A DNA stretch of 64,000 nucleotides from Candidatus Porifericomitaceae bacterium. Its GTDB lineage: Bacteria; Pseudomonadota; Gammaproteobacteria; Porifericomitales; Porifericomitaceae. Of this stretch, positions 1 through 64,000 are shown in pieces. Made by a program: the position numbers and the translations under genes. How positions within the stretch are numbered: position 1 is the first letter of the stretch; every line of letters starts with the position of its first letter. The notes under the pieces are model-generated. The model did no database searches. It saw only the letters and a list, made by a program, of their open reading frames with translations, and was not told where the DNA came from. The DNA is taken from contig OZ243038.1 of the NCBI GenBank assembly GCA_965212005.1, positions 1,760,096 through 1,824,095 of the forward strand. Reading direction: 5' to 3'.

Positions 1-2
1 CC

Positions 3-857
3 ACCTACGGAGTCGGCGAACTGATCGGCAGCGCGCTGGATCACGGCGTGCAGGAAATCATTATCGGCATTGGCGGTTCGGCCACCTGCGACGGTGGGGC
101 GGGCATGGCGCAGGCGCTGGGGGCGCGCTTTTATGACCGCCGGGGCGCCTGCATGGCCGCGGGCCTGTCGGGCGGCCAGCTGCGCCGCGTGCACCGCATT
201 GATGTCTCAGAGCTAGACCGGCGCTTGCGTAAATGCAGGTTGCGAGCCGCTTGTGACGTCGATAATGTGCTCGTTGGCCGATACGGAACGGCCCGCGTAT
301 TCGGGCCGCAAAAGGGCCTCACCGAGGTCGGAGTGGCGCGCCTGGACGCCAACTTGCGGCATTTGGCCGGTTTATACCGGCGTGATCTGAAACGGGACGT
401 CGCACGCAAGCCCAGAGGCGGCGCCGGGGGTGGACTGGGCGCCGGGCTGCTCGCTTTCACCGGCGCCAGGCTGCAAAGCGGCGTGGACATCGTGCTTAAA
501 GCGCTGGAACTGGAAAAGTATATGCGCCGCGCTGATCTGGTGATCACCGGCGAGGGCCGGATCGATTATCAGACAGCGTTCGGCAAGACCCCCGCCGGCG
601 TTGCCCGCCTGGCCCGAAAATGCCGCGTGCCGGTGGTCGCGATAGGCGGAACCCTGGCGGATGACACCGCCGGTATGTTCGGGAATAAGATCGATGCTCT
701 GGAATCGGCGGTGGCGCGAGACATGACGCTGGAGGAGGCACTCCGACATCCGAAGCGCTACCTGAAGAATGCCGCTGAGCGTGCTTTGCGCCTGATCAAA
801 GTGGGACAGCGGCTGTCGCGTCCGCGGCGGGGCGGGCCAGCCCGTGCCTCCGGATGA
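3..857 (+). CDS. glxK: Glycerate kinase, class I (GlxK/GarK family), 5'-truncated by window edge
   Basis: Frame open from nt 3 (TYGVGELI...); motifs IIIGIGGSATCDGGAG, FGPQKG, GAGGGLG, ITGEGRIDYQTAFGKTP. Confidence 0.93.
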   Translation, partial: TYGVGELIGSALDHGVQEIIIGIGGSATCDGGAGMAQALGARFYDRRGACMAAGLSGGQLRRVHRIDVSELDRRLRKCRLRAACDVDNVLVGRYGTARVFGPQKGLTEVGVARLDANLRHLAGLYRRDLKRDVARKPRGGAGGGLGAGLLAFTGARLQSGVDIVLKALELEKYMRRADLVITGEGRIDYQTAFGKTPAGVARLARKCRVPVVAIGGTLADDTAGMFGNKIDALESAVARDMTLEEALRHPKRYLKNAAERALRLIKVGQRLSRPRRGGPARASG

Positions 858-984
858 TGTGCAGGAACCGGTTCCGGGGCCGCCGGAGCGCACCGGAGCG
901 TACCAGGCTGAGAGCGTTCCGGGCGGCGTCGGGGCCGTCTTCACCGGGGCCGCCGCTGCGCGTTGCCGTCTCCCGCCGGCGATC

Positions 985-2052
985 ATGAAAGCACTGTGTG
1001 CCTGTCGTCTGCTGGCGTTGTCCCTGTTATGCTGGCCGATGCAAATACCTGCCTACCAGGTCGAGGATCTGTATACGGCCACTGTGGTAGTGTCGGATCA
1101 AGGCACGGCAGCCTATCGCCGGGGGCTGCAGCGGGCGCTGGAAGAGGTTTTGATCAAACTGAGTGCCGATCCGGATATTATCGGGCAGGCTGCGGCGCGC
1201 TCACTGCTGCTGCAGGCGGAAAGCCTGATGCAGAGTTACCACTACCGGACGGTGCCGCCCGCACCGGAAACGGAGTCCGCCTCCGCCGGCCCGGAGGCGC
1301 CCGGCTTTTTGCTTGAAGCGAGCTTTCAGGAGTCGGCGCTGACCAGGGCGTTGCAGTCGAACGGAGTGCCTTCATGGGGTCGGCAACGGCCCTTGTTACT
1401 GTTATGGGTGGTGCAGGCCGACCGCAACGGTAATAAGGTGATCCGGAACGCGGAGACGGATTCTCCGTTTCTCTCCGAACTGGAACAACAACTGCGGCGC
1501 CTCGGCCTGCCGTTTCTGTTTCCGCTGCTGGACCTGGAGGATGACCGTAATCTCAGTGCGGTGGAATTGTGGGCCGGCATTGAGGACCGGGTGCGGGAGG
1601 CATCCCGACGCTATCATGCCGATGCGGCGCTGACCGTGCGTCTGCCGCCTGCGGCGGCGTCGCCCCGGGAAGCGGTCTGGAGCCTGTATTTGAGGGAAGG
1701 GCGCCGGGAATGGAGCAGCGCGGGTCCGGCGCTGCTGCGTACCGGCATACAGTCCCTGTTGTCTGTGTTGAGGCAGGAGTATGGACGGCCCGGTGTGGCG
1801 GGCGAAGGAACGTTCGTTGAGTTGAACGTAACTGGGATTACGCATTTTGAGCGCTATCTGCGCGTGTTGCACCACCTGCTGAAATTGGACGCGGTGCACC
1901 AGGTACGGGTCCTTGAATTCCACGCGGATCGGGTGCGTTTTCGGCTCCTGACGCATTTGGGCGCTACGGCGGTGCACGGCGAGATCGGTCTGGGCAATGT
2001 GCTGCGCCTGGCGACTGGACCGGAGGCCGGCTGGTACCTTTTACTCCCGTAA
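985..2052 (+). CDS. DUF2066 domain-containing periplasmic protein
   Basis: Signal-peptide-like N-terminus from ATG 985, DLYTATVVV, ALEEVLIKLS, WGRQRPLLLLW, FPLLDLED; usual position upstream of hda. Confidence 0.8.
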   Translation: MKALCACRLLALSLLCWPMQIPAYQVEDLYTATVVVSDQGTAAYRRGLQRALEEVLIKLSADPDIIGQAAARSLLLQAESLMQSYHYRTVPPAPETESASAGPEAPGFLLEASFQESALTRALQSNGVPSWGRQRPLLLLWVVQADRNGNKVIRNAETDSPFLSELEQQLRRLGLPFLFPLLDLEDDRNLSAVELWAGIEDRVREASRRYHADAALTVRLPPAAASPREAVWSLYLREGRREWSSAGPALLRTGIQSLLSVLRQEYGRPGVAGEGTFVELNVTGITHFERYLRVLHHLLKLDAVHQVRVLEFHADRVRFRLLTHLGATAVHGEIGLGNVLRLATGPEAGWYLLLP

Positions 2053-2277
2053 CCCGTGGGGCTGGCCTGGCTTCATGATTACGTCCATCGAATGGCCTTC
2101 GCCGTCCGTCCGTTGCTGCTCGCCGGCGCAACTCTGCCGCCGTCATCGTGCGTATCAGCCGGACTGGGTGTATGCGCCAGGGCAAATAGGTTTCCCTGAC
2201 CGTGAGCCCCGCACGGTTCTCGGCGGCCCGGGGTCGCAGGTGATCCGAAGCCTGCCCGAATTCCGCACCGCCGGGTA

Positions 2278-3589
<1,312 letters not shown>

Positions 3590-3754
3590 TCAATACGCCT
3601 ATAATCTGGATTCTCTTATGATCCCCGGTCCCATTGCAATGTATAGCCGTGTCCGACCGGTCGTTTGCGTTACAGATCCCGGCCGGCATCGGCTGGTGCG
3701 CTCGTCATTCCGACTCGTGGCGCGGGTGCTTCCTCCAGGCGGTGTTTCTCCGCC

Positions 3755-4039
3755 GTGAAGCAGGGCGCACACTGCTACGTGTCCGGCCGGGTGCAGGGCG
3801 TATGCTTTCGTGCCTGTACCTGCTCCAGAGCCCGTGCATTAGGGCTGACTGGGTGGGTGCGCAATCTGCCGGACGGTCGAGTCGAGTTGCAGGCTTTCGG
3901 TGACGCTGAACCATTGGAACAACTGCGCAGTTGGCTGCGCCGCGGACCCGAGGCGGCCGAGGTACGGCAGTTGGACTGGCGCCCGATTGACTGCCAGCCA
4001 TACCCGGATTTCTCCATTTCCGTGCATCCGTCCCCCTGA
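3755..4039 (+). CDS. acyP: Acylphosphatase
   Basis: VSGRVQGVCFR and GWVRNLPDGRVE signatures; GTG 3755 chosen as start. Confidence 0.88.
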   Translation: MKQGAHCYVSGRVQGVCFRACTCSRARALGLTGWVRNLPDGRVELQAFGDAEPLEQLRSWLRRGPEAAEVRQLDWRPIDCQPYPDFSISVHPSP

Positions 4040-4073
4040 GCCTGCGCTGCCTGCCCCGGCGCGCCGGATCGGA

Positions 4074-5789
4074 TCAGTCGGTGTCCGCCGTTTTTTGCCG
4101 TATGAAGGCCGCTGCCTGATCCAGCGCGAGTTCTTGCGTGGTTTCCCCGGTGCGTGACCGGTATTCGATGATGCCGCGGTCCAGGCCGCGTTCGGCATAG
4201 ATAAACCAGTGCGGAATGCCAAGCAATTCGGCATCGTTGTACATGACACCGGGGCGTTCGCGGCGGTCATCCAGCAGCACCTCGATGCCTTGTGCCTGTA
4301 AAGCCGCGTACAAGACTTCCACCTGTGCGCGCAGCCGCTGGGATTTGTGCATGTTGATCGGGATGATCAGCAGTTGCCAGGGAGCAATGGCCGCAGGCCA
4401 GATGATGCCCCGGTCGTCGTGATTTTGTTCGATGGCAGCGGGCACCAGCCGGGAGACGCCAATTCCGTAGCAGCCCATAACGAGCTCCTGGGACTTTCCT
4501 TCCCGGTCCAGGCAAAGAGCCCGCATCGCGGCACTGTACCTGGTGCCTAATTGGAAGATATGCCCTACCTCAATGCCGCGGGATATATGCAGCTCTCCGT
4601 TGCCGTCCGGACTGCGGTCCCCTTCCACCACGTTGCGCAGGTCTGCCGTGCGCGGTTCCGGCAAGTCTCGTCCCCAGTTGACGCCGCACAGATGTTTCCC
4701 TTCCCGGTTGGCTCCGCAGACGAAATCCGACAGCTGGGCAGCGCCGTGATCCACGATGACTGGCAGCTTTAGCCCGAGCGGGCCGAGTGAGCCGGGACGG
4801 CAGCCAATGGCCTGTACAATTTGCTCTTCGCCGGCAAAGCACAGCGGTACCGCGGTTTCTTCCAGCCGTTCCGCCTTGAGCCGGTTCAGTTCGTGGTCTC
4901 CGCGCAGCACCAGCGCCACCGGTTCCCCGCGAGCGCCTTCAAGCAACAGGGTCTTTACGCAGCGGCGGGCGGGTACGCCGAGCAACGCGCTCACTTCTTC
5001 AATGCTGCCGCAGCCGGGCGTGTCCACTTCCCGTTTCGGTTCGACCGGCGCGCTACGCCGGCTGACGGGCGCCGCCGCCGGCGTCAGATCGATATTGGCG
5101 GCGTAGCTTCCGTCGGTGCTGTAGGCGATTCGATCTTCCCCGGAATCGGCGATTACGTGAAACTCGTGCGAAAGGTGTCCACCGATGTTGCCACTGTCTG
5201 CCCGCACGGCCCGAAAGCGCAGTTTCAGTCGCCGCAGAATGCGGCTGTAGGCTTCGTACATGTCCTGGTAACCCTGCTCCAGGGACGCCTTGTCCAGGTG
5301 GAAGGAGTAGGCGTCTTTCATCAGAAATTCCCGGGCCCGCATGATGCCGAAACGCGGTCGGATCTCGTCGCGGAACTTGCTTTGGATCTGATAGAGCGTC
5401 AGCGGCAGTTGCTTGTAGCTGCGCACTTCCCTGCGTACCAGGTCAGTAATGATTTCCTCGTGGGTGGGGCCTAAGCAAAAATCGCGCTGGTGCCGGTCGG
5501 TAAAGCGCAGCAACTCGGGCCCGTACTGCTGCCAGCGACCGGATTCCTGCCACAACTCTGCCGGTTGCACGCTGGGCAGCAGGATCTCCTGGCAGCCAAT
5601 CCGATCCATCTCCTGCCGAACAATCTGCTCTACCTTGCGTAAAACCCGCCAGCCCACCGGCAACCAGCCGTACACTCCGGCAGCGAAGCGCCGTACCAGG
5701 CCGGCGCGCAACATCAGCTGATGGCTGATGCTTTCCGCGTCCGACGGTGCTTCACGCAAAGTGGCCGACAACAGCTTGGAAAATCGCAC
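4074..5789 (-). CDS. proS: Proline--tRNA ligase
   Basis: SHQLMLRAG, LGPTHEE, KFRDEIRPRFG, REFLMKDAYSF, GIEVGHIFQLG, MGCYGIGVSR; editing insertion present. Confidence 0.98.
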   Translation of the reverse strand: MRFSKLLSATLREAPSDAESISHQLMLRAGLVRRFAAGVYGWLPVGWRVLRKVEQIVRQEMDRIGCQEILLPSVQPAELWQESGRWQQYGPELLRFTDRHQRDFCLGPTHEEIITDLVRREVRSYKQLPLTLYQIQSKFRDEIRPRFGIMRAREFLMKDAYSFHLDKASLEQGYQDMYEAYSRILRRLKLRFRAVRADSGNIGGHLSHEFHVIADSGEDRIAYSTDGSYAANIDLTPAAAPVSRRSAPVEPKREVDTPGCGSIEEVSALLGVPARRCVKTLLLEGARGEPVALVLRGDHELNRLKAERLEETAVPLCFAGEEQIVQAIGCRPGSLGPLGLKLPVIVDHGAAQLSDFVCGANREGKHLCGVNWGRDLPEPRTADLRNVVEGDRSPDGNGELHISRGIEVGHIFQLGTRYSAAMRALCLDREGKSQELVMGCYGIGVSRLVPAAIEQNHDDRGIIWPAAIAPWQLLIIPINMHKSQRLRAQVEVLYAALQAQGIEVLLDDRRERPGVMYNDAELLGIPHWFIYAERGLDRGIIEYRSRTGETTQELALDQAAAFIRQKTADTD

Positions 5790-6205
5790 TGAAAAACGTC
5801 TCCAGATTCCTTATATCCCGGTGGCGGGATGCCCGGCGGGAGATGGAATGCCCATTATATAGCTTCCGCGTTTGCTGCCCGCGCCGGCGGGTGAATGTTT
5901 CTGTGGTGATCACGGTGAGCGGGAATCAGGGGGAATGGCCCCGCATGGAGGATGGTTTCGGTCCCGGAATGTACAACTGCGCTGAAAATCCTCTTTTTGG
6001 GTGATTTTTTTTACCGTCGGGCGCCTTACAGTGCGGACATCTCTATGCTGAAAGCAGGATGATCCGGCGTCCCTCGTTGCCGTGGCGATGCCGGAGCGTA
6101 AAGGACGCCGTAGCAACGGAGGGACTGCCTTCCGGGCCGAGGGCGTTTGTCTGCGTACGGCATGGAGATCAATCACCCTGAGTTGAATGTACAGAGGATA
6201 GGATC

Positions 6206-6469
6206 GTGACGAAATTGAAAAAACTGCTGCTGGTACTGACCCTGATTTTCCCTTGCCTGGTGTGTGCGGAGGAGAAGATCAACATCAACACCGCCGACAA
6301 GGAGACCCTGATTATAATGCTGAACGGAGTCGGGGAATCCCGTGCGGAGGCAATCATCTCCTATCGGAAGGAACACGGCGGCTTTAAGTCGGTTGAAGAA
6401 CTGACCGAGATCCGCGGCATTGGTCCCCGCCTGGTGGAGAACAATCGGGATATTCTGTCGGTCGAATAG
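6206..6469 (+). CDS. comEA: ComEA-family helix-hairpin-helix DNA-binding protein
   Basis: Signal peptide then ININTA, LNGVGESRAEAII, GGFKSVEELTEIRGIG; GGA-rich RBS before GTG. Confidence 0.88.
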   Translation: MTKLKKLLLVLTLIFPCLVCAEEKININTADKETLIIMLNGVGESRAEAIISYRKEHGGFKSVEELTEIRGIGPRLVENNRDILSVE

Positions 6470-6772
6470 CCCGCGCGTTCGGCCGCCGCGGGACCATCAT
6501 CGTCCACCGTGGCCGCATCACGGCTTAGGCCGGCGGGCGTGGCTCCTCCCGCCCGCTGGCCGCTTTTTAAGCCGTGCCCGGATGGCCTGCGCGGTCTGAT
6601 GTAGTGCACCGTGACAGTTCAATGCTTGCGCCCCTGGCTGTGGTTTTGCATCCCGGCCCGTGCCGGGTTCCCGGGTGCGCGTTGTAACGGCAGGCAGGCC
6701 GGCACCCGATCAGCAGGTTCCGTGGCGCCGCGGTCTGCGCCCAAGTGGGCGCCGGCAAGGTCTGCGGGCGGT

Positions 6773-9616
6773 CTATCCGGTCCAGCCCAGGCCGGTCGAG
6801 ATGCAGTTTATCGACAGCAGCAGAGGCAACAGTTCGTCCCACTCCGAGCTTGTGCCGTTCGCACGCAGGTGGCGGATCAATTTGACCTGTTGCAGGCCGA
6901 CCTGGCGCAAGATCGGGCTGCGTCGATTGAGCTTGTGGAAGAATTTCGGAAAGCGGCGGGCCAGTTGCTCCTCGCCGGTGAGTTGCAGGATTACCTCGCA
7001 GGTGCGCCGGTATTCCTGCTCAATGCGGGAGTAGATGCGCTGGCGCGCCGGCGCGTTGGTGTACAGGTCTGCATAAGAGGCTGCCACTTCCAGATCAGTT
7101 AAGGACAGCACCTTTTCCGTTTCGTTGATGATGAGACGAAACAGGCGCGATTGTTCGAACATTTTCCGCAACAGGCGCTCACCTGAAGCACCCTGCGTTT
7201 GAATGAAGTTCCGCAATGCCGTGCCGACCCCGTACCAGCCGGTGATTTGATGTCGATTTTGGGTCCAGGCGAACACCCAGGGTATGGCGCGCAGATCATC
7301 CAGTGAGTCAGCCCCGAGGCGGCGCGGCGGACGCGAGCCGATCTTCATTGCCGCGAGTTCCTCTAAAGGACTGGCGGACCGTAAATAATCCAGTAGTTGT
7401 TCATCCTCGATCAGTTCGCGGTAAGCCGCGTGGGCTTGGGCCGAAAGTTGCTCCATTGCCTGGTCGAATTCCTGCCTGGGCTTCAGCTCTTCCTCGTCCA
7501 GGGACTTCAGGGAATGCTCCAGGACGCTGGCGGCGAGCAGTTCGAGCTGGTATTGGGCGGTGCCCTCGTTGGCGTACTTGGCGGAGACCACTTCCCCTTG
7601 CTCGGTGATGCGCATCATGCCCTGTATGGATCCGGGTGGCTGGGCGGCAATCGCACGACCGGTGTGCGCCCCGCCGCGACTTACCGAGCCGCCCCGGCCA
7701 TGGAAAAAAATGATCGGGATCCCGGCCGCCTGGCCCGTTTTCGTGATACGCGTCTGGGCCCGGCTCAACTCCCAGTTGGAGGTGAAGAAGCCGCCGTTCT
7801 TATTGGAGTCGGAGTAGCCGAGCATCACTTCCTGCCGTCCTCCCTGCAGTTCAATCGAGCGCCGCACCAGCGGCAACTGGAGCAGGGCTTCCATGATCGT
7901 GTGTGCCTGCTGCAGATCCTCAATGGACTCAAATAAAGGAATGATCGGCAGCCGGCAGCCTTGGACTCCCTCCGGATCGGAATATGCGCCGGCGTACTTG
8001 GCGAGCAGGTAGACTTCCAAGATGTCTTCCACCGAGTGCGTCATGCTCAAGATGAACCGGTGGATCGCCTCGCTGTCCAGTTGTTCTGCGTTGTTTCCGG
8101 CACTGATCCGGAACAGTTCCAGCGTCGAATTGGCGCCCTGGTCCAATTGGCCCGGATCGATCGAAATGCCTGCTGCCGGCAGCGGCTGATCCAGCGCGGC
8201 CAACAGCCAGGCCCGCCGCTGCTTTTGATCGGTCGGCACCGGCCGGTCCAGTGCGGACCCGATCGATTCCAGCGTATGGTGAATGACGTGGGCGTTCTCG
8301 CGCAGGTCCAGCGGCACCGTGCAGAAACGGAACGCTTCCACCTGCCTGCGTACCGGCGTGACCAGTTGCGTGCACAGCGTGTCGCAGCCGATCGCTTCCA
8401 GGGCCTGCTCCAGGGTTGCCAGGTCAGCAATCAATTCCTCCGCATCCTGGTAGCCGTTTGCCCTGGTGACTTGCCTTCCGGCCTGCTCATCGGTCCGGTC
8501 CTGGGCTTGCGGCAATTTATTCTGCAGCATGTACAGGTATTGGCGGAAGACTTCACCGGGATAACGTGCCTGCAGGTAGCCGTCGCGATCATGCGTTGCC
8601 CGCAGTTTCTGCAGTGCCTGGCAGAAGCCGTTCGGGAGCTGCACGGAACGTTCGGTGATGCTGATTTGCTTCAGCAGTTTCAGCAGTTGTTCCGGGTAGT
8701 GAGACAATGCCGCCTTTCGCGCCGCGTAAAGGGCCGAACGCGTTTCTGTGTTGGTTACATAAGGGTTTCCGTCCCGGTCACCGCCGATCCAGGAGCAAAA
8801 GCGCAGCAATGTCGGAACCTGGAAACGGTGTTCCGGGTAGCTTTGCCGTAGCGCCTCGTCCAGCCGACCCAGCGTGATCGGCAGGCTGTGAAAGAGCGTC
8901 TGGTCAAAGAAATGCAGTCCCCAGGCGACTTCTTGAGAGATGCTGGGTCGTTCCAGGTGCAACTCCCCGGTCAGCCACAACAGCTCGATCTCGTTACGCA
9001 GCTGGACAATGAAGCGTTGGCGTTCACGCGGTGTCCAGCGAGTGCCTTCCAGCCGGTACAGCAGCACGTAGATGCGCCGGTGGATCTCCAGCACCGTCAC
9101 GCGCTTGGCCTCGGTCGGGTGGGCGGTCAGGGTAGGCTGTACCAGGGCATTGTCCAGCAGTTGCTGAATGTCTGCGGTGCTGACGCCACGCTTGCGGGCG
9201 TCTGTAAACACTTGGGCAAAGGTGCCACGCACGTCTTGCGGTCCGCGGATCCGCTCTGCCTGGCGCCGTCGCCGCATGTCGGTGTTTTCCTCGGCGATAT
9301 TGAGCAATTGAAACCAGATGCTCCAAACTTGGATCAATTGAATCAATTGTGCGGCATCCTCTGCCGGTAGCTCCTGATCGGTAAAAATGGGCAGCAGGTC
9401 CGGGCTGCGCCGTCCGATCACCAGGCACAGTTGCTCGTGCAGCAGCCCGATCAGTTCTTCCGCATAGGTTGTTGCCGCGGTCTCGAACTGCTGTAGAGAG
9501 GGGAGGGTGTCAGTCTGCATCGTTTGCCGGAGCGCGGGCTCAATCGTTTCCCTGTCGAATCGCTCGATCCCTGAGTGGCCCTGGGCGTGTCTCGCTCCTG
9601 GTTCTTTCGCCGTCAT
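6773..9616 (-). CDS. ppc: Phosphoenolpyruvate carboxylase
   Basis: LTAHPTEAKR, SWIGGDRDGNP, IPLFESIEDL, QEVMLGYSDSNK, FHGRGGSVSRGG, TEQGE, LRAIPWVFAWTQ. Confidence 0.96.
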   Translation of the reverse strand: MTAKEPGARHAQGHSGIERFDRETIEPALRQTMQTDTLPSLQQFETAATTYAEELIGLLHEQLCLVIGRRSPDLLPIFTDQELPAEDAAQLIQLIQVWSIWFQLLNIAEENTDMRRRRQAERIRGPQDVRGTFAQVFTDARKRGVSTADIQQLLDNALVQPTLTAHPTEAKRVTVLEIHRRIYVLLYRLEGTRWTPRERQRFIVQLRNEIELLWLTGELHLERPSISQEVAWGLHFFDQTLFHSLPITLGRLDEALRQSYPEHRFQVPTLLRFCSWIGGDRDGNPYVTNTETRSALYAARKAALSHYPEQLLKLLKQISITERSVQLPNGFCQALQKLRATHDRDGYLQARYPGEVFRQYLYMLQNKLPQAQDRTDEQAGRQVTRANGYQDAEELIADLATLEQALEAIGCDTLCTQLVTPVRRQVEAFRFCTVPLDLRENAHVIHHTLESIGSALDRPVPTDQKQRRAWLLAALDQPLPAAGISIDPGQLDQGANSTLELFRISAGNNAEQLDSEAIHRFILSMTHSVEDILEVYLLAKYAGAYSDPEGVQGCRLPIIPLFESIEDLQQAHTIMEALLQLPLVRRSIELQGGRQEVMLGYSDSNKNGGFFTSNWELSRAQTRITKTGQAAGIPIIFFHGRGGSVSRGGAHTGRAIAAQPPGSIQGMMRITEQGEVVSAKYANEGTAQYQLELLAASVLEHSLKSLDEEELKPRQEFDQAMEQLSAQAHAAYRELIEDEQLLDYLRSASPLEELAAMKIGSRPPRRLGADSLDDLRAIPWVFAWTQNRHQITGWYGVGTALRNFIQTQGASGERLLRKMFEQSRLFRLIINETEKVLSLTDLEVAASYADLYTNAPARQRIYSRIEQEYRRTCEVILQLTGEEQLARRFPKFFHKLNRRSPILRQVGLQQVKLIRHLRANGTSSEWDELLPLLLSINCISTGLGWTG

Positions 9617-9743
9617 CAGATGCTGCTGCGTTTGTCTGTCGCCACCATTGAGCTTTCGGTCACGGAGATCCGTGTCGTTCCCCGTTCCCGCCTAATGCGT
9701 GGTAGGCGGTGGGCTGCTGACGGGTACACGGGCCGGCGGCGGA

Positions 9744-10715
9744 TCATGCGACCCGGTCAGGTGGTTCTTCTCCGTCAAAGAAGGTCTGTACGTTGTCGAT
9801 GGCACGCAATCCCATCGCGACCCGGGTCTCCAACGAAGCGCTGCCCAAATGGGGCAGCAGAACCGCGTTTTCCAGCTGCGTCAGTTCCGGCGCGACGTCA
9901 GGCTCCCGTTCATAGACGTCCATGCCGGCCCCGGCGATACGGCCCTCCCTGAGCAGCTGGGTCAAAGCTTTTTCATCCACCACGTCGCCGCGCGAGGTAT
10001 TGATCAGGAAGGCTCCCGGTTTCATCAGGTTCAGGCGATCGGCATTGAGCAGGTGGTGGGTTTCCGCTCCGCCCGGGCAATGCAGGGAGACAAAGTCGGC
10101 TTGCGGCAACAGCTCTTCCAGGGTGGCGCAGGCGCGGGCGTTGAATTCGGTGCTTGTCTGCGGCGGGGGAGGGAAGGGATCATGGAACAGGATTTGCATG
10201 CCGAAGCCGAAATATGCCCGGCGCGCCACTGCCCGGGCAATGCGACCGAAACCGACCAGGCCCAGTTTTTTGCCGCTGACTTTTGTGCCCAGCATGTGGG
10301 TAGGTCGCCAGCCCGTCCAGGTACCGCTGCGCAGTTGGCGTTCTCCCTCTGCGCTTCGGCGGGCCACTGAAAGCAGCAGGATCATGGCGATGTCCGCCGT
10401 GCAGTCGGTGAGCACGTCCGGCGTGTTGCTGACTACAATGCCGGCCGCTTTGGCTGCCTCCATATCGATGTGGTTGAAGCCAACGCCGAAATTGCCGAGG
10501 ATGCGTACGCGCCGCGACGGCACTTGCAGCACTTCGGCGGTGATTTTGTCGGATACGGTCGGACACAGCGCATCGGCGGTTTGCATCGCTTCCTTGAGCT
10601 GCTCGGTGCTCATCGGTTGATCGTCTTTGTTTAACCTGACGTCAAACAATTCCATGGCCCGTTCCTCCGCTGGCTCGGGCCAGCGCCGGGTAATGATGAC
10701 TTTGGATTTGTTCAT
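9744..10715 (-). CDS. D-glycerate dehydrogenase / hydroxypyruvate-glyoxylate reductase (D-2-hydroxyacid dehydrogenase)
   Basis: NFGVGFNHID, NTPDVLT, GFGRIA, SLHCP, INTSRGDVVDE, DVYERE, LPHLGSA; lies in serine-cycle cluster. Confidence 0.88.
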   Translation of the reverse strand: MNKSKVIITRRWPEPAEERAMELFDVRLNKDDQPMSTEQLKEAMQTADALCPTVSDKITAEVLQVPSRRVRILGNFGVGFNHIDMEAAKAAGIVVSNTPDVLTDCTADIAMILLLSVARRSAEGERQLRSGTWTGWRPTHMLGTKVSGKKLGLVGFGRIARAVARRAYFGFGMQILFHDPFPPPPQTSTEFNARACATLEELLPQADFVSLHCPGGAETHHLLNADRLNLMKPGAFLINTSRGDVVDEKALTQLLREGRIAGAGMDVYEREPDVAPELTQLENAVLLPHLGSASLETRVAMGLRAIDNVQTFFDGEEPPDRVA

Positions 10716-10876
10716 TATTACTTCGTCTCCTTAATATGGAAAAGGGCTGTTGCGCCTTTTTCCGGTTTTGCCCTCCACGGTCCGGGTTCCGGGCGTTGCC
10801 GGGGGAGGCACTGGTTCCTCGGTCGCGCCGGCTCGCTGTATCTGCCTGCGGCCCCGGTGACGATCAGGCGAGCCGT

Positions 10877-11761
10877 TTAACGAGCTAACACTTCGGCAAC
10901 GGTTTCGCCGATCCGCGCCGGCGTGGAGGCGACCCGCACCCCGCATTCCTGTAGGACCCCAACCTTCTCCTTCGCACTTTCTCCGTAGGCGGAAATGATC
11001 GCGCCGGCGTGTCCCATGCGGCGTCCCCTGGGCGCCGTCAGGCCGGCAATGTAGCCGATGACCGGCTTGCTCAGGTGCTCCCTGGCAAACAGCGCGGCTT
11101 CCGTTTCCTGGGGCCCGCCGATCTCTCCGATCATCACGATCGCCTTGGTTTCATCGTCTCGTTCGAACAGTTCCAGCATATTGAGGAAAGAACTTCCGTT
11201 AATCGGGTCGCCGCCGATGCCGACGCTGGTGGAAATGCCGATGCCGAGCGCCTTCATCTGCGCGGCGGCTTCATAGCCCAGGGTGCCGGAGCGGCTGACC
11301 ACGCCTACCTGTCCGGGCATGTAGATATGTCCAGGCATGATTCCCAGCATGGCTTTGCCGGGACTGATGGTGCCGGCGCAATTGGGCCCGGTCAGGATCA
11401 TTTTTTCTTCCTTGCGGTAGCGCCGCATGTAGCGTTTGACCCGGATCATGTCGTGGGCCGGAATGCCGTCTGTGATCGCTACGCAATACTTCAGTTTCGC
11501 GTCCGCCGCTTCCATAATCGAGTCTGCGGCGAAAGGGGCCGGCACAAAGATAATGCTGGCTTCGGCGCCGGTTTCCTCTTTTGCTTCCTTTACCGTGTTG
11601 AATACCGGCAGGTTCAGGTGTGTGGTGCCTCCTTTCCCCGGTGTTACGCCGCCGACTATCCGGCTGCCGTACTCGCTCATCTCGGTCGCGTGGAAGGTTC
11701 CAATCTGCCCGGTAAAGCCCTGGATCAGGATCTTGGTGTCTTTGTGAATCAGTATCGCCAT
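10877..11761 (-). CDS. mtkB: Malate--CoA ligase (malate thiokinase) alpha subunit, SucD-like
   Basis: QGFTGQIGTFH, GGVTPGKGG, ITDGIPAHDMIRVKRYMRRY (MtkB-like), GPNCAG, MGHAGA phospho-His; adjacent to mcl. Confidence 0.87.
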   Translation of the reverse strand: MAILIHKDTKILIQGFTGQIGTFHATEMSEYGSRIVGGVTPGKGGTTHLNLPVFNTVKEAKEETGAEASIIFVPAPFAADSIMEAADAKLKYCVAITDGIPAHDMIRVKRYMRRYRKEEKMILTGPNCAGTISPGKAMLGIMPGHIYMPGQVGVVSRSGTLGYEAAAQMKALGIGISTSVGIGGDPINGSSFLNMLELFERDDETKAIVMIGEIGGPQETEAALFAREHLSKPVIGYIAGLTAPRGRRMGHAGAIISAYGESAKEKVGVLQECGVRVASTPARIGETVAEVLAR

Positions 11762-11797
11762 GGTTCGGGTGCGCCTTGCTTTGTCTGTGCGGCGCGT

Positions 11798-12973
11798 TTA
11801 GTGGTCGGTGGCCTGCTTCCAGGCGGCAACTACCTTGTTGGCTGCTTCTTCCAGGGTGTCTGCCATGATCAGCGGCAGGCCGCTTTCCTTCAGGATCTGC
11901 TTTCCCTTTTCCACGTTGGTACCGGAGAGCCGGACTACCAGCGGAATCTGCACCTCGATCTTGCTCACTGCCTGCACAATGCCTTCCGCCACCCAGTCAC
12001 AGCGGTTGATGCCGGCAAAGATATTGATCAGCATCGCTTCCACGCTTTTATCGGAAAGGACGAGGTTGAAAGCCTTTTGCACCCGTTCCGGCGAAGCACC
12101 ACCGCCGATGTCGAGGAAGTTCGCCGGCTCGCCGCCGGCGTGCTTGATCATGTCCATCGTGGCCATGGCCAGTCCCGCGCCGTTGATCATGCAGCCGATA
12201 TTGCCTTCCAGTCCTACATAGTTCAGTCCCCGATCGTTGGCGTGCATCTCCCGCGGAGTCTCCTGGCTCTTGTCCCGCAGTTCGCAGATGCTGGGTCGGC
12301 GGAACAGTGCGTTGTCGTCGAAAGACATCTTGGCGTCCAGTGCGATGAGCCGGCCGTCGTTGGTCACGCCCAGCGGGTTGATCTCGACCATGGTGGCGTC
12401 AAGGTCACGAAGCGCCCGGTAACAGCCCAGGAAGCAAGTGACCGCCTGGCTGATCAGGGATTTGTCCAGGTTCAACTGAAACGCGATTTCCCTGGCTTCG
12501 AAAGACTGCATCCCGACAGCCGGTTCGATGGCCAGGCGAATAATCGAGTCCGGCTGCCGGGTGGCGATCTCCTCTACCTCCATGCCGCCCGCGGTGGACG
12601 CGATTGCCACCACGCGCTCCATGCTCCGGTCCAGCACCAGGCCGAGGTAGTACTCGTGCTGAAGGTTCATTGCGGCCTCAATATAGATGCGGTGGACGAT
12701 TCTCCCCTGCGGGCCGGTCTGCGGAGTCACCAGCCGTTTGCCCAGCAGGTCATTGGCTGTTTCCCAAATACCGTCGTCGTGTTCGCAGATGGAGATGCCT
12801 CCGGCTTTGCCGCGCGCGCCGGAATGAATTTGAGCCTTGACCATCCAGCGCTCGCCCCCGATCTCGCGCGCCCGGTAAACCGCCTGCTCGGGACTGTAGG
12901 CCAGCCCTCCGACGGGAACCGCCACGCCAAACTTCGACAGCAGCTCTTTTGCCTGATACTCGTGTATTTCCAC
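11798..12973 (-). CDS. mtkA: Malate--CoA ligase (malate thiokinase) beta subunit, SucC-like
   Basis: [58 protein letters not shown] (Mtk-type). Confidence 0.88.
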
Positions 12974-13028
12974 GCTAACTAACTCCCTGCGGCATGCGTC
13001 GCTCCAGGCCTGCCTTGAACGCCCGCCG

Positions 13029-13979
13029 CTATGCAGCCGCGCTTGTACTGGTGATCAGGTTCGCCTGCCGCACGACGTTGCGGGCCATCCGCTCCGAGGC
13101 GGCGTCGATCATTTTGCCGTCGATTTGGGCGGCGCCACGGCCCTCCCTGGCTGCCTGTTCCAGGGCTTGCAGGATGCGCCTTGCCCGGTCAATCTCGGCC
13201 GGCGGGGGTGACATGACTTCATTGGCCAGTTCGATCTGACTGGGGTGGATGGCCCATTTGCCCTCATACCCCAGCGTGGCAACGCGCCGGGCGGCGGCCC
13301 GGTAGCCTTCGGGGTCCTTGAAGTCGCCGAAGGGACCGTCGATCGCGCGTAATCCGTAAGCACGGCAGGCGATCAGCATGCGTTGCAAGCTGGCGTGCCA
13401 TTGATCTCCCGGGTAATCCGGATTCAACCCACCGATGTTAGTGGTGCGGGCGCGGCAACTGGCGGCAAAGTCGGCCACGCCGAAATGCAGTGCCTCCAGG
13501 CGTTTGCTGCAGCAGGCAATCGCTTCCACCTGGGCCATGCCCAGCGCGGTTTCGATTAATGCCTCCAGCCCGATCGGGCGTTCGACCCCGACGGCCTGCT
13601 CCACTTGGGTGAGGATGCACTCTACCGTATAGATATCGCTGGCAGTGCCCGCCTTGGGGATGAGGATGGTGTCGAGATGGTCCCCGGCTTGCTCCACGAC
13701 GTCCACTAAGTCGCGGTACATGTAGTGGGTATCGAGGCCGTTGATGCGCACACTGACGGTTTTATTATGTGCCTGCCAGTCAATCTCCCGCAGGGCCTGG
13801 ATCACCTGCTTGCGGGCGGTTTCCTTGTCATCCGGCGCCACTGCGTCCTCTAAGTCGAGAAAAACATAGTCTGCGGCGCTCTCGGCCGCCTTACGGAACA
13901 GGCTGGGGTTGGAACCGGGCACAGCCAGCTCGCTGCGCTGCAGGCGGGTCTGTACCGGTGTGTACTGGGTGAAACTCAT
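13029..13979 (-). CDS. mcl: Malyl-CoA lyase (CitE superfamily)
   Basis: MSFT...[56 protein letters not shown]. Confidence 0.92.
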
Positions 13980-13994
13980 GGCCTGGAGTCCGGG

Positions 13995-15176
13995 TCAGTT
14001 GCGTACCTGGGAGGCAGTCTGGCACAGGTATTTTTGCGCGGCGGCCACTCCGCTGCCGAGTTCCACCGGCAAGCCCAGGTCCTTCATGGCCATTTCCGCC
14101 CCGGCGATCGGGCTCAGCAGCATCAGTTCGTTGAGTTCGCCCAGGTGACCGATGCGGAAGGCTTTCCCGGCAATGTCCCCTAAGCTGACGCTGAGCGCCA
14201 GGTTGTAGTGCCGATAGGCGTGGCGCACGACGGCGTTGCCGTCAAAGCCTTCCGGCACGTAAATAGCGCTGACCGTGTCCGAGTGCCACTCGGGACCCCG
14301 GGCCACCAGTTTCAGCCCCCAGGCCTGCACGGCTTTGCGCACCGCGGTCGCCAGACGGGTATGCCGCCGGAAGACGTTTTCCAGTCCCTCTTCCAGGATC
14401 ATATCCACTGCCGCCCGCAGACCGCGCATCAGCGTGGTGGCGGGCGTATAGGGGAAGTAGCCGTTGTCGTTGGTTTTCATCATGTCCTCAAAGGAAAAAT
14501 AAGTGCGAGGCAGGCGAGCGCTCTTCATTGCCTCCAGGGCCTTCGGACTGGCGGCCAGGATGCCTAGCCCGGTGGGCAGCATCATGCCCTTTTGCGAGCC
14601 GCTGATCGCCAGGTCCACGCCCCATTCATCCATGCGGAAATCAATGCTGGCAATCGAACTGATGCCGTCCACGTACAGCATCGCCGGGTGGTTGGCGGCA
14701 TCCATCGCCTGGCGTACCTGGAGGATGTTGCTGGTTACGCCGGTGGCGGTTTCGTTGTGCGTGGCGAATACGCCCTTGATCTTCTTTTCCTTGTCTGCCC
14801 GGAGCAGTTCCGCATACTGTTCAACCGGAACTCCCTTGCCCCAGTCCACTTTGATGGCGTGCACGTCCAACCCGTGCCGCTGGCACAGATCGATCCACAG
14901 GTTGCTGAAATGACCGAAGCCCGACATCAATACTTTGTCGCCCGGAGACAAGGTATTGCTTACGGCAGCCTCCCAGGCCCCGGTGCCGGAAGACGGAAAG
15001 ATGAATATGCGCCCGTCCCGGGTCTTAAAGATTTTTTTCAGATCCCGAAACAGGGGCAGCGTGAATTCAGGGAAGTCCGTAGCGCGCATGTCCTCCTGGG
15101 GGCTTTGCATCGCACGCAGCACCCGTTCAGGAATATTGGTTGGGCCGGGAATAAAAAGAAAGTTTCGACCTGGCAT
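13995..15176 (-). CDS. sgaA: Serine--glyoxylate aminotransferase (class V PLP)
   Basis: MPGRNFLFIPGPTN, FPSSGTGAWEAA, HNETATGV, MDEWGVD, SGSQKG (PLP Lys), FPYTP; RBS GAGG before ATG 15176. Confidence 0.92.
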   Translation of the reverse strand: MPGRNFLFIPGPTNIPERVLRAMQSPQEDMRATDFPEFTLPLFRDLKKIFKTRDGRIFIFPSSGTGAWEAAVSNTLSPGDKVLMSGFGHFSNLWIDLCQRHGLDVHAIKVDWGKGVPVEQYAELLRADKEKKIKGVFATHNETATGVTSNILQVRQAMDAANHPAMLYVDGISSIASIDFRMDEWGVDLAISGSQKGMMLPTGLGILAASPKALEAMKSARLPRTYFSFEDMMKTNDNGYFPYTPATTLMRGLRAAVDMILEEGLENVFRRHTRLATAVRKAVQAWGLKLVARGPEWHSDTVSAIYVPEGFDGNAVVRHAYRHYNLALSVSLGDIAGKAFRIGHLGELNELMLLSPIAGAEMAMKDLGLPVELGSGVAAAQKYLCQTASQVRN

Positions 15177-15637
15177 TGGAATCCTCGTTGTTGATTGCGC
15201 GACCAACCGGTATTTCGCGTCGCTTGATTAGGTTATTGCTATGAAGCCCGACACTGGTCCGACTGGATCAGAGTTTGCTTCTGACTGGCGGGCACTTCAT
15301 CTCCTGCCGTGACGCATGGTCATGGGCCGGATTGCCCATCGGTGCTGCCAGCCCCTTCTGTTACCTGGCAGCTGGATGACTACAGAGATTCTTAAACTGT
15401 CCCGCAGACCCTTTACGTTTTTGCTCTTAAAACGGGTACTTTGATACGCCGTTTGGATTTATTCTAGCACGGAAGATCACCCGCAGGTAGTCTGTATCCT
15501 GTCGGTCTGGGCTGCGGGAGCGCACTACCGCTATTATCCGTTGATAACTAAAGCATTTTCGCCTCCTTTGCGGGAACAAACGCGGCCCCGGGCCGCTTCC
15601 CCTGCCGGGCGGCTCAAGGGGGTCCGGGCCGGGGAAA

Positions 15638-17167
15638 TCAGCGACGAACACGCCTTCCCGGTCTGAACCGCGCCAGCCCGCACAACACCGCCGACAGCAG
15701 CGCGATGGCCCAGTCCCCCCAGCGAACATAGGGCGTTGTGCCCTGAAAGAGCGGTAACGAGGCGCGCAGCGTCTGCGGCTGGAATGGGCGGCTTTGTTGC
15801 AGCAGGCGTCCCTTGGGATCGATCACGGCACTGATGCCGCTGTTAGTGGCGCGCAGCACGTATCGACCGGTCTCCAGGGCCCGCAGCCGGGTAATCTCCA
15901 AGTGCTGATGAGGACCGATGGAGTCTCCGAACCAGCCATCGTTGCTGACGTTAACCAGCAGCTTCGCCTGCGGCAGGGCGGCGATGAGTTCATTGCCGAA
16001 CACGGCTTCATAGCAGATTGCGGTGCCGATGCTGCCGAAGCCGAGTTGCAGCAGCGGTGGTCTTTCGCCGGGGCTGAATTGCGGTAGTGGCACTTGCAGG
16101 AACCGCATCACCGGCAGCAGCAGTTTGGGCAGCGGAACGTATTCGCCAAAAGGCACCAGGTGCCGCTTGTGGTAGACCCCCCCTCCCTGCCCCAGGTAAA
16201 GCAAGCTGTTATATAGGAGTTGCCTCTCTGCGTCCCATACCGGGATGCCCAGCAGGAATTCACTGCCGGCCTGTGTCGCCCATTCCTGCAGTTCATCCAG
16301 CAAGGGTTGTACTCGGTGCTGCACTGTTGGCAGCACAGATTCCGGCCATATCAGCAGATCCACTCCCCAGTGTGGCTCGGAGAGAGCGATGTAGTGCTGC
16401 GTGGTCTGCTCCAGTTGTTCCGTGTTCTGATCGAGCCGCAGAGGCAGTGCGCCCTGGATCAGCGCAACGGAGATCGACCGCGGCAGCGGCTGTGTCCAGT
16501 CATGGCGGCGCGCCCACTCTCCGCCGCCCCAGAGCAGCAGGCCCAGCAGCAGCAGCGGCAGGCAGTGCTTTCGGTGGCGGTACAGCCCGACCAGCAGTGC
16601 GGCGCTAACTACCAGCGCCCAGCTGCTGCCGTGCACGCCCAGCACGCTGGCCCAGCCGCCTAATGCGGAATCCACCTGGCTGTACCCCAGGCTGAGCCAG
16701 GGGAATCCGCTTAGCAGCCGGGCCCGCAGCAGTTCGGCCAGGACCCAGAGCGCGGGAGCCGCCAGCAGCAATGAGCGCAGCTCCTGGCGCGCAAACCAGC
16801 GCTGGTACAGCCATCCGGCCAGGGCCGGGTACAGGGCCAGCACTGCGGCCATCAGCAGGCCGAGTGCGTGCGCCAGCGCCGGATGCAGGCCGCCGTAGAG
16901 CTGCATGCTGATCTGCACCCAGCTGAGTCCGATGCTGAACATGCCGATGCCAAACAGCCAGCCGCGGAGCAGAGCGCGGCGTGCGCTGCCCTGCTGCCAC
17001 AGTGCCAGCAGCAGCGCCAGCAAGACCGGCGCCAGCATCCACAATCCGTAGGGAGCAAAGGCCAGCGGCATCATGGCGCCTGCCCCAAGGGCCGCCAGGT
17101 CGTACCCGGCTGCTTTCCAGTCTTTCACCAGGCGGTGCGATTCAAGGCCCTGCTCAAGGCCCTGCAA
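15638..17167 (-). CDS. lnt: Apolipoprotein N-acyltransferase
   Basis: Multi-TM N-terminus, GFPWLSLGYSQ, WPES, YHKRHLVPFGEY, ICYE, NDGWFG, RATNSGIS. Confidence 0.95.
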   Translation of the reverse strand: MQGLEQGLESHRLVKDWKAAGYDLAALGAGAMMPLAFAPYGLWMLAPVLLALLLALWQQGSARRALLRGWLFGIGMFSIGLSWVQISMQLYGGLHPALAHALGLLMAAVLALYPALAGWLYQRWFARQELRSLLLAAPALWVLAELLRARLLSGFPWLSLGYSQVDSALGGWASVLGVHGSSWALVVSAALLVGLYRHRKHCLPLLLLGLLLWGGGEWARRHDWTQPLPRSISVALIQGALPLRLDQNTEQLEQTTQHYIALSEPHWGVDLLIWPESVLPTVQHRVQPLLDELQEWATQAGSEFLLGIPVWDAERQLLYNSLLYLGQGGGVYHKRHLVPFGEYVPLPKLLLPVMRFLQVPLPQFSPGERPPLLQLGFGSIGTAICYEAVFGNELIAALPQAKLLVNVSNDGWFGDSIGPHQHLEITRLRALETGRYVLRATNSGISAVIDPKGRLLQQSRPFQPQTLRASLPLFQGTTPYVRWGDWAIALLSAVLCGLARFRPGRRVRR

Positions 17168-17343
17168 TGGAGGGATAGCTCATCGGATGGCGTCAATCAG
17201 GTGCAGGGACTTGCTTGCCTGTGGGGACAGAAAGATGGTGCGACCGCGCCTGTTGCAGGCGGCGGGGGCGCCAGGGGCGGTTCTGCCTAATCGTCGGTGG
17301 ATGACGGGAAGTACGGCGGACGGACGCAGGGTGGGCCGCGGGC

Positions 17344-18216
17344 TCAGGGTTGGGAGGCAGCCTGCCGCGTTCGGGTTGGCTTGGGCAGGTTCAGTTCGAC
17401 GAAATGGATGCGCTGCTTATCGGCCTGCAGGACGCGGAAATGCAGGTTATTCACCTTCAACTCCTCGTTAGCCTCCGGCACGTGACCCAGGTACTGAATG
17501 AGCATCCCGCCGATCGTGTCGTATTCCCCGTCCTCAAAATCGGTGTGAAAATGCTTGTTGAATTCCTCAATGGAGGTCAGGGCTTCCACCTCGTAGCGGT
17601 TCTTGCCCGTTTTGCGGATGCGTTCCTGGTATTCCGGATCATGCTCGTCTTCAATCTCCCCGACGATTTCTTCAATGATGTCCTCGATAGTGACCAGGCC
17701 GGCGGTACTGCCGTATTCATCCACGACGATTGCCATGTGATTGCGGTTGTGGCGAAACTCCCCCAGTAGCACGTTCAGCCGTTTGCTTTCCGGGACGAAC
17801 GGCGCGGGACGCATGGCATCCTTGATGTCAAACGTTCCCGGGTTCTCTGCCGAGACGTGGGCCAGCAGATCTTTTGCCAACAGGATCCCCTCTACCGAGT
17901 CGGTACGAGTCTGCCGCACCGGCAGGCGGGAATGCCCGGAGGATCGGGCCGTCTCCAGCAGGGCTTCCAGGGGTGCATCCTGCTGCACCATGACCATGTT
18001 GATGCGCGGGATCATGATGTCGCGGACCTGTTTGCGCGCCACCCGCAGCACGCCTTCGATCATGGTTAAGGTCTCTTGTCCGAGCAGGTCGCGGACTTCC
18101 GCGGTGTGCAGCAGCTTCAGCAACTCGGTCTGGTCCCGAAGTTGAGGCACGCCGGCCAGGGCTGTGATCAGCCGCGCCAGCCAGGAGGGTTGCTCCTCCT
18201 TTTGCGCAGAAGGCAT
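17344..18216 (-). CDS. corC: CBS-domain Mg/Co transport-associated protein CorC (YbeX)
   Basis: VRDIMIPR, GHSRLPV, VPESKRL, HMAIVVDEYG, TIEDIIEEIVGEIEDEHD. Confidence 0.93.
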   Translation of the reverse strand: MPSAQKEEQPSWLARLITALAGVPQLRDQTELLKLLHTAEVRDLLGQETLTMIEGVLRVARKQVRDIMIPRINMVMVQQDAPLEALLETARSSGHSRLPVRQTRTDSVEGILLAKDLLAHVSAENPGTFDIKDAMRPAPFVPESKRLNVLLGEFRHNRNHMAIVVDEYGSTAGLVTIEDIIEEIVGEIEDEHDPEYQERIRKTGKNRYEVEALTSIEEFNKHFHTDFEDGEYDTIGGMLIQYLGHVPEANEELKVNNLHFRVLQADKQRIHFVELNLPKPTRTRQAASQP

Positions 18217-18239
18217 GAAGGCTTGTTCCTGGGCGTCCT

Positions 18240-18689
18240 TTAGCGATAGGGGTTGGGAAATCCAAGCTGGTTCAGCAAGACGCTTTCCAGCTCCTGCATC
18301 CGCCGGGTTTCCGGTTCTTTCACGTGATCATGCCCGAGCAGGTGCAGGATCCCGTGCACGACCAGGTGGGCCCAGTGCGCGCGGTAGTCTTTTCCTTGTA
18401 ACCGGGCTTCCCGTTCCACTACCGGGGCGCAGATGACAACGTCTCCGAGCAGGCGCGGAACCGGGATGGGGAGGGGACCGGCCGGGAAGGCAAGCACGTT
18501 GGTGGCCCGCTTCTGGTTGCGCCAGCGCGCGTTCAGCCGCCTGCCTTCCTCTTCCCCCACGATGCGCACCGTGAGCTCAAGTGATCGCGGCTCCTTCGCC
18601 AGCACCCGTTGAGCCCACTGCCGTATCGCAATCGGGCCAGGCAGCCCGCGCCGCCCGGCGGCGTATTGTACCTGCACTTCAATGCTCAT
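18240..18689 (-). CDS. ybeY: rRNA maturation RNase YbeY
   Basis: TNVLAF, LGDVVIC, HLVVHGILHLLGHDH. Confidence 0.95.
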   Translation of the reverse strand: MSIEVQVQYAAGRRGLPGPIAIRQWAQRVLAKEPRSLELTVRIVGEEEGRRLNARWRNQKRATNVLAFPAGPLPIPVPRLLGDVVICAPVVEREARLQGKDYRAHWAHLVVHGILHLLGHDHVKEPETRRMQELESVLLNQLGFPNPYR

Positions 18690-19687
18690 TGATCTTCATC
18701 CGCGGCCGACTGCAGTTGCTCTTCGGCGTATGCGTCCAGGATAGAGCTGACCAGGGCATGGCGCACCGCGTCTGCGGGATGGAAGTAGGTAAAGCCGATT
18801 TTTTTCTGCTTGCGCAGGATCCGTACTGCGTGGTTCAGGCCGGACTGTCTGCCGGGAGGCAGATCGGTTTGCGTGACGTCCCCGGCGATCACCATCGTCG
18901 ATCCGAATCCCATCCGGGTAAGAAACATCTTCATCTGTTCCACGGTGGTATTTTGTGCTTCGTCCAGAATGATAAAAGACTCGTTTAAAGTGCGCCCGCG
19001 CATGAAAGCCAGGGGCAGCACCTCAATCATTCCGCGCTCCAGGTACTTGTCTGCTCGCTCCGGCCCGAGTACGGCGTGCAGCGCATCGTACAGCGGTCGC
19101 AGATAGGGATCCACCTTTTGCGCCAAGTCTCCGGGCAAAAAACCCAGTCGCTCCCCTGCCTCCAGGGCGGGACGCACCAGCACGATGCGCTGTACCCGCT
19201 CGCGCTCCAGTGCTTCTACCGCACAGGCCACGGCCAGGTAGGTTTTTCCGGTGCCGGCGGGTCCGATGCCGAAGCTGATGTCGTGGTTGCGAATGCTGCG
19301 CAGGTAGCTGCGCTGGTTGGCATTGCGGGGATGTACCGATCCCAGCGGCGTCTGTGCCAATGCCGGCGGTGGTTCAACGGCCCCTGTGGTTTGCCCCCGG
19401 CTTTTTTCTTTCAGCAGCAGGTGAATGTGCTCGGGGGAGCAATGCTGATCCTGCTCGGAGTGGTACAATTCGTGGATCACTTCACGGGTGATCTGCACCG
19501 GGCCGATTTCGCCCGTTACCCGAAAGTTGTTGCCGAAGTTGTAGATCTCCACGCCCAGGTGCTGCTCCACTTGGCGCAGATTGCGATTCATCGGGCCGCA
19601 CAGACGGACCAGCCGTTCCTTGTCCGCTGGATGCAACACCAGTTCGGCGGCGAACGGCGCTTTGCCTGCGGAGCGAGAAGCGCTCAA
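18686..19687 (-). CDS. ybeZ: PhoH family protein (YbeZ); start uncertain (ORF open to 19780)
   Basis: GPAGTGKTYLA, RPALEAGERLGFLPGD, AFMRGRTL, ILDEAQN, GDVTQTDL. Confidence 0.93.
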   Translation of the reverse strand: MSASRSAGKAPFAAELVLHPADKERLVRLCGPMNRNLRQVEQHLGVEIYNFGNNFRVTGEIGPVQITREVIHELYHSEQDQHCSPEHIHLLLKEKSRGQTTGAVEPPPALAQTPLGSVHPRNANQRSYLRSIRNHDISFGIGPAGTGKTYLAVACAVEALERERVQRIVLVRPALEAGERLGFLPGDLAQKVDPYLRPLYDALHAVLGPERADKYLERGMIEVLPLAFMRGRTLNESFIILDEAQNTTVEQMKMFLTRMGFGSTMVIAGDVTQTDLPPGRQSGLNHAVRILRKQKKIGFTYFHPADAVRHALVSSILDAYAEEQLQSAADEDQ

Positions 19688-19791
19688 AGGACCTCGCAAA
19701 CCTGGATAAAGCCGGCTGCCGCCCGAGCCCAAGCCCTTTTTGCCGCCAGAATATCGATGGTGATTTCTTTCCGCCCGCAATCGCGTGCTCG

Positions 19792-21177
19792 TTACGCCAC
19801 CTGCCGGGATGCGTGTTCCGGCGGGCCTGCGCCGGGCCTGCCTGGCGCGTCCGGTTGCGACTGCACTCCCCGCAGGGAATGGGACAGTGCTTCCGTAATC
19901 AAGACATCGGCAAACTGTCCGATCAGGCGCCCTGGCCCCTGGAAGTTCACCACCCGGTTATTCTCGGTACGCCCGCACAATTGCTCCGCGCCCTGGCGGG
20001 CAGAAGTTCCTTCCACCAGGATCCGCTGCACTTGTCCCACCATGGCGACCGAAACGGCTTTTGTTTGTTGTTCGATGAGCGTTTGCAGCCGGTCCAGGCG
20101 CTGCTTCTTTGTCTCTAGTGACTCTGGGTCCGGCAGCGCGGCGGCGGGCGTGCCGGGGCGCGGGCTATACAGGAAGCTGAAGGAGCGGTCAAAGCCCACC
20201 TCTTCTACCAGGCTCATCGTGCCGGCAAAATCCTGCTCGGTTTCCCCTGGAAAGCCGACGATAAAATCAGAGGAGACGTGAATTCCGGGACGCACCCGGC
20301 GCAGCCGCCGGATGCGAGCCTTATACTCCAGTGCCGTGTAGCCGCGCTTCATCAGGTGCAAAATCCGGTCCGATCCGCTTTGTACCGGCAGGTGCAGGTG
20401 ACTGACCAACTGCGGTACCCGCCCGTAAACGTCGATCAGCCGGTCATTGAATTCCAGCGGATGGGAGGTGGTGTAGCGGATTCGATCAATGCCGTCAATG
20501 ACCGCCATATACTCGATTAGAGCCGAGAGATCGGCACAGCCGCTGCCGTGCATGGGTCCCCGGTAGGCGTTCACATTTTGCCCGAGCAGCGTAACTTCGC
20601 GCACTCCCTGCTCCGCCAGTGCCGCGACCTCGGCCAGCACGTCGTCCAACGGGCGGCTGATTTCCTCCCCGCGGGTATAGGGAACCACGCAGAAGCTGCA
20701 ATACTTGCTGCAGCCCTCCATGATGGAGACGTAGGCGCAGGGCCGCCCGGAACGTGGTCGGGGCAGCCGGTCAAACTTCTCGATCTCAGGAAAGGAGACG
20801 TCGATGGCCCGCTGCCGCCGATGCGCCTGGTCCAGCAGTCGGGGTAGTCGATGCAGGGTCTGGGGACCGAAGATGAGGTCTACGTAGGGAGCCCGCTGCC
20901 AGATCGCGGCGCCCTCCTGGCTGGCAACGCAACCGCCAACGCCGATCACTAACTGCGGATGCTGCTGCTTCCAATTGCGCCAGCGTCCCAGCGTGGAGAA
21001 AACTTTCTCCTGCGCCTTCGATCGGATCGAACAGGTATTCAGCAGCAGAACTTGCGCCTCCTCAGGTTGCTCGGTCAGCTCCAGCCCGTGAGACTCGCGC
21101 AATACGTCCGCCATCCTGGCGGAGTCGTATTCGTTCATTTGGCACCCAAATGTTTTTATGTAGAGTTTTGCCCCCAT
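19792..21177 (-). CDS. miaB: tRNA i6A37 methylthiotransferase MiaB
   Basis: [25 protein letters not shown] radical-SAM motif, [20 protein letters not shown]-terminal TRAM. Confidence 0.97.
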
Positions 21178-21426
21178 GTACCGTTTGTTTGTTAAAAGGG
21201 AGATCCCTGTGTAAGCTATCACGCCTTGACTGCTGTTTTCCAGTTCAGCGCGGATATTATACCATGCAGGCAGGCGCTTGGAGGCCCTCTGGAGCGGATT
21301 TCACCCAACAACTATGTTCCTCACCCAGTATAGTCGCGGCGCGTTTGCGCGGTGGTGCCGGGGGCGCAATGCACGGAAAAGTGCGATTCCGGCCCGCCAT
21401 AGTATTTCGGCTGCGCGGGGGGGCGG

Positions 21427-22266
21427 CTGAACAATCAACGCTTTAGTTGCGCCTGCCAGCTGTTCGCGCTGCTTGCACTGGCCGTTTCGGGAATGTCGTT
21501 GGCGTCTGCCGCGGCAGCGGCGGAACTGCGGCTGGCAGTCACCACCAGCGTGGATGACAGTCAGCTGATCGACGCGCTGCTCTCCGTCTTTGAACGTGAG
21601 CACGGCATACGCGTTCAGGTGCTTGTTTCCGGGTCCGGCCGGGCACTGCGCTACGGGCGGGACGGGGAAGTGGATTTGCTGATCGTTCACGCACCCGATG
21701 CGGAGGAGCAGTTTATGAGCGAGGGTTGGGGAGCTGCGCGGCGTTTATTGATGCACAATGATTTTATTTTGCTGGGTCCGGCCGAGAGCCGGCTTTCTGT
21801 CCCGGGCGAGGCCGCCGATCCGTTGGCCTGGTTGCGTGCCATTGCCGGGGCATCGGCTCCTTTCGTCTCCAGGGGGGATGACTCGGGAACGCACCGTAAG
21901 GAACTACAGTTATGGAGCCTGGCGGGGATTGATCCGGTCGGTCCCTGGTATTTCTCAGTGGCGCAGGGCATGGCGGCCACGCTGCATTTTGCCGCGCAAA
22001 AGCGCGGCTACGTGGTGTCAGACCGGGCAACCTACCTGTTTTTGCAGTCCCAGCTGGATCTGCGGATATGCTCGGAGAATTCGGAACTGCTGTACAACCC
22101 CTACCACGTCATGGCAGTCAATCCGCAGCGCAATCCCCACGTGCGCTACCGGGAGGCATTGCGCTTGATCGAGTTTGTCACCGGACGCCAGGGTCAGGAC
22201 ATCATTGCAGGCCACCGCGTCCAGGGGCAGCGCCTGTTTCATCCTGCCCTGGACGCGGCGCCGTAA
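21427..22266 (+). CDS. tupA: Tungstate ABC transporter substrate-binding protein (start possibly CTG 21427; first ATG 21493)
   Basis: VTTS, GSGRAL, VHAP, NDF, SRGDDSGTH, DRATY, NPYHV motifs of TupA. Confidence 0.85.
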   Translation: MNNQRFSCACQLFALLALAVSGMSLASAAAAAELRLAVTTSVDDSQLIDALLSVFEREHGIRVQVLVSGSGRALRYGRDGEVDLLIVHAPDAEEQFMSEGWGAARRLLMHNDFILLGPAESRLSVPGEAADPLAWLRAIAGASAPFVSRGDDSGTHRKELQLWSLAGIDPVGPWYFSVAQGMAATLHFAAQKRGYVVSDRATYLFLQSQLDLRICSENSELLYNPYHVMAVNPQRNPHVRYREALRLIEFVTGRQGQDIIAGHRVQGQRLFHPALDAAP

Positions 22267-22306
22267 CCCCGGGTCGCAGTCAACGCTTGGCGCGAGGCTT
22301 TCGCTC

Positions 22307-22999
22307 GTGGACTATTACCTGGATTCATTGCGGGCCGCCTTGAGGTTGTTATGGAACTTGGATCCGGAGGTTATGCACGTGGCACTGAATTCGCTCGGGA
22401 TTTCCTGTGTTGCGGTGCTGCTGGCTTCCCTGGTCGGTGTTCCGCTGGGCGTGCTGACCGCGTTGTCCCGTTTCCCCGGAAAGTCTCTGCTGCGTGGGGC
22501 GTTGAACGTGGCGGCCGCCCTGCCCACCGTGGTTGTAGGCCTGCTGTTGTACGGCCTGCTGGGCCGGGCCGGATTTTTCGGCGAATGGGGCCTGCTGTTT
22601 ACCCGCTCTGCCATTGTGCTGGGCCAGTTTGTTCTGATTACTCCCTTGATTTGGAATCTCAGCATTGCCGCTGTTTCCAGCGCGGACGCACGCATTGTCT
22701 ATACCTGCCGGCTGTTTGGCGCCTCTCCGCTGCAATATGGTTTCATGGTGTTGCGCGAGGTGCGCTTTGCGGTGCTGGCGGCGTTGATTGCCGGCTTTGG
22801 ACGCGCCATCAGTGAAGTGGGCATCTCTATTTTGGTGGGCGGGAACATCAAGGGAGTTACCCGCACTCTCACCTCTGCCATTGTGGTGGAGACCAGCCGC
22901 GGGGAATTTGAGTTGGCTTTGGCGCTGGGGTTATTTTTACTCGGCGTGGCTATGCTGGTGATCGGTTTGTTGCATTGGTTTCAGGGCCGGGGGCATTGA
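22307..22999 (+). CDS. tupB: Tungstate ABC transporter permease
   Basis: LPTVVVGL, GFGRAISEVG, GGNIKGVTRTLTSAI, ETSRGEF. Confidence 0.88.
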   Translation: MDYYLDSLRAALRLLWNLDPEVMHVALNSLGISCVAVLLASLVGVPLGVLTALSRFPGKSLLRGALNVAAALPTVVVGLLLYGLLGRAGFFGEWGLLFTRSAIVLGQFVLITPLIWNLSIAAVSSADARIVYTCRLFGASPLQYGFMVLREVRFAVLAALIAGFGRAISEVGISILVGGNIKGVTRTLTSAIVVETSRGEFELALALGLFLLGVAMLVIGLLHWFQGRGH

Positions 23000-23997
23000 G
23001 CGAGCCGGCCTACCGGCTGCACGAGGTGGGCTTCGGTTATACCCCGGGCGTGACGGTGTTGCGCGATCTGAGCGTGGAAATCAGCGGCGATGAGATCACC
23101 GCCATCGTTGGCGTCAACGGTGCCGGCAAGAGCACGCTGATCAATTTGCTGGCGGCGATGATTAAGCCGATGCAGGGGCATATCCGCTTTTTTGGCAGGG
23201 AACTCCCGGATGCGCCTATGCGTCTGCCGCATCTTCGCATCGGCCTACTGCCGCAAAACCCTTACTTGTTCAGCGGCAGCGTGCTGGACAACGTGGCGCT
23301 CGGGCTGAAGTTCCAGGGGCTGGGACTGCGCACCCGGCGCTCTATGGCTACAGACTGTCTCGAATCCCTGGGCCTGCGGTCGCGGGCGGCACACCCGGCG
23401 CGGGCGCTTTCCGGCGGAGAGGCGCAGAAGGTGGCACTGGCCCGGCTGTTGGTGCTGCGTCCCCGAGTGTTGCTGCTGGACGAACCGTTTACTTACCTGG
23501 ACAGCGGGACCGTGCAGGACCTGGAGAGCATCTTTCAGGAAAGCCGCAGGCAGTCGGTGCAGTCGATCATTTTCAGCAGCCACGATCACCTGCGCGCCCG
23601 GCTGCTGTCCGATCGTATCTGGAACTTGGCGCGGGGGCGGTTGTTTTCCACCCCCGCGGTGAATCTGTACCGCGGCCAGGCGGACGTGGAGCAGGGGGTC
23701 TTCGTGACCGGCCGCCTGCGGGTGCGCTTGCCTGGCCTTGAGCAAGAGGTCCAGTGCATCGCGGTGGAACCTTCCCAGGTGATCTTGTCAAAAGAAGCTC
23801 CCGGGTCCGTGGTGGAAAACGCCTTCCAGGGCCGAGTCGTCGGGCTTCAGGAAGAGCAATCCCACGTATGGGTGACGGTCGATTGCGGCGAGAAATTACA
23901 CAGCCGCATTCCCCGCGAGGCGATGAATGATTTAGAATGGGGCCTGGGATCATCGGTGTGGGTGAGCTTCCAGGTCTCGGCAGTGACGATTCTTTGA
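22996..23997 (+). CDS. tupC: Tungstate ABC transporter ATPase with C-terminal TOBE domain
   Basis: GVNGAGKST, LSGGEAQK, LLLDEP; TTG start overlaps tupB stop; TOBE-like tail. Confidence 0.85.
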   Translation: MSEPAYRLHEVGFGYTPGVTVLRDLSVEISGDEITAIVGVNGAGKSTLINLLAAMIKPMQGHIRFFGRELPDAPMRLPHLRIGLLPQNPYLFSGSVLDNVALGLKFQGLGLRTRRSMATDCLESLGLRSRAAHPARALSGGEAQKVALARLLVLRPRVLLLDEPFTYLDSGTVQDLESIFQESRRQSVQSIIFSSHDHLRARLLSDRIWNLARGRLFSTPAVNLYRGQADVEQGVFVTGRLRVRLPGLEQEVQCIAVEPSQVILSKEAPGSVVENAFQGRVVGLQEEQSHVWVTVDCGEKLHSRIPREAMNDLEWGLGSSVWVSFQVSAVTIL

Positions 23998-24060
23998 AAG
24001 GGTGGCAGAGCCCTGTCCATCCCTGCCGCCAGCGGCGCCAACAGACAGATTGAGCAACGG

Positions 24061-25434
24061 ATGGAACAGATCAGATTTTTCAATACGCTGAAAGGCTGCA
24101 AGGAGGACTTTGTGCCGCTGGACGCGGCGCGGGTTTGCATGTACGTGTGTGGGCCAACCGTGTATAGCCGTCCGCACATCGGCAATGCCCGTGCCGCGGT
24201 GGTTTTTGACGTTCTTTATCGCCTGCTGCGATCGCGTTATCCGCGCGTGGACTACGTGCGCAACATCACCGACGTGGATGATAAGATCAACGATGCGGCC
24301 GCACGCGAAGGCGTGAGCATACAGGAGATAGCGGAGCGCTACAGCCGCGCATACCATGAAGACACGGAAGCGCTGGGAGTGCTGCTGCCGACGGCGGAGC
24401 CGCGGGTGACCGGCCATATCCCGGATATTATCGACATGATCCAGCGCCTGTTGGTGCGCAAGCACGCTTACCAGGCGCAGGGACACGTGCTGTTCGACGT
24501 GTCCAGTGCCCCGGACTATGGTTGCTTGTCGGGGCGCAGCAGGGACCAGATGATCGCAGGAGCCCGCGTTGAGGTGGCTCCGTTCAAGCGTGATCCGGCT
24601 GACTTTGTGTTGTGGAAGCCTTCCGCTGCGGACCAGCCGGCCTGGAGCAGTCCCTGGGGTTCGGGACGGCCCGGATGGCACATCGAATGCTCCACGCTGG
24701 TCGAGCGATGCCTGGGGGAAAGCATCGACATTCACGGCGGGGGGCAGGATCTGATTTTCCCGCACCACGAGAACGAGCTTGCCCAGAGCCGTTGCGCCCA
24801 CGATGGCCGCGAGTTTTGCCGTTACTGGCTGCACAACGGCTTGGTGAGGATGCAAAATGATAAGATGTCCAAATCGCTGGGGAACGTTCTAATCCTGCAG
24901 GATTTGCTGCACCAGGCCCCGGGCGAGGTGATCCGTTATGCACTGTTGGCCACGCACTATCGCAGTCCCCTGGATTGGTCAGGAGAGGTGCTGGAGCAGG
25001 CGCGGCACCGCCTGGATCGACTCTATGGCACCTTGCGCGATGCGGACCTGGAGGGAGGAACCGAGGCGCAGCCACCTCCCCCTGAGTTCCGGCAAGCCTT
25101 GAGCGATGATCTGAATACGCCGCTGGCGCTGCATCATCTGCACCAGTTGGCCCGGGAAGCCAACCGCAGCGGAGCCAGCGCCGATCAGCGCCGGCTCGCC
25201 GGTTCCCTGCGCACGGCCGGGGCGCTGTTGGGACTGTTGCAAAGACCGCCCGCTGGTTTCCGGGAATGGGACGAGGGGGTCAACCAGACACAGGTGGAGG
25301 TGCTGTTGGCGCAACGCAGTGCTGCCCGCCGCGATAATGATTACAAGGAGGCAGATCGGCTGCGCGATGAACTGCGGGGGATGGGGGTCCAGATCCAGGA
25401 CCGAGATGCCGGCACTGTCTGGTGGCGTGAGTAA
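24061..25434 (+). CDS. cysS: Cysteine--tRNA ligase
   Basis: YVCGPTVY, HIGN, GRPGWHIECS, DIHGGGQDLIFPHHENE, KMSKS. Confidence 0.98.
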   Translation: MEQIRFFNTLKGCKEDFVPLDAARVCMYVCGPTVYSRPHIGNARAAVVFDVLYRLLRSRYPRVDYVRNITDVDDKINDAAAREGVSIQEIAERYSRAYHEDTEALGVLLPTAEPRVTGHIPDIIDMIQRLLVRKHAYQAQGHVLFDVSSAPDYGCLSGRSRDQMIAGARVEVAPFKRDPADFVLWKPSAADQPAWSSPWGSGRPGWHIECSTLVERCLGESIDIHGGGQDLIFPHHENELAQSRCAHDGREFCRYWLHNGLVRMQNDKMSKSLGNVLILQDLLHQAPGEVIRYALLATHYRSPLDWSGEVLEQARHRLDRLYGTLRDADLEGGTEAQPPPPEFRQALSDDLNTPLALHHLHQLAREANRSGASADQRRLAGSLRTAGALLGLLQRPPAGFREWDEGVNQTQVEVLLAQRSAARRDNDYKEADRLRDELRGMGVQIQDRDAGTVWWRE

Positions 25435-25473
25435 GCCGGTGCGGGCAGGGGAAAGCGTGCGCCGCGTGGTGAC

Positions 25474-26760
25474 TTGACCGATAATGCGGTAATGGCGAAG
25501 CGGTCAAAATCCCCGGTGTCTGCCGCTGGCAGCGAGCATCCAGTCTTTGAATTTCTCAAATTCATCGAGAGCCAGTCCGGCTTATCGGTGGAACGGCTGC
25601 TGGATCGGATTTTGCTGAAAAGCAGGATGATGAGCACTGCCGAGGCCGGGACGATCTTCCTTATCCGGACCGTCCGGCGTCGCCGATGGCTGGAACCGGT
25701 CAGCATACAAAACGACGTGTTGCGGATACGGCGCACGGACTTTCGTATTCCCGTGGGCGGTGAGACCATAGCGGGCTACGTGGCAGGAACCGGCAAAACG
25801 ATTATGATCGACGATGTTTACGCGATTGCGCCTGATTCTCCATTCCATTTTAATCCGGCGAACGAACATAAGCGCTACAAGACCGGTTCCATGTTTTGTT
25901 TTCCGCTGAAAAATTACCGGGATCAGATTGTAGGGGTGGTCCAGCTAATCAACGCCCGGCGTCCGGGAGTGGACTTGCCGGTGCCTTTCGCACCGGAAAT
26001 CAACCAATTGGTAATGGCTATCTCGCAAACGATCGGCCATTGCGTAGAAAGGACCCAAATGATGAGTCAGATAAAATTAAAGAATCAGGAGCTCAGAGTA
26101 AAGAACCGCCACATGGCCGAACAGCAGGAGAAAATCATCGTCCTGCAGGCGGAAACCGAGAAGGCTTTCCAGGTTTCCATCAGCCTGCTGTCCCGGGCCG
26201 CCGAGATCCATGATGAGGAGACGGGCAATCACATTTTCCGGGTCAACGAATACAGCTACCAGTTTGCCAGGTTGCTCGGCATGTCGGAAGCTTGGTGCGA
26301 GCAAATCCGCTACAGCGCCCAACTTCACGACGTTGGGAAGATGAGCGTGGATTCCGCCGTGCTTAAGAAGGCCGGCCGTCTGACGGACCAGGAAAAGCAG
26401 GAGATGGATCGGCACACTATCTACGGCCATCGAATTTTATCGGGTACGCCGCGCCTGGAGATGGCCGCTCGGGTCGCGCTGAATCACCACGAAAAATGGG
26501 ACGGCAGCGGTTATCCCGGTGGCAAGAAGGGTGAGGACATTCCGCTGGAGGCGCGGATTGTCCAGCTCGCCGATATTTATGACGCGCTGCGCTCGGAACG
26601 TCCTTACAAGTCCTCCTTCAGCCATGAGGAAGCTTTGCGTATCCTCAGTGAGGGGGACGATCGCATCAACCCGAAAGGCCACTTCGACCCGAACCTGCTG
26701 GCAGTCTTCCGGAAGAACCACCTGCGCTTTGCCCGGGTCTGGAAAAAAATGCAGGATTAG
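25474..26760 (+). CDS. GAF + HD-GYP cyclic-di-nucleotide phosphodiesterase
   Basis: GAF (IAGYVA, IDDVY, PLKNYRDQIVGVVQLIN), ETGNH, LHDVGK, HHEKWDGSGYP, ADIYDAL, RPYK. Confidence 0.9.
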   Translation: MTDNAVMAKRSKSPVSAAGSEHPVFEFLKFIESQSGLSVERLLDRILLKSRMMSTAEAGTIFLIRTVRRRRWLEPVSIQNDVLRIRRTDFRIPVGGETIAGYVAGTGKTIMIDDVYAIAPDSPFHFNPANEHKRYKTGSMFCFPLKNYRDQIVGVVQLINARRPGVDLPVPFAPEINQLVMAISQTIGHCVERTQMMSQIKLKNQELRVKNRHMAEQQEKIIVLQAETEKAFQVSISLLSRAAEIHDEETGNHIFRVNEYSYQFARLLGMSEAWCEQIRYSAQLHDVGKMSVDSAVLKKAGRLTDQEKQEMDRHTIYGHRILSGTPRLEMAARVALNHHEKWDGSGYPGGKKGEDIPLEARIVQLADIYDALRSERPYKSSFSHEEALRILSEGDDRINPKGHFDPNLLAVFRKNHLRFARVWKKMQD

Positions 26761-26843
26761 CCCGCACGGCGGGTGAGCACTATCGGCGGCAGGCACCGCC
26801 AGTCGTTTCACCCGCTCGGTGCCCATGCCCTGGCGGCGCTGAC

Positions 26844-26920
26844 TGGTGGCTATGGGTGGGCTCGAACCACCGACCTCGGCATTATGAGTGCCGCGCTCTG
26901 ACCGGCTGAGCTACATAGCC
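26844..26920 (-). tRNA. tRNA-Met (CAT), elongator type
   Basis: Minus strand GGCTATGTAGCTCAG...CTCATAA...GGTTCGAG...ATAGCCACCA; G1-C72 paired, 77 nt, encoded CCA. Confidence 0.95.
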
Positions 26921-26938
26921 GTCTCTACTTGCGCCCGC

Positions 26939-26968
26939 ATCATCAATGCTCCCTCCCGGACTTGTCAA
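26939..26968 (-). promoter_or_regulatory. Putative sigma70 promoter of tRNA-Met
   Basis: TTGACA-N18-GATGAT followed by GC-rich discriminator GCGGGCGC. Confidence 0.45.
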
Positions 26969-27377
26969 GATCTGATCCTGATCCCGGCTGATCCGGCTGC
27001 GGCGAATCTGAGAGTGTCCCGTTCTCTCTACCGTCGCCGATCAGACCGATTTTATATGCCGTCGCGGGGGCAGGCATCAGCGGGCCACGTCTATGCAGGG
27101 TAGTGCCGGAACGAAAGGCACGGAACCGGGAAGCGTTGTACCAGCTAAAGTAACGTGCCACATTGGCGTACCTTTCCGCCAGGGATCGATCCCATGCCAG
27201 GGTTCAGACTGATACAGGTCAGGCCCTGCTATATCTCACAAGGCAAATTGCGGCCGGCACTGCCTCGTTTTATCCACTGCTGCGTCACTGTGGCATAAGG
27301 AGCGGCCAATCAGACGGTGCCGTCGGTTTGGCCGGACCAGTCATGATAAGGCAAACAGGGTGCAGCGCCAGGTGCAC

Positions 27378-28145
27378 TTAAAACCAGGAGCGAATGCCCG
27401 CGACGAATGAAAGATGCTCGTCCTGCGCGCCTTCGGCGCGTATCCAGTCGGCAGTTTCCCCGAACGCGCGGGTCCAGGACACGCCGATGTAAGGCGCAAA
27501 CTGCCGACTGAACTCATAGCGCAGGCGCAATTCCACGTCAGCCAGGTTCAGTCCGGACCCGATGTGAAGCGCGCGATCATCCGACAGCGCCGCGTTGAGT
27601 TCGATGCGCGGTTGCAGGATTAGGCGCTGTGTCAGCAGCAACTCGTATTCGGTTTCCAGGCGTGCCGACGCCTTTCCCTGTTCGCTGAAGAAAAGCGCGG
27701 CATCGACTTCCAGCCACTGTGGTGCTAGTCCCTGCAGTCCGATCGCCGCGTAACTGCGGGACGGGCGAGGCCTGAAGTTTTGCCGGGCCCCGATTTGGAA
27801 ATCCCAGAACGAGTGTATCGCATGGCTGTAGAGCAGCTGCAGTTCCAACTCTTCCGGACGGTTGCGTTCATCCAGGAATTCCCCGTCGGTCTTTACCCAC
27901 AGCTTTTGGACGTCGCCCCCGAGCCATGCCTGGCCTTCCCAGGCCAGAGTGGAATCTTCATGGTCGGAGTGAGTTTCCAGGCGCTCCAGCAGGACCAGCG
28001 ACGTGGTCTGTCCACCGTGGCTTTTATACAGCGCCCGCCGAGCCGCCTCCATGGTATCCGGATCATAATGGGCGTTGGCCGCTTGTTGTGCGCTCACCAC
28101 TGACGGGAACAAGGTGAGTGAGGCGAGCAGCGCCCGCCCGTTCAT
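27378..28145 (-). CDS. copB: Copper resistance protein B (outer membrane)
   Basis: LERLE, AWLGGD.QKLW, LYSHAI..FWD, GLQGLAP, LLTQRLILQP, LRYEFSRQFAPYIG, terminal WF; ATG overlaps copA stop. Confidence 0.9.
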   Translation of the reverse strand: MNGRALLASLTLFPSVVSAQQAANAHYDPDTMEAARRALYKSHGGQTTSLVLLERLETHSDHEDSTLAWEGQAWLGGDVQKLWVKTDGEFLDERNRPEELELQLLYSHAIHSFWDFQIGARQNFRPRPSRSYAAIGLQGLAPQWLEVDAALFFSEQGKASARLETEYELLLTQRLILQPRIELNAALSDDRALHIGSGLNLADVELRLRYEFSRQFAPYIGVSWTRAFGETADWIRAEGAQDEHLSFVAGIRSWF

Positions 28146-29841
28146 GCCGGCGTCTTTTCGATCGATATCACCCGCGCCATTCCAGCGTGCATGTGATAGA
28201 GCAAGTGGCAGTGAAACATCCAATCCCCCACGGCGTCGGCAGTGACGTCAATGGCCATTTTTTCTCCCGGCTTTACGACGATAGTGTGTTTTCGCGGCTT
28301 ATAATGGTGCTCGGCAGTGACAACGTCGAAAAACATGCCGTGCATGTGTATAGGATGCGGCATCATCGTATCGTTGATGAGGAACAGCCGAAGCCGTTCC
28401 CCTTCCGGAAGCGGAGAGGTTCAGTAGCGTCAGAGAACTTCACTCCGTCGAACGACCACATGTACCGCTCCATGTTCGACGTCAGGTGCAGCTCCATCTC
28501 CCCCCCGGGCGCCCTCGGGTCCGGGTTGGGAGCCAGACTTTTGAGATCGGTGTAGACCAGCACGCGATGCGGCGCGTCTTCCAGGCCCAGCGGTCGTTCA
28601 CTCAGTCGATTGACCGGATTTTCCGCTTGCCCGACAACCCCGACGCCCTGCGCGCGGTGCCCGATGGCCGTGCCCGCGGCGTGTCCCCTCATCGCAGAAT
28701 GATCATGAGCCCCAGGTCCCATCGCCATGTCCTTCATGGTCAGCATGGGACGCCGCCGAAGCGGCGGAACAGCCGCCTCCAGTCCGAGCCTGGGCGTTAG
28801 TGTTGCCCGCGCGTAACCGCTGCGATCATTGCTTTCGGCCATCAGCGTATAGGCCCGGTCTTCCGGCTGAATGATAACGTCCAGTGTCTCCGCCGTTCCG
28901 ATCTGGAACTCATCGGTTTCGACTGGCTGCACGTTCAGTCCGTCTGCCTGCACCACGGTCATCGGCAGGCCCGGGATCCGCACGTTAAAGATACTCATGG
29001 CGGAGGCGTTGATGACGCGCAGCCGTACGTTCTCGCCCGGCGTGAACAGGCCGGTCCAGTTTTCGCCGGGACTGTGGCCGTTCAGCAGGTAAGTGTAAGT
29101 TGCCCCCGTCACATCGGCTATGTCCGTGCGGTTCATACGCATGCGGCCCCACGCCAGCCGCTCCGACAGCGTTCGCTCCAGGCCTTTCGCCATGGTCTGG
29201 CGAAGGAAGTCCGGGACCGTTTGCTGTTGAAAGTTGTAGCTGTCGCTCATCCCCTTTAACTTGGCAAAAACCCGGTGCGGATGCTCGAACGTCCAGTCGG
29301 AGAGGACCATCACGTGTTCACGGTCGAACGGGGTCGGGTCCGGATCGCGCGGTTCAATGATAAGAGGGCCATAATGCCCCTGCTGTTCCTGCAGGCCCGA
29401 GTGGCTGTGATACCAATAAGTGCCGGCCTGGCGCACCGTAAAGCGGTACGTGAAGGTCTCGCCGGGACGAATGCCGGGGAATGATATGCCCGGGACCCCG
29501 TCCATCTGAAACGGCAGCAGGATGCCGTGCCAATGGATGGAGGTGTCCTCGTGCAGGTGATTCGTGACTCGCAGGGTGACGTCGGTGCCCTCGCGCCAGC
29601 GGATCAGGGGAGCCGGCAACCGGTTATTGACCAGGATCGCATGACCGGGTTTGCCATCCAGCAGGATCGTGGCGGCGCGTATGTTCAAATCGAAGGAAGT
29701 TCCCGACAGTGCGGAGATATCGGGGCCGCCGGCTCCCCTGGCGGCGGAATGTGCCCAGGCGGGCAGCAAGGCGTCCCACGCGAGCAATGAGCCCACAGCG
29801 CCGGTCGAGCGCAGGAAGTTCCTCCTCGATAAGTTTTTCAT
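28142..29841 (-). pseudogene. copA: CopA-family multicopper oxidase, frameshifted at 28399-28402 (real lesion or sequencing error)
   Basis: Tat signal SRRNFL, HWHG, YWYHSH in first frame; HPIHMHG and HCHLLYHM in second frame; one extra G restores ...FRKGERLRLFLINDTMMPHP. Confidence 0.88.
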
Positions 29842-30197
29842 CTTTTCCTGTCCATCCATCCGTGATGCAATCCGTGATGACCCGATCCGGGAGTTTCAGG
29901 GATCCTCACATATATTAGACCGGGAACGGTCCCAATCTTTCCCTGCCATCCGTATGTTATCGGATGCCTGCCCTGTAAATTATAGAGTGACCAGGGGGGA
30001 AATGGGAGCGACGTCGAGGCTGACGCAAGAGAAGGCGACGGCTTGTGACCGGCGATCATCATGGACGGCGCTTGCCCAGCGCCTTATTCCCGCGGGCCAC
30101 CGTGATGCCCCCGCCAACATGACAGGGCCATACCGGTTTACGCAGGCACCTGCTGCGCCTCGCAATAGCTCAGTGCCGGGGGTACGACGTCATGGGG

Positions 30198-30233
30198 GCT
30201 TCAATGAGGCCAAGGGCATATGCCCTCGGAAAT
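30198..30233 (-). CRISPR. Solitary 36-bp type I-G (I-U)-like CRISPR repeat
   Basis: ATTTCCGAGGGCATATGCCCTTGGCCTCATTGAAGC: internal hairpin and CTCATTGAAGC end; 26 bp from a cas3 stub; no second copy seen. Confidence 0.7.
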
Positions 30234-30259
30234 TGACCGGCTGCCGCCTTTGCCGGCGT

Positions 30260-30463
30260 GGCCGCGGTCTTGCCGAGTCCGGTCGGGATATCTATCGCCG
30301 ATGGCAATTCGCCTTTGGAAAATTCGTTGAATAGCCGGCGTTGCCACGGGAATGGCGTGTGCCCGGGGAGTGGCTTTTGCCCAGTGAGTGGCGTGTGTCC
30401 GGTCAGCGCACGGAAAGCGTCATCGAAGTCGAAGGGCAATTCGGAAGTGTTATTCGTTGCCAT
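30260..30463 (-). pseudogene. cas3: N-terminal stub of type I-G (I-U) Cas3 helicase
   Basis: FDDAFRALTGH..PFPWQRRLF...LPSAIDIPTGLGKT (Q motif and Walker A); homology stops right after Walker A. Confidence 0.82.
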
Positions 30464-30584
30464 AGTTGCCTGTTTGGGTCCCTGTGTTCGGGATCAGACA
30501 CTGCTGGGCCGATGCGAAAAACTGCCCCTAACTCCCTGCATGGCAGGTCTGCCGACTGGACTTGCATTTTTGGTAATTACCCCC

Positions 30585-30606
30585 AAGTCCCTCATAAGTC
30601 CCTCAT
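30585..30606 (+). repeat. Perfect 11-bp tandem repeat AAGTCCCTCAT x2
   Basis: Seen directly in the cas3/argC divergent intergenic region. Confidence 0.7.
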
Positions 30607-30748
30607 TCGGGGGCACTATTTTATGATCATCGTTTTACTATCGTTTGCCAGTTCTGTCAATCCTCTTTCTCTTTGAGGATATAATCATCGTTTTTTCAAT
30701 GACTATGCACGCATATAGATATGACCCCGCCAGCAACGGGGGCCGGGC

Positions 30749-42655: not shown

Positions 42656-43298
42656 GCCGGTTAAGGATTCCCAGGGACAGATCCGGATCATGCCGCGCCG
42701 GGGGCTGGTGAGCGGATCGCTCGGTTCGGGCGTGAGAATTAGGGGTAAGGGCAACTCTACGGGGGTCAGGCAGTGCTTCGCGCTCCTACTCTTAAAGCGG
42801 GAGTTTTGGCGCTCGATTGCGGGCGGTTTTTCCTCCAGCGATCGTCTGAAGCGCCTGGGCCGGCTTCTGCTGGACGATGCCGAGACGGCGTTACAGGCAC
42901 TACAGGATGAAGTGACTGCAAAGGAGGGCGTCTACTTGCTGATCTGCCTGGATGACTTGGCGCGCGTGGAAGAAATGTCGCGCTTGACCGGCCTGGAGGT
43001 TCCGTTGGAAGTTAAGACTTTCCCGTTCGACGGAGACGTGCACGGGGTAGTGATTTCGGTTCGGCACTGGGCCGCGCAAGGAGAGGGCACGGGCAGTTAC
43101 CTGGTGCGCCCGCTGTCTAAAACCGGGAGCCACGTCCAGGCCTGGCGGATTACGGACCAGGCATTCGAGGCTTCGCTGCTGGCGCGCGTGCTGCCCTTTA
43201 CTTCCTCACTCGATCGGCCCTTGAAAAATGCCAGGTTGGTTTATCAATCCGATTGGGTCTCCTACCTCAGCATCTACGAACTGTCTCCGCACAGGTAG
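42621..43298 (+). CDS. Hypothetical protein, probably a C-terminal gene fragment (weak STT3/PglB-like pattern)
   Basis: Protein-like only from about 42790; no good start or RBS; ends RLVYQS...SIYEL. Confidence 0.4.
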   Translation: MPFRRAYRSSSEPVKDSQGQIRIMPRRGLVSGSLGSGVRIRGKGNSTGVRQCFALLLLKREFWRSIAGGFSSSDRLKRLGRLLLDDAETALQALQDEVTAKEGVYLLICLDDLARVEEMSRLTGLEVPLEVKTFPFDGDVHGVVISVRHWAAQGEGTGSYLVRPLSKTGSHVQAWRITDQAFEASLLARVLPFTSSLDRPLKNARLVYQSDWVSYLSIYELSPHR

Positions 43299-43557
43299 CT
43301 TGCAGGGCCGTCTGCATAACGGCTGGGGCAGATTGGCGGCGCGGCAGTGTTGGCAGCTCGGCTCCGTTTATTTTAATATGTGGTCCGGAAAATTGCCTGG
43401 CCTGAGCCGAGCAACGGACAATTCCATCAGTGGTTAAATACGATCGGGGAAGCGCGTTTTTGCTGCGTTGCCTGGTGATATGCGGATGGGCAGAGCGGAC
43501 GATGGTTTCCTTAACAGAGCATGAGACGGCGATAAGCCGCGGAAAGATGAGCAGACT

Positions 43558-44190
43558 ATGAAACTATACGATTTTACACCGGCCCCGAACCCGCGGCGGG
43601 TTCGGATTTTCGCCAGCGAAAAGGGCTTGCAACTGCCCACCACGCAGGTAAATTTGCGTGCGCGCGAGCAATTTTCTGCCGCCTTTCGGGCGATCAATCC
43701 ATACTGCACGGTGCCGGTGCTGGAGCGTGCCTCCGGCGAGTACATCTGCGGGGCCAGGGCTATCTGCGGCTACCTGGAGGCTTGCCATCCTGAGCCTCCG
43801 TTGCTTGGCGGTGATGCCTGGGAACAGGCACAGGTGGCCTCGTGGACCGGTTTCGTGGAAGAAATGGGCATGGCCGCGGCGGCCGAAGTGTACCGGAACA
43901 CGGCGGAAGCGTTTACCAATCGTTCCCTTCCCGGCCCGGTGCCTTGTGAACAGATCCCGGCGCTTGCCGAGCGCGGCCGCAAACGCTGGGCATCCTTCCT
44001 CGGCATACTCGGAGACCGCCTGGAGCAGAGCCGCTACGTGGGCGGCGCCCATTTCAGCCTGGCGGACATCACGGCCTGGGTATGCTTGGATTTCTCCGCC
44101 TGGTCCGAGTTGCCCGGGGTCAGCGCGGCCTCTCCCGGGCTGCAGCGCTGGTATGAAGGTCTCTGTGCCCGCCCCAGTGCCGGGGCCTGA
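43558..44190 (+). CDS. Glutathione S-transferase family protein
   Basis: KLYDFTPAPNPRRVRIF, INPYCTVPVLE, AICGYLE, FSLADIT. Confidence 0.9.
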   Translation: MKLYDFTPAPNPRRVRIFASEKGLQLPTTQVNLRAREQFSAAFRAINPYCTVPVLERASGEYICGARAICGYLEACHPEPPLLGGDAWEQAQVASWTGFVEEMGMAAAAEVYRNTAEAFTNRSLPGPVPCEQIPALAERGRKRWASFLGILGDRLEQSRYVGGAHFSLADITAWVCLDFSAWSELPGVSAASPGLQRWYEGLCARPSAGA

Positions 44191-44216
44191 GCGGGCTGCC
44201 GGATCGGTCCAGAACC

Positions 44217-44331
44217 CCACTGTCCCGCCGTTTTCAGGCCCGTGCCGGGCCAGGTCAGTTGCTCCGGCACCTTAGCCGAACTGCCCATCTCCCCCATAAA
44301 AAAGGCATGGACAAAAAGGCCGCTTGATCTA
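44217..44331 (+). repeat. Diverged copy of the region upstream of tRNA-Ala/23S (partner 44999-45073 and 45159-45189)
   Basis: 75-bp block with 6 mismatches by manual alignment, plus AAAAGGCATGGACAA.AGGCCGCTT.ATCTA block. Confidence 0.9.
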
Positions 44332-44574
44332 TTATTCTATCAATAACGCAGGATGCTGAAGGCTAGCGTGCTCCGTGTCGCAACATTGTAGCGTGCACGG
44401 GGCCGGAGGTTTGCAGCCTGATATTTTTATTGAGTTTTATTATAGGGAGGCGTAGATTATGTTTTTCATATTTTTCATATTTAGGATAAGCATACGGATT
44501 ACTTACAAGAAGTGTTGGTAATGTTGAGGATATAGTACATTAGTATAGTGTAAATTTTAATAATAATTATAAAC

Positions 44575-44609
44575 AAAAGCCCTTGATCATTGATCAAGGG
44601 CTTTTTTTT
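44575..44609 (+). terminator. Intrinsic terminator, near-identical copy of the post-5S terminator
   Basis: AAAAGCCCTTGATCA-T-TGATCAAGGGC followed by T8. Confidence 0.9.
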
Positions 44610-44649
44610 GCTCGGGCATTGTGACTTACGTTTGTTCCCATCTTGCTGG

Positions 44650-44970
44650 TTGACGTTTGATCGGTTGCGGCTCTCACCCGATGACGGCACGGAAATCGCA
44701 TTGACCGTGGCGGTTGTGCTGAGTGCGGAGGCGGCTAATGAGGTGAGCTTCACTGTCTCCACTGCTGATGGCACCGCTGTTGCCCCAGATGCTACATTGC
44801 CGTGATCGACCGGACGCTTTGGTATTGCTGCTGGAGACACGAGCGTTAGCATGGTTAATGACGGCATGGGGTGTGGGGAGAAGAGCAGTTTACCGTGACC
44901 CTGAATGCCGATAGTTTGCCTGTCAGGATCAGTTTGGGTCCGCTAGCCACCGCGACGGTGCGTATCGCTG
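44650..44970 (+). pseudogene. Calx-beta domain remnant
   Basis: LTVAVVLS..AANEVSFTVSTADGTAVAPD and EEQFTVTLN...SLG..ATATVRI in broken frames; paralogous to 49572-49843. Confidence 0.75.
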
Positions 44971-45091
44971 TTTGGAGCCCGCGCATCCGTACAGATCGCC
45001 ACTGCCCCGCCGTTTTCAGGCCCGTGCTGGGCCAGGGCAGTTGTTCCGGCACCTTGGCCAAACTGCCCATCTCTCAATATAAATCCTGCTA

Positions 45092-45104
45092 TATCAATAA
45101 CTTG
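45092..45104 (+). promoter_or_regulatory. Putative IHF site
   Basis: TATCAA-TAAC-TTG matches WATCAANNNNTTR. Confidence 0.4.
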
Positions 45105-45166
45105 CCTTGAAAAAACCGGAGCACGCCGGTGGCGTTCCGGGAGAGCGTCCCGGGAGGGAAAAGGCA

Positions 45167-45195
45167 TGGACAAGAGGCCGCTTTATCTATATGAT
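45167..45195 (+). promoter_or_regulatory. Putative sigma70 promoter for tRNA-Ala-23S-5S
   Basis: TGGACA-N17-TATGAT, 16 nt before tRNA-Ala; boxA TGTTCTTTAACA at 45346-45357. Confidence 0.65.
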
Positions 45196-45211
45196 GCAGG
45201 GTCTTAGGAGC

Positions 45212-45287
45212 GGGGCCATAGCTCAGCTGGCAGAGCACCTGCTTTGCAAGCAGGAGGTCGGCGGTTCGAGCCCGCCTGGCTCCACCA
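45212..45287 (+). tRNA. tRNA-Ala (TGC)
   Basis: GGGGCCATAGCTCAG...TTTGCAA...GGTTCGAG...GGCTCCACCA; G3-U70. Confidence 0.97.
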
Positions 45288-45475
45288 GAGGTTCCTGTTT
45301 TCCGGCGGCTTGATTGTTGCGGGGAACGGTTCCCCTGGGTTGCTGTGTTCTTTAACATTAATGATCTTGTCAAGACGCCGATCAGGTGTATCTGCCTTGT
45401 GCGGAGTACCTGCATCGGCGGAGTTGCATCGCTCAGTCAGCGAGCATGCGATCCCGGGATATCTTGGGGTTGCAT

Positions 45476-48404
<2,929 letters not shown>

Positions 48405-48501
48405 TGCAACCTCAAGGTTTTAGAGGCGGGTGTCTGCCCGTTTCCCTGAACTTACCTTGAGGCGACTTGAAGCGATGCAGCTTTGACAAGATTATCCGAT
48501 T

Positions 48502-48619
48502 TGCCTGGTGGCAATAGCGAGTTGGAACCACCCGATACCATTCCGAACTCGGAAGTGAAACGACTCTGCGCCGATGATAGTGTGGGATTTGCCCATGCGA
48601 AAGCAGGACACTGCCAGGC
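48502..48619 (+). rRNA. rrf: 5S rRNA
   Basis: TGCCTGGTGGC...CCGAACTCGGAAGTGAAA...GCCAGGC. Confidence 0.97.
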
Positions 48620-48626
48620 TCTTCAT

Positions 48627-48661
48627 AAAAGCCCTTGATCAATGATCAAGGGCTTTTTTTT
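48627..48661 (+). terminator. Intrinsic terminator after 5S rRNA
   Basis: AAAAGCCCTTGATCA-A-TGATCAAGGGC followed by T8. Confidence 0.92.
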
Positions 48662-49329
48662 GCCTGGCTATTGTGACTCGCGTTCTTCCCTGCCTTGCCG
48701 ATAGACGTTCGATTCTCAGCGGCGCTCACCCGATGACGGCGTGGACATCGAATGAGAAGATTCGTAAGGAAGTTCCGGACACAATTTTCGCAGGCCGGGA
48801 AAGTCAGCCCTGATTGTATGGCTTATGGATGGAAAGGAATTTCCGATCGGCCAATATACGGTTTGGCGAATGGCCGAATGCCGCAGGATAACGCCTTCCT
48901 TAATGTGGCGTAAGCTGCAGGTTTCCGTACCAGGGAAAAACAAAGTAATCCATTGATTCTTATGTATATTTTATGGATATTTCTTAAAAGGATAATTCTA
49001 CCAAACTAAATAAAACATATAGGAAGGAGTATCAGGAAGGAAAAGAGGTGATCCCTTTGTTTGGGAATACTCTCGGCGTAACTCCTTGCGCAGGCAAGTT
49101 GAGTTTCAATCGTTGCCTGGTTGCGGTAGCCGTTACATTGAGTGCGCTCTGCTTGATCCCTTCCTCTTCTTTAGCCCAGGCATCAGGCAATCTCCCCCGG
49201 CTGTAGACTGGTCGAGGCGTGCGAGGTTTACTCTCGACTGCGATGAGAATGAACACGAGGATGACTGTGACGTCAGCGCCCACCCGCGGACAAAGATGGA
49301 TACTGTCCGGTCCGGCAGCAGCGGGCTAT

Positions 49330-50108
49330 TCCGTTCAATGCTCACCGTGGGCTTCACGCCGGACAACTGGGATCGGCCACAAACGGTATGGACGCTGGTA
49401 CACTTGGCACTGGCGCTGCGTTTCTGGTTACCCTCATTTGGGAACTATCGTTCGGAAGACTCGCGCTACGCCGCTCTCAACACCTCGGTTACATTTGAAG
49501 TATCCGGCGTTGGAAGGTCAACGCTTGCTTTCTCCGGGGCGACCTGCGAGGTAACTGAGGATGCAGGCACACTGAGGGTGCCGGTTCCGTCGAGTACGGC
49601 GACGGTCAGTTACGTGAGCTGTACCGTATCCACTGCTGACGGTAGCGCCGTTGCGCCGAACGACTATAGCGCCGTGAGCGGACCAGCTCTTGGTATTCCG
49701 GTCGGAGCCACCAGCGCCTCCGCGGCAATGCCGATGATGCAATGGTGGAGGGAGAAGAGCAGTGTACCGTGACCCTGAACGCCGGCAGTTTGCCGGCCCG
49801 GATCAGTTTGGGTACTTCGGCTACCGCAACGGTGCGTATGCTGCCCAGACGGTCGCCCTGGATGGGGAAGCCCTGTATAATGCCAATGCTTGTTAGTTGC
49901 CATGATGCAGGTATCTTGGGGGCACCGATTATAGGTGATGCAGTGGCTTGGAGCTCGCGCATCATGGAACATGGAACGAGGTATGAATGGCTTGTATGAT
50001 TCGGTATTCAACGGTCGGGGAAGTATGCCGCCTCGCGGAGGCACGCCGCTCAGCGACGATGAGATTCGCGCGGTCGTGGATTACCTGGTGAGGGAATCGT
50101 CGCCATGA
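49330..50108 (+). pseudogene. Decayed Calx-beta + cytochrome c5 fusion gene
   Basis: FTPDNWDRPQTV, Calx-beta (FSGATCEVTEDAG, STADGSAVAPNDY, EGEEQCTVTL), then DGEALY, (C)VSCH, GAPIIGD..AW..R, MPPRGG..LSDDEIRAVVDYL across several frameshifts. Confidence 0.8.
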
Positions 50109-50247
50109 GCGTGCCAGGTTGGGGGCCAGGTTGGGGGGTAGGTCCGATCGTCGCATCCGGGCATTTACGCTGTGCCGTCCGCCCCATTTAGGTCGTTGTA
50201 TACTGCCTCACCCCGGTTTGTTCGTTCCCACCCCACGATCCTCGGCC

Positions 50248-50910
50248 ATGAGTGCCCCCGCTCCGTTGCCGACGCTGCGTTCGCCTGAATCTGCGCCCTT
50301 TTTACTTGAGGCGCGGCATATCGAGTGCGTTCGCAACGAGGTTGTCATCTTTCGCCGGGTAGCGTTTCGCCTGCAGGAAGGAGCGTTACTGCACATCAGT
50401 GGGCCGAATGGCAGCGGCAAGACCAGCCTGTTGAGGATAGTGAGCGGTCTGCTGTTGCCCAGCCAGGGCGGTGTATGCTGGCGAGGAGAGGATATACAGC
50501 GCGGGCGCAGAGATTTCTTGCGCGAACTCGGCTATCTTGGTCACGTCCCGGGCCTGAAAAAGGAGCTTAGCTGCATGGAGAACCTGAGATTGGCGCTCCT
50601 GCTCGACGGTGCTCGTCCCAAGGTCGGCGCCGGCGAGGCTCTGGCGCGGGTTGGTTTGGCAGGGCGGGGGCGGACGCGGGTGGCGGCGCTCTCGGCGGGT
50701 CAGCGCCAGCGCCTGGCGCTGGCCCGCCTGTTGGCGACGGACACCCTGCTGTGGCTGCTGGATGAGCCCTTTACTTGTCTGGATCAGGACGGCTCCGCGA
50801 TGGCGGGCGGACTGATTACCGATCACTGCCTGGCCGGCGGCCTGGTAGTCTTGGTCTCGCACCAGCCGGTCTCGTTTGGGCGCGTCCCGGTGACGCGGTT
50901 GTGCCTGTGA
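50248..50910 (+). CDS. ccmA: Heme ABC exporter ATPase CcmA
   Basis: GPNGSGKTSLLR, YLGH, LSAGQRQR, WLLDEPF. Confidence 0.95.
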   Translation: MSAPAPLPTLRSPESAPFLLEARHIECVRNEVVIFRRVAFRLQEGALLHISGPNGSGKTSLLRIVSGLLLPSQGGVCWRGEDIQRGRRDFLRELGYLGHVPGLKKELSCMENLRLALLLDGARPKVGAGEALARVGLAGRGRTRVAALSAGQRQRLALARLLATDTLLWLLDEPFTCLDQDGSAMAGGLITDHCLAGGLVVLVSHQPVSFGRVPVTRLCL

Positions 50911-51596
50911 GTCCTTCGGGCACCTCCCTGTATCGCGCCTGTGCAGCGCTGCTGCACAGAGATATATTGTTGGCGCTGCGACAGGCTTCCCGGATCCTCA
51001 ATCCCCTCATCTTGTTCCTGATCGTGATCACCCTGCTCGTTCTGGCTTTGGGGACGGAACGAGGAGGCGCCCGAGAGCTGTGGGCAGGCTCTGTCTGGGT
51101 GGCTGCGCTGCTGTCCTCCAGCTTGTCATTGGAGCCTGTTTTTCGGGCCGATTTTGAGGATGGAACCTTGGAGCAGTTATTGCTCTCGCATCATTCCCCG
51201 GTGGCATTGGTGGCATCTCGGATCGGGGCCCACTGGTTGCTGAGCGGTGCGCCGTTGGTAGTGATTGTGGCCGTGCTGGGACTCGTCCTGCAGTTGCCGG
51301 CCCCGGCCTTGATTGCCTTGCCGTGCTCGCTGCTGCTCGGTACCCCGGTGCTCAGCCTGATCGGCGCGGTGATGATGGCGTTGGCGGTGGGACTGCGTGA
51401 GGGCAGTGCGCTGCTCGCTTTGCTGGCTTTGCCCCTGTACGTTCCGGTGCTGATCTTCGGCTCGCAGGCCGCCCTGCACGCGCTGGTCGGGGTGCCCGCG
51501 CAGGCGGAGTTCTATTTCCTGGGCGGCATGCTGTTATTGGCGCTGGCGCTGGCCCCGGTGGCGACCGCTTTCGCCCTGCGCGTGCGGATGAGTTGA
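50907..51596 (+). CDS. ccmB: Heme exporter permease CcmB
   Basis: WVAALLS, FRADFEDGTLEQ, LPLYVPVLIFG. Confidence 0.95.
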   Translation: MSPSGTSLYRACAALLHRDILLALRQASRILNPLILFLIVITLLVLALGTERGGARELWAGSVWVAALLSSSLSLEPVFRADFEDGTLEQLLLSHHSPVALVASRIGAHWLLSGAPLVVIVAVLGLVLQLPAPALIALPCSLLLGTPVLSLIGAVMMALAVGLREGSALLALLALPLYVPVLIFGSQAALHALVGVPAQAEFYFLGGMLLLALALAPVATAFALRVRMS

Positions 51597-51600
51597 GTCC

Positions 51601-52353
51601 GTGTTCCAGCGTTTCTATAAATACGTCTCGCTGCGGGAATTCTACGCGTTGTCCGGAAAGCTCGCGTCCTACTTCGCCTGGTTCGGTGCCTTGTTGTTGG
51701 CTGCTGGTCTGTACGGTGGTTTATTGTTGGCGCCACCGGACTATCAGCAGGGCGACGCTTTTCGCATCATTTACGTGCACGTTCCCAGCGCCTGGATGTC
51801 GCTGTTTGTGTACGTGACGATGGCGGCCGCGGGTGCAGTGAGCCTGATTTGGAAGGTTAAACTGACGGACGTGATCGCAAGAAGCAGTGCTCCCCTGGGG
51901 GCATCCTTTACTTTTTTGGCACTGTGTACGGGTTCCATCTGGGGCAAGCCGACGTGGGGGGCCTGGTGGGTATGGGACGCACGTTTAACCTCTGAATTGA
52001 TCCTTCTTTTTCTATACCTGGGCTATATGGCGCTGCAGTCGTCCATTGAAGACCGGCGCAGCGCGGCCCGGGCCGGCGCGGTACTGGCCCTGGTGGGAGT
52101 GGTCAACATTCCCATTATCCACTATTCGGTGGAATGGTGGAGCACCTTGCATCAGAAAGCCACGATCGCCAAGTTCGGTGCCCCTTCCATACACATCAGC
52201 ATGCTGGTACCCCTGCTGTTGATGGCTGGTGCCTTCATGTGCTACTATGCTTGGGTCACTTTGTTGCGCGCACGCAGCGAGATTTTGGCTTACGAGCGTA
52301 ACAGCGCATGGGTGCATGAATTGGTTGTGGCGCGTGGCGTGAGCATGGAATGA
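51601..52353 (+). CDS. ccmC: Heme exporter CcmC
   Basis: YVHVP, WGKPTWGAWWVWDARLTS, WWSTLHQ. Confidence 0.97.
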   Translation: MFQRFYKYVSLREFYALSGKLASYFAWFGALLLAAGLYGGLLLAPPDYQQGDAFRIIYVHVPSAWMSLFVYVTMAAAGAVSLIWKVKLTDVIARSSAPLGASFTFLALCTGSIWGKPTWGAWWVWDARLTSELILLFLYLGYMALQSSIEDRRSAARAGAVLALVGVVNIPIIHYSVEWWSTLHQKATIAKFGAPSIHISMLVPLLLMAGAFMCYYAWVTLLRARSEILAYERNSAWVHELVVARGVSME

Positions 52354-52517
52354 GTGCCCTGATCGAGTTTTTGCGCATGGGCGGTTATGGACCGTACGTT
52401 TGGTCGTGTTACGGGTTGACCGCGGTTGTCTTGTTATTGAATGTTTTGGTTCCGCTGTATCGTGAGCGGCGCTTTCTGCGCCTGTTAGCGATGGATCGGA
52501 ACCCGGAGCAGTCATAA
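52350..52517 (+). CDS. ccmD: Heme exporter protein CcmD (55 aa, absent from ORF track)
   Basis: MSALIEFLRMGGYGPYVWSCYG + TM + basic tail; ATG overlaps ccmC stop. Confidence 0.9.
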   Translation: MSALIEFLRMGGYGPYVWSCYGLTAVVLLLNVLVPLYRERRFLRLLAMDRNPEQS

Positions 52518-52518
52518 A

Positions 52519-52977
52519 ATGAGGATCCGGCGCAAACGCATGGTGGCTGTTTCCGGCATCCTGCTGGTAGCCGTCTCTGGCGTAACGCTGATGTTGATCG
52601 CCTTCGAAAAAAACCTGCTTTATTTTTACATCCCCAGCCAGGTGGTGGCGGGAGAGGCACCGTCGCAGCGTACTTTTCGCGTAGGTGGCCTGGTGCGCAA
52701 GGGCAGTGTCCGGCGCGACGCGCAGAGCTTGGTGGTCCATTTTGTATTGACGGATCATGGCCAGGATATGGCAGTCTCTTATGATGGCGTGTTGCCGGAC
52801 TTGTTTCGTGAAGAACAGGTGATAGTAGCCGACGGGCGCTTGCTTGCCGATGGGAGCTTTGAGGCGGTGCAGGTGCTGGCCAAGCACGACGAGAATTACA
52901 TGCCGCCCGAAGTGGCTGATGCCCTGGGCCTGAAGCCGAACGGCCCGATGCAAGTCCCGCTGCGGACGACGCAATAG
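52519..52977 (+). CDS. ccmE: Heme chaperone CcmE
   Basis: RVGGLV, LPDLFRE, VLAKHDENYMPPEV. Confidence 0.97.
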   Translation: MRIRRKRMVAVSGILLVAVSGVTLMLIAFEKNLLYFYIPSQVVAGEAPSQRTFRVGGLVRKGSVRRDAQSLVVHFVLTDHGQDMAVSYDGVLPDLFREEQVIVADGRLLADGSFEAVQVLAKHDENYMPPEVADALGLKPNGPMQVPLRTTQ

Positions 52978-52988
52978 GGGGCCGGGCC

Positions 52989-54977
52989 ATGATCGCGGAA
53001 CTGGGTCTGTTTGCCTTGGTGGCGGCCTTGGGGGTGGCCTTGGTGCAGGCGATATTGCCGTTTGTCGGAGCCGGTCTGAATGCCCGCCCCTGGATGGCGG
53101 TGGCGGTGCCCGCCGCCCGCCTGCAATTCCTGTTTTTGCTGCTGGCCTTTGGTGCCCTGACGTACTCGTTTGGCGTCAACGATTTCTCCCTGGTCTACGT
53201 GGCGGATAACTCGCACTCCGCCCTGCCGCTTGCCTATAGGTTCTGTGCGGTTTGGGGAGACCATGAAGGCTCTTTGCTGCTTTGGTCGCTGATCCTGGGG
53301 CTATGGACCTTTGCCGTGACCTTTTCCGGGCACCGTCTGCCAGAGCGCTTCCATGCCCGCATACTGGGCGTGTTGGGATTTATCAGCGTGGCTTTTCTGT
53401 TGTTCATGCTGTTCAGCTCGAACCCGTTTGAACGGCATTTGCCGGCGCCGATTGAAGGGGGGGATTTGAATCCGCTGTTACAGGACCCCGCCTTCGTCAT
53501 CCATCCGCCCATGTTGTATGCCGGCTACGTTGGCTTTGCAGTGGCGTTCGCGTTTGCCATTGCCGCCCTGCTGGAGCGAGACCTTGATCATCGCTGGTCG
53601 CGCTGGATGCGCCCCTGGGCCCTGGCCGCCTGGCTGTTTCTTACTCTTGGCATCGCGCTTGGCAGTTGGTGGGCATATTATGAACTGGGCTGGGGAGGCT
53701 GGTGGTTTTGGGACCCAGTGGAAAATGCCTCCTTTATGCCGTGGCTGTTGGGGACTGCCCTGATTCACTCCCAGGCTGCCACCGATCGGCGCAAGGCATT
53801 CGGCAGTTGGACCGTGCTGCTGGCGATTTGCGCTTTCACGTTGAGCCTGATCGGCACCTTCCTGGTGCGTTCCGGCATATTAACTTCGGTACACGCTTTT
53901 GCCTCCGATCCGGACCGCGGCATTTTCATTTTGGGCATACTCGCGGTGGTGGTCGGCAGTTCCCTGGCTTTGTTCGCCTGGCGAGGCCGGGATTTGCCGC
54001 ATGGTGCCGATTCTCAGCCGCTGTCCCGCGAGACCCTGTTGCTGATTAACTCCACACTGCTCGTGGTGATCACTGCGACCATTTTACTGGGCACACTATA
54101 TCCGCTGCTGGTCCAGGCCCTGGACCTGGGCAAACTGTCCGTGGGTGCCCCTTATTTCAATACCGTCTTTTTGCCGCTGATGGCGCTGTTGATCATTGCG
54201 ATGGGACTGGGTCCGCTGACGCGCTGGCAAAGCGACCGGGCCCGGCGTCTCTGGCGTGAAATGCGCTACGTCTTGTGGGGAAGTTTGCTGTTGGGCGTCT
54301 CCTGTGCGCTGATGCTCGGCACCGCCCGCTTTCTGCAGGCTGCGATCGGCATTGCCCTTGCGCTCTGGGTGGTGCTGGGAATAGCCACTGCACTTCGGGT
54401 CCGTTTGCGCGAGCGGGGTCTGCGTGAGTTGCGGCAAATCCCCAGCGGTTTCTGGGGCATGTGCCTGGCGCATATTGGCTTGGCAGTGACTGTATGCGGG
54501 ATCGTGGTCAGCGGCACCTACAGCACGTTGGCGCATGAGCGCATGGCACCTGGATCAAGCGCTGAATTGTCCGGCTATACTTTTCACATGGAAGACTTGA
54601 AGAAAATGGCAGGGCCGAACTACCAGGCCACCGATGCAGAGTTTCACGTGTCGCGCGGTGGGCAGGCGGTCGCGGTGCTGCATTCGCAAAAGCGCATCTA
54701 CCTGGTCAGGGACAACACGATGACCGAAGCCGGCATTGACGCGGGCCTGTTTCGGCATCTGTACGTTTCCCTGGGAGAGCCGCTGGGCGATGGCGAGTGG
54801 AGCGTAAGCCTGTACTATAAACCTCTGGTGAACTGGATTTGGCTGGGAGCATCGCTGATGGCGCTGGGCGGGCTGCTGTCCGCGGCGGATCCGCGTTACC
54901 GACGGGCCGCCCGCCGCTACACGCTTGATACCTGGTCCTTGTCTGCCGTTCGTGCCGCCCACCCAATTGGGCGCTGA
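52989..54977 (+). CDS. ccmF: Heme lyase CcmF
   Basis: HEGS, LNPLLQ, IHPPMLY, WAYYELGWGGWWFWDPVENAS, SVHAFA. Confidence 0.97.
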   Translation: MIAELGLFALVAALGVALVQAILPFVGAGLNARPWMAVAVPAARLQFLFLLLAFGALTYSFGVNDFSLVYVADNSHSALPLAYRFCAVWGDHEGSLLLWSLILGLWTFAVTFSGHRLPERFHARILGVLGFISVAFLLFMLFSSNPFERHLPAPIEGGDLNPLLQDPAFVIHPPMLYAGYVGFAVAFAFAIAALLERDLDHRWSRWMRPWALAAWLFLTLGIALGSWWAYYELGWGGWWFWDPVENASFMPWLLGTALIHSQAATDRRKAFGSWTVLLAICAFTLSLIGTFLVRSGILTSVHAFASDPDRGIFILGILAVVVGSSLALFAWRGRDLPHGADSQPLSRETLLLINSTLLVVITATILLGTLYPLLVQALDLGKLSVGAPYFNTVFLPLMALLIIAMGLGPLTRWQSDRARRLWREMRYVLWGSLLLGVSCALMLGTARFLQAAIGIALALWVVLGIATALRVRLRERGLRELRQIPSGFWGMCLAHIGLAVTVCGIVVSGTYSTLAHERMAPGSSAELSGYTFHMEDLKKMAGPNYQATDAEFHVSRGGQAVAVLHSQKRIYLVRDNTMTEAGIDAGLFRHLYVSLGEPLGDGEWSVSLYYKPLVNWIWLGASLMALGGLLSAADPRYRRAARRYTLDTWSLSAVRAAHPIGR

Positions 54978-55100
54978 CCAGGCGGAAACTTTGCTTCTCC
55001 ATGAATGATGAGCAAGGCGGAACACTCCCTGCTCTTTCTAAGAGTGCTGCCTCTGCTGCGTGCGCGGCGCGCCTCCGCGCCTGGATTTGCGGGTTAGCTG

Positions 55101-55640
55101 ATGGTGCGCTACGGATTACCGCTGGCCGCCTTCGTGCTGTTGCTGCTTTTATTCGGCATCGGGTTGCGCCTGGACGTGCGCAGCGTTCCTTCCCCGCTGA
55201 TCGGCAAGCCGTTGCCGGCGTTTACGCTGCCCCAGCTGCACAACCCGGAGCGCTTGGTGTACTCCGGCGAATGGGAAGGACAGGTGGTGTTGCTGAATGT
55301 ATGGGCTTCCTGGTGCGTGGCTTGCCGTGAGGAGCACCCGCTGCTGATCGAGTGGGCGCGGGACGCTGATTTTCCCTATCCTATCTACGGGCTGAACTAT
55401 AAGGATGACCGGCAGTTGGCGCTGCAGTGGCTGGCCCGCCTGGGTGATCCCTATCGGTACAGCGCCTACGATCCGGCTGGCAAGGCAGGCTTGGACCTGG
55501 GAGTGTACGGAGTGCCGGAAACTTACGTGCTGGACGCGACCGGTATCATCCGCTATAAGCACATTGGCCCGGTCACCCGGGCCGACTGGGAGCACAAGCT
55601 CCTGCCGCTGCTGACGAGCCTGGAGACACCGCCGGGATGA
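55101..55640 (+). CDS. ccmG: Thiol:disulfide interchange protein CcmG/DsbE
   Basis: PSPLIGK, NVWASWCVAC, NYKD, GVYGVPET. Confidence 0.95.
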   Translation: MVRYGLPLAAFVLLLLLFGIGLRLDVRSVPSPLIGKPLPAFTLPQLHNPERLVYSGEWEGQVVLLNVWASWCVACREEHPLLIEWARDADFPYPIYGLNYKDDRQLALQWLARLGDPYRYSAYDPAGKAGLDLGVYGVPETYVLDATGIIRYKHIGPVTRADWEHKLLPLLTSLETPPG

Positions 55641-56089
55641 GGGTGACGCTGCTCTTGCTGGTGGGATGGATGCTGGCCGGAGCACTGCCGGCCTGGCCTG
55701 CCGCGGACGTGCCGCTGGAATTCAGCAGCCTGGAGCAGGAACAGCGTTACTGGGATCTTTTACAGGAACTGCGCTGCATGGTGTGCCAGAACCAGTCCTT
55801 GGCCGACTCGCACGCCGATCTGGCGCAGGACATGCGCGATCAAGTGTATGGAATGATACAGAGTGATTACGATAATGAGCAGATCATCGGCTACCTGGTA
55901 AGCAGGTACGGTAATTTCGTACGCTACCGTCCTCCTTTCACTATCTCCACTTATGTGCTTTGGTTTGCTCCTTTGCTGATGGTGTTGGGCGCCGCCGTGT
56001 TCGTCACGCTGCTGGTGCGCCGCCGCTCCGGCAAGGCCGAAGGAGAGGCTGCCGGGCGGGAGCAGTCCACGGAACCGGGTGCCCTTTAG
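55637..56089 (+). CDS. ccmH: Cytochrome c biogenesis protein CcmH
   Basis: ELRCMVCQNQSLADS, RYGNFVRYRP. Confidence 0.95.
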   Translation: MRVTLLLLVGWMLAGALPAWPAADVPLEFSSLEQEQRYWDLLQELRCMVCQNQSLADSHADLAQDMRDQVYGMIQSDYDNEQIIGYLVSRYGNFVRYRPPFTISTYVLWFAPLLMVLGAAVFVTLLVRRRSGKAEGEAAGREQSTEPGAL

Positions 56090-57295
56090 ATGTTCTGGCT
56101 ATTGGCGGGCATGCTGCTGGGTGGCGCGGTTGTGCTCTTGTTCTATCAACTGCTGAGCACCCGCCCCGGGCAATTGCGCGTGCTGGGGGAACTGCGCATC
56201 TACCGGGAAAAGTTGGCCTGGCTGCACCGGGAACGGCAGCAGGGGCGTTTGCCTGATGAGCAGGAGGAGTCCTTGCGGCGCGACTTGGAGCGCACTCTAC
56301 TACAGGCCCTGGGCGAAGAAGCGATGGAGCCGCCGCGCGTGCGTTTACTGTGGCCCGCGCTGGGGCTCGTTGCGTTGCTGCCGTTGTTCGTCGTGGTCCT
56401 GTACATGGAGTTGGGCACCCCGCAACTCGCGCAGCTCCGGATGCAGGGGGAACCGCTTCCGGGTACCGCTGACCGCTCATCCGTTTCGCCGGATGAGCGC
56501 GTCAAACAGCTGGGTCTGTTCCTGCAGCAGCAGCCGGATCATGTCGATGCCTGGTTCGAGCTGGCGGAACTGCACATGGGGAGGGGGCAGTATTCGGAAG
56601 CGGCGCAGGCCGCAGAACGCCTGCATGCGTTGAGGAATGAAGATCCCAGGGCATTGCTGCTGTATGCCGACGCATTGGCCATGGCCCACGGAGGGCGTCT
56701 TCGGGGCCGTCCGGCCGAGTTGGTGGCGCAGGCTTTGGTGCTGGCACCGAACGATAAAGTCGCGCTGTGGTTGTCTGGCATGGCCGCCCGGGAGCAGGGG
56801 GACTCGGTAGCGGCGCTGCGCTATTGGCGCCAACTTGAGCCGGTACTGGAGGGGGAGGAATTGGATTCCCTGCAAGCGATGATCCAGGACGCCGCGGCGT
56901 CCTCCCAGGAGGAACCGGAAGCATCATTGCCGACTGCCGGGGAAGGTGCGGCCTTGCTACAGCTTGAAGTTTCGTTGCATGACTCCCTGCAGGAGCAGGT
57001 GCAGCCGGAGGATGCCGTCTATATATTCGCCCGTGCCCCTTCCGGGCCGCCGATGCCAGTAGCAGTGATGCGGAAACAGGTTCGAGATCTGCCGCTGCGC
57101 GTCACCCTGGACGATTCGATGGCAATCATGCCCACGCAGCGGCTCTCGGCTTTCGATCAGGTACAGGCAGGTGCTCGCATATCCTTCTCCGGCGATGCCC
57201 TGGCGCGCAGCGGTGACTTGCTGGCCACTCCGGTGAGCGCAACCGTGGGCGCGGTGGAGCCGGTTCAGCTCGTTATTGATCATGCACTGCCATAG
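56090..57295 (+). CDS. ccmI: Cytochrome c biogenesis protein CcmI/CycH (TPR)
   Basis: Two N-terminal TMs, TPR helices, VYIFARA..GPPMPVAV, LDDSMAIMP, ARIS.SGDA. Confidence 0.9.
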   Translation: MFWLLAGMLLGGAVVLLFYQLLSTRPGQLRVLGELRIYREKLAWLHRERQQGRLPDEQEESLRRDLERTLLQALGEEAMEPPRVRLLWPALGLVALLPLFVVVLYMELGTPQLAQLRMQGEPLPGTADRSSVSPDERVKQLGLFLQQQPDHVDAWFELAELHMGRGQYSEAAQAAERLHALRNEDPRALLLYADALAMAHGGRLRGRPAELVAQALVLAPNDKVALWLSGMAAREQGDSVAALRYWRQLEPVLEGEELDSLQAMIQDAAASSQEEPEASLPTAGEGAALLQLEVSLHDSLQEQVQPEDAVYIFARAPSGPPMPVAVMRKQVRDLPLRVTLDDSMAIMPTQRLSAFDQVQAGARISFSGDALARSGDLLATPVSATVGAVEPVQLVIDHALP

Positions 57296-57555
57296 CCTGC
57301 GGTCTGTTGTCCAATAGGGGTAGGACCGGGCGGGATTTAGCAGCCGTTCGAGAGCGAAAGCATGGCGGTAGCCAGGCTGGAAGGATTGGCCCGTTGGTAA
57401 AAAGACCGGCCGGGGCAGGTGCACCGGGCACAGCCTGCCAGGCATAAATTGCCGCGTGGTTTACCGAGTATAGTGAGTAAAGCCGGCGTGTATTCGGTGG
57501 CCCGCCGGTAGCGCGTTTGCGCGGCTTCGATGCGCGTTTTGCCGGGCACCGGCCA

Positions 57556-58332
57556 TTAACGGGCCGTCCACCCACCGTCCACTTTAAGGCTGGCTCCCGT
57601 GATGAGTGCCGCAGCATCCGAGGCCAGAAAGACGACGGCGTTGGCAACGTCGTGAGGGTTGCCAATTTTACCCAATGGGATATTGGCGGTAATGAATCGC
57701 TTAAACGCTGCATCACTGAACATAGGCTCGGTCATCGGCGTTTCAATAAACGTTGGAGCGACGGAGTTCACTCGTATGGATTCTGCCGCGAATTCGATGG
57801 CCAGGGCCTTGGTTAACCCTTCCACTGCATGCTTGCTGGCGCAATATACGGTTCTATCAGGCGCCCCCACGTGTCCCATTTGCGAAGACAGGTTAATAAT
57901 ACTGCCACCGTTCCCTTGCTGCAGCATGATGCCTACGACTTTTTGGGTGATTTTGAATAACGTACTGACGTTGAGGTTCCATATTTTTTCCAGCGTCTCC
58001 GGTGACACTTCCAGGAAGGGCTGCGGAATATTCGTCCCCAGGTTGTTAACCAATACGTCCAGGGGTTTGAAGTTTTCAATTTCGCTCAGGAACCCTGTGC
58101 GGGAAGCGTCTGCCGGAAAGGGAGTTAGCAGGCTGCCGGCTTCCTTTTGCAGGGAAGCCAGGTCGCTCTCACTGCGGGCTACGGCAATTACTTCCGCGCC
58201 ACAGGCAACCAGTCCGAGGGAGCATTGACGGCCAATTCCCCTGGAAGCCCCGGTCACCAGGGCGCGTTTCCCCGTTAACAGATCAGCTTGAAAGGGATGC
58301 TTGTAAGTTTTTGTATTGACTGGAATTTTCAT
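57556..58332 (-). CDS. SDR oxidoreductase (resembles HpsO-type SDRs)
   Basis: TGASRGIG, basic AR after beta2 (NADP preference), SSQMGHVG, YCASK, VDGG. Confidence 0.88.
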   Translation of the reverse strand: MKIPVNTKTYKHPFQADLLTGKRALVTGASRGIGRQCSLGLVACGAEVIAVARSESDLASLQKEAGSLLTPFPADASRTGFLSEIENFKPLDVLVNNLGTNIPQPFLEVSPETLEKIWNLNVSTLFKITQKVVGIMLQQGNGGSIINLSSQMGHVGAPDRTVYCASKHAVEGLTKALAIEFAAESIRVNSVAPTFIETPMTEPMFSDAAFKRFITANIPLGKIGNPHDVANAVVFLASDAAALITGASLKVDGGWTAR

Positions 58333-58576
58333 AATGTACCGGCTTCAACCCTGGGTGCCCTGCGCGAAACAGGAGCCTCCACCGGTGGAGATTTTCGTCA
58401 TCTAAACTCAATGGTGGGAAACGACAATGCTTCGGCTGTTAAGGGAACGGGGGACGGTATTTGCGTCCGGGTGCCATTTTACTCTACCTTACCCGGGTGC
58501 AAAATAGTAAGTGCAGCCGGAACGTGAACGCTGTTTCGGTAATTTTCCGCTTGATTTTTCCACGGGAGAATCGGAC

Positions 58577-59857
58577 ATGATACGTAAACTAAAGGAGGGT
58601 GTCAGCTGTGAGCAGGCTGTTTCTGATGACACCAGGGTAAGGAAAACAGTGGAGTCCATCCTGGCGGATATTCAGATGAAAGGTGATGCCGCCGTTCGTG
58701 AATACGCTAAAAAATTCGACCACTGGGAAGGTGAGACCTTCCTCCTTTCTAAAACCGAAATCGATGCCTGCTACCAGCGCCTGGATGCGCAGGTGATTGC
58801 CGACGTTCAATTTGCGCAGGAGCAAGTGCGGAACTTTGCTCTTGTGCAAAAGGATGCTATCAGGGAAGTGGAGGTTGAGACGCTTCCGGGTGTCGTGTTG
58901 GGCCATAGGAACATCCCGGTGGACCGCGTTGGTTGCTATGTCCCGGGAGGCAAGTACCCGCTGGTGGCCTCGGCCCACATGAGCGTGGTGACTGCGAAGG
59001 TGGCAGGTGTAAAGGAAATTATCGCATGTGCGCCGCCATTCCACGGGGAGCCCAATCCCGCCATCGTTGCAGCCATGGACATGGGAGGCGCCGATGAAAT
59101 TTATTGCCTGGGTGGAGTGCAGGCAGTGGGTGCCATGGCGCTGGGAACAGAGTCGATAGCCCCGGTTGATATGCTGGTCGGCCCCGGGAACGCCTTCGTT
59201 GCTGAAGCAAAGAGACAATTATTTGGACGCGTCGGAATTGACCTTCTGGCGGGACCGACCGAAACTTTAATCATTGCCGATGAAACCGTGGATGGAGAGC
59301 TTTGTGCTACCGACCTGCTTGGGCAGGCGGAGCATGGGCCTACTTCTCCAGCGGTGTTGCTGACAAACTCCGAGAAATTGGCCCGGGATACCATGGACCA
59401 GGTTGAAGTCCAGCTAAAGAAATTGCCTACCGCTGAAATCGCCGGAAAGGCGTGGCGGGACTATGGACAAGTGATCGTCTGTGACAACTACGAGGAAATG
59501 CTGCAAACGGCCGATGATATTGCCTCCGAGCACGTCCAGGTGATGACTCGAGATCCGGACTACTTCCTGAACAACATGAAGAATTACGGTGCCCTGTTTC
59601 TTGGCCCGCAGACAAACGTTTCTTATGGCGACAAAGTGGTTGGAACCAATCACACGCTGCCTACCAGGAAAGCGGCGCGTTACACGGGTGGTTTGTGGGT
59701 GGGAAAGTTCATCAAAACCTGCACCTACCAGCGCCTGACTGAGTCAGCCTCGCGGTACATCGGCGAGTATTGTTCCAGGCTTTGTGCCCTGGAAGGTTTC
59801 ATGGGCCACAAGGCCCAGGCGGATATCCGGGTGCAGCGCTATAGTGAAGGGAAATAG
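58577..59857 (+). CDS. Histidinol dehydrogenase paralogue (HisD/HpsN-like 4-electron alcohol dehydrogenase)
   Basis: [42 protein letters not shown] (GDK where HisD has GDY); no his genes adjacent. Confidence 0.85.
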
Positions 59858-60265
59858 CCGCGTTTGAGGTCGATGTCCGTTCGATGGTTGTGGGCAGTGA
59901 GGTGTTTTCACCAGGCTGATACATGTTTCGGTGAGGGTTGCGAGTCGGGAGAGCGCCGGCTTGGTTGCCGCTCTTTTGTCAGCACTGGAAAAGCAGATGT
60001 TTGCTGCTCGGCCAGTACGGCATAGTGGGGAAACAGCCGTAACACCATTCACATGTAAGGATAAAAGTTGCCGGGGCAGCAGGTGACCGCGACTGGGGAC
60101 GCCGGCAGGCTGACCGGGAAGCCAATGAAAGGCGGTTATCCGGCAGCCGGTGCGTGGCCGGTACCGGCGACGTGCAGCGTATAGGGCGGATTTTGACGCT
60201 CCGGCGCAAAAGGGGCGATTGATCGGTAAATTGTGTTTGAGCCGCTTCCTGGAAAAGTTCCAACG

Positions 60266-60979
60266 ATGTCTTTCAACCCATTGCCCTTGATATTATTGCC
60301 GGGTGCCTTGTGTGACGAGACCTTGTTTCAGCCCCAAGTGGCGCATTTCAGTGCTGATCGACCGGTATTGGTGGGTGACTTTAGTGATTGCGATTCGATA
60401 CAGAAAATGGCGAAAAAAATACTACGCGCCGCACCGGACACCTTTGCCCTTGCCGGTTTGTCAATGGGAGGCATTGTCGCTTTTGAGATCATGCGTTGCG
60501 CATCAGAAAGAGTGGAGCGCCTGGCGTTACTGGATACCAATCCCCGTGCCGAGTCGTCGGATCGAAAGTTGATGAGAGCGGAACAGATGCAGACAGTTGA
60601 AGCGGGCGGCGTGGAAGCACTGCTGTACCTGGTTGAATCTTTCTATTTTCCCCGCTACGTGTCCCCGGCAAGACTGGACGATGAATCATTGAAGGGCGTT
60701 GTCATGGCAATGGCGAGAAAAGGCGGTTTGAAAGCGTTTTTCGAGCAATGGCAGGCATTGCTGGGCAGGCCGGACAGTGGCCATATCCTCCCGCGAATTC
60801 AATGCCCGACGCTGGTCCTGTGTGGCGAGCATGATGCAATGTGCGCCCCGGAGGTCCATCGTGCGATGGCGCAAGAGATTCCTGACTCGAGCCTGCAGAT
60901 TGTTCCCGGCAGCGGACACCTGAGCACCCTGGAGGCTCCGGGAGAGGTGAATGCCTTACTGGAAGGCTGGCTGAACTGA
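60266..60979 (+). CDS. Alpha/beta fold hydrolase
   Basis: LPGALCD, GLSMGG nucleophile elbow, CGEHD, SGHLSTLE. Confidence 0.9.
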   Translation: MSFNPLPLILLPGALCDETLFQPQVAHFSADRPVLVGDFSDCDSIQKMAKKILRAAPDTFALAGLSMGGIVAFEIMRCASERVERLALLDTNPRAESSDRKLMRAEQMQTVEAGGVEALLYLVESFYFPRYVSPARLDDESLKGVVMAMARKGGLKAFFEQWQALLGRPDSGHILPRIQCPTLVLCGEHDAMCAPEVHRAMAQEIPDSSLQIVPGSGHLSTLEAPGEVNALLEGWLN

Positions 60980-61761
60980 TGGCGAAATCAGATCCGCATA
61001 ATGATTTTCGCCGGCGCCTGCTTGAGGGCGAGTTGCTGGTCGGAACTTTTGTGAAATCGCCTTCAATGGTGGTGGCGGAGGTTCTGGCGCAAACAGAGCT
61101 GGACGTCCTTTGTTTTGATACGGAGCATGCACCGTTTGATCGCAGGGATACGGACGCCACGTTGCTGGCGTGCAGGCACGCAGCCAAGCCTGCGCTGGTG
61201 CGCGTGCCCTCGAGCGCGCCCGAACACACCCTGAATGCCTTGGATTGTGGCGCCACGGGTATTGTTGTACCCCACGTGAGCAGCGTGGAAAGCGCCCGGT
61301 CGTGCGTGGCGAATGCTCGTTACGCAAGCGCGGGTAGAAGTTATGCGGGCTCTCCACGGGCGGCTGGATACGGCGCTAACAGCATCGCCCAAAACGTACA
61401 AAGCAATAAAAGAGATACGACGGTTATTACTCAAATTGAAGACCTTGACGCCTTGGATTGCATAAGTGAGATCGCCGGGGTGAAAGGCATCGACTGCTTC
61501 TTCATCGGCATGATGGACTTGACGCTTGCGTTGAATGCGAACAGTGCGCAGGACTCATCCGTCATTGAGGCGGCTGAAGGTATTTGCGATGCCGTGCGAT
61601 CTGCCGGTGGCAGGCTGGGAATATTTATTCCCCTGGTTCAGGATCTTCCTTTCTGGCTGGACCGGGGGGTTACCTTGTTTCTACTGGCTTCCGATCACGT
61701 GTTTATCAAGCAGGGAGCCGCGCAACTGGTTCACGACGTCCGGGAACATTTTCCCCGGTGA
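60979..61761 (+). CDS. HpcH/HpaI class II pyruvate aldolase family protein
   Basis: FDTEHAP, LVRV, LDCGATGIVVPHV, QIED, FIGMMDL; coupled to hydrolase by TGATG overlap. Confidence 0.88.
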   Translation: MAKSDPHNDFRRRLLEGELLVGTFVKSPSMVVAEVLAQTELDVLCFDTEHAPFDRRDTDATLLACRHAAKPALVRVPSSAPEHTLNALDCGATGIVVPHVSSVESARSCVANARYASAGRSYAGSPRAAGYGANSIAQNVQSNKRDTTVITQIEDLDALDCISEIAGVKGIDCFFIGMMDLTLALNANSAQDSSVIEAAEGICDAVRSAGGRLGIFIPLVQDLPFWLDRGVTLFLLASDHVFIKQGAAQLVHDVREHFPR

Positions 61762-62142
61762 CGCCGTGCAGGCTAGAGTTTTCGATCTGCCCGGGGATCG
61801 GAATTGATCCTTCCCGCCCGCAACGATTGGACTGATACAGGTTGCCTTTTCCTTTCAGGGGCAGTTGGCGGTTGGCGGGGCTTCGTTACAGCTTCGGACC
61901 CGGCGTTGCCGGATTGATAATGGAATATGAGTCCGCGTGGGGTGCGCGCAACGGAAGGTGTGACGGTTCAATGAGCCTGCGGCGGGTCATGGATGCGTGC
62001 ATGGGCAAGGGACTGCCGGAGACCAGGCGATTCATCGTGCATGAGACGGCAGAGCTACGCCGGATACAAAGAGACCTGCCGGGGCAGGCCAAGGCGGCCT
62101 GTTACGCTGCGTGCTGAGCGCCGCAACTGCAGCGATCGGATT

Positions 62143-63270
62143 TCAACCGGCTAATACCGCGCCCTGGGCCAGTGCTTCCAGCTTGGCATAAGTGATCTCA
62201 ACGTCCACTGCGCCAAAGCCGGCGAAGGTTCCAAAGCCGCAATCCGATCCGGCGACGACCCTTTCCCTGCCTACGATGTCAGTAAACCGGCGAATGCGCT
62301 GGGCAACCAACTCCGGATGCTCCACGAAGTTGGTGGTGCTGTCGATCACGCCGGGAACCAGCACCTTATCATCGGGGATCGCGTTTTTGCGCTCACGAAA
62401 AACGATCCATTCGTGAGCATGGCGGGGGTTGGAAGTCTCGAACAGAAGATAGCGCGCCTTAATGCTCATGAGGGTGTTAAACACCTTGCTCATGGGGATG
62501 TCGCAAATGTGCGGTCCCTCGTAGTTGCCCCAGCAGATATGCACCCGAACGCGCCCGGGATTAATGCCTCGCAGGGCATCATTCAGTACCTCCACGTGGC
62601 TGTCTGCAATTTTGACGAATTCCTCGTCAGACAGGTCATTAAACAGCATGTGCCGTGACAGTGCCAAATCGGGGCAATCCAACTGCAGCAGCAGGCCGGA
62701 ATCGACTATGGCCTCATACTCCGGCTTCATGGCTTCCCCCAGCGCCGCCAGGTAATTTTCACGACTGGCGTAGTGCCGGTTTGGCAGAAACAGGGCAATA
62801 ACACCCGGCGAAGCCGCGTTCATAAAGCCTTCCGCGGCACCGTGTTTGTGCATCGCCGATTTGAGATTATCGATATCAGCGTGCAGGTCGTTGTAGTTTT
62901 TTGCCTTGACCTCACCGGTGCAAAACGGTCTTGCGTATTGCGGGGTGCCCCCGCTGGCGGCGATGCGCTGTAGAAAGGCAGGGAATAATTGCAAGTCCCT
63001 GGGAGGGTTTCGGGGACTGTCACCGCTGAAGCCGTGGTAGCGGTCTTTAACGTAGGTGGCGTAGGATATTTTTGACGTCTCGCCGTCGGAAACAACGTCA
63101 ATCCCGGCCTTGACCTGCCTCGCCACCGTGGCATCCACGTTCTTCGCCATGACGGTGGAAAACACGGCCTGATCGCAGGGGCTCCCCTTATCGCGGGCGA
63201 AAATACAGTCAACTACCTCCTGGCTGCGCGGCAGGGAGCCGACGTGAGTGGTTAAAATACGGTCAGGCAC
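62143..63270 (-). CDS. Cobalamin-independent methionine synthase II family (single-barrel MetE-like Zn enzyme)
   Basis: TTHVGSLPR, SDGE, LQLDCP, HICWGNY, FE, PGVID, VEHPELVA, SDCGFG. Confidence 0.88.
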   Translation of the reverse strand: MPDRILTTHVGSLPRSQEVVDCIFARDKGSPCDQAVFSTVMAKNVDATVARQVKAGIDVVSDGETSKISYATYVKDRYHGFSGDSPRNPPRDLQLFPAFLQRIAASGGTPQYARPFCTGEVKAKNYNDLHADIDNLKSAMHKHGAAEGFMNAASPGVIALFLPNRHYASRENYLAALGEAMKPEYEAIVDSGLLLQLDCPDLALSRHMLFNDLSDEEFVKIADSHVEVLNDALRGINPGRVRVHICWGNYEGPHICDIPMSKVFNTLMSIKARYLLFETSNPRHAHEWIVFRERKNAIPDDKVLVPGVIDSTTNFVEHPELVAQRIRRFTDIVGRERVVAGSDCGFGTFAGFGAVDVEITYAKLEALAQGAVLAG

Positions 63271-64000
63271 CGGTACTTACCGCTTCGGATTGCGCGGCCC
63301 GAAGCCGGGCCCGGTAGACTTGGGTGAACACCGATAATTCATCAAACAGGGTCCACTCTTCCTGGATTTTTCCATGTTCAACGAGGTAATGGCTTGCTCC
63401 GAGGATGAATATTTCGGCACCCGTGGGAGGACCGTACAACGCAGCGCCCTGGTGCTTGCCTGACAGCGTCCAACGCACTGCCAGGTCGATTTTCTGCCCA
63501 GGCTTGCTGACGCCGTGGCTCGGCTGACAGCACACGTGATCCACTGAGAACCTGAGCGTGGACAGGGTCCCCAAAAGCTGTAGATAAAACTCGGCAATTT
63601 CCCGCTGCCCCTTCAATATTCTCCCGGCCGGAGCGCATAAGCGGGCATTTTCGGCATAGTTTTGATAGACGTCGCCCAGCATTCGGGCGTTCCAGATGTT
63701 TTGCAGCACGCTGCGAATGAACGACTCGGGCTCTTCCTGCGCACCAGCGCTGAATTCGATGCGCCTCCGGTCAATTTTGGAGAGGCGTTCGAGTTCACTG
63801 TTTTGCCAGTTGACAAGGCGTTCGGTGGGGGCGCTCTGCGCCTGTTTCCTGGCTACCGCGTGAGGATCCAAACCCAGTTGTTTGACCAGGGAAAGGTTGT
63901 CGCGTACCAGCCATTCCTCAACAACTTTATTGGCCTTAACAATGCAATGGGCGATAGTGTAGATGGCGGCGTGCCTGTTCGTGGCGCCGCCAAAGCCACT
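63263..64000 (-). CDS. SnoaL-like ester cyclase family protein (two domains), 5'-truncated by window edge
   Basis: Frame open to 64000: VVEEWLVRDN...QLG then AVRWTLSGKHQG..LYGPPTG, KIQEEWTLFDE. Confidence 0.82.
   Translation of the reverse strand, partial: SGFGGATNRHAAIYTIAHCIVKANKVVEEWLVRDNLSLVKQLGLDPHAVARKQAQSAPTERLVNWQNSELERLSKIDRRRIEFSAGAQEEPESFIRSVLQNIWNARMLGDVYQNYAENARLCAPAGRILKGQREIAEFYLQLLGTLSTLRFSVDHVCCQPSHGVSKPGQKIDLAVRWTLSGKHQGAALYGPPTGAEIFILGASHYLVEHGKIQEEWTLFDELSVFTQVYRARLRAAQSEAVSTGA

Follow-up and report, generated by a model that had tools for sequence, protein, structure and literature searches.

The locus at positions 6773-15176 of the window, the 64,000-nt stretch of contig OZ243038.1 that we analyzed, raises the question of whether a bacterium assigned to the Gammaproteobacteria could assimilate C1 compounds through the serine cycle. 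The class label agrees with its nearest named relatives, as the sequence-only reading had assumed. Judging from gene content, the six genes of this locus likely make up the main operon of a serine cycle that works with isocitrate lyase; this cycle would be the sole recognizable route of C1 assimilation here.

The operon and the identity of its genes

Six ORFs occupy the whole span on the minus strand in the order aminotransferase-mcl-mtkA-mtkB-2-hydroxyacid dehydrogenase-ppc (Table 1). ORFs and family matches bear out the earlier description of six co-oriented serine-cycle genes, whose limits correspond exactly to the ppc stop and the aminotransferase ATG; the proposed placement between comEA and lnt was also recovered, with an HHH_3 ORF on one side and lnt on the other. 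The gaps between neighboring genes, calculated from the coordinates, are 15, 55, 36, 161 and 127 nt in operon order. Since the two longest precede the dehydrogenase (161 nt) and ppc (127 nt), we infer rather than observe that the six genes are transcribed together. Terminator-like sites were no commoner in our hairpin scan than in shuffles (13 vs 11.0). The glycerate kinase gene whose 3' part opens the window (whole gene C1:1759774-1760895; Gly_kinase, 476.8 bits) lies about 6 kb from the operon.

Table 1. Coordinates of the operon genes and of neighboring features in the window.
Feature	Position	Strand	Length, best support or remark
Class-V aminotransferase, SgaA/BhcA (serine-glyoxylate / aspartate-glyoxylate) family	13995..15176	-	393 aa from ATG
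Malyl-CoA lyase Mcl	13029..13979	-	316 aa; Pfam HpcH_HpaI, 143.5 bits
Malate thiokinase (malate--CoA ligase) beta subunit MtkA	11798..12973	-	391 aa; NCBIfam NF010647
Malate thiokinase alpha subunit MtkB	10877..11761	-	294 aa; CoA_binding + Ligase_CoA domains
D-2-hydroxyacid dehydrogenase, GhrB / D-glycerate dehydrogenase type	9744..10715	-	323 aa; 2-Hacid_dh_C, 199 bits
PEP carboxylase Ppc	6773..9616	-	947 aa; Pfam PEPcase, 782 bits
ComEA-like helix-hairpin-helix ORF	6206..6466	+	Pfam HHH_3, 70.8 bits; flank, outside pathway
lnt, apolipoprotein N-acyltransferase	15638..17167	-	TIGR00546, 300 bits; flank
Terminator-like hairpin after lnt	15596..15582		Hairpin scan
Class-I glycerate kinase, 3' part of gene	1..857	+	Pfam Gly_kinase, 321.5 bits (window part)

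The ORF list starts the aminotransferase at a TTG (13995..15206; 403 aa), but the ATG at 15176 is the likelier start: a GAGGA-like site lies 7 nt 5' of it and the NCBIfam alignment begins at the same codon. The best solved structure for Mcl was 5ugr, a "Malyl-CoA lyase/beta-methylmalyl-CoA lyase" (406.5 bits), followed by 4l9y, a "Malyl-CoA lyase" (315 bits). The dehydrogenase was best matched by glyoxylate reductases (NCBIfam glyoxylate reductase, 301 bits; GhrB, 233 bits; each under its own cut-off), and its full-length alignment to the D-glycerate dehydrogenase 1gdh (226.9 bits) preserves the RGD, ExEP and PHxGS stretches. It shares just 30% identity with hpr from a Methylorubrum cluster, a gene with no closer homologue in the genome; the operon position of the dehydrogenase and its likeness to 1gdh suggest that it acts as the hydroxypyruvate reductase. 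Ppc scored 756.6 bits on its NCBIfam model, under the cut-off of 815, and is the only copy found in the genome (a single tblastn match).

MtkA exceeded the cut-off of the equivalog NF010647, "malate--CoA ligase subunit beta" (682.5 bits; cut-off 604). MtkB, for which NCBIfam offers SucD models only, scored 435.6 bits on SucD and is 74-82% identical to the MtkB encoded in the operons of 10 relatives. A second, SucCD-like pair was found at C1:2120001-2122030; its SucC (C1:2120879-2122030) is 50% identical to MtkA and its SucD 51% identical to MtkB. This pair remained under the Mtk cut-off (518.9 bits) and grouped with the SucC outgroup in the MtkA tree, where Mtk and SucC rows are split with an SH-aLRT of 98. 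Family model and tree bear out the earlier description of the genes as Mtk-specific rather than SucCD-specific; by these measures the operon mtkAB are a paralogue set distinct from the TCA enzyme, and a separate canonical sucCD exists.

The rest of the pathway and the primary function

The genome (2.54 Mb, single contig, 98%-complete) encodes a XoxF-like PQQ dehydrogenase (684.8 bits, over cut-off; DYD present), whose best PDB match is 6dam, "Lanthanide-dependent methanol dehydrogenase XoxF" (907.6 bits). One region holds Fae, Mch, FhcA, FhcB, an H4MPT glutamate ligase and a probable H4MPT-linked C1-transfer protein. We also found ftfL (866 bits), glyA, an Ldh_1_C/Mdh-family gene and an isocitrate lyase equivalog (775 bits). 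Away from the operon, at C1:2373599-2375568, an Mpt_N gene 48.6% identical to the gene at the mtdA position of the Methylorubrum cluster is divergent from an FTCD_C (fch) gene 46% identical to Methylorubrum fch. This is the only Mpt_N-family gene in the genome, which implies that the same enzyme would have to work in both the H4MPT and the THF branches.

Searches of the genome for other routes did not find hexulose-phosphate synthase (RuMP; best 20.5 bits vs cut-off 200) or crotonyl-CoA carboxylase/reductase Ccr (EMC; best 60.6 bits vs 378.55), and gave no match to RuBisCO large subunit (CBB) or malate synthase. The search for pmoA was also without match, though its control likewise gave none. 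The sequence-only reading had proposed a serine-cycle operon assimilating methylene-THF carbon, and this core claim fits the gene content: glyoxylate regeneration (isocitrate lyase) and C1 oxidation (XoxF, Fae, Mch, FhcA/B) are both represented, and among the genes it singled out glyA, mtdA, XoxF and isocitrate lyase were found, whereas the ethylmalonyl-CoA marker Ccr was not found in the genome. Among the genes looked for by name, XoxF alone gives direct support to one of its proposed substrates, methanol. A sarcosine-oxidase-family cluster faintly hints at an N-methyl amino acid as substrate; a GCV_T scan of the genome returned only these sarcosine-oxidase-family genes and one further weak match (34 bits at C1:545531).

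The presence of these genes, their family identity and the failure to find alternative pathways were directly seen, and from them we infer substrate specificities, flux direction and growth on C1 compounds. The genome is consistent with a bacterium that would build biomass from methanol-type C1 compounds by the serine cycle alone. Methanol would be oxidized to formaldehyde by XoxF, formaldehyde to formate by Fae and the H4MPT enzymes (MtdA-like dehydrogenase, Mch, Fhc), and formate would be converted to methylene-THF by FtfL, Fch and MtdA; the sarcosine-oxidase-family enzyme may provide methylene-THF directly. GlyA would combine methylene-THF with glycine into serine, whose amino group the operon aminotransferase would transfer to glyoxylate, yielding hydroxypyruvate and glycine. 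Hydroxypyruvate would be reduced to glycerate by the operon dehydrogenase, and glycerate would reach PEP via the nearby glycerate kinase and then enolase. PEP would be carboxylated to oxaloacetate by Ppc and oxaloacetate reduced to malate by Mdh, after which MtkAB would form malyl-CoA and Mcl cleave it to glyoxylate and acetyl-CoA. Finally, acetyl-CoA would pass through citrate to isocitrate, from which isocitrate lyase would give back glyoxylate.

Alternatively, the operon could serve mainly the C2/glyoxylate metabolism of a heterotroph, with Mcl and MtkAB running glyoxylate + acetyl-CoA -> malyl-CoA -> malate + ATP in replacement of malate synthase beside isocitrate lyase, and with the aminotransferase and the dehydrogenase processing glyoxylate or glycolate. 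The two roles are compatible, and this one competes only as the primary function, for which we consider it unlikely. The combination of isocitrate lyase without a detected malate synthase in the genome and the glyoxylate-reductase matches of the dehydrogenase point in this direction, as do 2-oxoglutarate dehydrogenase and phaA/phaB, whose presence indicates that multicarbon metabolism exists. A further pointer is the MtkA tree: beyond the gammaproteobacterial-type clade, the closest group there consists of marine Alphaproteobacteria and Acidimicrobiia. The marine Alphaproteobacteria Ruegeria and Labrenzia carry mtkAB clusters closely related to that of the window, so the enzyme set does not prove C1 growth. 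However, a primary C2 function assigns no role to the operon ppc or the nearby glycerate kinase, and it leaves unexplained XoxF, ftfL and mtdA-fch in a genome without another C1 assimilation route. It also does not explain co-occurrence: among 41 genomes (this one and 40 relatives), MtkA was over cut-off in six, and all six contain Fae, which was found in nine genomes overall.

Ancestry of the operon

All four genomes of the family contain MtkA, XoxF-like, Fch, ICL, Gly_kinase and Ldh_1_C, and HPS over cut-off, RuBisCO and MOFRL were found in none of the four. The operon occurs in all four genera of the family, in two other families of the same class and in five MAGs titled Gammaproteobacteria, and its six-gene order is kept in all 11 carriers. 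In quick trees with SH-aLRT support only, the gammaproteobacterial-type operons formed one clade for MtkA and Ppc (87 and 93, respectively), and Methylobacterium/Methylocystis/Methyloversatilis a separate one (97 and 100). The window ppc grouped with the other gammaproteobacterial-type operon ppc, sister to the methylotroph-operon ppc clade, and three family rows formed one group in the Ppc tree (SH-aLRT 91).

This placement apart from the Methylobacterium-type clade argues against the view that a gammaproteobacterium otherwise devoid of the pathway recently acquired the operon from a methylotroph of the Alphaproteobacteria, a scenario that we regard as very improbable. The distribution is admittedly patchy, with MtkA over cut-off in only two of 37 same-class genomes outside the family, the genes flanking the operon vary among family members, and MtkA is as similar across families (74-75% identity) as inside the family (71-77%). 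Yet the GC-content of the cluster is near that of the genome (60.9% vs 59.0%) and equals that of the flanking genes, the GC3 of the six genes (0.73-0.78) is the same as that of the neighbors proS, lnt, corC and miaB, and proS is next to the operon in G000 as well as in G001. The operon is also universal among the family's genera despite ProS sequences only 61-68% identical to that of the window. The earlier suggestion of horizontal acquisition was therefore not upheld as regards a recent event; an ancient transfer, for example among gammaproteobacterial lineages, may be compatible with the data.

The idea that the aminotransferase is a BhcA-type aspartate-glyoxylate enzyme feeding beta-hydroxyaspartate-type glyoxylate assimilation is the least credible, even though BhcA is its best NCBIfam model (624.3 bits, near the cut-off of 650 and nearer to it than the 551-599 bits of the aminotransferases from the serine-cycle clusters of Methylorubrum/Methylobacterium, Hyphomicrobium and Methyloversatilis): the score is under this curated threshold, aminotransferases of accepted serine-cycle clusters likewise match this model and no other (551-615 bits), its best match among solved structures, 6pk1 (454.7 bits), bears the name "Serine--glyoxylate aminotransferase", and the gene neighbors mcl, mtkAB, the hydroxyacid dehydrogenase and ppc at a locus without bhcBCD-like genes.

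Comparison with known serine-cycle systems

The serine-cycle operon proposed here encodes the same enzyme families, with the same inferred pathway, as the sga-hpr-mtdA-fch-mtkA-mtkB-ppc-mcl cluster of Methylobacterium/Methylorubrum (identities: aminotransferase 58-59%, MtkA 63-65%, MtkB 68-71%, Ppc 49%, Mcl 61%). That cluster has another gene order and includes mtdA and fch, which the window operon lacks, and its dehydrogenase belongs to a different subfamily (best model PRK06487 vs "glyoxylate reductase" in the window). Methylobacterium regenerates glyoxylate by the ethylmalonyl-CoA pathway, whereas isocitrate lyase would do so in the window genome. The order of genes one to four or five recurs in the agt-mcl-mtkA-mtkB(-hpr) clusters of Hyphomicrobium, Chthonobacter and Pseudonocardia, and three of these loci carry a dehydrogenase of the window's type (56-57% identical); unlike in the window, ppc is not directly 3'. 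Of 80 loci, just those of the five MAGs titled Gammaproteobacteria show all six genes in this order, with ppc after the dehydrogenase.

Serine-pathway gammaproteobacterial methylotrophs have reportedly already been described from culture. Methylohalomonas lacus and Methylonatrum kenyense, both said to have been described from hypersaline lakes by Sorokin et al. in 2007, are methylotrophs of this class, as the window organism would be, and reportedly use the serine pathway for carbon assimilation. As of 2022, these genera were without available genomes (PMC8877833). Among Gammaproteobacteria, the type I methanotroph Methylococcus capsulatus Bath has a partial serine pathway and carries mcl as well as mtkAB-like genes; its genome paper gives RuMP as the main route and reports no PEP carboxylase candidate (PMC517821), in agreement with the sequence-only reading's statement that partial serine cycles of gammaproteobacterial methylotrophs commonly lack this enzyme. 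In the window genome, unlike in M. capsulatus, HPS was not found and ppc lies within the operon. In the MtkA tree, the Methylococcales rows belong to the Mtk part. The serine cycle is a known pathway, of which this locus is a solid example in a less usual bacterial class.

Organization of the operon and of the window

The source genome consists of a single contig (C1) of 2,535,744 bp, with a completeness estimated at 98%. Positions 6773-15176 of the window are filled by six ORFs of the minus strand, which are separated by 15, 55, 36, 161 and 127 nt and are presumably co-transcribed. ORF and family scans confirmed the arrangement proposed by the sequence-only reading, namely six co-oriented genes located between a ComEA-like ORF and lnt (see table). 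Further out, this region is bordered at one end by proS and at the other by corC, ybeY, phoH and a miaB-type radical-SAM gene (UPF0004/TRAM). The aminotransferase gene likelier starts at the ATG at 15176: a GAGGA-like site precedes this codon, whose position matches exactly the end coordinate of the operon in the sequence-only reading.

Features of the operon, its flanks, the rRNA operon and operon neighbours in other carriers (window positions unless a locus is named)
Feature	Position	Strand	Context	Score or remark
Aminotransferase, class V		-	operon gene 1	best model BhcA, 624.3 bits; cut-off 650 not reached
HpcH/HpaI lyase (mcl)		-	operon gene 2	family scan
MtkA		-	operon gene 3	equivalog 'malate--CoA ligase subunit beta', 682.5 bits; cut-off 604
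SucD-like alpha subunit (mtkB)		-	operon gene 4	family scan
D-2-hydroxyacid dehydrogenase		-	operon gene 5	glyoxylate reductase 301 bits, GhrB 233 bits; both below cut-offs
PEP carboxylase (ppc)		-	operon gene 6	Pfam PEPcase 782 bits
HHH_3 (ComEA-like) ORF	6206-6466		flank	
lnt	15638..17167		flank	
16S	39214-40757		rRNA operon	
tRNA-Ile(GAT)	41127-41204		rRNA operon	
Porin_O_P family gene	41375-42655		rRNA-operon insert	211 bits
ORF without assigned function	42621-43298		rRNA-operon insert	
Glutathione S-transferase	43558-44190		rRNA-operon insert	
tRNA-Ala(TGC)	45212-45287		rRNA operon	
23S	45476-48405		rRNA operon	
5S	48504-48619		rRNA operon	
ftfL of G017	L130 (G017:C66) 3482-5251		other carrier	directly beside ppc
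ftfL of G002	L128 (G002:C16) 1850-3520		other carrier	3 kb upstream of operon
Isocitrate dehydrogenase (icd) and kinase/phosphatase aceK	L051 2705-5764		other carrier	adjoin operon

Between the operon and lnt, an ORF of 100 aa (15427..15729) was taken as spurious: it presents no family match and overlaps the end of lnt. Opposite mtkA and mtkB, the plus strand (11009-12982) carries another ORF, which at 657 aa exceeds each of the two genes in length and has no Pfam match; it is most likely an artefact of high G+C and could mislead gene calling based on ORF length. Scans of positions 5800-15800 for promoter-like sites (2 vs 2.7 expected) and terminator-like sites (13 vs 11.0 expected) were both uninformative. 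Upstream of the aminotransferase, no conserved regulatory block was observed across the four family members, whose sequences align poorly there (mean column identity of 51%).

The window also contains the only rRNA operon of the genome (39214-48619), with one copy each of the 16S, the 23S and an insert (local blastn). This insert—about 4.0 kb of protein-coding DNA on the same strand—interrupts the operon between its two tRNA genes. A copper-resistance pair was found at 27378-29856 on the minus strand (a CopA-like multicopper oxidase of 497 aa and a CopB of 280 aa), and a cytochrome c maturation (ccm) cluster at 50119-57292 on the plus strand (ABC ATPase, CcmB, CcmC-like, CcmF, thiol-disulfide redoxin, CcmH and a CycH-like protein).

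Predicted serine-cycle genes of the genome

The sequence-only reading had interpreted the operon as a serine cycle for C1 assimilation, and the whole genome supports this interpretation: glyA, ftfL, an mtdA-like gene, XoxF and isocitrate lyase (ICL) were all present, as were an H4MPT module, fch and a glycerate kinase. Methylene-THF supply is represented by XoxF, Fae, Mch, FhcA/B, FtfL, Fch and the MtdA-like gene. One of the two PQQ alcohol dehydrogenases of the genome is XoxF-like: it scored above its cut-off (684.8 bits), matches 6dam best among PDB entries ('Lanthanide-dependent methanol dehydrogenase XoxF'; 907.6 bits) and has DYD, a motif linked to lanthanide binding. The H4MPT module (C1:176-190 kb) comprises FhcA, FhcB, Mch, an H4MPT glutamate ligase, Fae and a probable H4MPT-linked C1-transfer protein. 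The ftfL gene is located 14 kb before the window. The genome contains a single Mpt_N gene, 48.6% identical to the gene at the mtdA position of a Methylorubrum cluster; divergent from it is the FTCD_C gene (fch), which shares 46% identity with its Methylorubrum counterpart.

Among the remaining steps, serine hydroxymethyltransferase is encoded by glyA (577 bits) and malate dehydrogenase is represented at the family level, which does not distinguish malate from lactate, by one Ldh_1_C (Ldh/Mdh) gene (143 bits). The glycerate kinase step is filled by a class-I enzyme (C1:1759774-1760895; Gly_kinase, 476.8 bits; its 3' part is window 1-857); the MOFRL type was found in none of the four family genomes. 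Glyoxylate would be regenerated by ICL (equivalog, 775 bits vs a cut-off of 562) without the ethylmalonyl-CoA pathway: its enzyme crotonyl-CoA carboxylase/reductase (Ccr) was not found in the genome (best hit 60.6 bits vs 378.55). Neither hexulose-phosphate synthase (best hit 20.5 bits vs a cut-off of 200) nor RuBisCO nor malate synthase was found in the genome. The AMO/PmoA family was not found there either, but the control of that search matched nowhere, so this result says little on methanotrophy. Taken together, the gene set supports an ICL-positive serine cycle, and no other route of C1 assimilation was found.

The main rival concerns the primary function of the operon: with C2 compounds as growth substrates, Mcl and Mtk could run in the malate-forming direction. 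The presence of ICL without malate synthase fits a role of ICL in glyoxylate regeneration and also leaves room for this direction. A C2 role is compatible with the serine cycle, such that it competes with it only as primary function. The serine cycle is the favoured reading of the operon, its flux being predicted from gene presence.

The second PQQ alcohol dehydrogenase (C1:2494282-2496673; L016:6282-8673) scored 450.8 bits and so did not reach the cut-off of the methanol/ethanol family (480); the next ORF is dihaem-cytochrome-like and weakly matches PdsA. A gene of the sarcosine-oxidase-alpha family (854 aa; TIGR01372, 618.8 bits vs a cut-off of 1164) spans the contig ends (C1:2535687-2535744 joined to C1:1-2507), which is consistent with a circular chromosome. 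Next to it are a soxB-family gene (475.5 bits; cut-off of 529 not reached), a small ORF and an NADPH:quinone reductase. It is possible that this sarcosine-oxidase-family pair acts on an N-methyl amino acid and supplies methylene-THF directly.

The specificities of the operon enzymes are predictions. The sequence-only reading had called the ligase genes Mtk rather than SucCD, and this was borne out by the MtkA model (NF010647), by the existence of a separate SucCD-like pair and by the tree. This second pair (C1:2120001-2122030) is 50-51% identical to the operon MtkAB (local tblastn), reached 518.9 bits with the Mtk model, short of its cut-off, and groups with SucC of relatives; Mtk and SucC separate with an SH-aLRT of 98 (tree of 86 Mtk and 5 SucC rows). 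We therefore rejected the possibility that the operon mtkAB encodes the TCA-cycle SucCD of this genome. The predicted malyl-CoA lyase Mcl best matches two PDB entries with the name malyl-CoA lyase (5ugr and 4l9y), which constitutes family-level support. A second gene of the HpcH/HpaI aldolase/citrate-lyase family (60979-61758, plus strand; 260 aa, 80 bits) is located after an alpha/beta hydrolase in the window and was not picked up by tblastn with Mcl (E<=1e-5). Ppc scored 756.6 bits on the NCBIfam equivalog, below the cut-off of 815, and clusters with the PEP carboxylases of methylotroph operons.

The aminotransferase is a clear member of the SgaA/BhcA family (serine-glyoxylate and aspartate-glyoxylate types, respectively), based on the BhcA model, on the comparison with serine-cycle clusters and on its match to the solved structure 6pk1 ('Serine--glyoxylate aminotransferase'). 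On the BhcA model, the serine-cycle aminotransferases of Methylorubrum/Methylobacterium (551 and 554), Hyphomicrobium (599), Methyloversatilis (591) and two MAGs labelled Gammaproteobacteria (615 each) all scored below 650, as did the operon protein. Scores on this model consequently fail to distinguish SgaA from BhcA here and do not tell whether the donor is serine or aspartate. A beta-hydroxyaspartate cycle encoded at this locus is unlikely, given a score of 624.3 vs the cut-off of 650, in comparison to 551-615 for the serine-cycle enzymes, and a locus where the neighbours are mcl, mtkAB, the 2-hydroxyacid dehydrogenase, ppc and lnt, and not bhcB, bhcC and bhcD.

The dehydrogenase is of the GhrB/D-glycerate-dehydrogenase type and, given its place in the operon, is a candidate hydroxypyruvate reductase. 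Full-length alignments were obtained with archaeal glyoxylate reductases and with 1gdh ('D-glycerate dehydrogenase'), and the protein retains the RGD, ExEP and PHxGS stretches, which presumably carry the catalytic Arg, Glu and His. In contrast, the hpr of Methylobacterium-type clusters belongs to another subfamily (best model PRK06487) and is 30% identical to the operon dehydrogenase; no homologue of the Methylobacterium-type HprA above 32% identity was found in the genome. The operon type was also observed, at 50-67% identity, in the clusters of Ruegeria, Labrenzia and Pseudonocardia and in operons of gammaproteobacterial type.

Distribution and history of the operon

We scanned species-representative genomes for MtkA and obtained 600 matching stretches, 596 of them from relatives, the best 80 of which were examined. 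The five closest are MAGs titled 'Gammaproteobacteria bacterium' (73-76% identity), and these were the only ones among the best 80 of 596 to present the full gene order (5/80). In a second set composed of the source genome and 40 relatives (n = 41), MtkA exceeded its cut-off in six genomes: those of the four genera of the family (1.5-2.5 Mb) and two of the same class that belong to two other families (G017 and G018). None of the 40 relatives compared belongs to another family of the same order. The six-gene order is kept in all 11 carriers: the window, the three other family members, G017, G018 and the five MAGs. The five MAGs are not identical with the genomes of the three other family members (G001-G003), G017 or G018, except that the G018 locus presents 82-86% DNA identity to one of them (L023), which connects the class assigned to the compared genomes with the name Gammaproteobacteria. 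Fae was found in 9/41 genomes, including all six with MtkA, and the XoxF-like gene, Fch, ICL, Gly_kinase and Ldh_1_C were each found in the four family genomes, none of which possesses RuBisCO or a hexulose-phosphate synthase above cut-off.

We reconstructed quick trees of MtkA and Ppc, with SH-aLRT as their only support. The 11 carriers form one clade in the MtkA tree (87), whose sister (84) is a group of marine Alphaproteobacteria and Acidimicrobiia; neither the Methylobacterium/Methylocystis/Methyloversatilis clade (97) nor the Methylococcales fall within these two groups. In the Ppc tree (42 rows, truncated genes left out), the three family rows group together (91) and are sister (100) to the loci L051, L021 and L022, with the same inner grouping as for MtkA. 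These rows form with G017 and L023 a clade (93), sister (97) to the classical methylotroph-operon Ppc.

The operon flanks are overall not conserved among carriers. We found proS next to the operon in the source genome and in one other family member (G001), and ftfL within 20 kb of it in three carriers (G017, G002 and, about 20 kb away, the source genome). The ftfL of G017 and G002 and the icd/aceK genes of L051, a MAG labelled Gammaproteobacteria, as operon neighbours, fit a role linked to C1 metabolism and ICL. A neighbourhood of folC-dedD-cvpA-purF-metZ type is common to G017 and G018; L023 has cvpA-purF and L051 the metZ-type gene. ProS identity to that of the window is 61-68% in family members and 53-67% in other families, which indicates that the carrier lineages are deep, and the operon proteins (69-82%) are better conserved than ProS. 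An ancient transfer among gammaproteobacterial lineages may have occurred. The horizontal acquisition that the sequence-only reading considered possible is unsupported as a recent event: the carriers form one MtkA clade, and the composition of the cluster shows no sign of recent import, with a GC-content of 60.9% vs 59.0% for the genome and a GC3 of 0.73-0.78 in operon and flanking genes alike.

It is possible, if rather doubtful, that these genomes represent a genomically undescribed, deep-branching family of small-genome (1.5-2.5 Mb) Gammaproteobacteria, with four genera and alone in its order among the genomes compared. Its sole C1 assimilation would be an ICL-positive serine cycle without malate synthase, and its six-gene operon would be old and common by descent to at least two other families, with no recent borrowing from Alphaproteobacteria.

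Comparison with known serine cycles

The biochemistry of the serine cycle itself is not new. What these predictions offer is a well-documented complete ICL-positive cycle in a small-genome family of Gammaproteobacteria, with a conserved operon that includes its own ppc. A gammaproteobacterium whose complete genome holds a whole predicted serine cycle, with neither RuMP nor CBB, runs counter to the textbook scheme in which type I uses RuMP and type II the serine route. The conserved operon form could be used as a metagenomic marker of such organisms, with two warnings: mtkAB may carry the wrong label sucCD, and pathway tools may overlook a dehydrogenase subfamily that would provide the hydroxypyruvate reductase.

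Methylohalomonas lacus and Methylonatrum kenyense reportedly assimilate carbon by the serine pathway. The title of a study cited in PMC8877833 (Sorokin et al. 2007) presents both as methylotrophic Gammaproteobacteria of hypersaline lakes, and their genomes were not available as of 2022 (PMC8877833). Our search of mainly open-access literature returned no published description of the six-gene form in Gammaproteobacteria. The E01-9C-26 marine group was dropped as a match, with estimated genomes of about 5 Mb and just 'several' serine-cycle enzymes in the text available (PMC6003095).

In the sections available, the Methylococcus capsulatus genome is described as encoding parts of the serine pathway: mcl and mtkAB-like genes are reported, but no candidate for PEP carboxylase (PMC517821). 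This supports the background claim of the sequence-only reading that partial gammaproteobacterial cycles commonly lack this enzyme. A mussel symbiont is likewise reported, in an excerpted account, to have a serine cycle without hydroxypyruvate reductase (PMC10199937). Finally, the available text of a 2026 study reports that USC-gamma MAGs possess aceA and lack hps/phi and Rubisco, and judges their serine cycle incomplete, without hpr and the glycerate-to-2PG step (PMC13333085). The GhrB/D-glycerate-dehydrogenase type of the operon may be the hydroxypyruvate reductase that pathway annotation gives as 'missing' in other Gammaproteobacteria whose serine cycle is complete in its remaining steps, such as these MAGs, as far as that text describes them (PMC13333085).

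Follow-up and report, generated by a model that had tools for sequence, protein, structure and literature searches.

A probable decayed tandem copy of a tRNA-Ala-23S-5S unit with recognisable promoter- and terminator-like ends

How does a stretch of DNA come to carry the promoter and the terminator of an rRNA unit beside the real unit, with the RNA genes gone from between them, and could such a shell still have a use? The question arises for the window analysed here, a 64,000-nt stretch from the genome of a Candidatus Porifericomitaceae bacterium, which is assembled as a single contig (2,535,744 bp, 59% GC). The best matches of its IlvC protein, found mostly in Gammaproteobacteria records, reach no more than 69% identity, and the organism is therefore without a close named relative. 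Whole-genome BLAST finds one copy each of the 16S, 23S and 5S genes. A single, unlinked rRNA set of this kind should not tolerate a second copy of one of its halves, because the output of 23S and 5S would then exceed that of 16S. The locus looks like the record of just such an event, in which a 23S-5S unit was duplicated, its RNA genes were removed, and a promoter and a terminator were left behind.

A split rRNA set and the blocks beside it

All features lie on the + strand unless stated otherwise. One half of the rRNA set consists of the 16S rRNA gene (39214-40757, Rfam) and tRNA-Ile (41127-41204, ARAGORN/Rfam), and the other half of tRNA-Ala (45212-45287, ARAGORN/Rfam), 23S (45476-48405, Rfam) and 5S (48504-48619, Rfam). 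The end of the 16S gene at 40757 and the start of the 23S gene at 45476 are 4.7 kb apart and enclose three protein genes, assigned from the ORF list and Pfam: a porin O/P gene (41375-42655), an ORF without a Pfam family (42621-43298) and a glutathione S-transferase (GST) gene (43558-44190). The middle one of these comprises 225 codons, lies between the porin and GST genes and has no Pfam family at E ≤0.01. Brewer et al. are said to call rRNA genes unlinked when 16S and 23S lie more than 1.5 kb apart, a distance that is exceeded here. In another genome of the same family (G001), tRNA-Ala-23S also has its own promoter, with unrelated genes upstream and the 16S gene absent there. The unlinking therefore looks like a trait of the family, and since G001 shows the same split between 16S and 23S, it is older than the duplication described below. 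By eye, the promoter in G001 (L014 11981-12009, contig C48) is near-consensus, and the DNA upstream of it has protein-length ORFs on the opposite strand.

Immediately upstream of the real promoter lies a series of blocks, termed the ghost here, which repeats parts of the real unit. The real promoter P (44982-45195) is made up of an upstream module (44982-45073), an 82-nt segment (45074-45155) and a core, TGGACA-17-TATGAT (45167-45195). A copy of the upstream module stands at 44200-44291 and is identical to it at 81/92 positions; the earlier note had begun the ghost promoter P' at 44217, where identity does climb to 69/75, but the match itself begins at 44200. It is followed by the ghost core promoter (44299-44335), which comprises an A-tract, the -35 box TGGACA (44308-44313), a 16-nt spacer and the -10 box TATTAT (44330-44335), and of which 44299-44329 aligns with 45156-45185 at 25/28 positions plus 5 gap letters. 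After an intervening filler comes the ghost terminator T' (44575-44613), with its stem-loop at 44575-44605, a 14-bp stem, a 3-nt loop and a run of eight T. The real terminator T, which together with its post-terminator stretch spans 48627-48753, has the same 14-bp stem, 3-nt loop and eight T, with its stem-loop at 48627-48657. The two stem-loops are identical at 30/31 positions, and the sole difference, already noticed as a single base in the earlier note, is at the centre of the loop. The likeness runs on past T' for 88 nt, close to the 90 bp claimed before, since the post-terminator stretch of the ghost (44614-44701) matches 48666-48753 at 66/87 positions.

The last blocks of the ghost derive from the gene that follows the real terminator. 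Its Calx-beta remnant (44702-44969) reads in two frames with stops present when translated; the portion 44702-44869 is identical to 49573-49743 at 115/165 positions, and the portion 44870-44969 to 49744-49843 at 83/99. At 44970-44987, a scrap of cytochrome c sequence matches 49945-49966 at 16/18 positions and passes directly into the start of the promoter module, and a few bases are common to both ends of this joint. On the real-unit side, three-frame translation and Pfam place a broken Calx-beta/cytochrome c gene at 49086-50108, in which Cytochrome_CBB3 is matched at 3.4e-07 and Calx-beta at 6.4e-06 (26.6 bits, just below the 27-bit cutoff). This gene is a pseudogene spread over three frames; it begins in the manner of a signal peptide, continues with a Calx-beta part and ends as a c-type cytochrome. 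A longer and intact relative of it, with the same Calx-beta region, occurs in a related genome (G003, L002). The first copy in the window thus holds a truncated Calx remnant and the second a fuller gene, which is also broken.

Repeat search, BLAST and pairwise alignment all find the ghost blocks to be colinear, in the same orientation and adjacent to the real unit on the same strand. The order proposed in the earlier note, P' followed by filler, T', Calx remnant and real unit, is borne out by these alignments with slight corrections of position, and so is its proposal of a tandem duplication, except that the duplicated unit includes tRNA-Ala as well. When every block is searched by BLAST, exactly two copies of each are found in the 2.54-Mb genome and no further ones, which answers the concern that the blocks might be repeats dispersed genome-wide. 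The junction at 44970-44987 joins the end of one unit to the start of the next and therefore supports a head-to-tail duplication of a unit of ~4,985 bp (44982 to ~49966). Relative to the real unit, the ghost lacks the 82 nt at 45074-45155, the 816 nt at 48755-49570 (3' of the post-terminator stretch), ~100 nt at 49848-49947 and the RNA genes, and it has 10 nt more at the -10 box.

A composite word, made of a 9-mer and an 8-mer separated by 3-4 bases, occurs only twice in the genome. At 38981-39001 it overlies the -35 region predicted for the 16S promoter, and at 45100-45121 it lies within those 82 nt of the real 23S promoter that have no counterpart in the ghost. Its local alignment is not significant against shuffles (74/1000); the word could be a control site common to both rRNA units, or it could be due to chance.

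Short-read contigs break at the T/T' hairpin, a repeat common to both copies, and for this reason the ghost might be taken for an assembly artefact, or for a member of a dispersed repeat family. Either is extremely unlikely. The stretch is present in four runs of two studies, none of them recorded as an RNA run. In X1, possibly the source sample, contigs covering 43400-44604 and 44576-45267 have 0 differences each; they enter T' from either side and break only at the shared hairpin. In X3, from the second study, contigs covering 44227-44349 (0 differences) and 44320-44604 (2 differences, 11 gap letters) bridge P', filler and T'. In addition to the exact count of two copies for every block, the copies differ from each other by 3-30%, which is not a product of collapse or mis-join. 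The possibility of an artefact, raised in the earlier note, was checked on short-read contigs from two studies, and these cover the ghost.

Based on the results presented above, the region is probably what decay has left of the first copy in an old tandem duplication of ~5 kb, the RNA genes of that copy having been replaced by unrelated DNA. In such a history, the duplicated unit would have begun with the promoter of tRNA-Ala-23S-5S and ended inside the Calx-beta/cytochrome c gene downstream, and a second 23S-5S unit beside one 16S gene would have left rRNA output unbalanced. The RNA-coding part of one copy would then have been lost, with 239 bp of AT-rich DNA, either foreign or scrambled, taking its place, and the deletions of 82, 816 and 100 nt in the ghost would have come later. 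The comparison with sister genomes that the earlier note had proposed was made with 60 relatives, and the promoter module and the filler were found in none of them. Only two matched anywhere, G003 in the Calx-beta stretch and G044 in a terminator-like hairpin. The three genomes of the same family among them are all fragmented, 0/3 have the promoter module or the filler, and no outgroup from before the duplication was found in this set. Exact-pattern scans, which perhaps left out the organism's own genome, gave 0 matches to the terminator hairpin in public genome contigs and 0 in metagenome contigs, and 0 matches to the core of the promoter module in metagenome contigs.

The filler and the loss of the RNA genes

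The filler (44336-44574) occupies the place of tRNA-Ala-23S-5S (about 45212-48620). Its length, 239 bp, is close to the 240 bp given in the earlier note, which had described it as largely AT-rich, but only the last 152 bp are so. The 5' part (44336-44422, 87 bp) has 56% GC and contains a hairpin at 44349-44420, with a predicted fold of -35.5 kcal/mol (z -2.85; 2/200 shuffles fold equally well). The 3' part (44423-44574, 152 bp) has 24% GC, with 5.9% C, 18.4% G, 42% T and 34% A. The depletion of C in the filler, with 9 C against 28 G, has a p of 0.016 against the local background. The stretch 44423-44574 is one of the 15 islands in the genome with ≤27% GC and the one among them with the strongest skew of G over C; its 150 nt of lowest GC hold 28 G and 8 C.

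By BLAST, the filler is unique in the genome. Plain local alignment to the real transcribed region gives a score that 10/100 shuffles equal, and the observed score is also reached by shuffles when the filler is aligned with the leader, tRNA-Ala and spacer (87/300), the 23S-5S spacer and 5S (249/300), tRNA-Ile and its flank (60/300) and the 16S leader (83/300). Rfam gives no rRNA or tRNA match at 44150-45211. An rRNA pseudogene was rejected as an identity for the filler, which in these comparisons has no detectable residual likeness to tRNA-Ala, 23S, 5S or the spacers. On the other hand, the Calx remnant, which is of the same age, has kept 70-84% identity and 57% GC. Since a remnant of equal age is well kept and the filler has no detectable likeness to rRNA, the filler is not the result of plain rRNA decay. 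These alignments show the RNA genes to have been replaced by unrelated DNA and not worn down. The earlier claim that the first copy had lost its RNA genes is right in that the genes are gone; it falls short in that mere loss or decay does not describe a place where 239 bp of other DNA now stand.

The limits of the replacement are close to those of the RNA genes. After the -10 box, homology to the real unit fades within ~20 nt (13/19 plus 4 gap letters), and the replacement spans from at most ~10 nt from the 5' end of tRNA-Ala to at most ~6 nt from the 3' end of 5S. These limits are tidier than a random deletion need be, and plain decay does not account for how strongly the filler is depleted in C; both points count against the explanation of the ghost as a relic. 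The replacement has spared just the expression signals, which may be taken as a hint of retained function. The C-poor and T-rich composition of the would-be non-template strand is what would be expected from a transcription-linked loss of cytosine, and is a hint in the same sense.

The same composition could be read in another way, namely that the filler descends from the transcribed DNA first present there, cut down by internal deletions and altered by a very fast, transcription-driven decay from GC to AT, with nothing inserted. The strand asymmetry in the 3' part has the sign expected for this, and the first ~20 nt past the promoter have the weak likeness to the real leader given above. However, alignment to the rRNA unit with GC-to-AT changes forgiven is not above shuffles (48/200 reach the observed score), nor is alignment in a purine/pyrimidine alphabet (44/200), and the rate of decay would have to be several-fold above that of the adjoining remnant. 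We consider this origin very unlikely, and replacement by unrelated DNA is the reading followed below. Searches with the filler gave no match in phages; among plasmids two records were matched, at the terminator end only.

Terminator, promoter and candidate transcript

As it now stands, the ghost would consist of a sigma-70-type promoter box close to the consensus and, ~240 nt further on, a perfect intrinsic terminator. T' is predicted to be an intrinsic (Rho-independent) terminator, as its hairpin contains G+C and is followed by a T run. The predicted fold of -21.4 kcal/mol (z -6.4) is equalled by 0/200 shuffles. A scan of both strands finds T' to be terminator-like on either of them, with an A-tract preceding the hairpin. 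The cores of T' and T are exact reverse complements of each other, such that a flipped palindrome would look the same as a point change. No antiterminator pairing of the kind found in a leader-peptide attenuator is predicted, the T' stem pairing only with itself, and a repeat search for partners of the T' arm returned only T' itself and T.

The earlier note had held that the terminator is far better conserved than its flanks, which would suggest that it is selected. The first part of this stands. The flanks of T' diverge by ~25%, and T' is better kept than the adjoining 87 nt (Fisher p 0.006) and than all neutral-looking blocks together (p 0.002). For the promoter module, the corresponding value is p 0.005 against the pooled blocks and p 0.27 against the better-kept half of the Calx remnant. 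These Fisher tests assume that both copies drift, whereas the real T and P are surely constrained. Under a model in which only the ghost drifts, at 12-16% per site, the probability of ≤1 change in the 31 nt of T' is 0.09-0.03, and that of ≤11 changes in the 92 nt of the promoter module is 0.53-0.18. Because the real T is constrained and drift of the ghost alone gives 0.03-0.09, selection on T' is just suggestive, which is the part of the earlier claim that weakens. The conservation of the promoter module lies within what drift of the ghost alone would give and leaves selection on P' unshown. Overall, this comparison makes a weak case for a selected ghost terminator and promoter.

T' could have been kept because it works as a terminator or insulator, stopping transcripts that start at P' or come out of the GST gene before they cross the remnant and reach the real 23S promoter; the RNA of the filler would then have no role of its own. 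T' is the first strong terminator-like site past the GST stop at 44190, and the other + strand sites, from 41561 to 43668, are short stems inside genes. The terminator-like form of T' on both strands and its 30/31 identity, set against the 66/87 of the adjoining stretch, agree with such a role. On the other hand, transcripts of the GST gene presumably entered the rRNA promoter harmlessly before the duplication, the good preservation of T' has the probability under ghost-only drift given above, and the termination of transcripts at T' is itself a prediction. A retained insulator is thus a reasonable possibility, although we would put it below even chances.

The cores of P' and P both score 10/12 in a consensus scan. 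Over the whole region scanned, 6 promoter sites were found against 5.4 in shuffles; as this is about the shuffle level, the match at P' is by itself weak evidence. Nevertheless, the hexamers of P' are spaced as in sigma-70-type promoters, for which 16-18 nt is usual, and P' is thus a predicted promoter. Its -10 box derives from a 10-nt insertion relative to P, by which the old -10 box was displaced and the spacing became 16 nt. That an insertion created a new -10 box at the right spacing hints at retained promoter function. The core GCATGGACA was found at 35 sites, and a -10 box at the proper distance is present only at P and P'; the core as a promoter word in common use was rejected, since only P and P' among the 35 sites have a suitably spaced -10 box. 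No signal of a folded RNA was detected in the 92-nt promoter module (z -0.37 and -0.53). A coding function of the module was also rejected, as six-frame translations of both copies gave no convincing frame.

If P' fires, it would give an RNA of ~270 nt (~44342 to ~44612) that ends at T', and T' would also stop transcripts of the GST gene before the real promoter. The whole candidate RNA has a predicted fold of -80.1 kcal/mol (z -4.35). The ORF scan finds a 20-codon ORF at 44459-44521 on the + strand, MFFIFFIFRISIRITYKKCW, whose ATG lies 8 nt after GGGAGG (44445-44450). The encoded peptide is rich in Phe and Ile, with three charged residues in mid-sequence. It has no paralogue in the organism's own genome, and none alike was found among the small ORFs led by a Shine-Dalgarno (SD) sequence in the other 14 most AT-rich islands. 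A search of Rfam with E up to 10 gave 23 matches, all under the gathering scores and most on the terminator, and the best of them are driven by the terminator, as is the case for ohsC (28.7 bits against a gathering score of 50).

It is therefore conceivable that P', filler and T' form a young, working gene, whose ~270-nt RNA acts as a small RNA or codes for the 20-residue peptide, for example a small membrane-active or toxin-like one. Several of the features described are in keeping with this: both hexamers are near consensus and the new -10 box is well spaced after the 10-nt insertion; the 5' hairpin is more stable than nearly all of its shuffles; GGGAGG precedes the ATG within a stretch of 24% GC; the predicted terminator is perfect; the C depletion and T excess on the would-be non-template strand have the direction that heavy transcription would produce; and the replacement leaves exactly the expression signals. 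However, homologues of the filler and of the peptide are absent from the organism's own genome, from the 60 relatives and from phages, the two plasmid matches concerning the terminator end only, and no Rfam match reaches its gathering score. Furthermore, 4/20 codons are ATA, a codon presumably rare at 59% GC, and the make-up of the peptide is that of a chance product of AT-rich DNA. The variation of the filler among close strains, described in the next section, also weighs against it. A young gene of this kind is unlikely. On present evidence the ghost appears to be a relic, and a new small gene is possible.

Related strains, known systems and meaning

The data of X3 and X4 bear on whether a product of the filler is conserved. 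In both, the GST gene is present with 5-8 differences in ~800 nt, and so are the 3' half of the ghost and the core of P with tRNA-Ala and the beginning of 23S (0 differences from 45159 on); a contig of X4 is identical from 45159 via tRNA-Ala into the 23S gene. Although the flanks are present, the depth on the filler is 8-27 against 42 on the GST gene in X3 and 0-3.6 against 50.7 in X4, that is, 0-27 against 42-51 over both. In two X3/X4 contigs a P-like stretch (45065-45192) leads to the terminator hairpin with ~248 unassigned nt in between, which is near the length of the filler, and in two further X3/X4 contigs a P copy is followed by 1.3-1.7 kb that do not match the start of tRNA-Ala/23S. 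The stretch 44978-45192 thus has three different right-hand neighbours in X3/X4: tRNA-Ala-23S, the hairpin after ~248 nt, and the 1.3-1.7 kb. From these contigs, the locus looks structurally variable among related strains, which seem to carry the ghost with another or much-changed filler; as the contigs come from mixed samples, this is a lead. A filler that seemingly differs among strains speaks against a conserved product.

The locus shares features with several known systems. The available text of the paper on unlinked rRNA genes reports how common the split between 16S and 23S is and attributes it to drift. The present genome resembles such systems in the 4.7 kb with protein genes between 16S and 23S and in a 23S-5S half with its own promoter, and it differs in carrying a decayed duplicate of one half, which was not found in that part of the paper; the terms 'duplicat' and 'remnant' have 0 occurrences there.

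Large tandem duplications that carry tRNA genes reportedly arise spontaneously in Pseudomonas fluorescens SBW25. Like tandem segmental duplications that decay afterwards, the locus has head-to-tail copies, an end-to-start junction with a few bases in common, where a gene is truncated, and one copy that has since suffered deletions. In contrast to them, the transcribed part has here been swapped for unrelated DNA with promoter and terminator still recognisable, and what was duplicated is the one 23S-5S set of the cell.

Type I toxin-antitoxin and small hydrophobic-ORF loci resemble it in that an AT-rich orphan stretch, flanked by a promoter and a strong terminator, holds a short ORF that is SD-led and has many hydrophobic residues. 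Here, however, the ohsC_RNA match cited above falls on the terminator, the peptide has no paralogues and carries its three charged residues in mid-sequence, and the antisense promoter-like site (44554-44527, 9/12) comes from a scan without excess over shuffles (6 versus 5.4). A type I toxin-antitoxin locus was rejected, all Rfam matches being below their gathering scores and no second copy of the peptide being found. De novo small genes from non-coding DNA are similar in that a short orphan ORF comes with ready-made expression signals, and different in that expression and benefit are putative here. Nothing fitting an rRNA-unit ghost of this kind was found among the listed matches of the literature searches. 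The process is an ordinary one, and the preserved shell of promoter and terminator is unusual.

That the shell is still the source of a useful RNA or peptide appears improbable from the evidence in hand. Somewhat bolder is the proposal that the purged rRNA shell, an rRNA-grade promoter with its terminator, now serves a young orphan gene as its expression cassette, a gene birth by the capture of rRNA signals, and this we regard as rather improbable. Under it, the ~270-nt RNA would carry the stable 5' hairpin and the SD-led 20-codon ORF, and the C depletion would be the footprint of heavy transcription. If the shell is silent, it would be a tidy example of ordinary genome decay only. In either case, the decayed first copy of a 23S-5S unit would offer a natural test of the rate at which strong promoters and terminators decay after losing their cargo, and of whether such shells may be re-used for new small genes.

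Follow-up and report, generated by a model that had tools for sequence, protein, structure and literature searches.

The inverse autotransporters (type Ve; e.g. intimin, invasin and SinH) possess a signal peptide, a pre-barrel domain, an IAT_beta barrel and a C-terminal passenger made up of β-sandwich domains, with the pre-barrel position in intimin being filled by a LysM domain. The class I cytochromes of the c5/ScyA family (e.g. 1cc5, 1kx2 and 8smr_L) are small proteins that are either soluble or tethered at their N-terminus by a helix or a lipid. In the porin-cytochrome conduits (MtrCAB, DmsEF and PioAB) a porin surrounds a haem chain, and in Cyc2 a haem domain is fused to the barrel. Cyc2 is described as a fused cytochrome-porin (PMC8406198). 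At the level of titles and abstracts, the literature that was found describes no type Ve or Calx-β protein with cytochrome domains.

Within the window (i.e. the whole stretch of 64,000 nucleotides that was analyzed), the region 49048-50108 is a pseudogene in which a Calx-β domain leads into a cytochrome c5 domain. The homology and collinearity of this region with a protein from a relative, its lesions, and the presence of these lesions in a second strain are directly observed, and the sequence comparisons suggest, with a probability that we place at roughly 80%, that it would be a dead locus left behind by the collapse of a cluster of three genes, which the relative (G003/P0154) has kept intact.

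An inverse autotransporter-type protein with cytochrome domains

An exhaustive phmmer search recovered 453 matches at E <= 0.001, and nearly all of the 150 listed among them are giant proteins with multiple Calx-β domains, a CxxCH motif of any kind being seen in only 2 of these 150. Searches with pieces of the window reached a 904-residue protein (P0032), one of two CxxCH-bearing matches, in which Pfam profiles identified a reaction-centre-type di-haem domain (CytoC_RC), an IAT_beta barrel and a Calx-β domain (75.1 bits). Residues 562-767 of P0032 align with 49311-49834 of the window, and the protein ends in a shifted frame. A gene 58% identical to P0032 is present in another genome of the same family as the window genome (G003), where it runs off its contig. 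A search initiated with P0032 recovered a complete protein of 955 residues from a metagenome assembly (P0154), which shares 99% identity with the G003 gene (contig C148) over residues 1-807; beyond these the contig breaks off, short of the PKD-c5 part.

P0154 contains, in order, a signal peptide, a di-haem cytochrome (CytoC_RC, 83-179), an inverse-autotransporter barrel (IAT_beta, 300-485; 53.4 bits against a cut-off of 22.3), an Ig-like domain, a Calx-β domain (660-772; 64.8 bits), a K319L-like PKD domain (779-870) and a C-terminal c5-type cytochrome (Cytochrome_CBB3, PF13442, 875-949; 55.8 bits), the numbered domains being delineated with Pfam. Comparisons with solved structures matched the N-terminus to reaction-centre cytochrome subunits (8z82_C, 2.8e-12) and the C-terminus to c551, c555, ScyA and c5 chains (2zon_G, 2.4e-13; 1cc5_A, 2.7e-7), and returned weak matches of the barrel to invasin (4e1t) and intimin (4e1s) with E 0.006; a weak match to the NCBIfam model for SinH was also recovered. 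Structure prediction, which the earlier note had proposed as a check, was of partial help: the AlphaFold2 model of P0154 from a two-row alignment has a mean pLDDT of 32, and it was usable for residues ~530-655 and not for the topology. A fold search with the model of this region recovered common Ig-like sandwiches (top Z 9.6), and among such folds the first passenger domain resembles the passenger of Yersinia InvE (5n40_A, Z 8.4).

Hence, P0154 resembles the inverse autotransporters in its signal peptide, pre-barrel domain, IAT_beta barrel and C-terminal passenger of β-sandwich domains, but differs from them in having a di-haem cytochrome at the LysM position and a c5 domain at the tip of the passenger. 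Unlike the known c5 proteins, its c5 domain lies at the C-terminus of a 955-residue protein predicted to reside in the outer membrane. As in Cyc2, a haem domain is fused to a barrel. The cytochrome-autotransporter family is rare: it is represented by the gene in G003 (one of three other genomes of the family), by P0032, a further metagenome protein, and by the window remnant, with P0154 being its one full-length intact member, and a metagenome scan with the alignment of P0154 and P0032 gave one weak match among 188 pattern matches. The window genome (G000) carries five further IAT_beta genes with frames of 366-6639 residues, some of them with many Calx-β repeats, and a CxxCH motif is present in none of these five frames. 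Giant Calx-β proteins with inverse-autotransporter barrels (2768, 3443 and 6639 residues) are encoded at 457000-491000 and 1402647-1422563 of its contig C1, and similar giant Calx-β genes are found in two further genomes (G001 and G002).

Analysis of the gene neighborhood in G003 showed that two genes (363-2977 of contig C148, locus L064) lie directly upstream of the cytochrome-autotransporter gene and encode proteins of 506 and 363 residues (hereinafter ORF506 and ORF363); all three genes share the same strand and follow one another nearly without intervening sequence. ORF506 has no matches in Pfam, NCBIfam or the PDB, and no homologue at E <= 1e-8 was found in 400 genomes of the class. The Atlas groups it with outer-membrane barrels, some unnamed and others of the TIGR03016 type (feature score 0.97; TM 0.74 by query and 0.89 by row), and this placement, taken as a lead, suggests that it is probably an outer-membrane β-barrel. 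ORF363 contains 14 haem motifs (13 CxxCH and one CxxxxCH), matches Cytochrome_C7 (E 1.9e-14) and shows weak, sub-threshold matches to MtrC/F; with 29.3 bits against a cut-off of 192.2, its match to the DmsE-decahaem model TIGR03508 of the DmsE/MtrA family is likewise below the threshold. Like the genomes that encode the porin-cytochrome conduits, G003 codes side by side for a putative barrel, a multi-haem cytochrome and a cytochrome-barrel protein, but the barrel of P0154 is of the autotransporter kind and not a porin around a haem chain.

A probable collapsed cluster in the window

P0154 is collinear with 49212-50105 of the window in four pieces distributed over three frames (tblastn): residues 534-723 match 49212-49712 (39% identity), 733-768 match 49733-49840 (56%), 875-887 match 49855-49893 (69%) and 889-955 match 49895-50105 (55-57%), with the linker and PKD domain (769-874) being skipped. 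The window thereby keeps a β-sandwich passenger (Ig-like and Calx-β) collinear with residues 534-768, in which the Ig-like domain and the first two thirds of the Calx-β domain occupy 49296-49712 on the + strand (P0154 ~560-723, with an approximate left boundary and an internal gap of ~25-31 residues) and the end of the Calx-β domain follows in a different frame at 49733-49840 (+). The c5 domain is distributed over three further segments of the + strand, namely 49855-49896, which runs from its start to the first haem cysteine and into a TAG stop codon (49894-49896), 49895-49963 (P0154 889-911), which opens with the S-C-H of a split CxxCH motif, and 49974-50108 (P0154 ~913-955), which supplies the axial-Met motif and the terminal stop codon. 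The two domains named in the earlier note are supported by Pfam profiles, with the ORF at 49086-49772 reaching 26.6 bits with the Calx-β family PF03160, just below the cut-off of 27 (E 6.4e-6), and the piece 49935-50108 reaching 30.9 bits with Cytochrome_CBB3 (PF13442; cut-off 27, E 3.4e-7).

The c5 domain of the window belongs with the c5/ScyA cytochromes in its CxxCH, its G-x-M-P-x-R-G-G signature and its length of 80 residues, but is broken, unlike these. The axial methionine suggested for it holds up, as its G-S-M-P-P-R-G-G motif is aligned in all 23 c5 domains that were compared. Among these 23 the C-terminus of P0154 is the closest, with 48 of 84 positions identical (57%), followed with a small difference by P0151 (43/79, 54%) and by the paralogue in the window genome itself (43/81, 53%). 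It is also the nearest neighbor of the window c5 in the tree, in a weak grouping (support 81/69 over ~85 columns), and the two have in common an extra residue before the CxxCH and the same C-terminal ending. The collinearity with P0154 and the closeness of the c5 domains therefore indicate that the Calx-β domain and this c5 were part of one ancestral polypeptide. In P0154 we thus have the intact homologue with both domains for which a search had been recommended, and its build agrees with the ancestral haem-tipped, adhesin-like stalk that had been envisaged; however, the ORF reconstructed earlier does not amount to the whole ancestral gene, as the barrel and the N-terminal di-haem domain are missing from it, and the Calx-β domain would not have run directly into the c5, since a PKD domain lies between them in P0154.

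The 5' part of the remnant has a different source. A short ORF at 49048-49206 (+), which by eye begins with a Sec signal peptide-like segment and ends in a stop codon, is probably the start of an orthologue of ORF506, and a stretch at 49143-49295 (+) is the remnant of the N-terminus of an ORF506-like gene for a putative outer-membrane barrel: it matches residues 37-88 of ORF506 with 43% identity and 38.5 bits over 54 residues including an acidic run, a score that was reached by none of 200 shuffled queries (best 25.0 bits). Thus, the signal-peptide region upstream of the fusion probably derives from another member of the cluster than the fusion itself. Residues 1-493 of P0154, ORF363 and the rest of ORF506 have no match in the whole window genome; the IAT_beta barrel of P0154 is likewise absent from both the window and the whole genome, leaving the window copy, in contrast to the inverse autotransporters, without any barrel.

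Taken together, the collinearity with P0154 and the ORF506-like start argue that the region would be what is left of a collapsed, non-functional three-gene cluster. The ancestral cluster would have comprised a first gene for a probable outer-membrane β-barrel of 506 residues, a second for a cytochrome of 363 residues with 14 haem motifs, and a third for a type Ve-like protein of 955 residues, with a di-haem domain predicted to be periplasmic and a passenger ending in a mono-haem c5. In the lineage of the window a deletion of ~4 kb may have fused the first ~90 codons of the first gene to about codon 555 of the third, taking with it the rest of the first gene, all of the second, and the di-haem domain and barrel of the third. 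The PKD domain would also have been lost, and five frame changes and a stop codon would then have built up, an order of events that we infer from the present arrangement; the product of the locus today is likely to be nothing functional.

The reading frame of 49048-50108 shifts five times in ~1.06 kb and is additionally interrupted by the stop codon, as seen in three-frame translations. The single C reported as absent is a 1-base loss between 49839 and 49840 (+) relative to a paralogous copy (copy A, see below), the main copy (copy B) reading GTGCGTAT-GCTG where copy A reads GTGCGTATCGCTG. The GT reported as absent at ~49893 is also accounted for: TGT TAG at 49891-49896 places the first cysteine (49891-49893) and the TAG in one frame and AGT TGC CAT (S-C-H) in the next, and the CxxCH has therefore been split by a 2-base loss, with no intact CxxCH in a single frame remaining in the window c5. 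The tandem duplication of ATGGAAC was found as described, with the 7 bases occurring twice at 49964-49977 (+) and shifting the frame. Two more frame changes, at ~49190-49206 and ~49715-49735, lie 5' of the reconstruction that had been quoted, and since the upstream ORF with the signal peptide stops at 49206 there is no continuous ORF with an export signal for the c5. An alternative genetic code or programmed frameshifting was rejected because of the five shifts of differing kinds and the large deletions.

Copy A, at 44575-44970 (+), is a second and more decayed copy located inside the 16S-23S spacer. It consists of a terminator-flank segment matching 48627-48753 and a Calx-β part matching 49570-49843, where its homology with the main copy stops, four bases beyond the 1-base loss. 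On the left, the duplicated segment is bounded by the terminator hairpin after the 5S rRNA (48627-48661, +), which recurs at 44571-44605. DNA of G003 can be aligned with the two copies as far as the final Calx-β codons, after which it runs into the PKD linker. The only rRNA operon of the genome (39214-48619) is interrupted by 4.0 kb on the same strand, flanked by tRNA-Ile (41127-41204) and tRNA-Ala (45212-45287). Besides copy A, this insert contains an intact gene for an OprO/P-type porin (41375-42655), an unassigned ORF (42621-43298) and a gene for a glutathione S-transferase (43558-44190). A 92-base direct repeat with 88% identity is present at 44200-44291, after the stop codon of the glutathione S-transferase gene, and at 44982-45073, before tRNA-Ala. 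This repeat and the doubled 5S terminator suggest that the 23S-5S half of the operon was long ago duplicated in tandem and that one rRNA copy was lost; the duplication would have extended from upstream of tRNA-Ala through the 23S, the 5S and the remnant, with loss of the first rRNA copy thereafter. The remnant lacks the PKD domain, and the homology of copies A and B stops at the Calx/c5 joint. That it ends there, at 49843, could mean that the joint was produced by a subsequent rearrangement and not simply by the loss of the PKD domain.

Alternative origins of the joint and shared lesions

A rather improbable variant of this history is that the collapse at first left a short chimaera, comprising the signal peptide and ~50 residues of the first gene, the Ig-like and Calx-β domains and the c5, which would briefly have been exported by Sec as a periplasmic c5 beside the ccm genes until frameshifts killed it. 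Both large joints indeed keep the frame, for which the chance is ~1 in 9, with a second frame being open across the joint of the first and third genes (49086-49772) and the Calx-β and c5 domains falling in one frame when the base retained in copy A is counted. The sequence upstream is AT-rich in part and includes a plausible signal peptide. However, a pair of joints in frame is statistically weak, and no promoter was found by a promoter scan on the + strand of 48400-50400. Moreover, no protein of this short architecture other than itself was present among matches of 125-399 residues, and a C-terminal c5 was seen in 0 of the 150 best matches of the exhaustive search and a Calx-β domain at 0 of 16 c5 loci. 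Searches with individual ORFs did not recover the fusion: an 85-residue ORF spanning the junction recovered only generic cytochrome c proteins in 400 genomes of the class, with no match over both of its parts, and only c5 clusters in the Atlas (scores <= 0.84); a 228-residue ORF matched only itself at near length; and a 57-residue c5 ORF, compared with longer proteins, yielded 3 matches from 16 candidates, all of them anchored or multi-domain c5 proteins. At the DNA level, a search of 41 genomes (the window genome and 40 relatives) recovered nothing beyond the window itself, copy A and one match of 42 bases expected by chance.

Far less probable is that a deletion joined an adhesin fragment by chance to an unrelated c5 gene and that the two were never one protein. 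Certain observations point in this direction: all 16 stand-alone c5 loci (19 were returned, and the three weakest, L093, L094 and L095, were left out) come with an anchor, a lipobox or a signal peptide of their own as judged by eye, P0151 and P0153 also have their own anchors, and copies A and B diverge at the joint. Further, at two of the 16 loci, both gammaproteobacterial and one labelled Sedimenticola (L077 and L079), a membrane-anchored c5 gene adjoins ccmABCDE; it lies divergently upstream of these genes and in another clade, and on the sequence evidence this linkage appears to be separate from that of the window's c5. Against a chance junction stands P0154, a single chain that carries the Calx-β domain and the nearest c5 in the order seen in the window, and the view of the joint as mostly a chance deletion scar was overturned by it and rejected. 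The earlier note had held that separate c5 genes in relatives would speak for such a junction; those found are orthologues of another c5, which is intact and anchored in the window genome (C1:1401090-1401710) and is shared by the other three genomes of this family.

Downstream of the remnant, ccmA (50248-50910, +), with which an intact ccmABCDEFGH operon opens, belongs to the context and begins 140 bases after the c5 stop codon. The linkage to ccm genes, whose conservation in relatives was to be checked, did not prove to be conserved: a CxxCH-containing ORF of at least 60 residues was found within 1.5 kb on either side of ccmA at 0 of 17 loci from relatives in the class (selected from 29 matches by setting aside two loci of the genome itself, two located at the ends of contigs and eight that were weak ABC matches), and an ancestral c5-ccm operon was rejected on this account. 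G003 has its ccm genes on a contig other than that of the autotransporter gene (5774-9396 of contig C168, L075), where they start at ccmB, with no adjacent match to ccmA, and face a divergent gene for an 895-residue multi-haem cytochrome. In G002, ccmF was matched as two pieces in separate frames.

With the reading as a collapsed cluster in hand, the age of the lesions can be considered. Contigs from two public sequencing runs (X1 and X2) match the region from 48628 or 48600 to 50300 with 0 differences and may represent the source sample. Contigs from two other runs (X3 and X4), which carry another organism label and come from another study, show 41-42 substitutions and 12-13 gaps and represent a strain diverged by ~2.5% from the window genome. 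The reads had been named as the place to look for the indels, and both of these contigs span the three sites in question and list no indel there, i.e. they have the same lesions as the window; they possess extra indels at 49437 (-1) and, in X4 only, at 49687 (+T). Therefore, the lesions common to the two strains indicate that the pseudogene is real and predates the split of these strains. The divergence of X3/X4 is ~0.5% over 48654-50030 and exceeds 12%, with seven indels, over 50031-50257, a stretch comprising the 3' end of the c5, the spacer and the first codons of ccmA, and this jump may mark a recombination boundary. That the frameshifts are sequencing or assembly errors in a gene intact in the organism is next to impossible, for although indel errors can occur in single-contig assemblies such as that of this genome, the three c5 lesions, among them a 7-base duplication and a 2-base loss, are common to independent contigs from four runs and two studies, the adjoining ccm genes are intact, and the barrel and di-haem parts are missing from the whole genome.

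Implications for the intact family

The locus in the window does nothing itself and is a fossil. The loss of the cluster is fixed in both of the diverged strains and adds a minor data point on how genes decay in this lineage. The architecture of the intact family joins the self-export machinery of intimin-type adhesins to c-type cytochromes at both ends of the chain, a combination that is not otherwise known. We propose that the type Ve protein may exchange electrons across the outer membrane in concert with the multi-haem cytochrome and the barrel encoded next to it. For the intact P0154-type protein a redox role, such as the contact with host or surface envisaged in the earlier note, would be conceivable, and by analogy with its family the di-haem domain is predicted to be periplasmic and the c5 to be at the surface. 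More tentatively, and rather doubtfully, in P0154/G003 and perhaps P0032 the c5 haem might be carried on a surface stalk of Ig-like, Calx-β and PKD domains, with the di-haem domain remaining in the periplasm, and, together with the 14-haem cytochrome and the β-barrel, the protein would pass electrons between the periplasm and an external partner. If true, this would be a new kind of outer-membrane redox module, with minerals, sulfur species or the surface of a host as conceivable partners, and the lineage of the window would have discarded it. Haem is attached to c-type cytochromes in the periplasm. Hence, such display would need a covalently haem-loaded domain to be exported via the autotransporter route, and we know of no autotransporter that exports a haem-bearing domain. 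If the haem at the tip is indeed exposed at the surface, the family would represent a new route for the display of redox proteins and would raise the question of how such a domain crosses the outer membrane.

Follow-up and report, generated by a model that had tools for sequence, protein, structure and literature searches.

A recurrent catabolic gene island around a distinct clade of HisD/HpsN-family dehydrogenases in a Candidatus Porifericomitaceae bacterium

Gene content and borders of the island

The window, i.e. the whole stretch of 64,000 nucleotides of Candidatus Porifericomitaceae DNA that was analysed, ends within a gene island of about 17 kb and 12 genes. The window holds its left third (from position 57556), and about 10.5 kb lie past the window end, in agreement with the first-pass annotation, which described a cluster running off the window. 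The island is bordered by ccmI on one side and by a kef/secG/tpiA block on the other. All six genes described for the window were recovered from the open reading frames at their places and in the proposed layout, and every family was matched by Pfam and NCBIfam.

A short-chain dehydrogenase/reductase (SDR) of 258 amino acids is encoded on the reverse strand (57556..58332; PF13561, 189 bits). It is divergent from the gene for a HisD-fold Zn/NAD+ dehydrogenase (58577..59857, forward strand; PF00815, 480 bits), and the gene coordinates leave between them an intergenic region of 244 bp (58333..58576) with the presumed promoters. The reading frame of the HisD paralogue is open from a GTG at 58511; since alignments of homologues begin at the ATG at 58577, the latter is the likelier start and yields 426 amino acids. 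A gap of approximately 376 bp follows (59858..60232), where a LacI-family regulator is encoded in 41 of 68 related loci and none at this locus. The next two genes, on the forward strand, are translationally coupled: an alpha/beta-fold hydrolase (60233..60979; Abhydrolase_6/_1; 248 amino acids from GTG, an alternative ATG 11 codons in being possible) and an HpcH/HpaI-family class II pyruvate aldolase of 260 amino acids (60979..61761; PF03328, 80 bits), whose gene shares 1 nt with the stop codon of the hydrolase. Convergent to these, on the reverse strand, a single-domain MetE-like Zn enzyme of 375 amino acids (62143..63270; PF01717) overlaps by 8 nt with the gene of a double SnoaL/NTF2-fold protein (63263..64000, continuing to the window-equivalent position 64372). 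This protein has 369 amino acids at full length and matches PF07366 in two stretches (full ORF L003:8359-9468).

The part past the window end encodes a bicupin, a sulfatase, three extra SnoaL proteins, a TonB receptor and a Na+/solute symporter. A check of the adjacent DNA for a transporter and a regulator had been proposed: transporters are present with the last two genes, whereas a tblastn search of the whole genome (E<1e-5) gave no match to the LacI regulator of the cluster. The impression of AT-rich DNA is borne out only weakly. The GC content of the island (55.6%) is lower than that of the ccm flank (60.6%) and of the genome (59.0%); at the 17th percentile of same-size genome windows (sd 3.95 points), the island is no outlier.

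A clade apart from HisD and canonical HpsN

The HisD paralogue, which contains the 12-residue peptide quoted in the first-pass annotation, reaches 466 bits against TIGR00069 (cut-off 243.8). Its best solved matches are the (R)-DHPS 3-dehydrogenases HpsN of Cupriavidus pinatubonensis (CpHpsN, PDB 8v35, 414 bits) and Ruegeria pomeroyi (RpHpsN, PDB 8wwe, 395 bits), whereas HisD structures score 202-280 bits. A tree built from 90 sequences places the protein in a group with a support of 0.996, here named clade X, which lies inside a GDK/EHG superclade (0.93) separate from HisD. Sequence identity is 59-81% within clade X and 45-50% towards HpsN-type proteins. The key enzyme of the island is thus a member of a distinct, tightly conserved clade of the HisD/HpsN family.

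Following NCBI-style annotation, which names close homologues 'histidinol dehydrogenase', the protein would be a second, redundant histidinol dehydrogenase. The score above the TIGR00069 cut-off, the PF00815 domain and the metal and catalytic residues common to both enzymes fit this reading, but we consider it extremely improbable. A canonical hisD was found in the same genome, in a murA-hisG-hisD-hisC row, and the clade-X gene lies outside the his operon. The two proteins share 35% identity (30-35% between clade X and HisD in general), and the HisD motifs GDY and QxEHD read GDK and QxEHG in clade X. Clade X also groups with HpsN, and across five phyla it is accompanied by catabolic and transport genes. 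Moreover, PMC11382572 reports that CpHpsN, the nearest characterised relative, is inactive on histidinol.

With HpsN, clade X shares the HisD fold, the Gln/His/Asp/His Zn site, the Glu-His catalytic pair and the Asp-Lys of the GDK motif; the equivalents of E318/H319, Q/H, D352-K353 and the C-terminal His are all aligned in the HisD paralogue. As every Zn ligand and catalytic residue is kept, the clade-X enzyme should carry out the oxidation typical of the family, in which a terminal -CH(OH or NH2)-CH2OH group, or the corresponding aldehyde, is converted to a carboxylate with NAD+. Judged from these conserved features, this is most likely the same four-electron conversion of an alcohol to an acid as in HpsN.

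The differences concern the substrate pocket. The motif that the first-pass annotation gave for HpsN, G-R-Y-(A/S)-H, is the one reported in PMC11382572, which also describes His126 as the residue setting HpsN apart. HpsN sequences read G-R-Y-A/S-H...A-S-A-(Y/I) and GDK-(T/C/A)-S, the clade-X enzyme G-K-Y-P-L...A-S-A-H and GDK-V-V. The sulfonate-binding His126 is therefore Leu in the HisD paralogue and Leu or Met in the clade, the Ser after GDK-x is replaced by Val/Ile, and a new His appears five residues downstream. P-(M/L) at the His126 site together with the later His was found in 66 of 68 readable clade-X loci, and pocket positions 126 and 355 are hydrophobic. An assignment as canonical HpsN was rejected because Leu replaces His126. 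The view that the paralogue is neither hisD nor canonical HpsN is thereby supported, and we infer a substrate other than DHPS or histidinol. However, Lys353 is kept, Arg or Lys occupies the position of HpsN Arg123, and clade X includes two nested sequences of the His126 type whose neighbours are ComDE-like, so that the substrate may yet be anionic, even sulfonate-like.

Distribution and conserved neighbourhood

Neighbourhoods were counted at 68 clade-X loci from five phyla, 42 of them with full flanks. The cluster is common to many marine bacteria including SAR11, where 32 of 71 genomes of the family carry clade X, and the term 'orphan' used at first does not fit. Neither of the two objections raised in advance, an enzyme that is the only hisD product or genes that do not co-occur elsewhere, applies, since a separate hisD exists and the genes co-occur in other genomes. 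After LacI (41 loci), the most frequent partners are an SDR assigned to the same de novo cluster as that of the island (37), the bicupin (33) and the MetE-like enzyme (32), followed by any SnoaL protein (28; two main clusters, at least one gene) and any aldolase (27). The HpcH aldolase is present in 21 loci and the alpha/beta hydrolase in 17. At least three of five core partners were detected in 29 of the 68 loci and in 23 of the 42 with full flanks. HpcH and RraA aldolases swap by class: an RraA-like protein takes the place of HpcH in six of nine alphaproteobacterial loci and in all four SAR11 loci inspected, each of which has a compact cluster. In SAR11, SAR116 and Chloroflexota, the linkage between clade X and the MetE-like gene is tight. 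Many loci, mainly from Chloroflexota and Bacillota, contain a partial set only, so that the 'one pathway' may comprise several related ones. As a negative control, clade-X partners were found in none of five HpsN-type contexts.

These data bear on an organosulfonate pathway, in which clade X would serve as the HpsN isoenzyme for a sulfonate that is a poor substrate of canonical HpsN, such as S-DHPS or D-cysteinolate, its relocated His binding the sulfonate from a different angle and the bicupin, SnoaL and MetE-like proteins accomplishing an unknown desulfonation. HpsN is the nearest characterised relative, Lys353 and an R/K-Y pair are kept, the His five residues on is nearly constant, and the nested His126-type sequences lie beside ComDE-like genes. 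According to PMC11382572, among other sources, canonical HpsN accepts only R-DHPS and L-cysteinolate, although the sea is rich in both DHPS enantiomers and in D-cysteinolate. A PF01177 racemase, of the family of the cysteate racemase CuyB, is found in three loci and hints at amino-acid-type intermediates, and the window's island encodes a sulfatase, which is however present in 0 of 70 other loci. Nevertheless, we regard this pathway as unlikely. The known sulfolyases Xsc, SuyB and CuyA were not found in the window's 98%-complete genome, no sulfite exporter or sulfite dehydrogenase is among the recurrent neighbour clusters annotated, and the HpsN partners hpsO/hpsP/suyAB/xsc/cuyA/comDE were never found with clade X. 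The hydrophobic pocket argues in the same direction, as do the transporters and the regulator, which are of sugar type and not of TRAP/HpsK type. For a SAR11 'HpsN' homologue, possibly belonging to clade X, a Km of 106 mM for R-DHPS was reported (PMC11131964, Table 1). An HpsN-type gene occurs in addition to clade X in three genomes (G005, G067, G356), where its neighbours are HpsO/HpsP/SuyB-like or ComDE genes. The organosulfur substrate considered in the first-pass annotation is hence disfavoured by the missing His, the lack of Xsc, SuyB and CuyA in this genome and the separate sulfonate contexts of true HpsN.

Partner enzymes and the candidate pathway

For the partner proteins, all family assignments below superfamily level lie below curated cut-offs. 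The top NCBIfam match of the SDR is glucose 1-dehydrogenase (204.5 bits, below its cut-off of 215), and among solved structures it comes closest to carbonyl reductase, L-xylulose reductase and 2-deoxy-D-gluconate 3-dehydrogenase. HpsO (125 bits) is 44th among the best 60 matches listed, so that the suggested HpsO-like adjustment of stereochemistry finds no support. The hydrolase has a G-L-S-M-G nucleophile elbow; its top NCBIfam matches, 3-oxoadipate enol-lactonases (PcaD-type), are weak (80-96 bits, far below cut-offs), and its top solved match is the esterase 4uhc (80 bits). The HpcH aldolase (126 bits against GarL, cut-off 407) is closest to solved 2-dehydro-3-deoxy-galactarate/glucarate aldolases and YfaU. 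The SnoaL protein gives weak matches only, to SnoL/hydroxylase structures.

Several features have a carbohydrate flavour: the LacI regulator among the clade-X neighbours, a neighbouring CUT1 sugar-type binding protein whose top PDB matches are sugar binders, the YidK-like SSF transporter, an Amidohydro_2 lactonase of relatives nearest to L-fuconolactonase, a CitMHS/GntP-type anion permease in Bacillota loci, and the proximity of the SDR to L-xylulose reductase and KduD-type enzymes and of the aldolase to sugar-acid aldolases. Sugar and sugar-acid routes proceed via an SDR and a lactonase to a 2-keto-3-deoxy acid, which an HpcH-type aldolase cleaves to pyruvate and a C3 aldehyde that is converted to the acid. 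The enzyme logic of oxidative non-phosphorylative routes (sulfo-ED, L-fucose/L-rhamnose diketo-hydrolase or aldolase, uronate/aldarate) matches the cluster, and the types of regulator and transporter are likewise sugar-like. In contrast to these routes, a dehydratase of the enolase-superfamily, IlvD/Edd or UxaA type is missing from the cluster, as is a kinase, and no recognisable glycosidase was found in it either. The cluster has up to six SnoaL-domain proteins, the bicupin and the MetE-like enzyme in their stead, and none of these is known from sugar-acid routes. As no recognisable dehydratase is present, the dehydration step is given to the SnoaL and cupin proteins by analogy only.

The MetE-like protein aligns to residues 427-731 of E. 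coli MetE (hhalign, 95.5% probability), including the H-x-C, E and DCG Zn motifs and the GS/GE/D homocysteine motifs, and none of H244, C246, E278 and C344 varies across 18 sequences. Its model (pLDDT 90) is nearest to the T. maritima MetE C-domain and to the single-domain 'core MetE' of Shewanella sp. W3-18-1, a B12-independent methionine synthase (PDB 3rpd), with TM scores of 0.73-0.79 (for 3rpd 0.73 query-normalised, 0.79 target-normalised). The Zn and homocysteine motifs are conserved, but identity is only 19-21% and the gene lies in a catabolic cluster, not in methionine biosynthesis. This enzyme could form methionine by moving a methyl group onto homocysteine from a methylated onium osmolyte of phytoplankton, a hydroxy compound of the sulfonium or quaternary-ammonium type, with the HisD-type enzyme and the SDR then oxidising the hydroxylated chain. 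Onium compounds are the usual non-folate methyl donors, as in betaine- and thetin-homocysteine methyltransferases. The complete Zn-thiolate and homocysteine motifs without the folate-side N-terminal domain of MetE, as well as the tight linkage in SAR11, SAR116 and Chloroflexota, are consistent with this idea. In some Bacillota, betaine-/MetQ-type ABC transporters, a CudC-like regulator and carnitine-type 3HCDH/BKACE/thioesterase genes flank clade X, which fits a methylated onium better than a sugar. Still, we regard an onium substrate as unlikely: the MetE-like gene is missing in 36 of 68 loci, among them every one of the 12 Bacillota loci with betaine-type neighbours, and regulator and transporters are otherwise sugar-type. 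In addition, to judge from PMC11382572, a quaternary N or S presumably could not coordinate the active-site Zn as the histidinol amine or the DHPS sulfonate do.

The bicupin matches generic bicupins only (TM about 0.5, 11-18% identity). It has an invariant H-x-H-x3-E metal motif, and quercetin dioxygenases are among its nearest folds. A dioxygenase function would agree with a meta-cleavage-like pathway for a methoxylated aromatic or heterocycle, with the MetE-like protein as O-demethylase, Amidohydro_2 as lactonase, hydratase or decarboxylase, the hydrolase acting on a C-C bond and HpcH or RraA as terminal aldolase. Such HpcH-/RraA-type aldolases, Amidohydro_2 proteins and alpha/beta hydrolases are the usual lower set of homoprotocatechuate and protocatechuate-4,5 routes, and the enol-lactonase matches of the hydrolase point the same way. 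Ring cleavage is nonetheless highly unlikely, with these generic fold matches, uptake and regulation by LacI, CUT1 and SSF that are atypical for aromatics, and no ring-hydroxylating or electron-transfer genes among the annotated neighbours. Furthermore, according to PMC11382572, the substrate of a HisD-type enzyme must be an aliphatic 2-hydroxy or 2-amino alcohol.

Taken together, the cluster most likely represents an undescribed oxidative catabolic pathway; we found no paper describing it, as the first-pass annotation had expected. The observation underlying that annotation is confirmed and its interpretation is partly supported. The substrate is most likely small, polar and not a sulfonate, resembling a sugar, polyol or hydroxy acid and possibly methylated. 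We give about an even chance to the proposal that the island imports such a compound and degrades it oxidatively to pyruvate and a second fragment. Uptake would occur through the TonB-dependent receptor and the Na+/solute symporter. The clade-X enzyme would convert a terminal alcohol or aldehyde to the carboxylate with NAD+, the SDR would oxidise a secondary alcohol, and the hydrolase, or the Amidohydro_2 lactonase in relatives, would open a lactone or ester. SnoaL-fold proteins and the bicupin may, by analogy, isomerise or dehydrate keto intermediates. In clusters that include it, the MetE-like enzyme might pass a methyl or alkyl group from the substrate to a homocysteine-type thiol or the other way round, and the HpcH (or RraA) aldolase would release pyruvate. 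The suggested order of oxidation, epimerisation, hydrolysis and retro-aldol cleavage is plausible in outline. Since databases name the clade-X enzyme "sulfopropanediol 3-dehydrogenase", counts of hpsN in marine bacteria may be inflated.

The HisD paralogue and its relatives

The 2.54-Mb genome of the window's organism contains two PF00815 genes. One is a canonical hisD in a murA-hisG-hisD-hisC row, the other is the paralogue in the window (ORF 58511-59857, + strand; homologue alignments begin at the ATG at 58577), which is 35% identical to the canonical protein. The first-pass annotation had taken this gene for something other than the only hisD of the genome, and this held. Compared with solved structures, the paralogue reaches 414 bits against HpsN, the DHPS 3-dehydrogenase, of Cupriavidus pinatubonensis (CpHpsN, 8v35) and 395 bits against that of Ruegeria pomeroyi (RpHpsN, 8wwe), while histidinol dehydrogenases give 202-280 bits; its PF00815 score is 480 bits. 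With 466 bits it also exceeds the cut-off of the HisD family model TIGR00069 (243.8 bits), as a redundant hisD would. However, HpsN-type proteins exceed this cut-off as well, so that the model does not separate the two functions, and the paralogue carries GDK and QAEHG instead of the HisD-type pocket, in which a G-S-A-P-L-like loop is combined with GDY and QxEHD, stands apart from the his operon and is placed outside the HisD part of the tree. A redundant hisD is hardly credible.

According to the CpHpsN study (PMC11382572), HpsN is set apart from HisD by His126, the final residue of a G-R-Y-A/S-H motif, which is a Zn ligand in the free enzyme and, with Lys353, a hydrogen-bond partner of the sulfonate in the product complex. 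The same study gives Gln248, His251, Asp352 and His411* as Zn ligands and Glu318/His319 as catalytic residues, and HpsN oxidises DHPS and sulfolactaldehyde alike. In CpHpsN numbering, the octahedral Zn site and Glu318/His319 are identical in the window's protein and kept in the alignment across clade X, as we call its clade within the HisD/HpsN family. The Lys353 equivalent (in GDK) is present in the window's protein and in all 69 loci readable there. Every other key residue of CpHpsN is likewise conserved, but the His126 position is occupied by Leu (G-K-Y-P-L), Leu129 in the numbering of the window's protein, where the His five residues on is His134. Judged by these residues, the window's enzyme should be catalytically competent, but it lacks the one feature that defines sulfonate recognition. 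It is neither HisD, from which it differs in pocket residues and context, nor a canonical HpsN, with which it shares the Zn site, the Glu/His pair and GDK but not the defining His or the hpsO, hpsP and sulfolyase neighbours. It remains a Zn/NAD+ dehydrogenase of the HisD type, altered in the distal part of its pocket. As the CpHpsN study kept only those 272 of 1000 homologues that have hpsO/hpsP neighbours (PMC11382572), clade X was left unexamined there. The HpsN used in the cysteinolate study had identical substrate-binding residues.

Of the 120 close matches listed, all are 75-81% identical over their full length except the window's own protein and a longer fusion aligned at 68%. We fetched 70 loci from species genomes labelled as Gamma- and Alphaproteobacteria (including SAR116 and a Pelagibacteraceae MAG), Chloroflexota, Bacillota and Bacteroidota. 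Cultured, non-pathogenic carriers of the cluster include Microbulbifer, Agarilytica rhodophyticola, Umboniibacter, Sphingorhabdus sp. EL138 and Fictibacillus. In 66 of the 68 loci with a readable loop, P-(M/L) occupies the His126 position, and a His follows five residues on (A-S-A/S-H). The motif G-R/K-Y/F-P-M/L had to be rejected as a signature by itself, because it also occurs in many ordinary HisD proteins with GDY and QxEHD; the diagnostic signature is therefore QxEHG and GDK combined with P-(M/L) and His at +5. The two enzymes are split by a sequence rule: P-(M/L) with His at +5 in clade X, (A/S/T)-His in HpsN. A maximum-likelihood tree was built from 90 sequences and 416 columns (76 full-length representatives of the 150 listed and 16 window or locus sequences, with the aberrant rows P0150 and P0219 dropped). 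It separates a GDK/EHG superclade from HisD with a support of 0.93 and groups the window's clade with 0.996; clade X is distinct and compact.

Both remaining loci of the 68 nest within this clade and read G-R-F-T-H...A-S-A-Q. These genes, L060:8645-9928 and L064:10001-11278, lie on Anaerolineae-labelled MAG contigs and have the HpsN-type His beside a split ThDP enzyme pair of the sulfopyruvate-decarboxylase (ComDE) kind and an AsnC regulator. This suggests that, as substrates changed, the residue at the His126 position was repeatedly exchanged in both directions.

Matches in 400 sampled genomes of the window's class form two separate bands. The upper one comprises 11 genomes (ten and the window's own) with 64-80% identity and at least 601 bits, the lower one at least 11 genomes with 48-50% identity and 404-433 bits, a lower bound because those matches fall near the E cut-off used. 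Both protein types occur together in genomes G067 and G356 and in the SAR116 genome G005. The 48-50% copies of these three all have G-R-Y-A/S-H and a DHPS/sulfolactate context, with an HpsO-like SDR, an HpsP-like Zn-ADH and a SuyB-like gene in G005, a SuyB-like gene and an HpsO-like SDR in G067, and ComD and ComE above cut-off with an FMN lactate-dehydrogenase-like gene in G356. MetE-like, bicupin, SnoaL, LacI and aldolase partners are absent from all five HpsN-type contexts (these three, L060 and L064). Two paralogues per genome, each in its own conserved context, argue that clade X and true HpsN would act on different substrates.

Among the annotated neighbour clusters of clade-X loci, no hpsO/hpsP, SuyAB, Xsc, ComDE or CuyA genes were found; the clade-X neighbourhood is not a sulfonate neighbourhood. 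In the window's genome, which is 98% complete, there is no SuyB-type domain (PF04295), no CuyA-type protein (best 21 bits, cut-off 289) and no Xsc over the cut-off (best 313 versus 676 bits). The best Xsc match is a 584-aa ThDP enzyme (window 33778-35391; G000:C1:1793873-1795486), most likely of acetolactate-synthase type and not a sulfoacetaldehyde acetyltransferase. The first-pass annotation had proposed a new pathway, possibly starting from an organosulfur compound. The novelty stands in so far as the cluster is not described in the literature found, but with His126 lost and no sulfolyase in the genome the pathway is not evidently one of organosulfur. An organosulfonate route for another enantiomer or analogue, with which the retained GDK lysine and the kinship to HpsN would agree, is unlikely.

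The island and its recurring neighbours

All six ORFs of the first-pass annotation were found in place and their families confirmed by profile searches. Besides the dehydrogenase gene these are an SDR gene (57556-58332, - strand), an alpha/beta hydrolase gene (60233-60979, +), an HpcH aldolase gene (60979-61761, +; 1-nt overlap with the hydrolase stop), a MetE-like gene (62143-63270, -) and a double-SnoaL gene (-), which overlaps the MetE-like gene by 8 nt and extends from 63263 to 64372 in window-equivalent numbering, i.e. the same numbering run past the window's end. That the cluster runs off the window was also correct: including the rest of this gene, seven further items were read in the genome. 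These are a bicupin gene (window-equivalent 64390-65433, corrected start), a TonB-dependent receptor (66140-68566), a 756-aa sulfatase (68921-71191; L003:14017-16287 in the fetched DNA of this locus), a second double-SnoaL gene (71188-72204), a Na+/solute symporter (72267-73874) and a single-domain SnoaL gene (73923-74462). They are followed by a Kef-type exchanger, secG, tpiA, a pseudouridine synthase, scpB, scpA and a class-I (Trp/Tyr-type) tRNA synthetase gene, and directly upstream lies a full set of cytochrome c maturation genes in a row (ccmC, E, F, G, H and I-like ORFs; window 51601-57295). Between these flanks the unit is an island of ~17 kb and 12 genes.

All ORFs of the 70 loci and the window's locus were clustered de novo, and partners were counted in 68 clade-X loci, 42 of them with full 10-kb flanks (second fraction in brackets). 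A LacI-family regulator is present in 41/68 loci (26/42), the SDR in 37/68 (23/42), the bicupin in 33/68 (28/42), the MetE-like gene in 32/68 (25/42), at least one SnoaL gene in 28/68 (22/42) and an HpcH or RraA-like aldolase in 27/68 (21/42). The alpha/beta hydrolase (13/42), an Amidohydro_2 protein (14/42; nearest to L-fucono-1,5-lactonase, far under the cut-off) and an SSF symporter (15/42) each occur in 17/68 loci, and a TonB receptor in 16/68 (14/42). Five partners are taken as the core (SDR, MetE-like, bicupin, SnoaL and aldolase), and three or more of them accompany the clade-X gene in 29/68 loci, or 23/42 with full flanks. The genes thus co-occur in other genomes, as their interpretation as one system had implied, and the label "orphan" has to be dropped, since the partners recur around clade X in 68 loci and in SAR11-family genomes.

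The aldolase is non-orthologously replaced, with HpcH in 15/23 Gamma-type loci and RraA in 6/9 Alpha loci, which indicates that a retro-aldol step is integral to the pathway. In many Chloroflexota loci the set is reduced to the dehydrogenase, the MetE-like gene and a small cupin-related gene. Bacillota loci combine the dehydrogenase with LacI and a CitMHS/GntP-type anion permease, sometimes also with an SDR and a 3HCDH-family dehydrogenase. Such lineage-specific subsets characterise the set as modular, and clade-X gene sets may serve related rather than identical substrates. A 3HCDH-family dehydrogenase near the clade-X gene is listed for seven loci, L063, L069 and L073 (Geomicrobium, Bacillaceae JMAK1), L036-L039 (Fictibacillus) and L006 (Arenicella). 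The Geomicrobium/JMAK1 loci additionally contain a BKACE beta-keto-acid cleavage enzyme, a 4HBT thioesterase, a CudC-like regulator and betaine-type and MetQ-type ABC transporters, a neighbour set that looks like a carnitine/choline-style module. A conserved protein of ~481 aa with no Pfam or NCBIfam match was observed in or beside the cluster in five gammaproteobacterial loci (L010-L012, L015 and L016; e.g. L010:17942-19387).

The window's copy is a trimmed version of the cluster without the regulator. Where the LacI gene stands in relatives, it has a 376-bp non-coding gap (59858-60232), and a homology search found no homologue of the cluster's LacI regulator, Amidohydro_2 or RraA anywhere in the 2.5-Mb genome. 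The transporter or regulator suggested for the adjacent DNA was thus found in part, as the TonB receptor and the Na+/solute symporter, but the regulator is missing genome-wide. The sulfatase between the TonB receptor and the SnoaL gene (PF00884, 195 bits) is nearest to arylsulfatase and choline-sulfatase, both far under the cut-off. It was found in none of the 70 related loci and is therefore peculiar to the window's genome, whose organism may draw on the substrate in a sulfated form.

The DNA had been described as AT-richer than its flank. The island's GC content of 55.6% is indeed below that of the ccm genes (60.6%) and the genome (59.0%), yet at the 17th percentile of same-size windows it is not exceptional. 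No tRNA was found at the island borders. The sister genomes G002 and G003 keep ccmH-ccmI, but within 10 kb both the island and the kef/secG/tpiA flank are missing, and among the four species genomes of the order only the window's own has a clade-X gene. Both observations make a lineage-specific gain likely, while no clean insertion site can be demonstrated from these sisters.

SAR11 and the ocean

In the family of the Pelagibacteraceae MAG, a clade-X protein of 60-61% identity is encoded in 32 of 71 genomes, and no match in the HpsN band was obtained in any of the 71. All four inspected SAR11 loci share a compact order: SDR, dehydrogenase and SnoaL, then bicupin, double SnoaL, RraA and MetE-like genes, three more SnoaL genes and a CUT1 ABC transporter. 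The dehydrogenase motif of these four loci is A-G-K-F-P-M-V-A-S-A-H-M. When the SAR11 protein was searched in ocean metagenomes, 7,998 of 8,000 scored candidates had E<=1e-150, many of them from Tara. In the databases, clade X is named sulfopropanediol 3-dehydrogenase (JGI) or histidinol dehydrogenase (NCBI). In the Pelagibacteraceae MAG (L074, G004:C1:263609-264632), frame breaks and one in-frame TAG split the clade-X gene into three pieces, whereas its bicupin, SnoaL, RraA and MetE-like neighbours look intact; the gene is a pseudogene or was misassembled.

The binding protein of the SAR11 and SAR116 loci is an SBP of the CUT1 sugar type; among solved structures it best matches various sugar binders, with E values of about 1e-13 or worse. 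SAR11_0769, described in PMC11485210 as a characterised glucose/galactose binder, was ruled out as its identity (29.9 bits to 8HQQ); that paper thus names no ligand for the SAR11 cluster.

For the SAR11 "HpsN" homologue CuHpsN (PU1002_02401), Table 1 of PMC11131964 gives a Km of 106 mM for R-DHPS, compared with 1.07 mM for RpHpsN, and a comparably weak activity on histidinol. Since the HpsN-like matches in SAR11 genomes are all of clade X, the assayed protein may well belong to it; the metagenome-protein search returned no HTCC1002-named match. A North Sea bloom preprint reports "hpsN" expression by a gammaproteobacterial MAG of the HTCC2207 clade, the kind of lineage that carries clade X among the fetched loci, e.g. 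the Porticoccaceae MAG at L015.

Partner enzymes and a proposed pathway

The MetE-like protein is a single domain of 375 aa. Within its family (18 sequences, 67% mean column identity) H244, C246, E278 and C344 are invariant, and hhalign places it on residues 427-731 of E. coli MetE with 95.5% probability, aligning H-x-C, E-T-S and D-C-G as well as G-S, G-E and Q-x-D. In MetE these motifs hold the Zn ligands and homocysteine contacts. The folds nearest to the model (pLDDT 90) are those of MetE C-domains and of a single-domain enzyme from Shewanella (3rpd), with TM 0.7-0.8. The Zn site and homocysteine motifs of the C-terminal barrel are shared with MetE, but not the two-barrel architecture: the N-terminal half, which in MetE helps to bind methyltetrahydrofolate polyglutamate, is missing, and all NCBIfam MetE models remain far under their cut-offs (best 82 versus 406 bits). 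From motifs and model together, the enzyme likely uses a Zn-activated, homocysteine-type thiol.

Neither this protein nor the bicupin matched a solved structure in sequence searches, and their Atlas look-alikes are generic "methionine synthase II" and "cupin" clusters only. The bicupin model (pLDDT 92), with invariant H-x-H-x3-E and F-R-G-F in its N-terminal barrel, has generic bicupins as sole structural matches. Its mechanical ORF (L003:9486-11096; window-equivalent 64390-66000) encodes 536 aa, while homologues of ~335 aa align only from residue 199; the start is likely Met190 (L003:10529), and the long N-terminal extension is probably untranslated.

The SDR is nearest to carbonyl/L-xylulose reductases and 2-deoxy-D-gluconate 3-dehydrogenase, with HpsO 44th among the best 60 matches, and the alpha/beta hydrolase is nearest to an esterase among solved structures. 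For the aldolase, the closest enzymes are 2-dehydro-3-deoxy-galactarate/glucarate aldolases and YfaU; it scores 80 bits with PF03328, 83-126 bits with the GarL, HpaI and rhamnonate aldolase models (cut-offs 369-441) and 62-90 bits with all its solved relatives. A ring-cleavage-type route, with which an HpcH aldolase beside a cupin could be reconciled, is very unlikely.

The conserved partners are thus a secondary-alcohol dehydrogenase, a pyruvate aldolase, SnoaL-fold proteins, a metal-binding bicupin and often a MetE-like Zn-thiol enzyme, and regulation and uptake of the cluster are of sugar type. A methylated onium osmolyte as substrate would give a MetE-like enzyme a natural place, but appears improbable beside a sugar-type regulator and transporter. 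Our general scheme, to which we give about an even chance, is a non-phosphorylating oxidative breakdown of a small polar non-sulfonate compound. After its uptake, oxidation would proceed without phosphorylation: a lactone or ester would be opened by the hydrolase or lactonase, and the SDR would make a ketone. SnoaL-fold and cupin proteins would then carry out a ketone-assisted isomerisation or dehydration, as classical sugar-acid dehydratases do elsewhere, before the aldolase releases pyruvate. The HisD-type enzyme could oxidise a terminal alcohol with a 2-hydroxy (or 2-amino) group, or the aldehyde from the aldolase step, to the carboxylate, in parallel to HpsN on DHPS and sulfolactaldehyde. 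The MetE-like enzyme, optional across taxa, might handle a variant that is methylated or contains a thioether. Carboxylate, ether or methyl analogues of DHPS would fit the pocket change; as a guess, we name 3,4-dihydroxybutanoate (to malate), lactaldehyde/1,2-propanediol (to lactate) and 3-O-methylglyceraldehyde from O-methyl sugars.

In the literature, neither the gene combination nor HisD-like enzymes with other substrates were found beyond the HpsN and cysteinolate papers, and the SAR11 "unknome" paper mentions neither SnoaL, NTF2, ester cyclase or cupin proteins nor histidinol or methionine synthase. The dehydrogenase is a known kind of enzyme in a new form, within a pathway not described in the literature found. 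Tentatively, we go further and propose a catabolic pathway, globally abundant yet unrecognised, that consists of clade X with its partners. It would serve SAR11, SAR116, marine Gammaproteobacteria and sponge-type Chloroflexota in breaking down a major metabolite derived from phytoplankton. Its chemistry would be new: folate-independent methyl or alkyl transfer to homocysteine by the MetE-like enzyme, SnoaL-fold dehydratases/isomerases in the role of the classical sugar-acid dehydratases, and four-electron oxidation by a HisD-type dehydrogenase whose pocket has been re-tooled. If this is true, a sizeable part of the ocean meta-omic "hpsN" signal, the SAR11-assigned share above all, belongs to the clade-X pathway and not to DHPS cycling.

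Bacterial consumption of DHPS, a main organosulfur currency between phytoplankton and bacteria, is traced by hpsN as its marker gene. Since clade X is labelled as HpsN, is very abundant at sea and is the sole HpsN-like type found in the 71 SAR11-family genomes, marine hpsN counts may be too high, and the part ascribed to SAR11 in DHPS turnover too large. That a cluster of 10-14 kb is kept in SAR11 genomes of 1.2-1.4 Mb points to an important substrate. The main importance of the finding lies in the wide occurrence of this pathway in the ocean's most abundant bacteria, where it is currently counted as hpsN.
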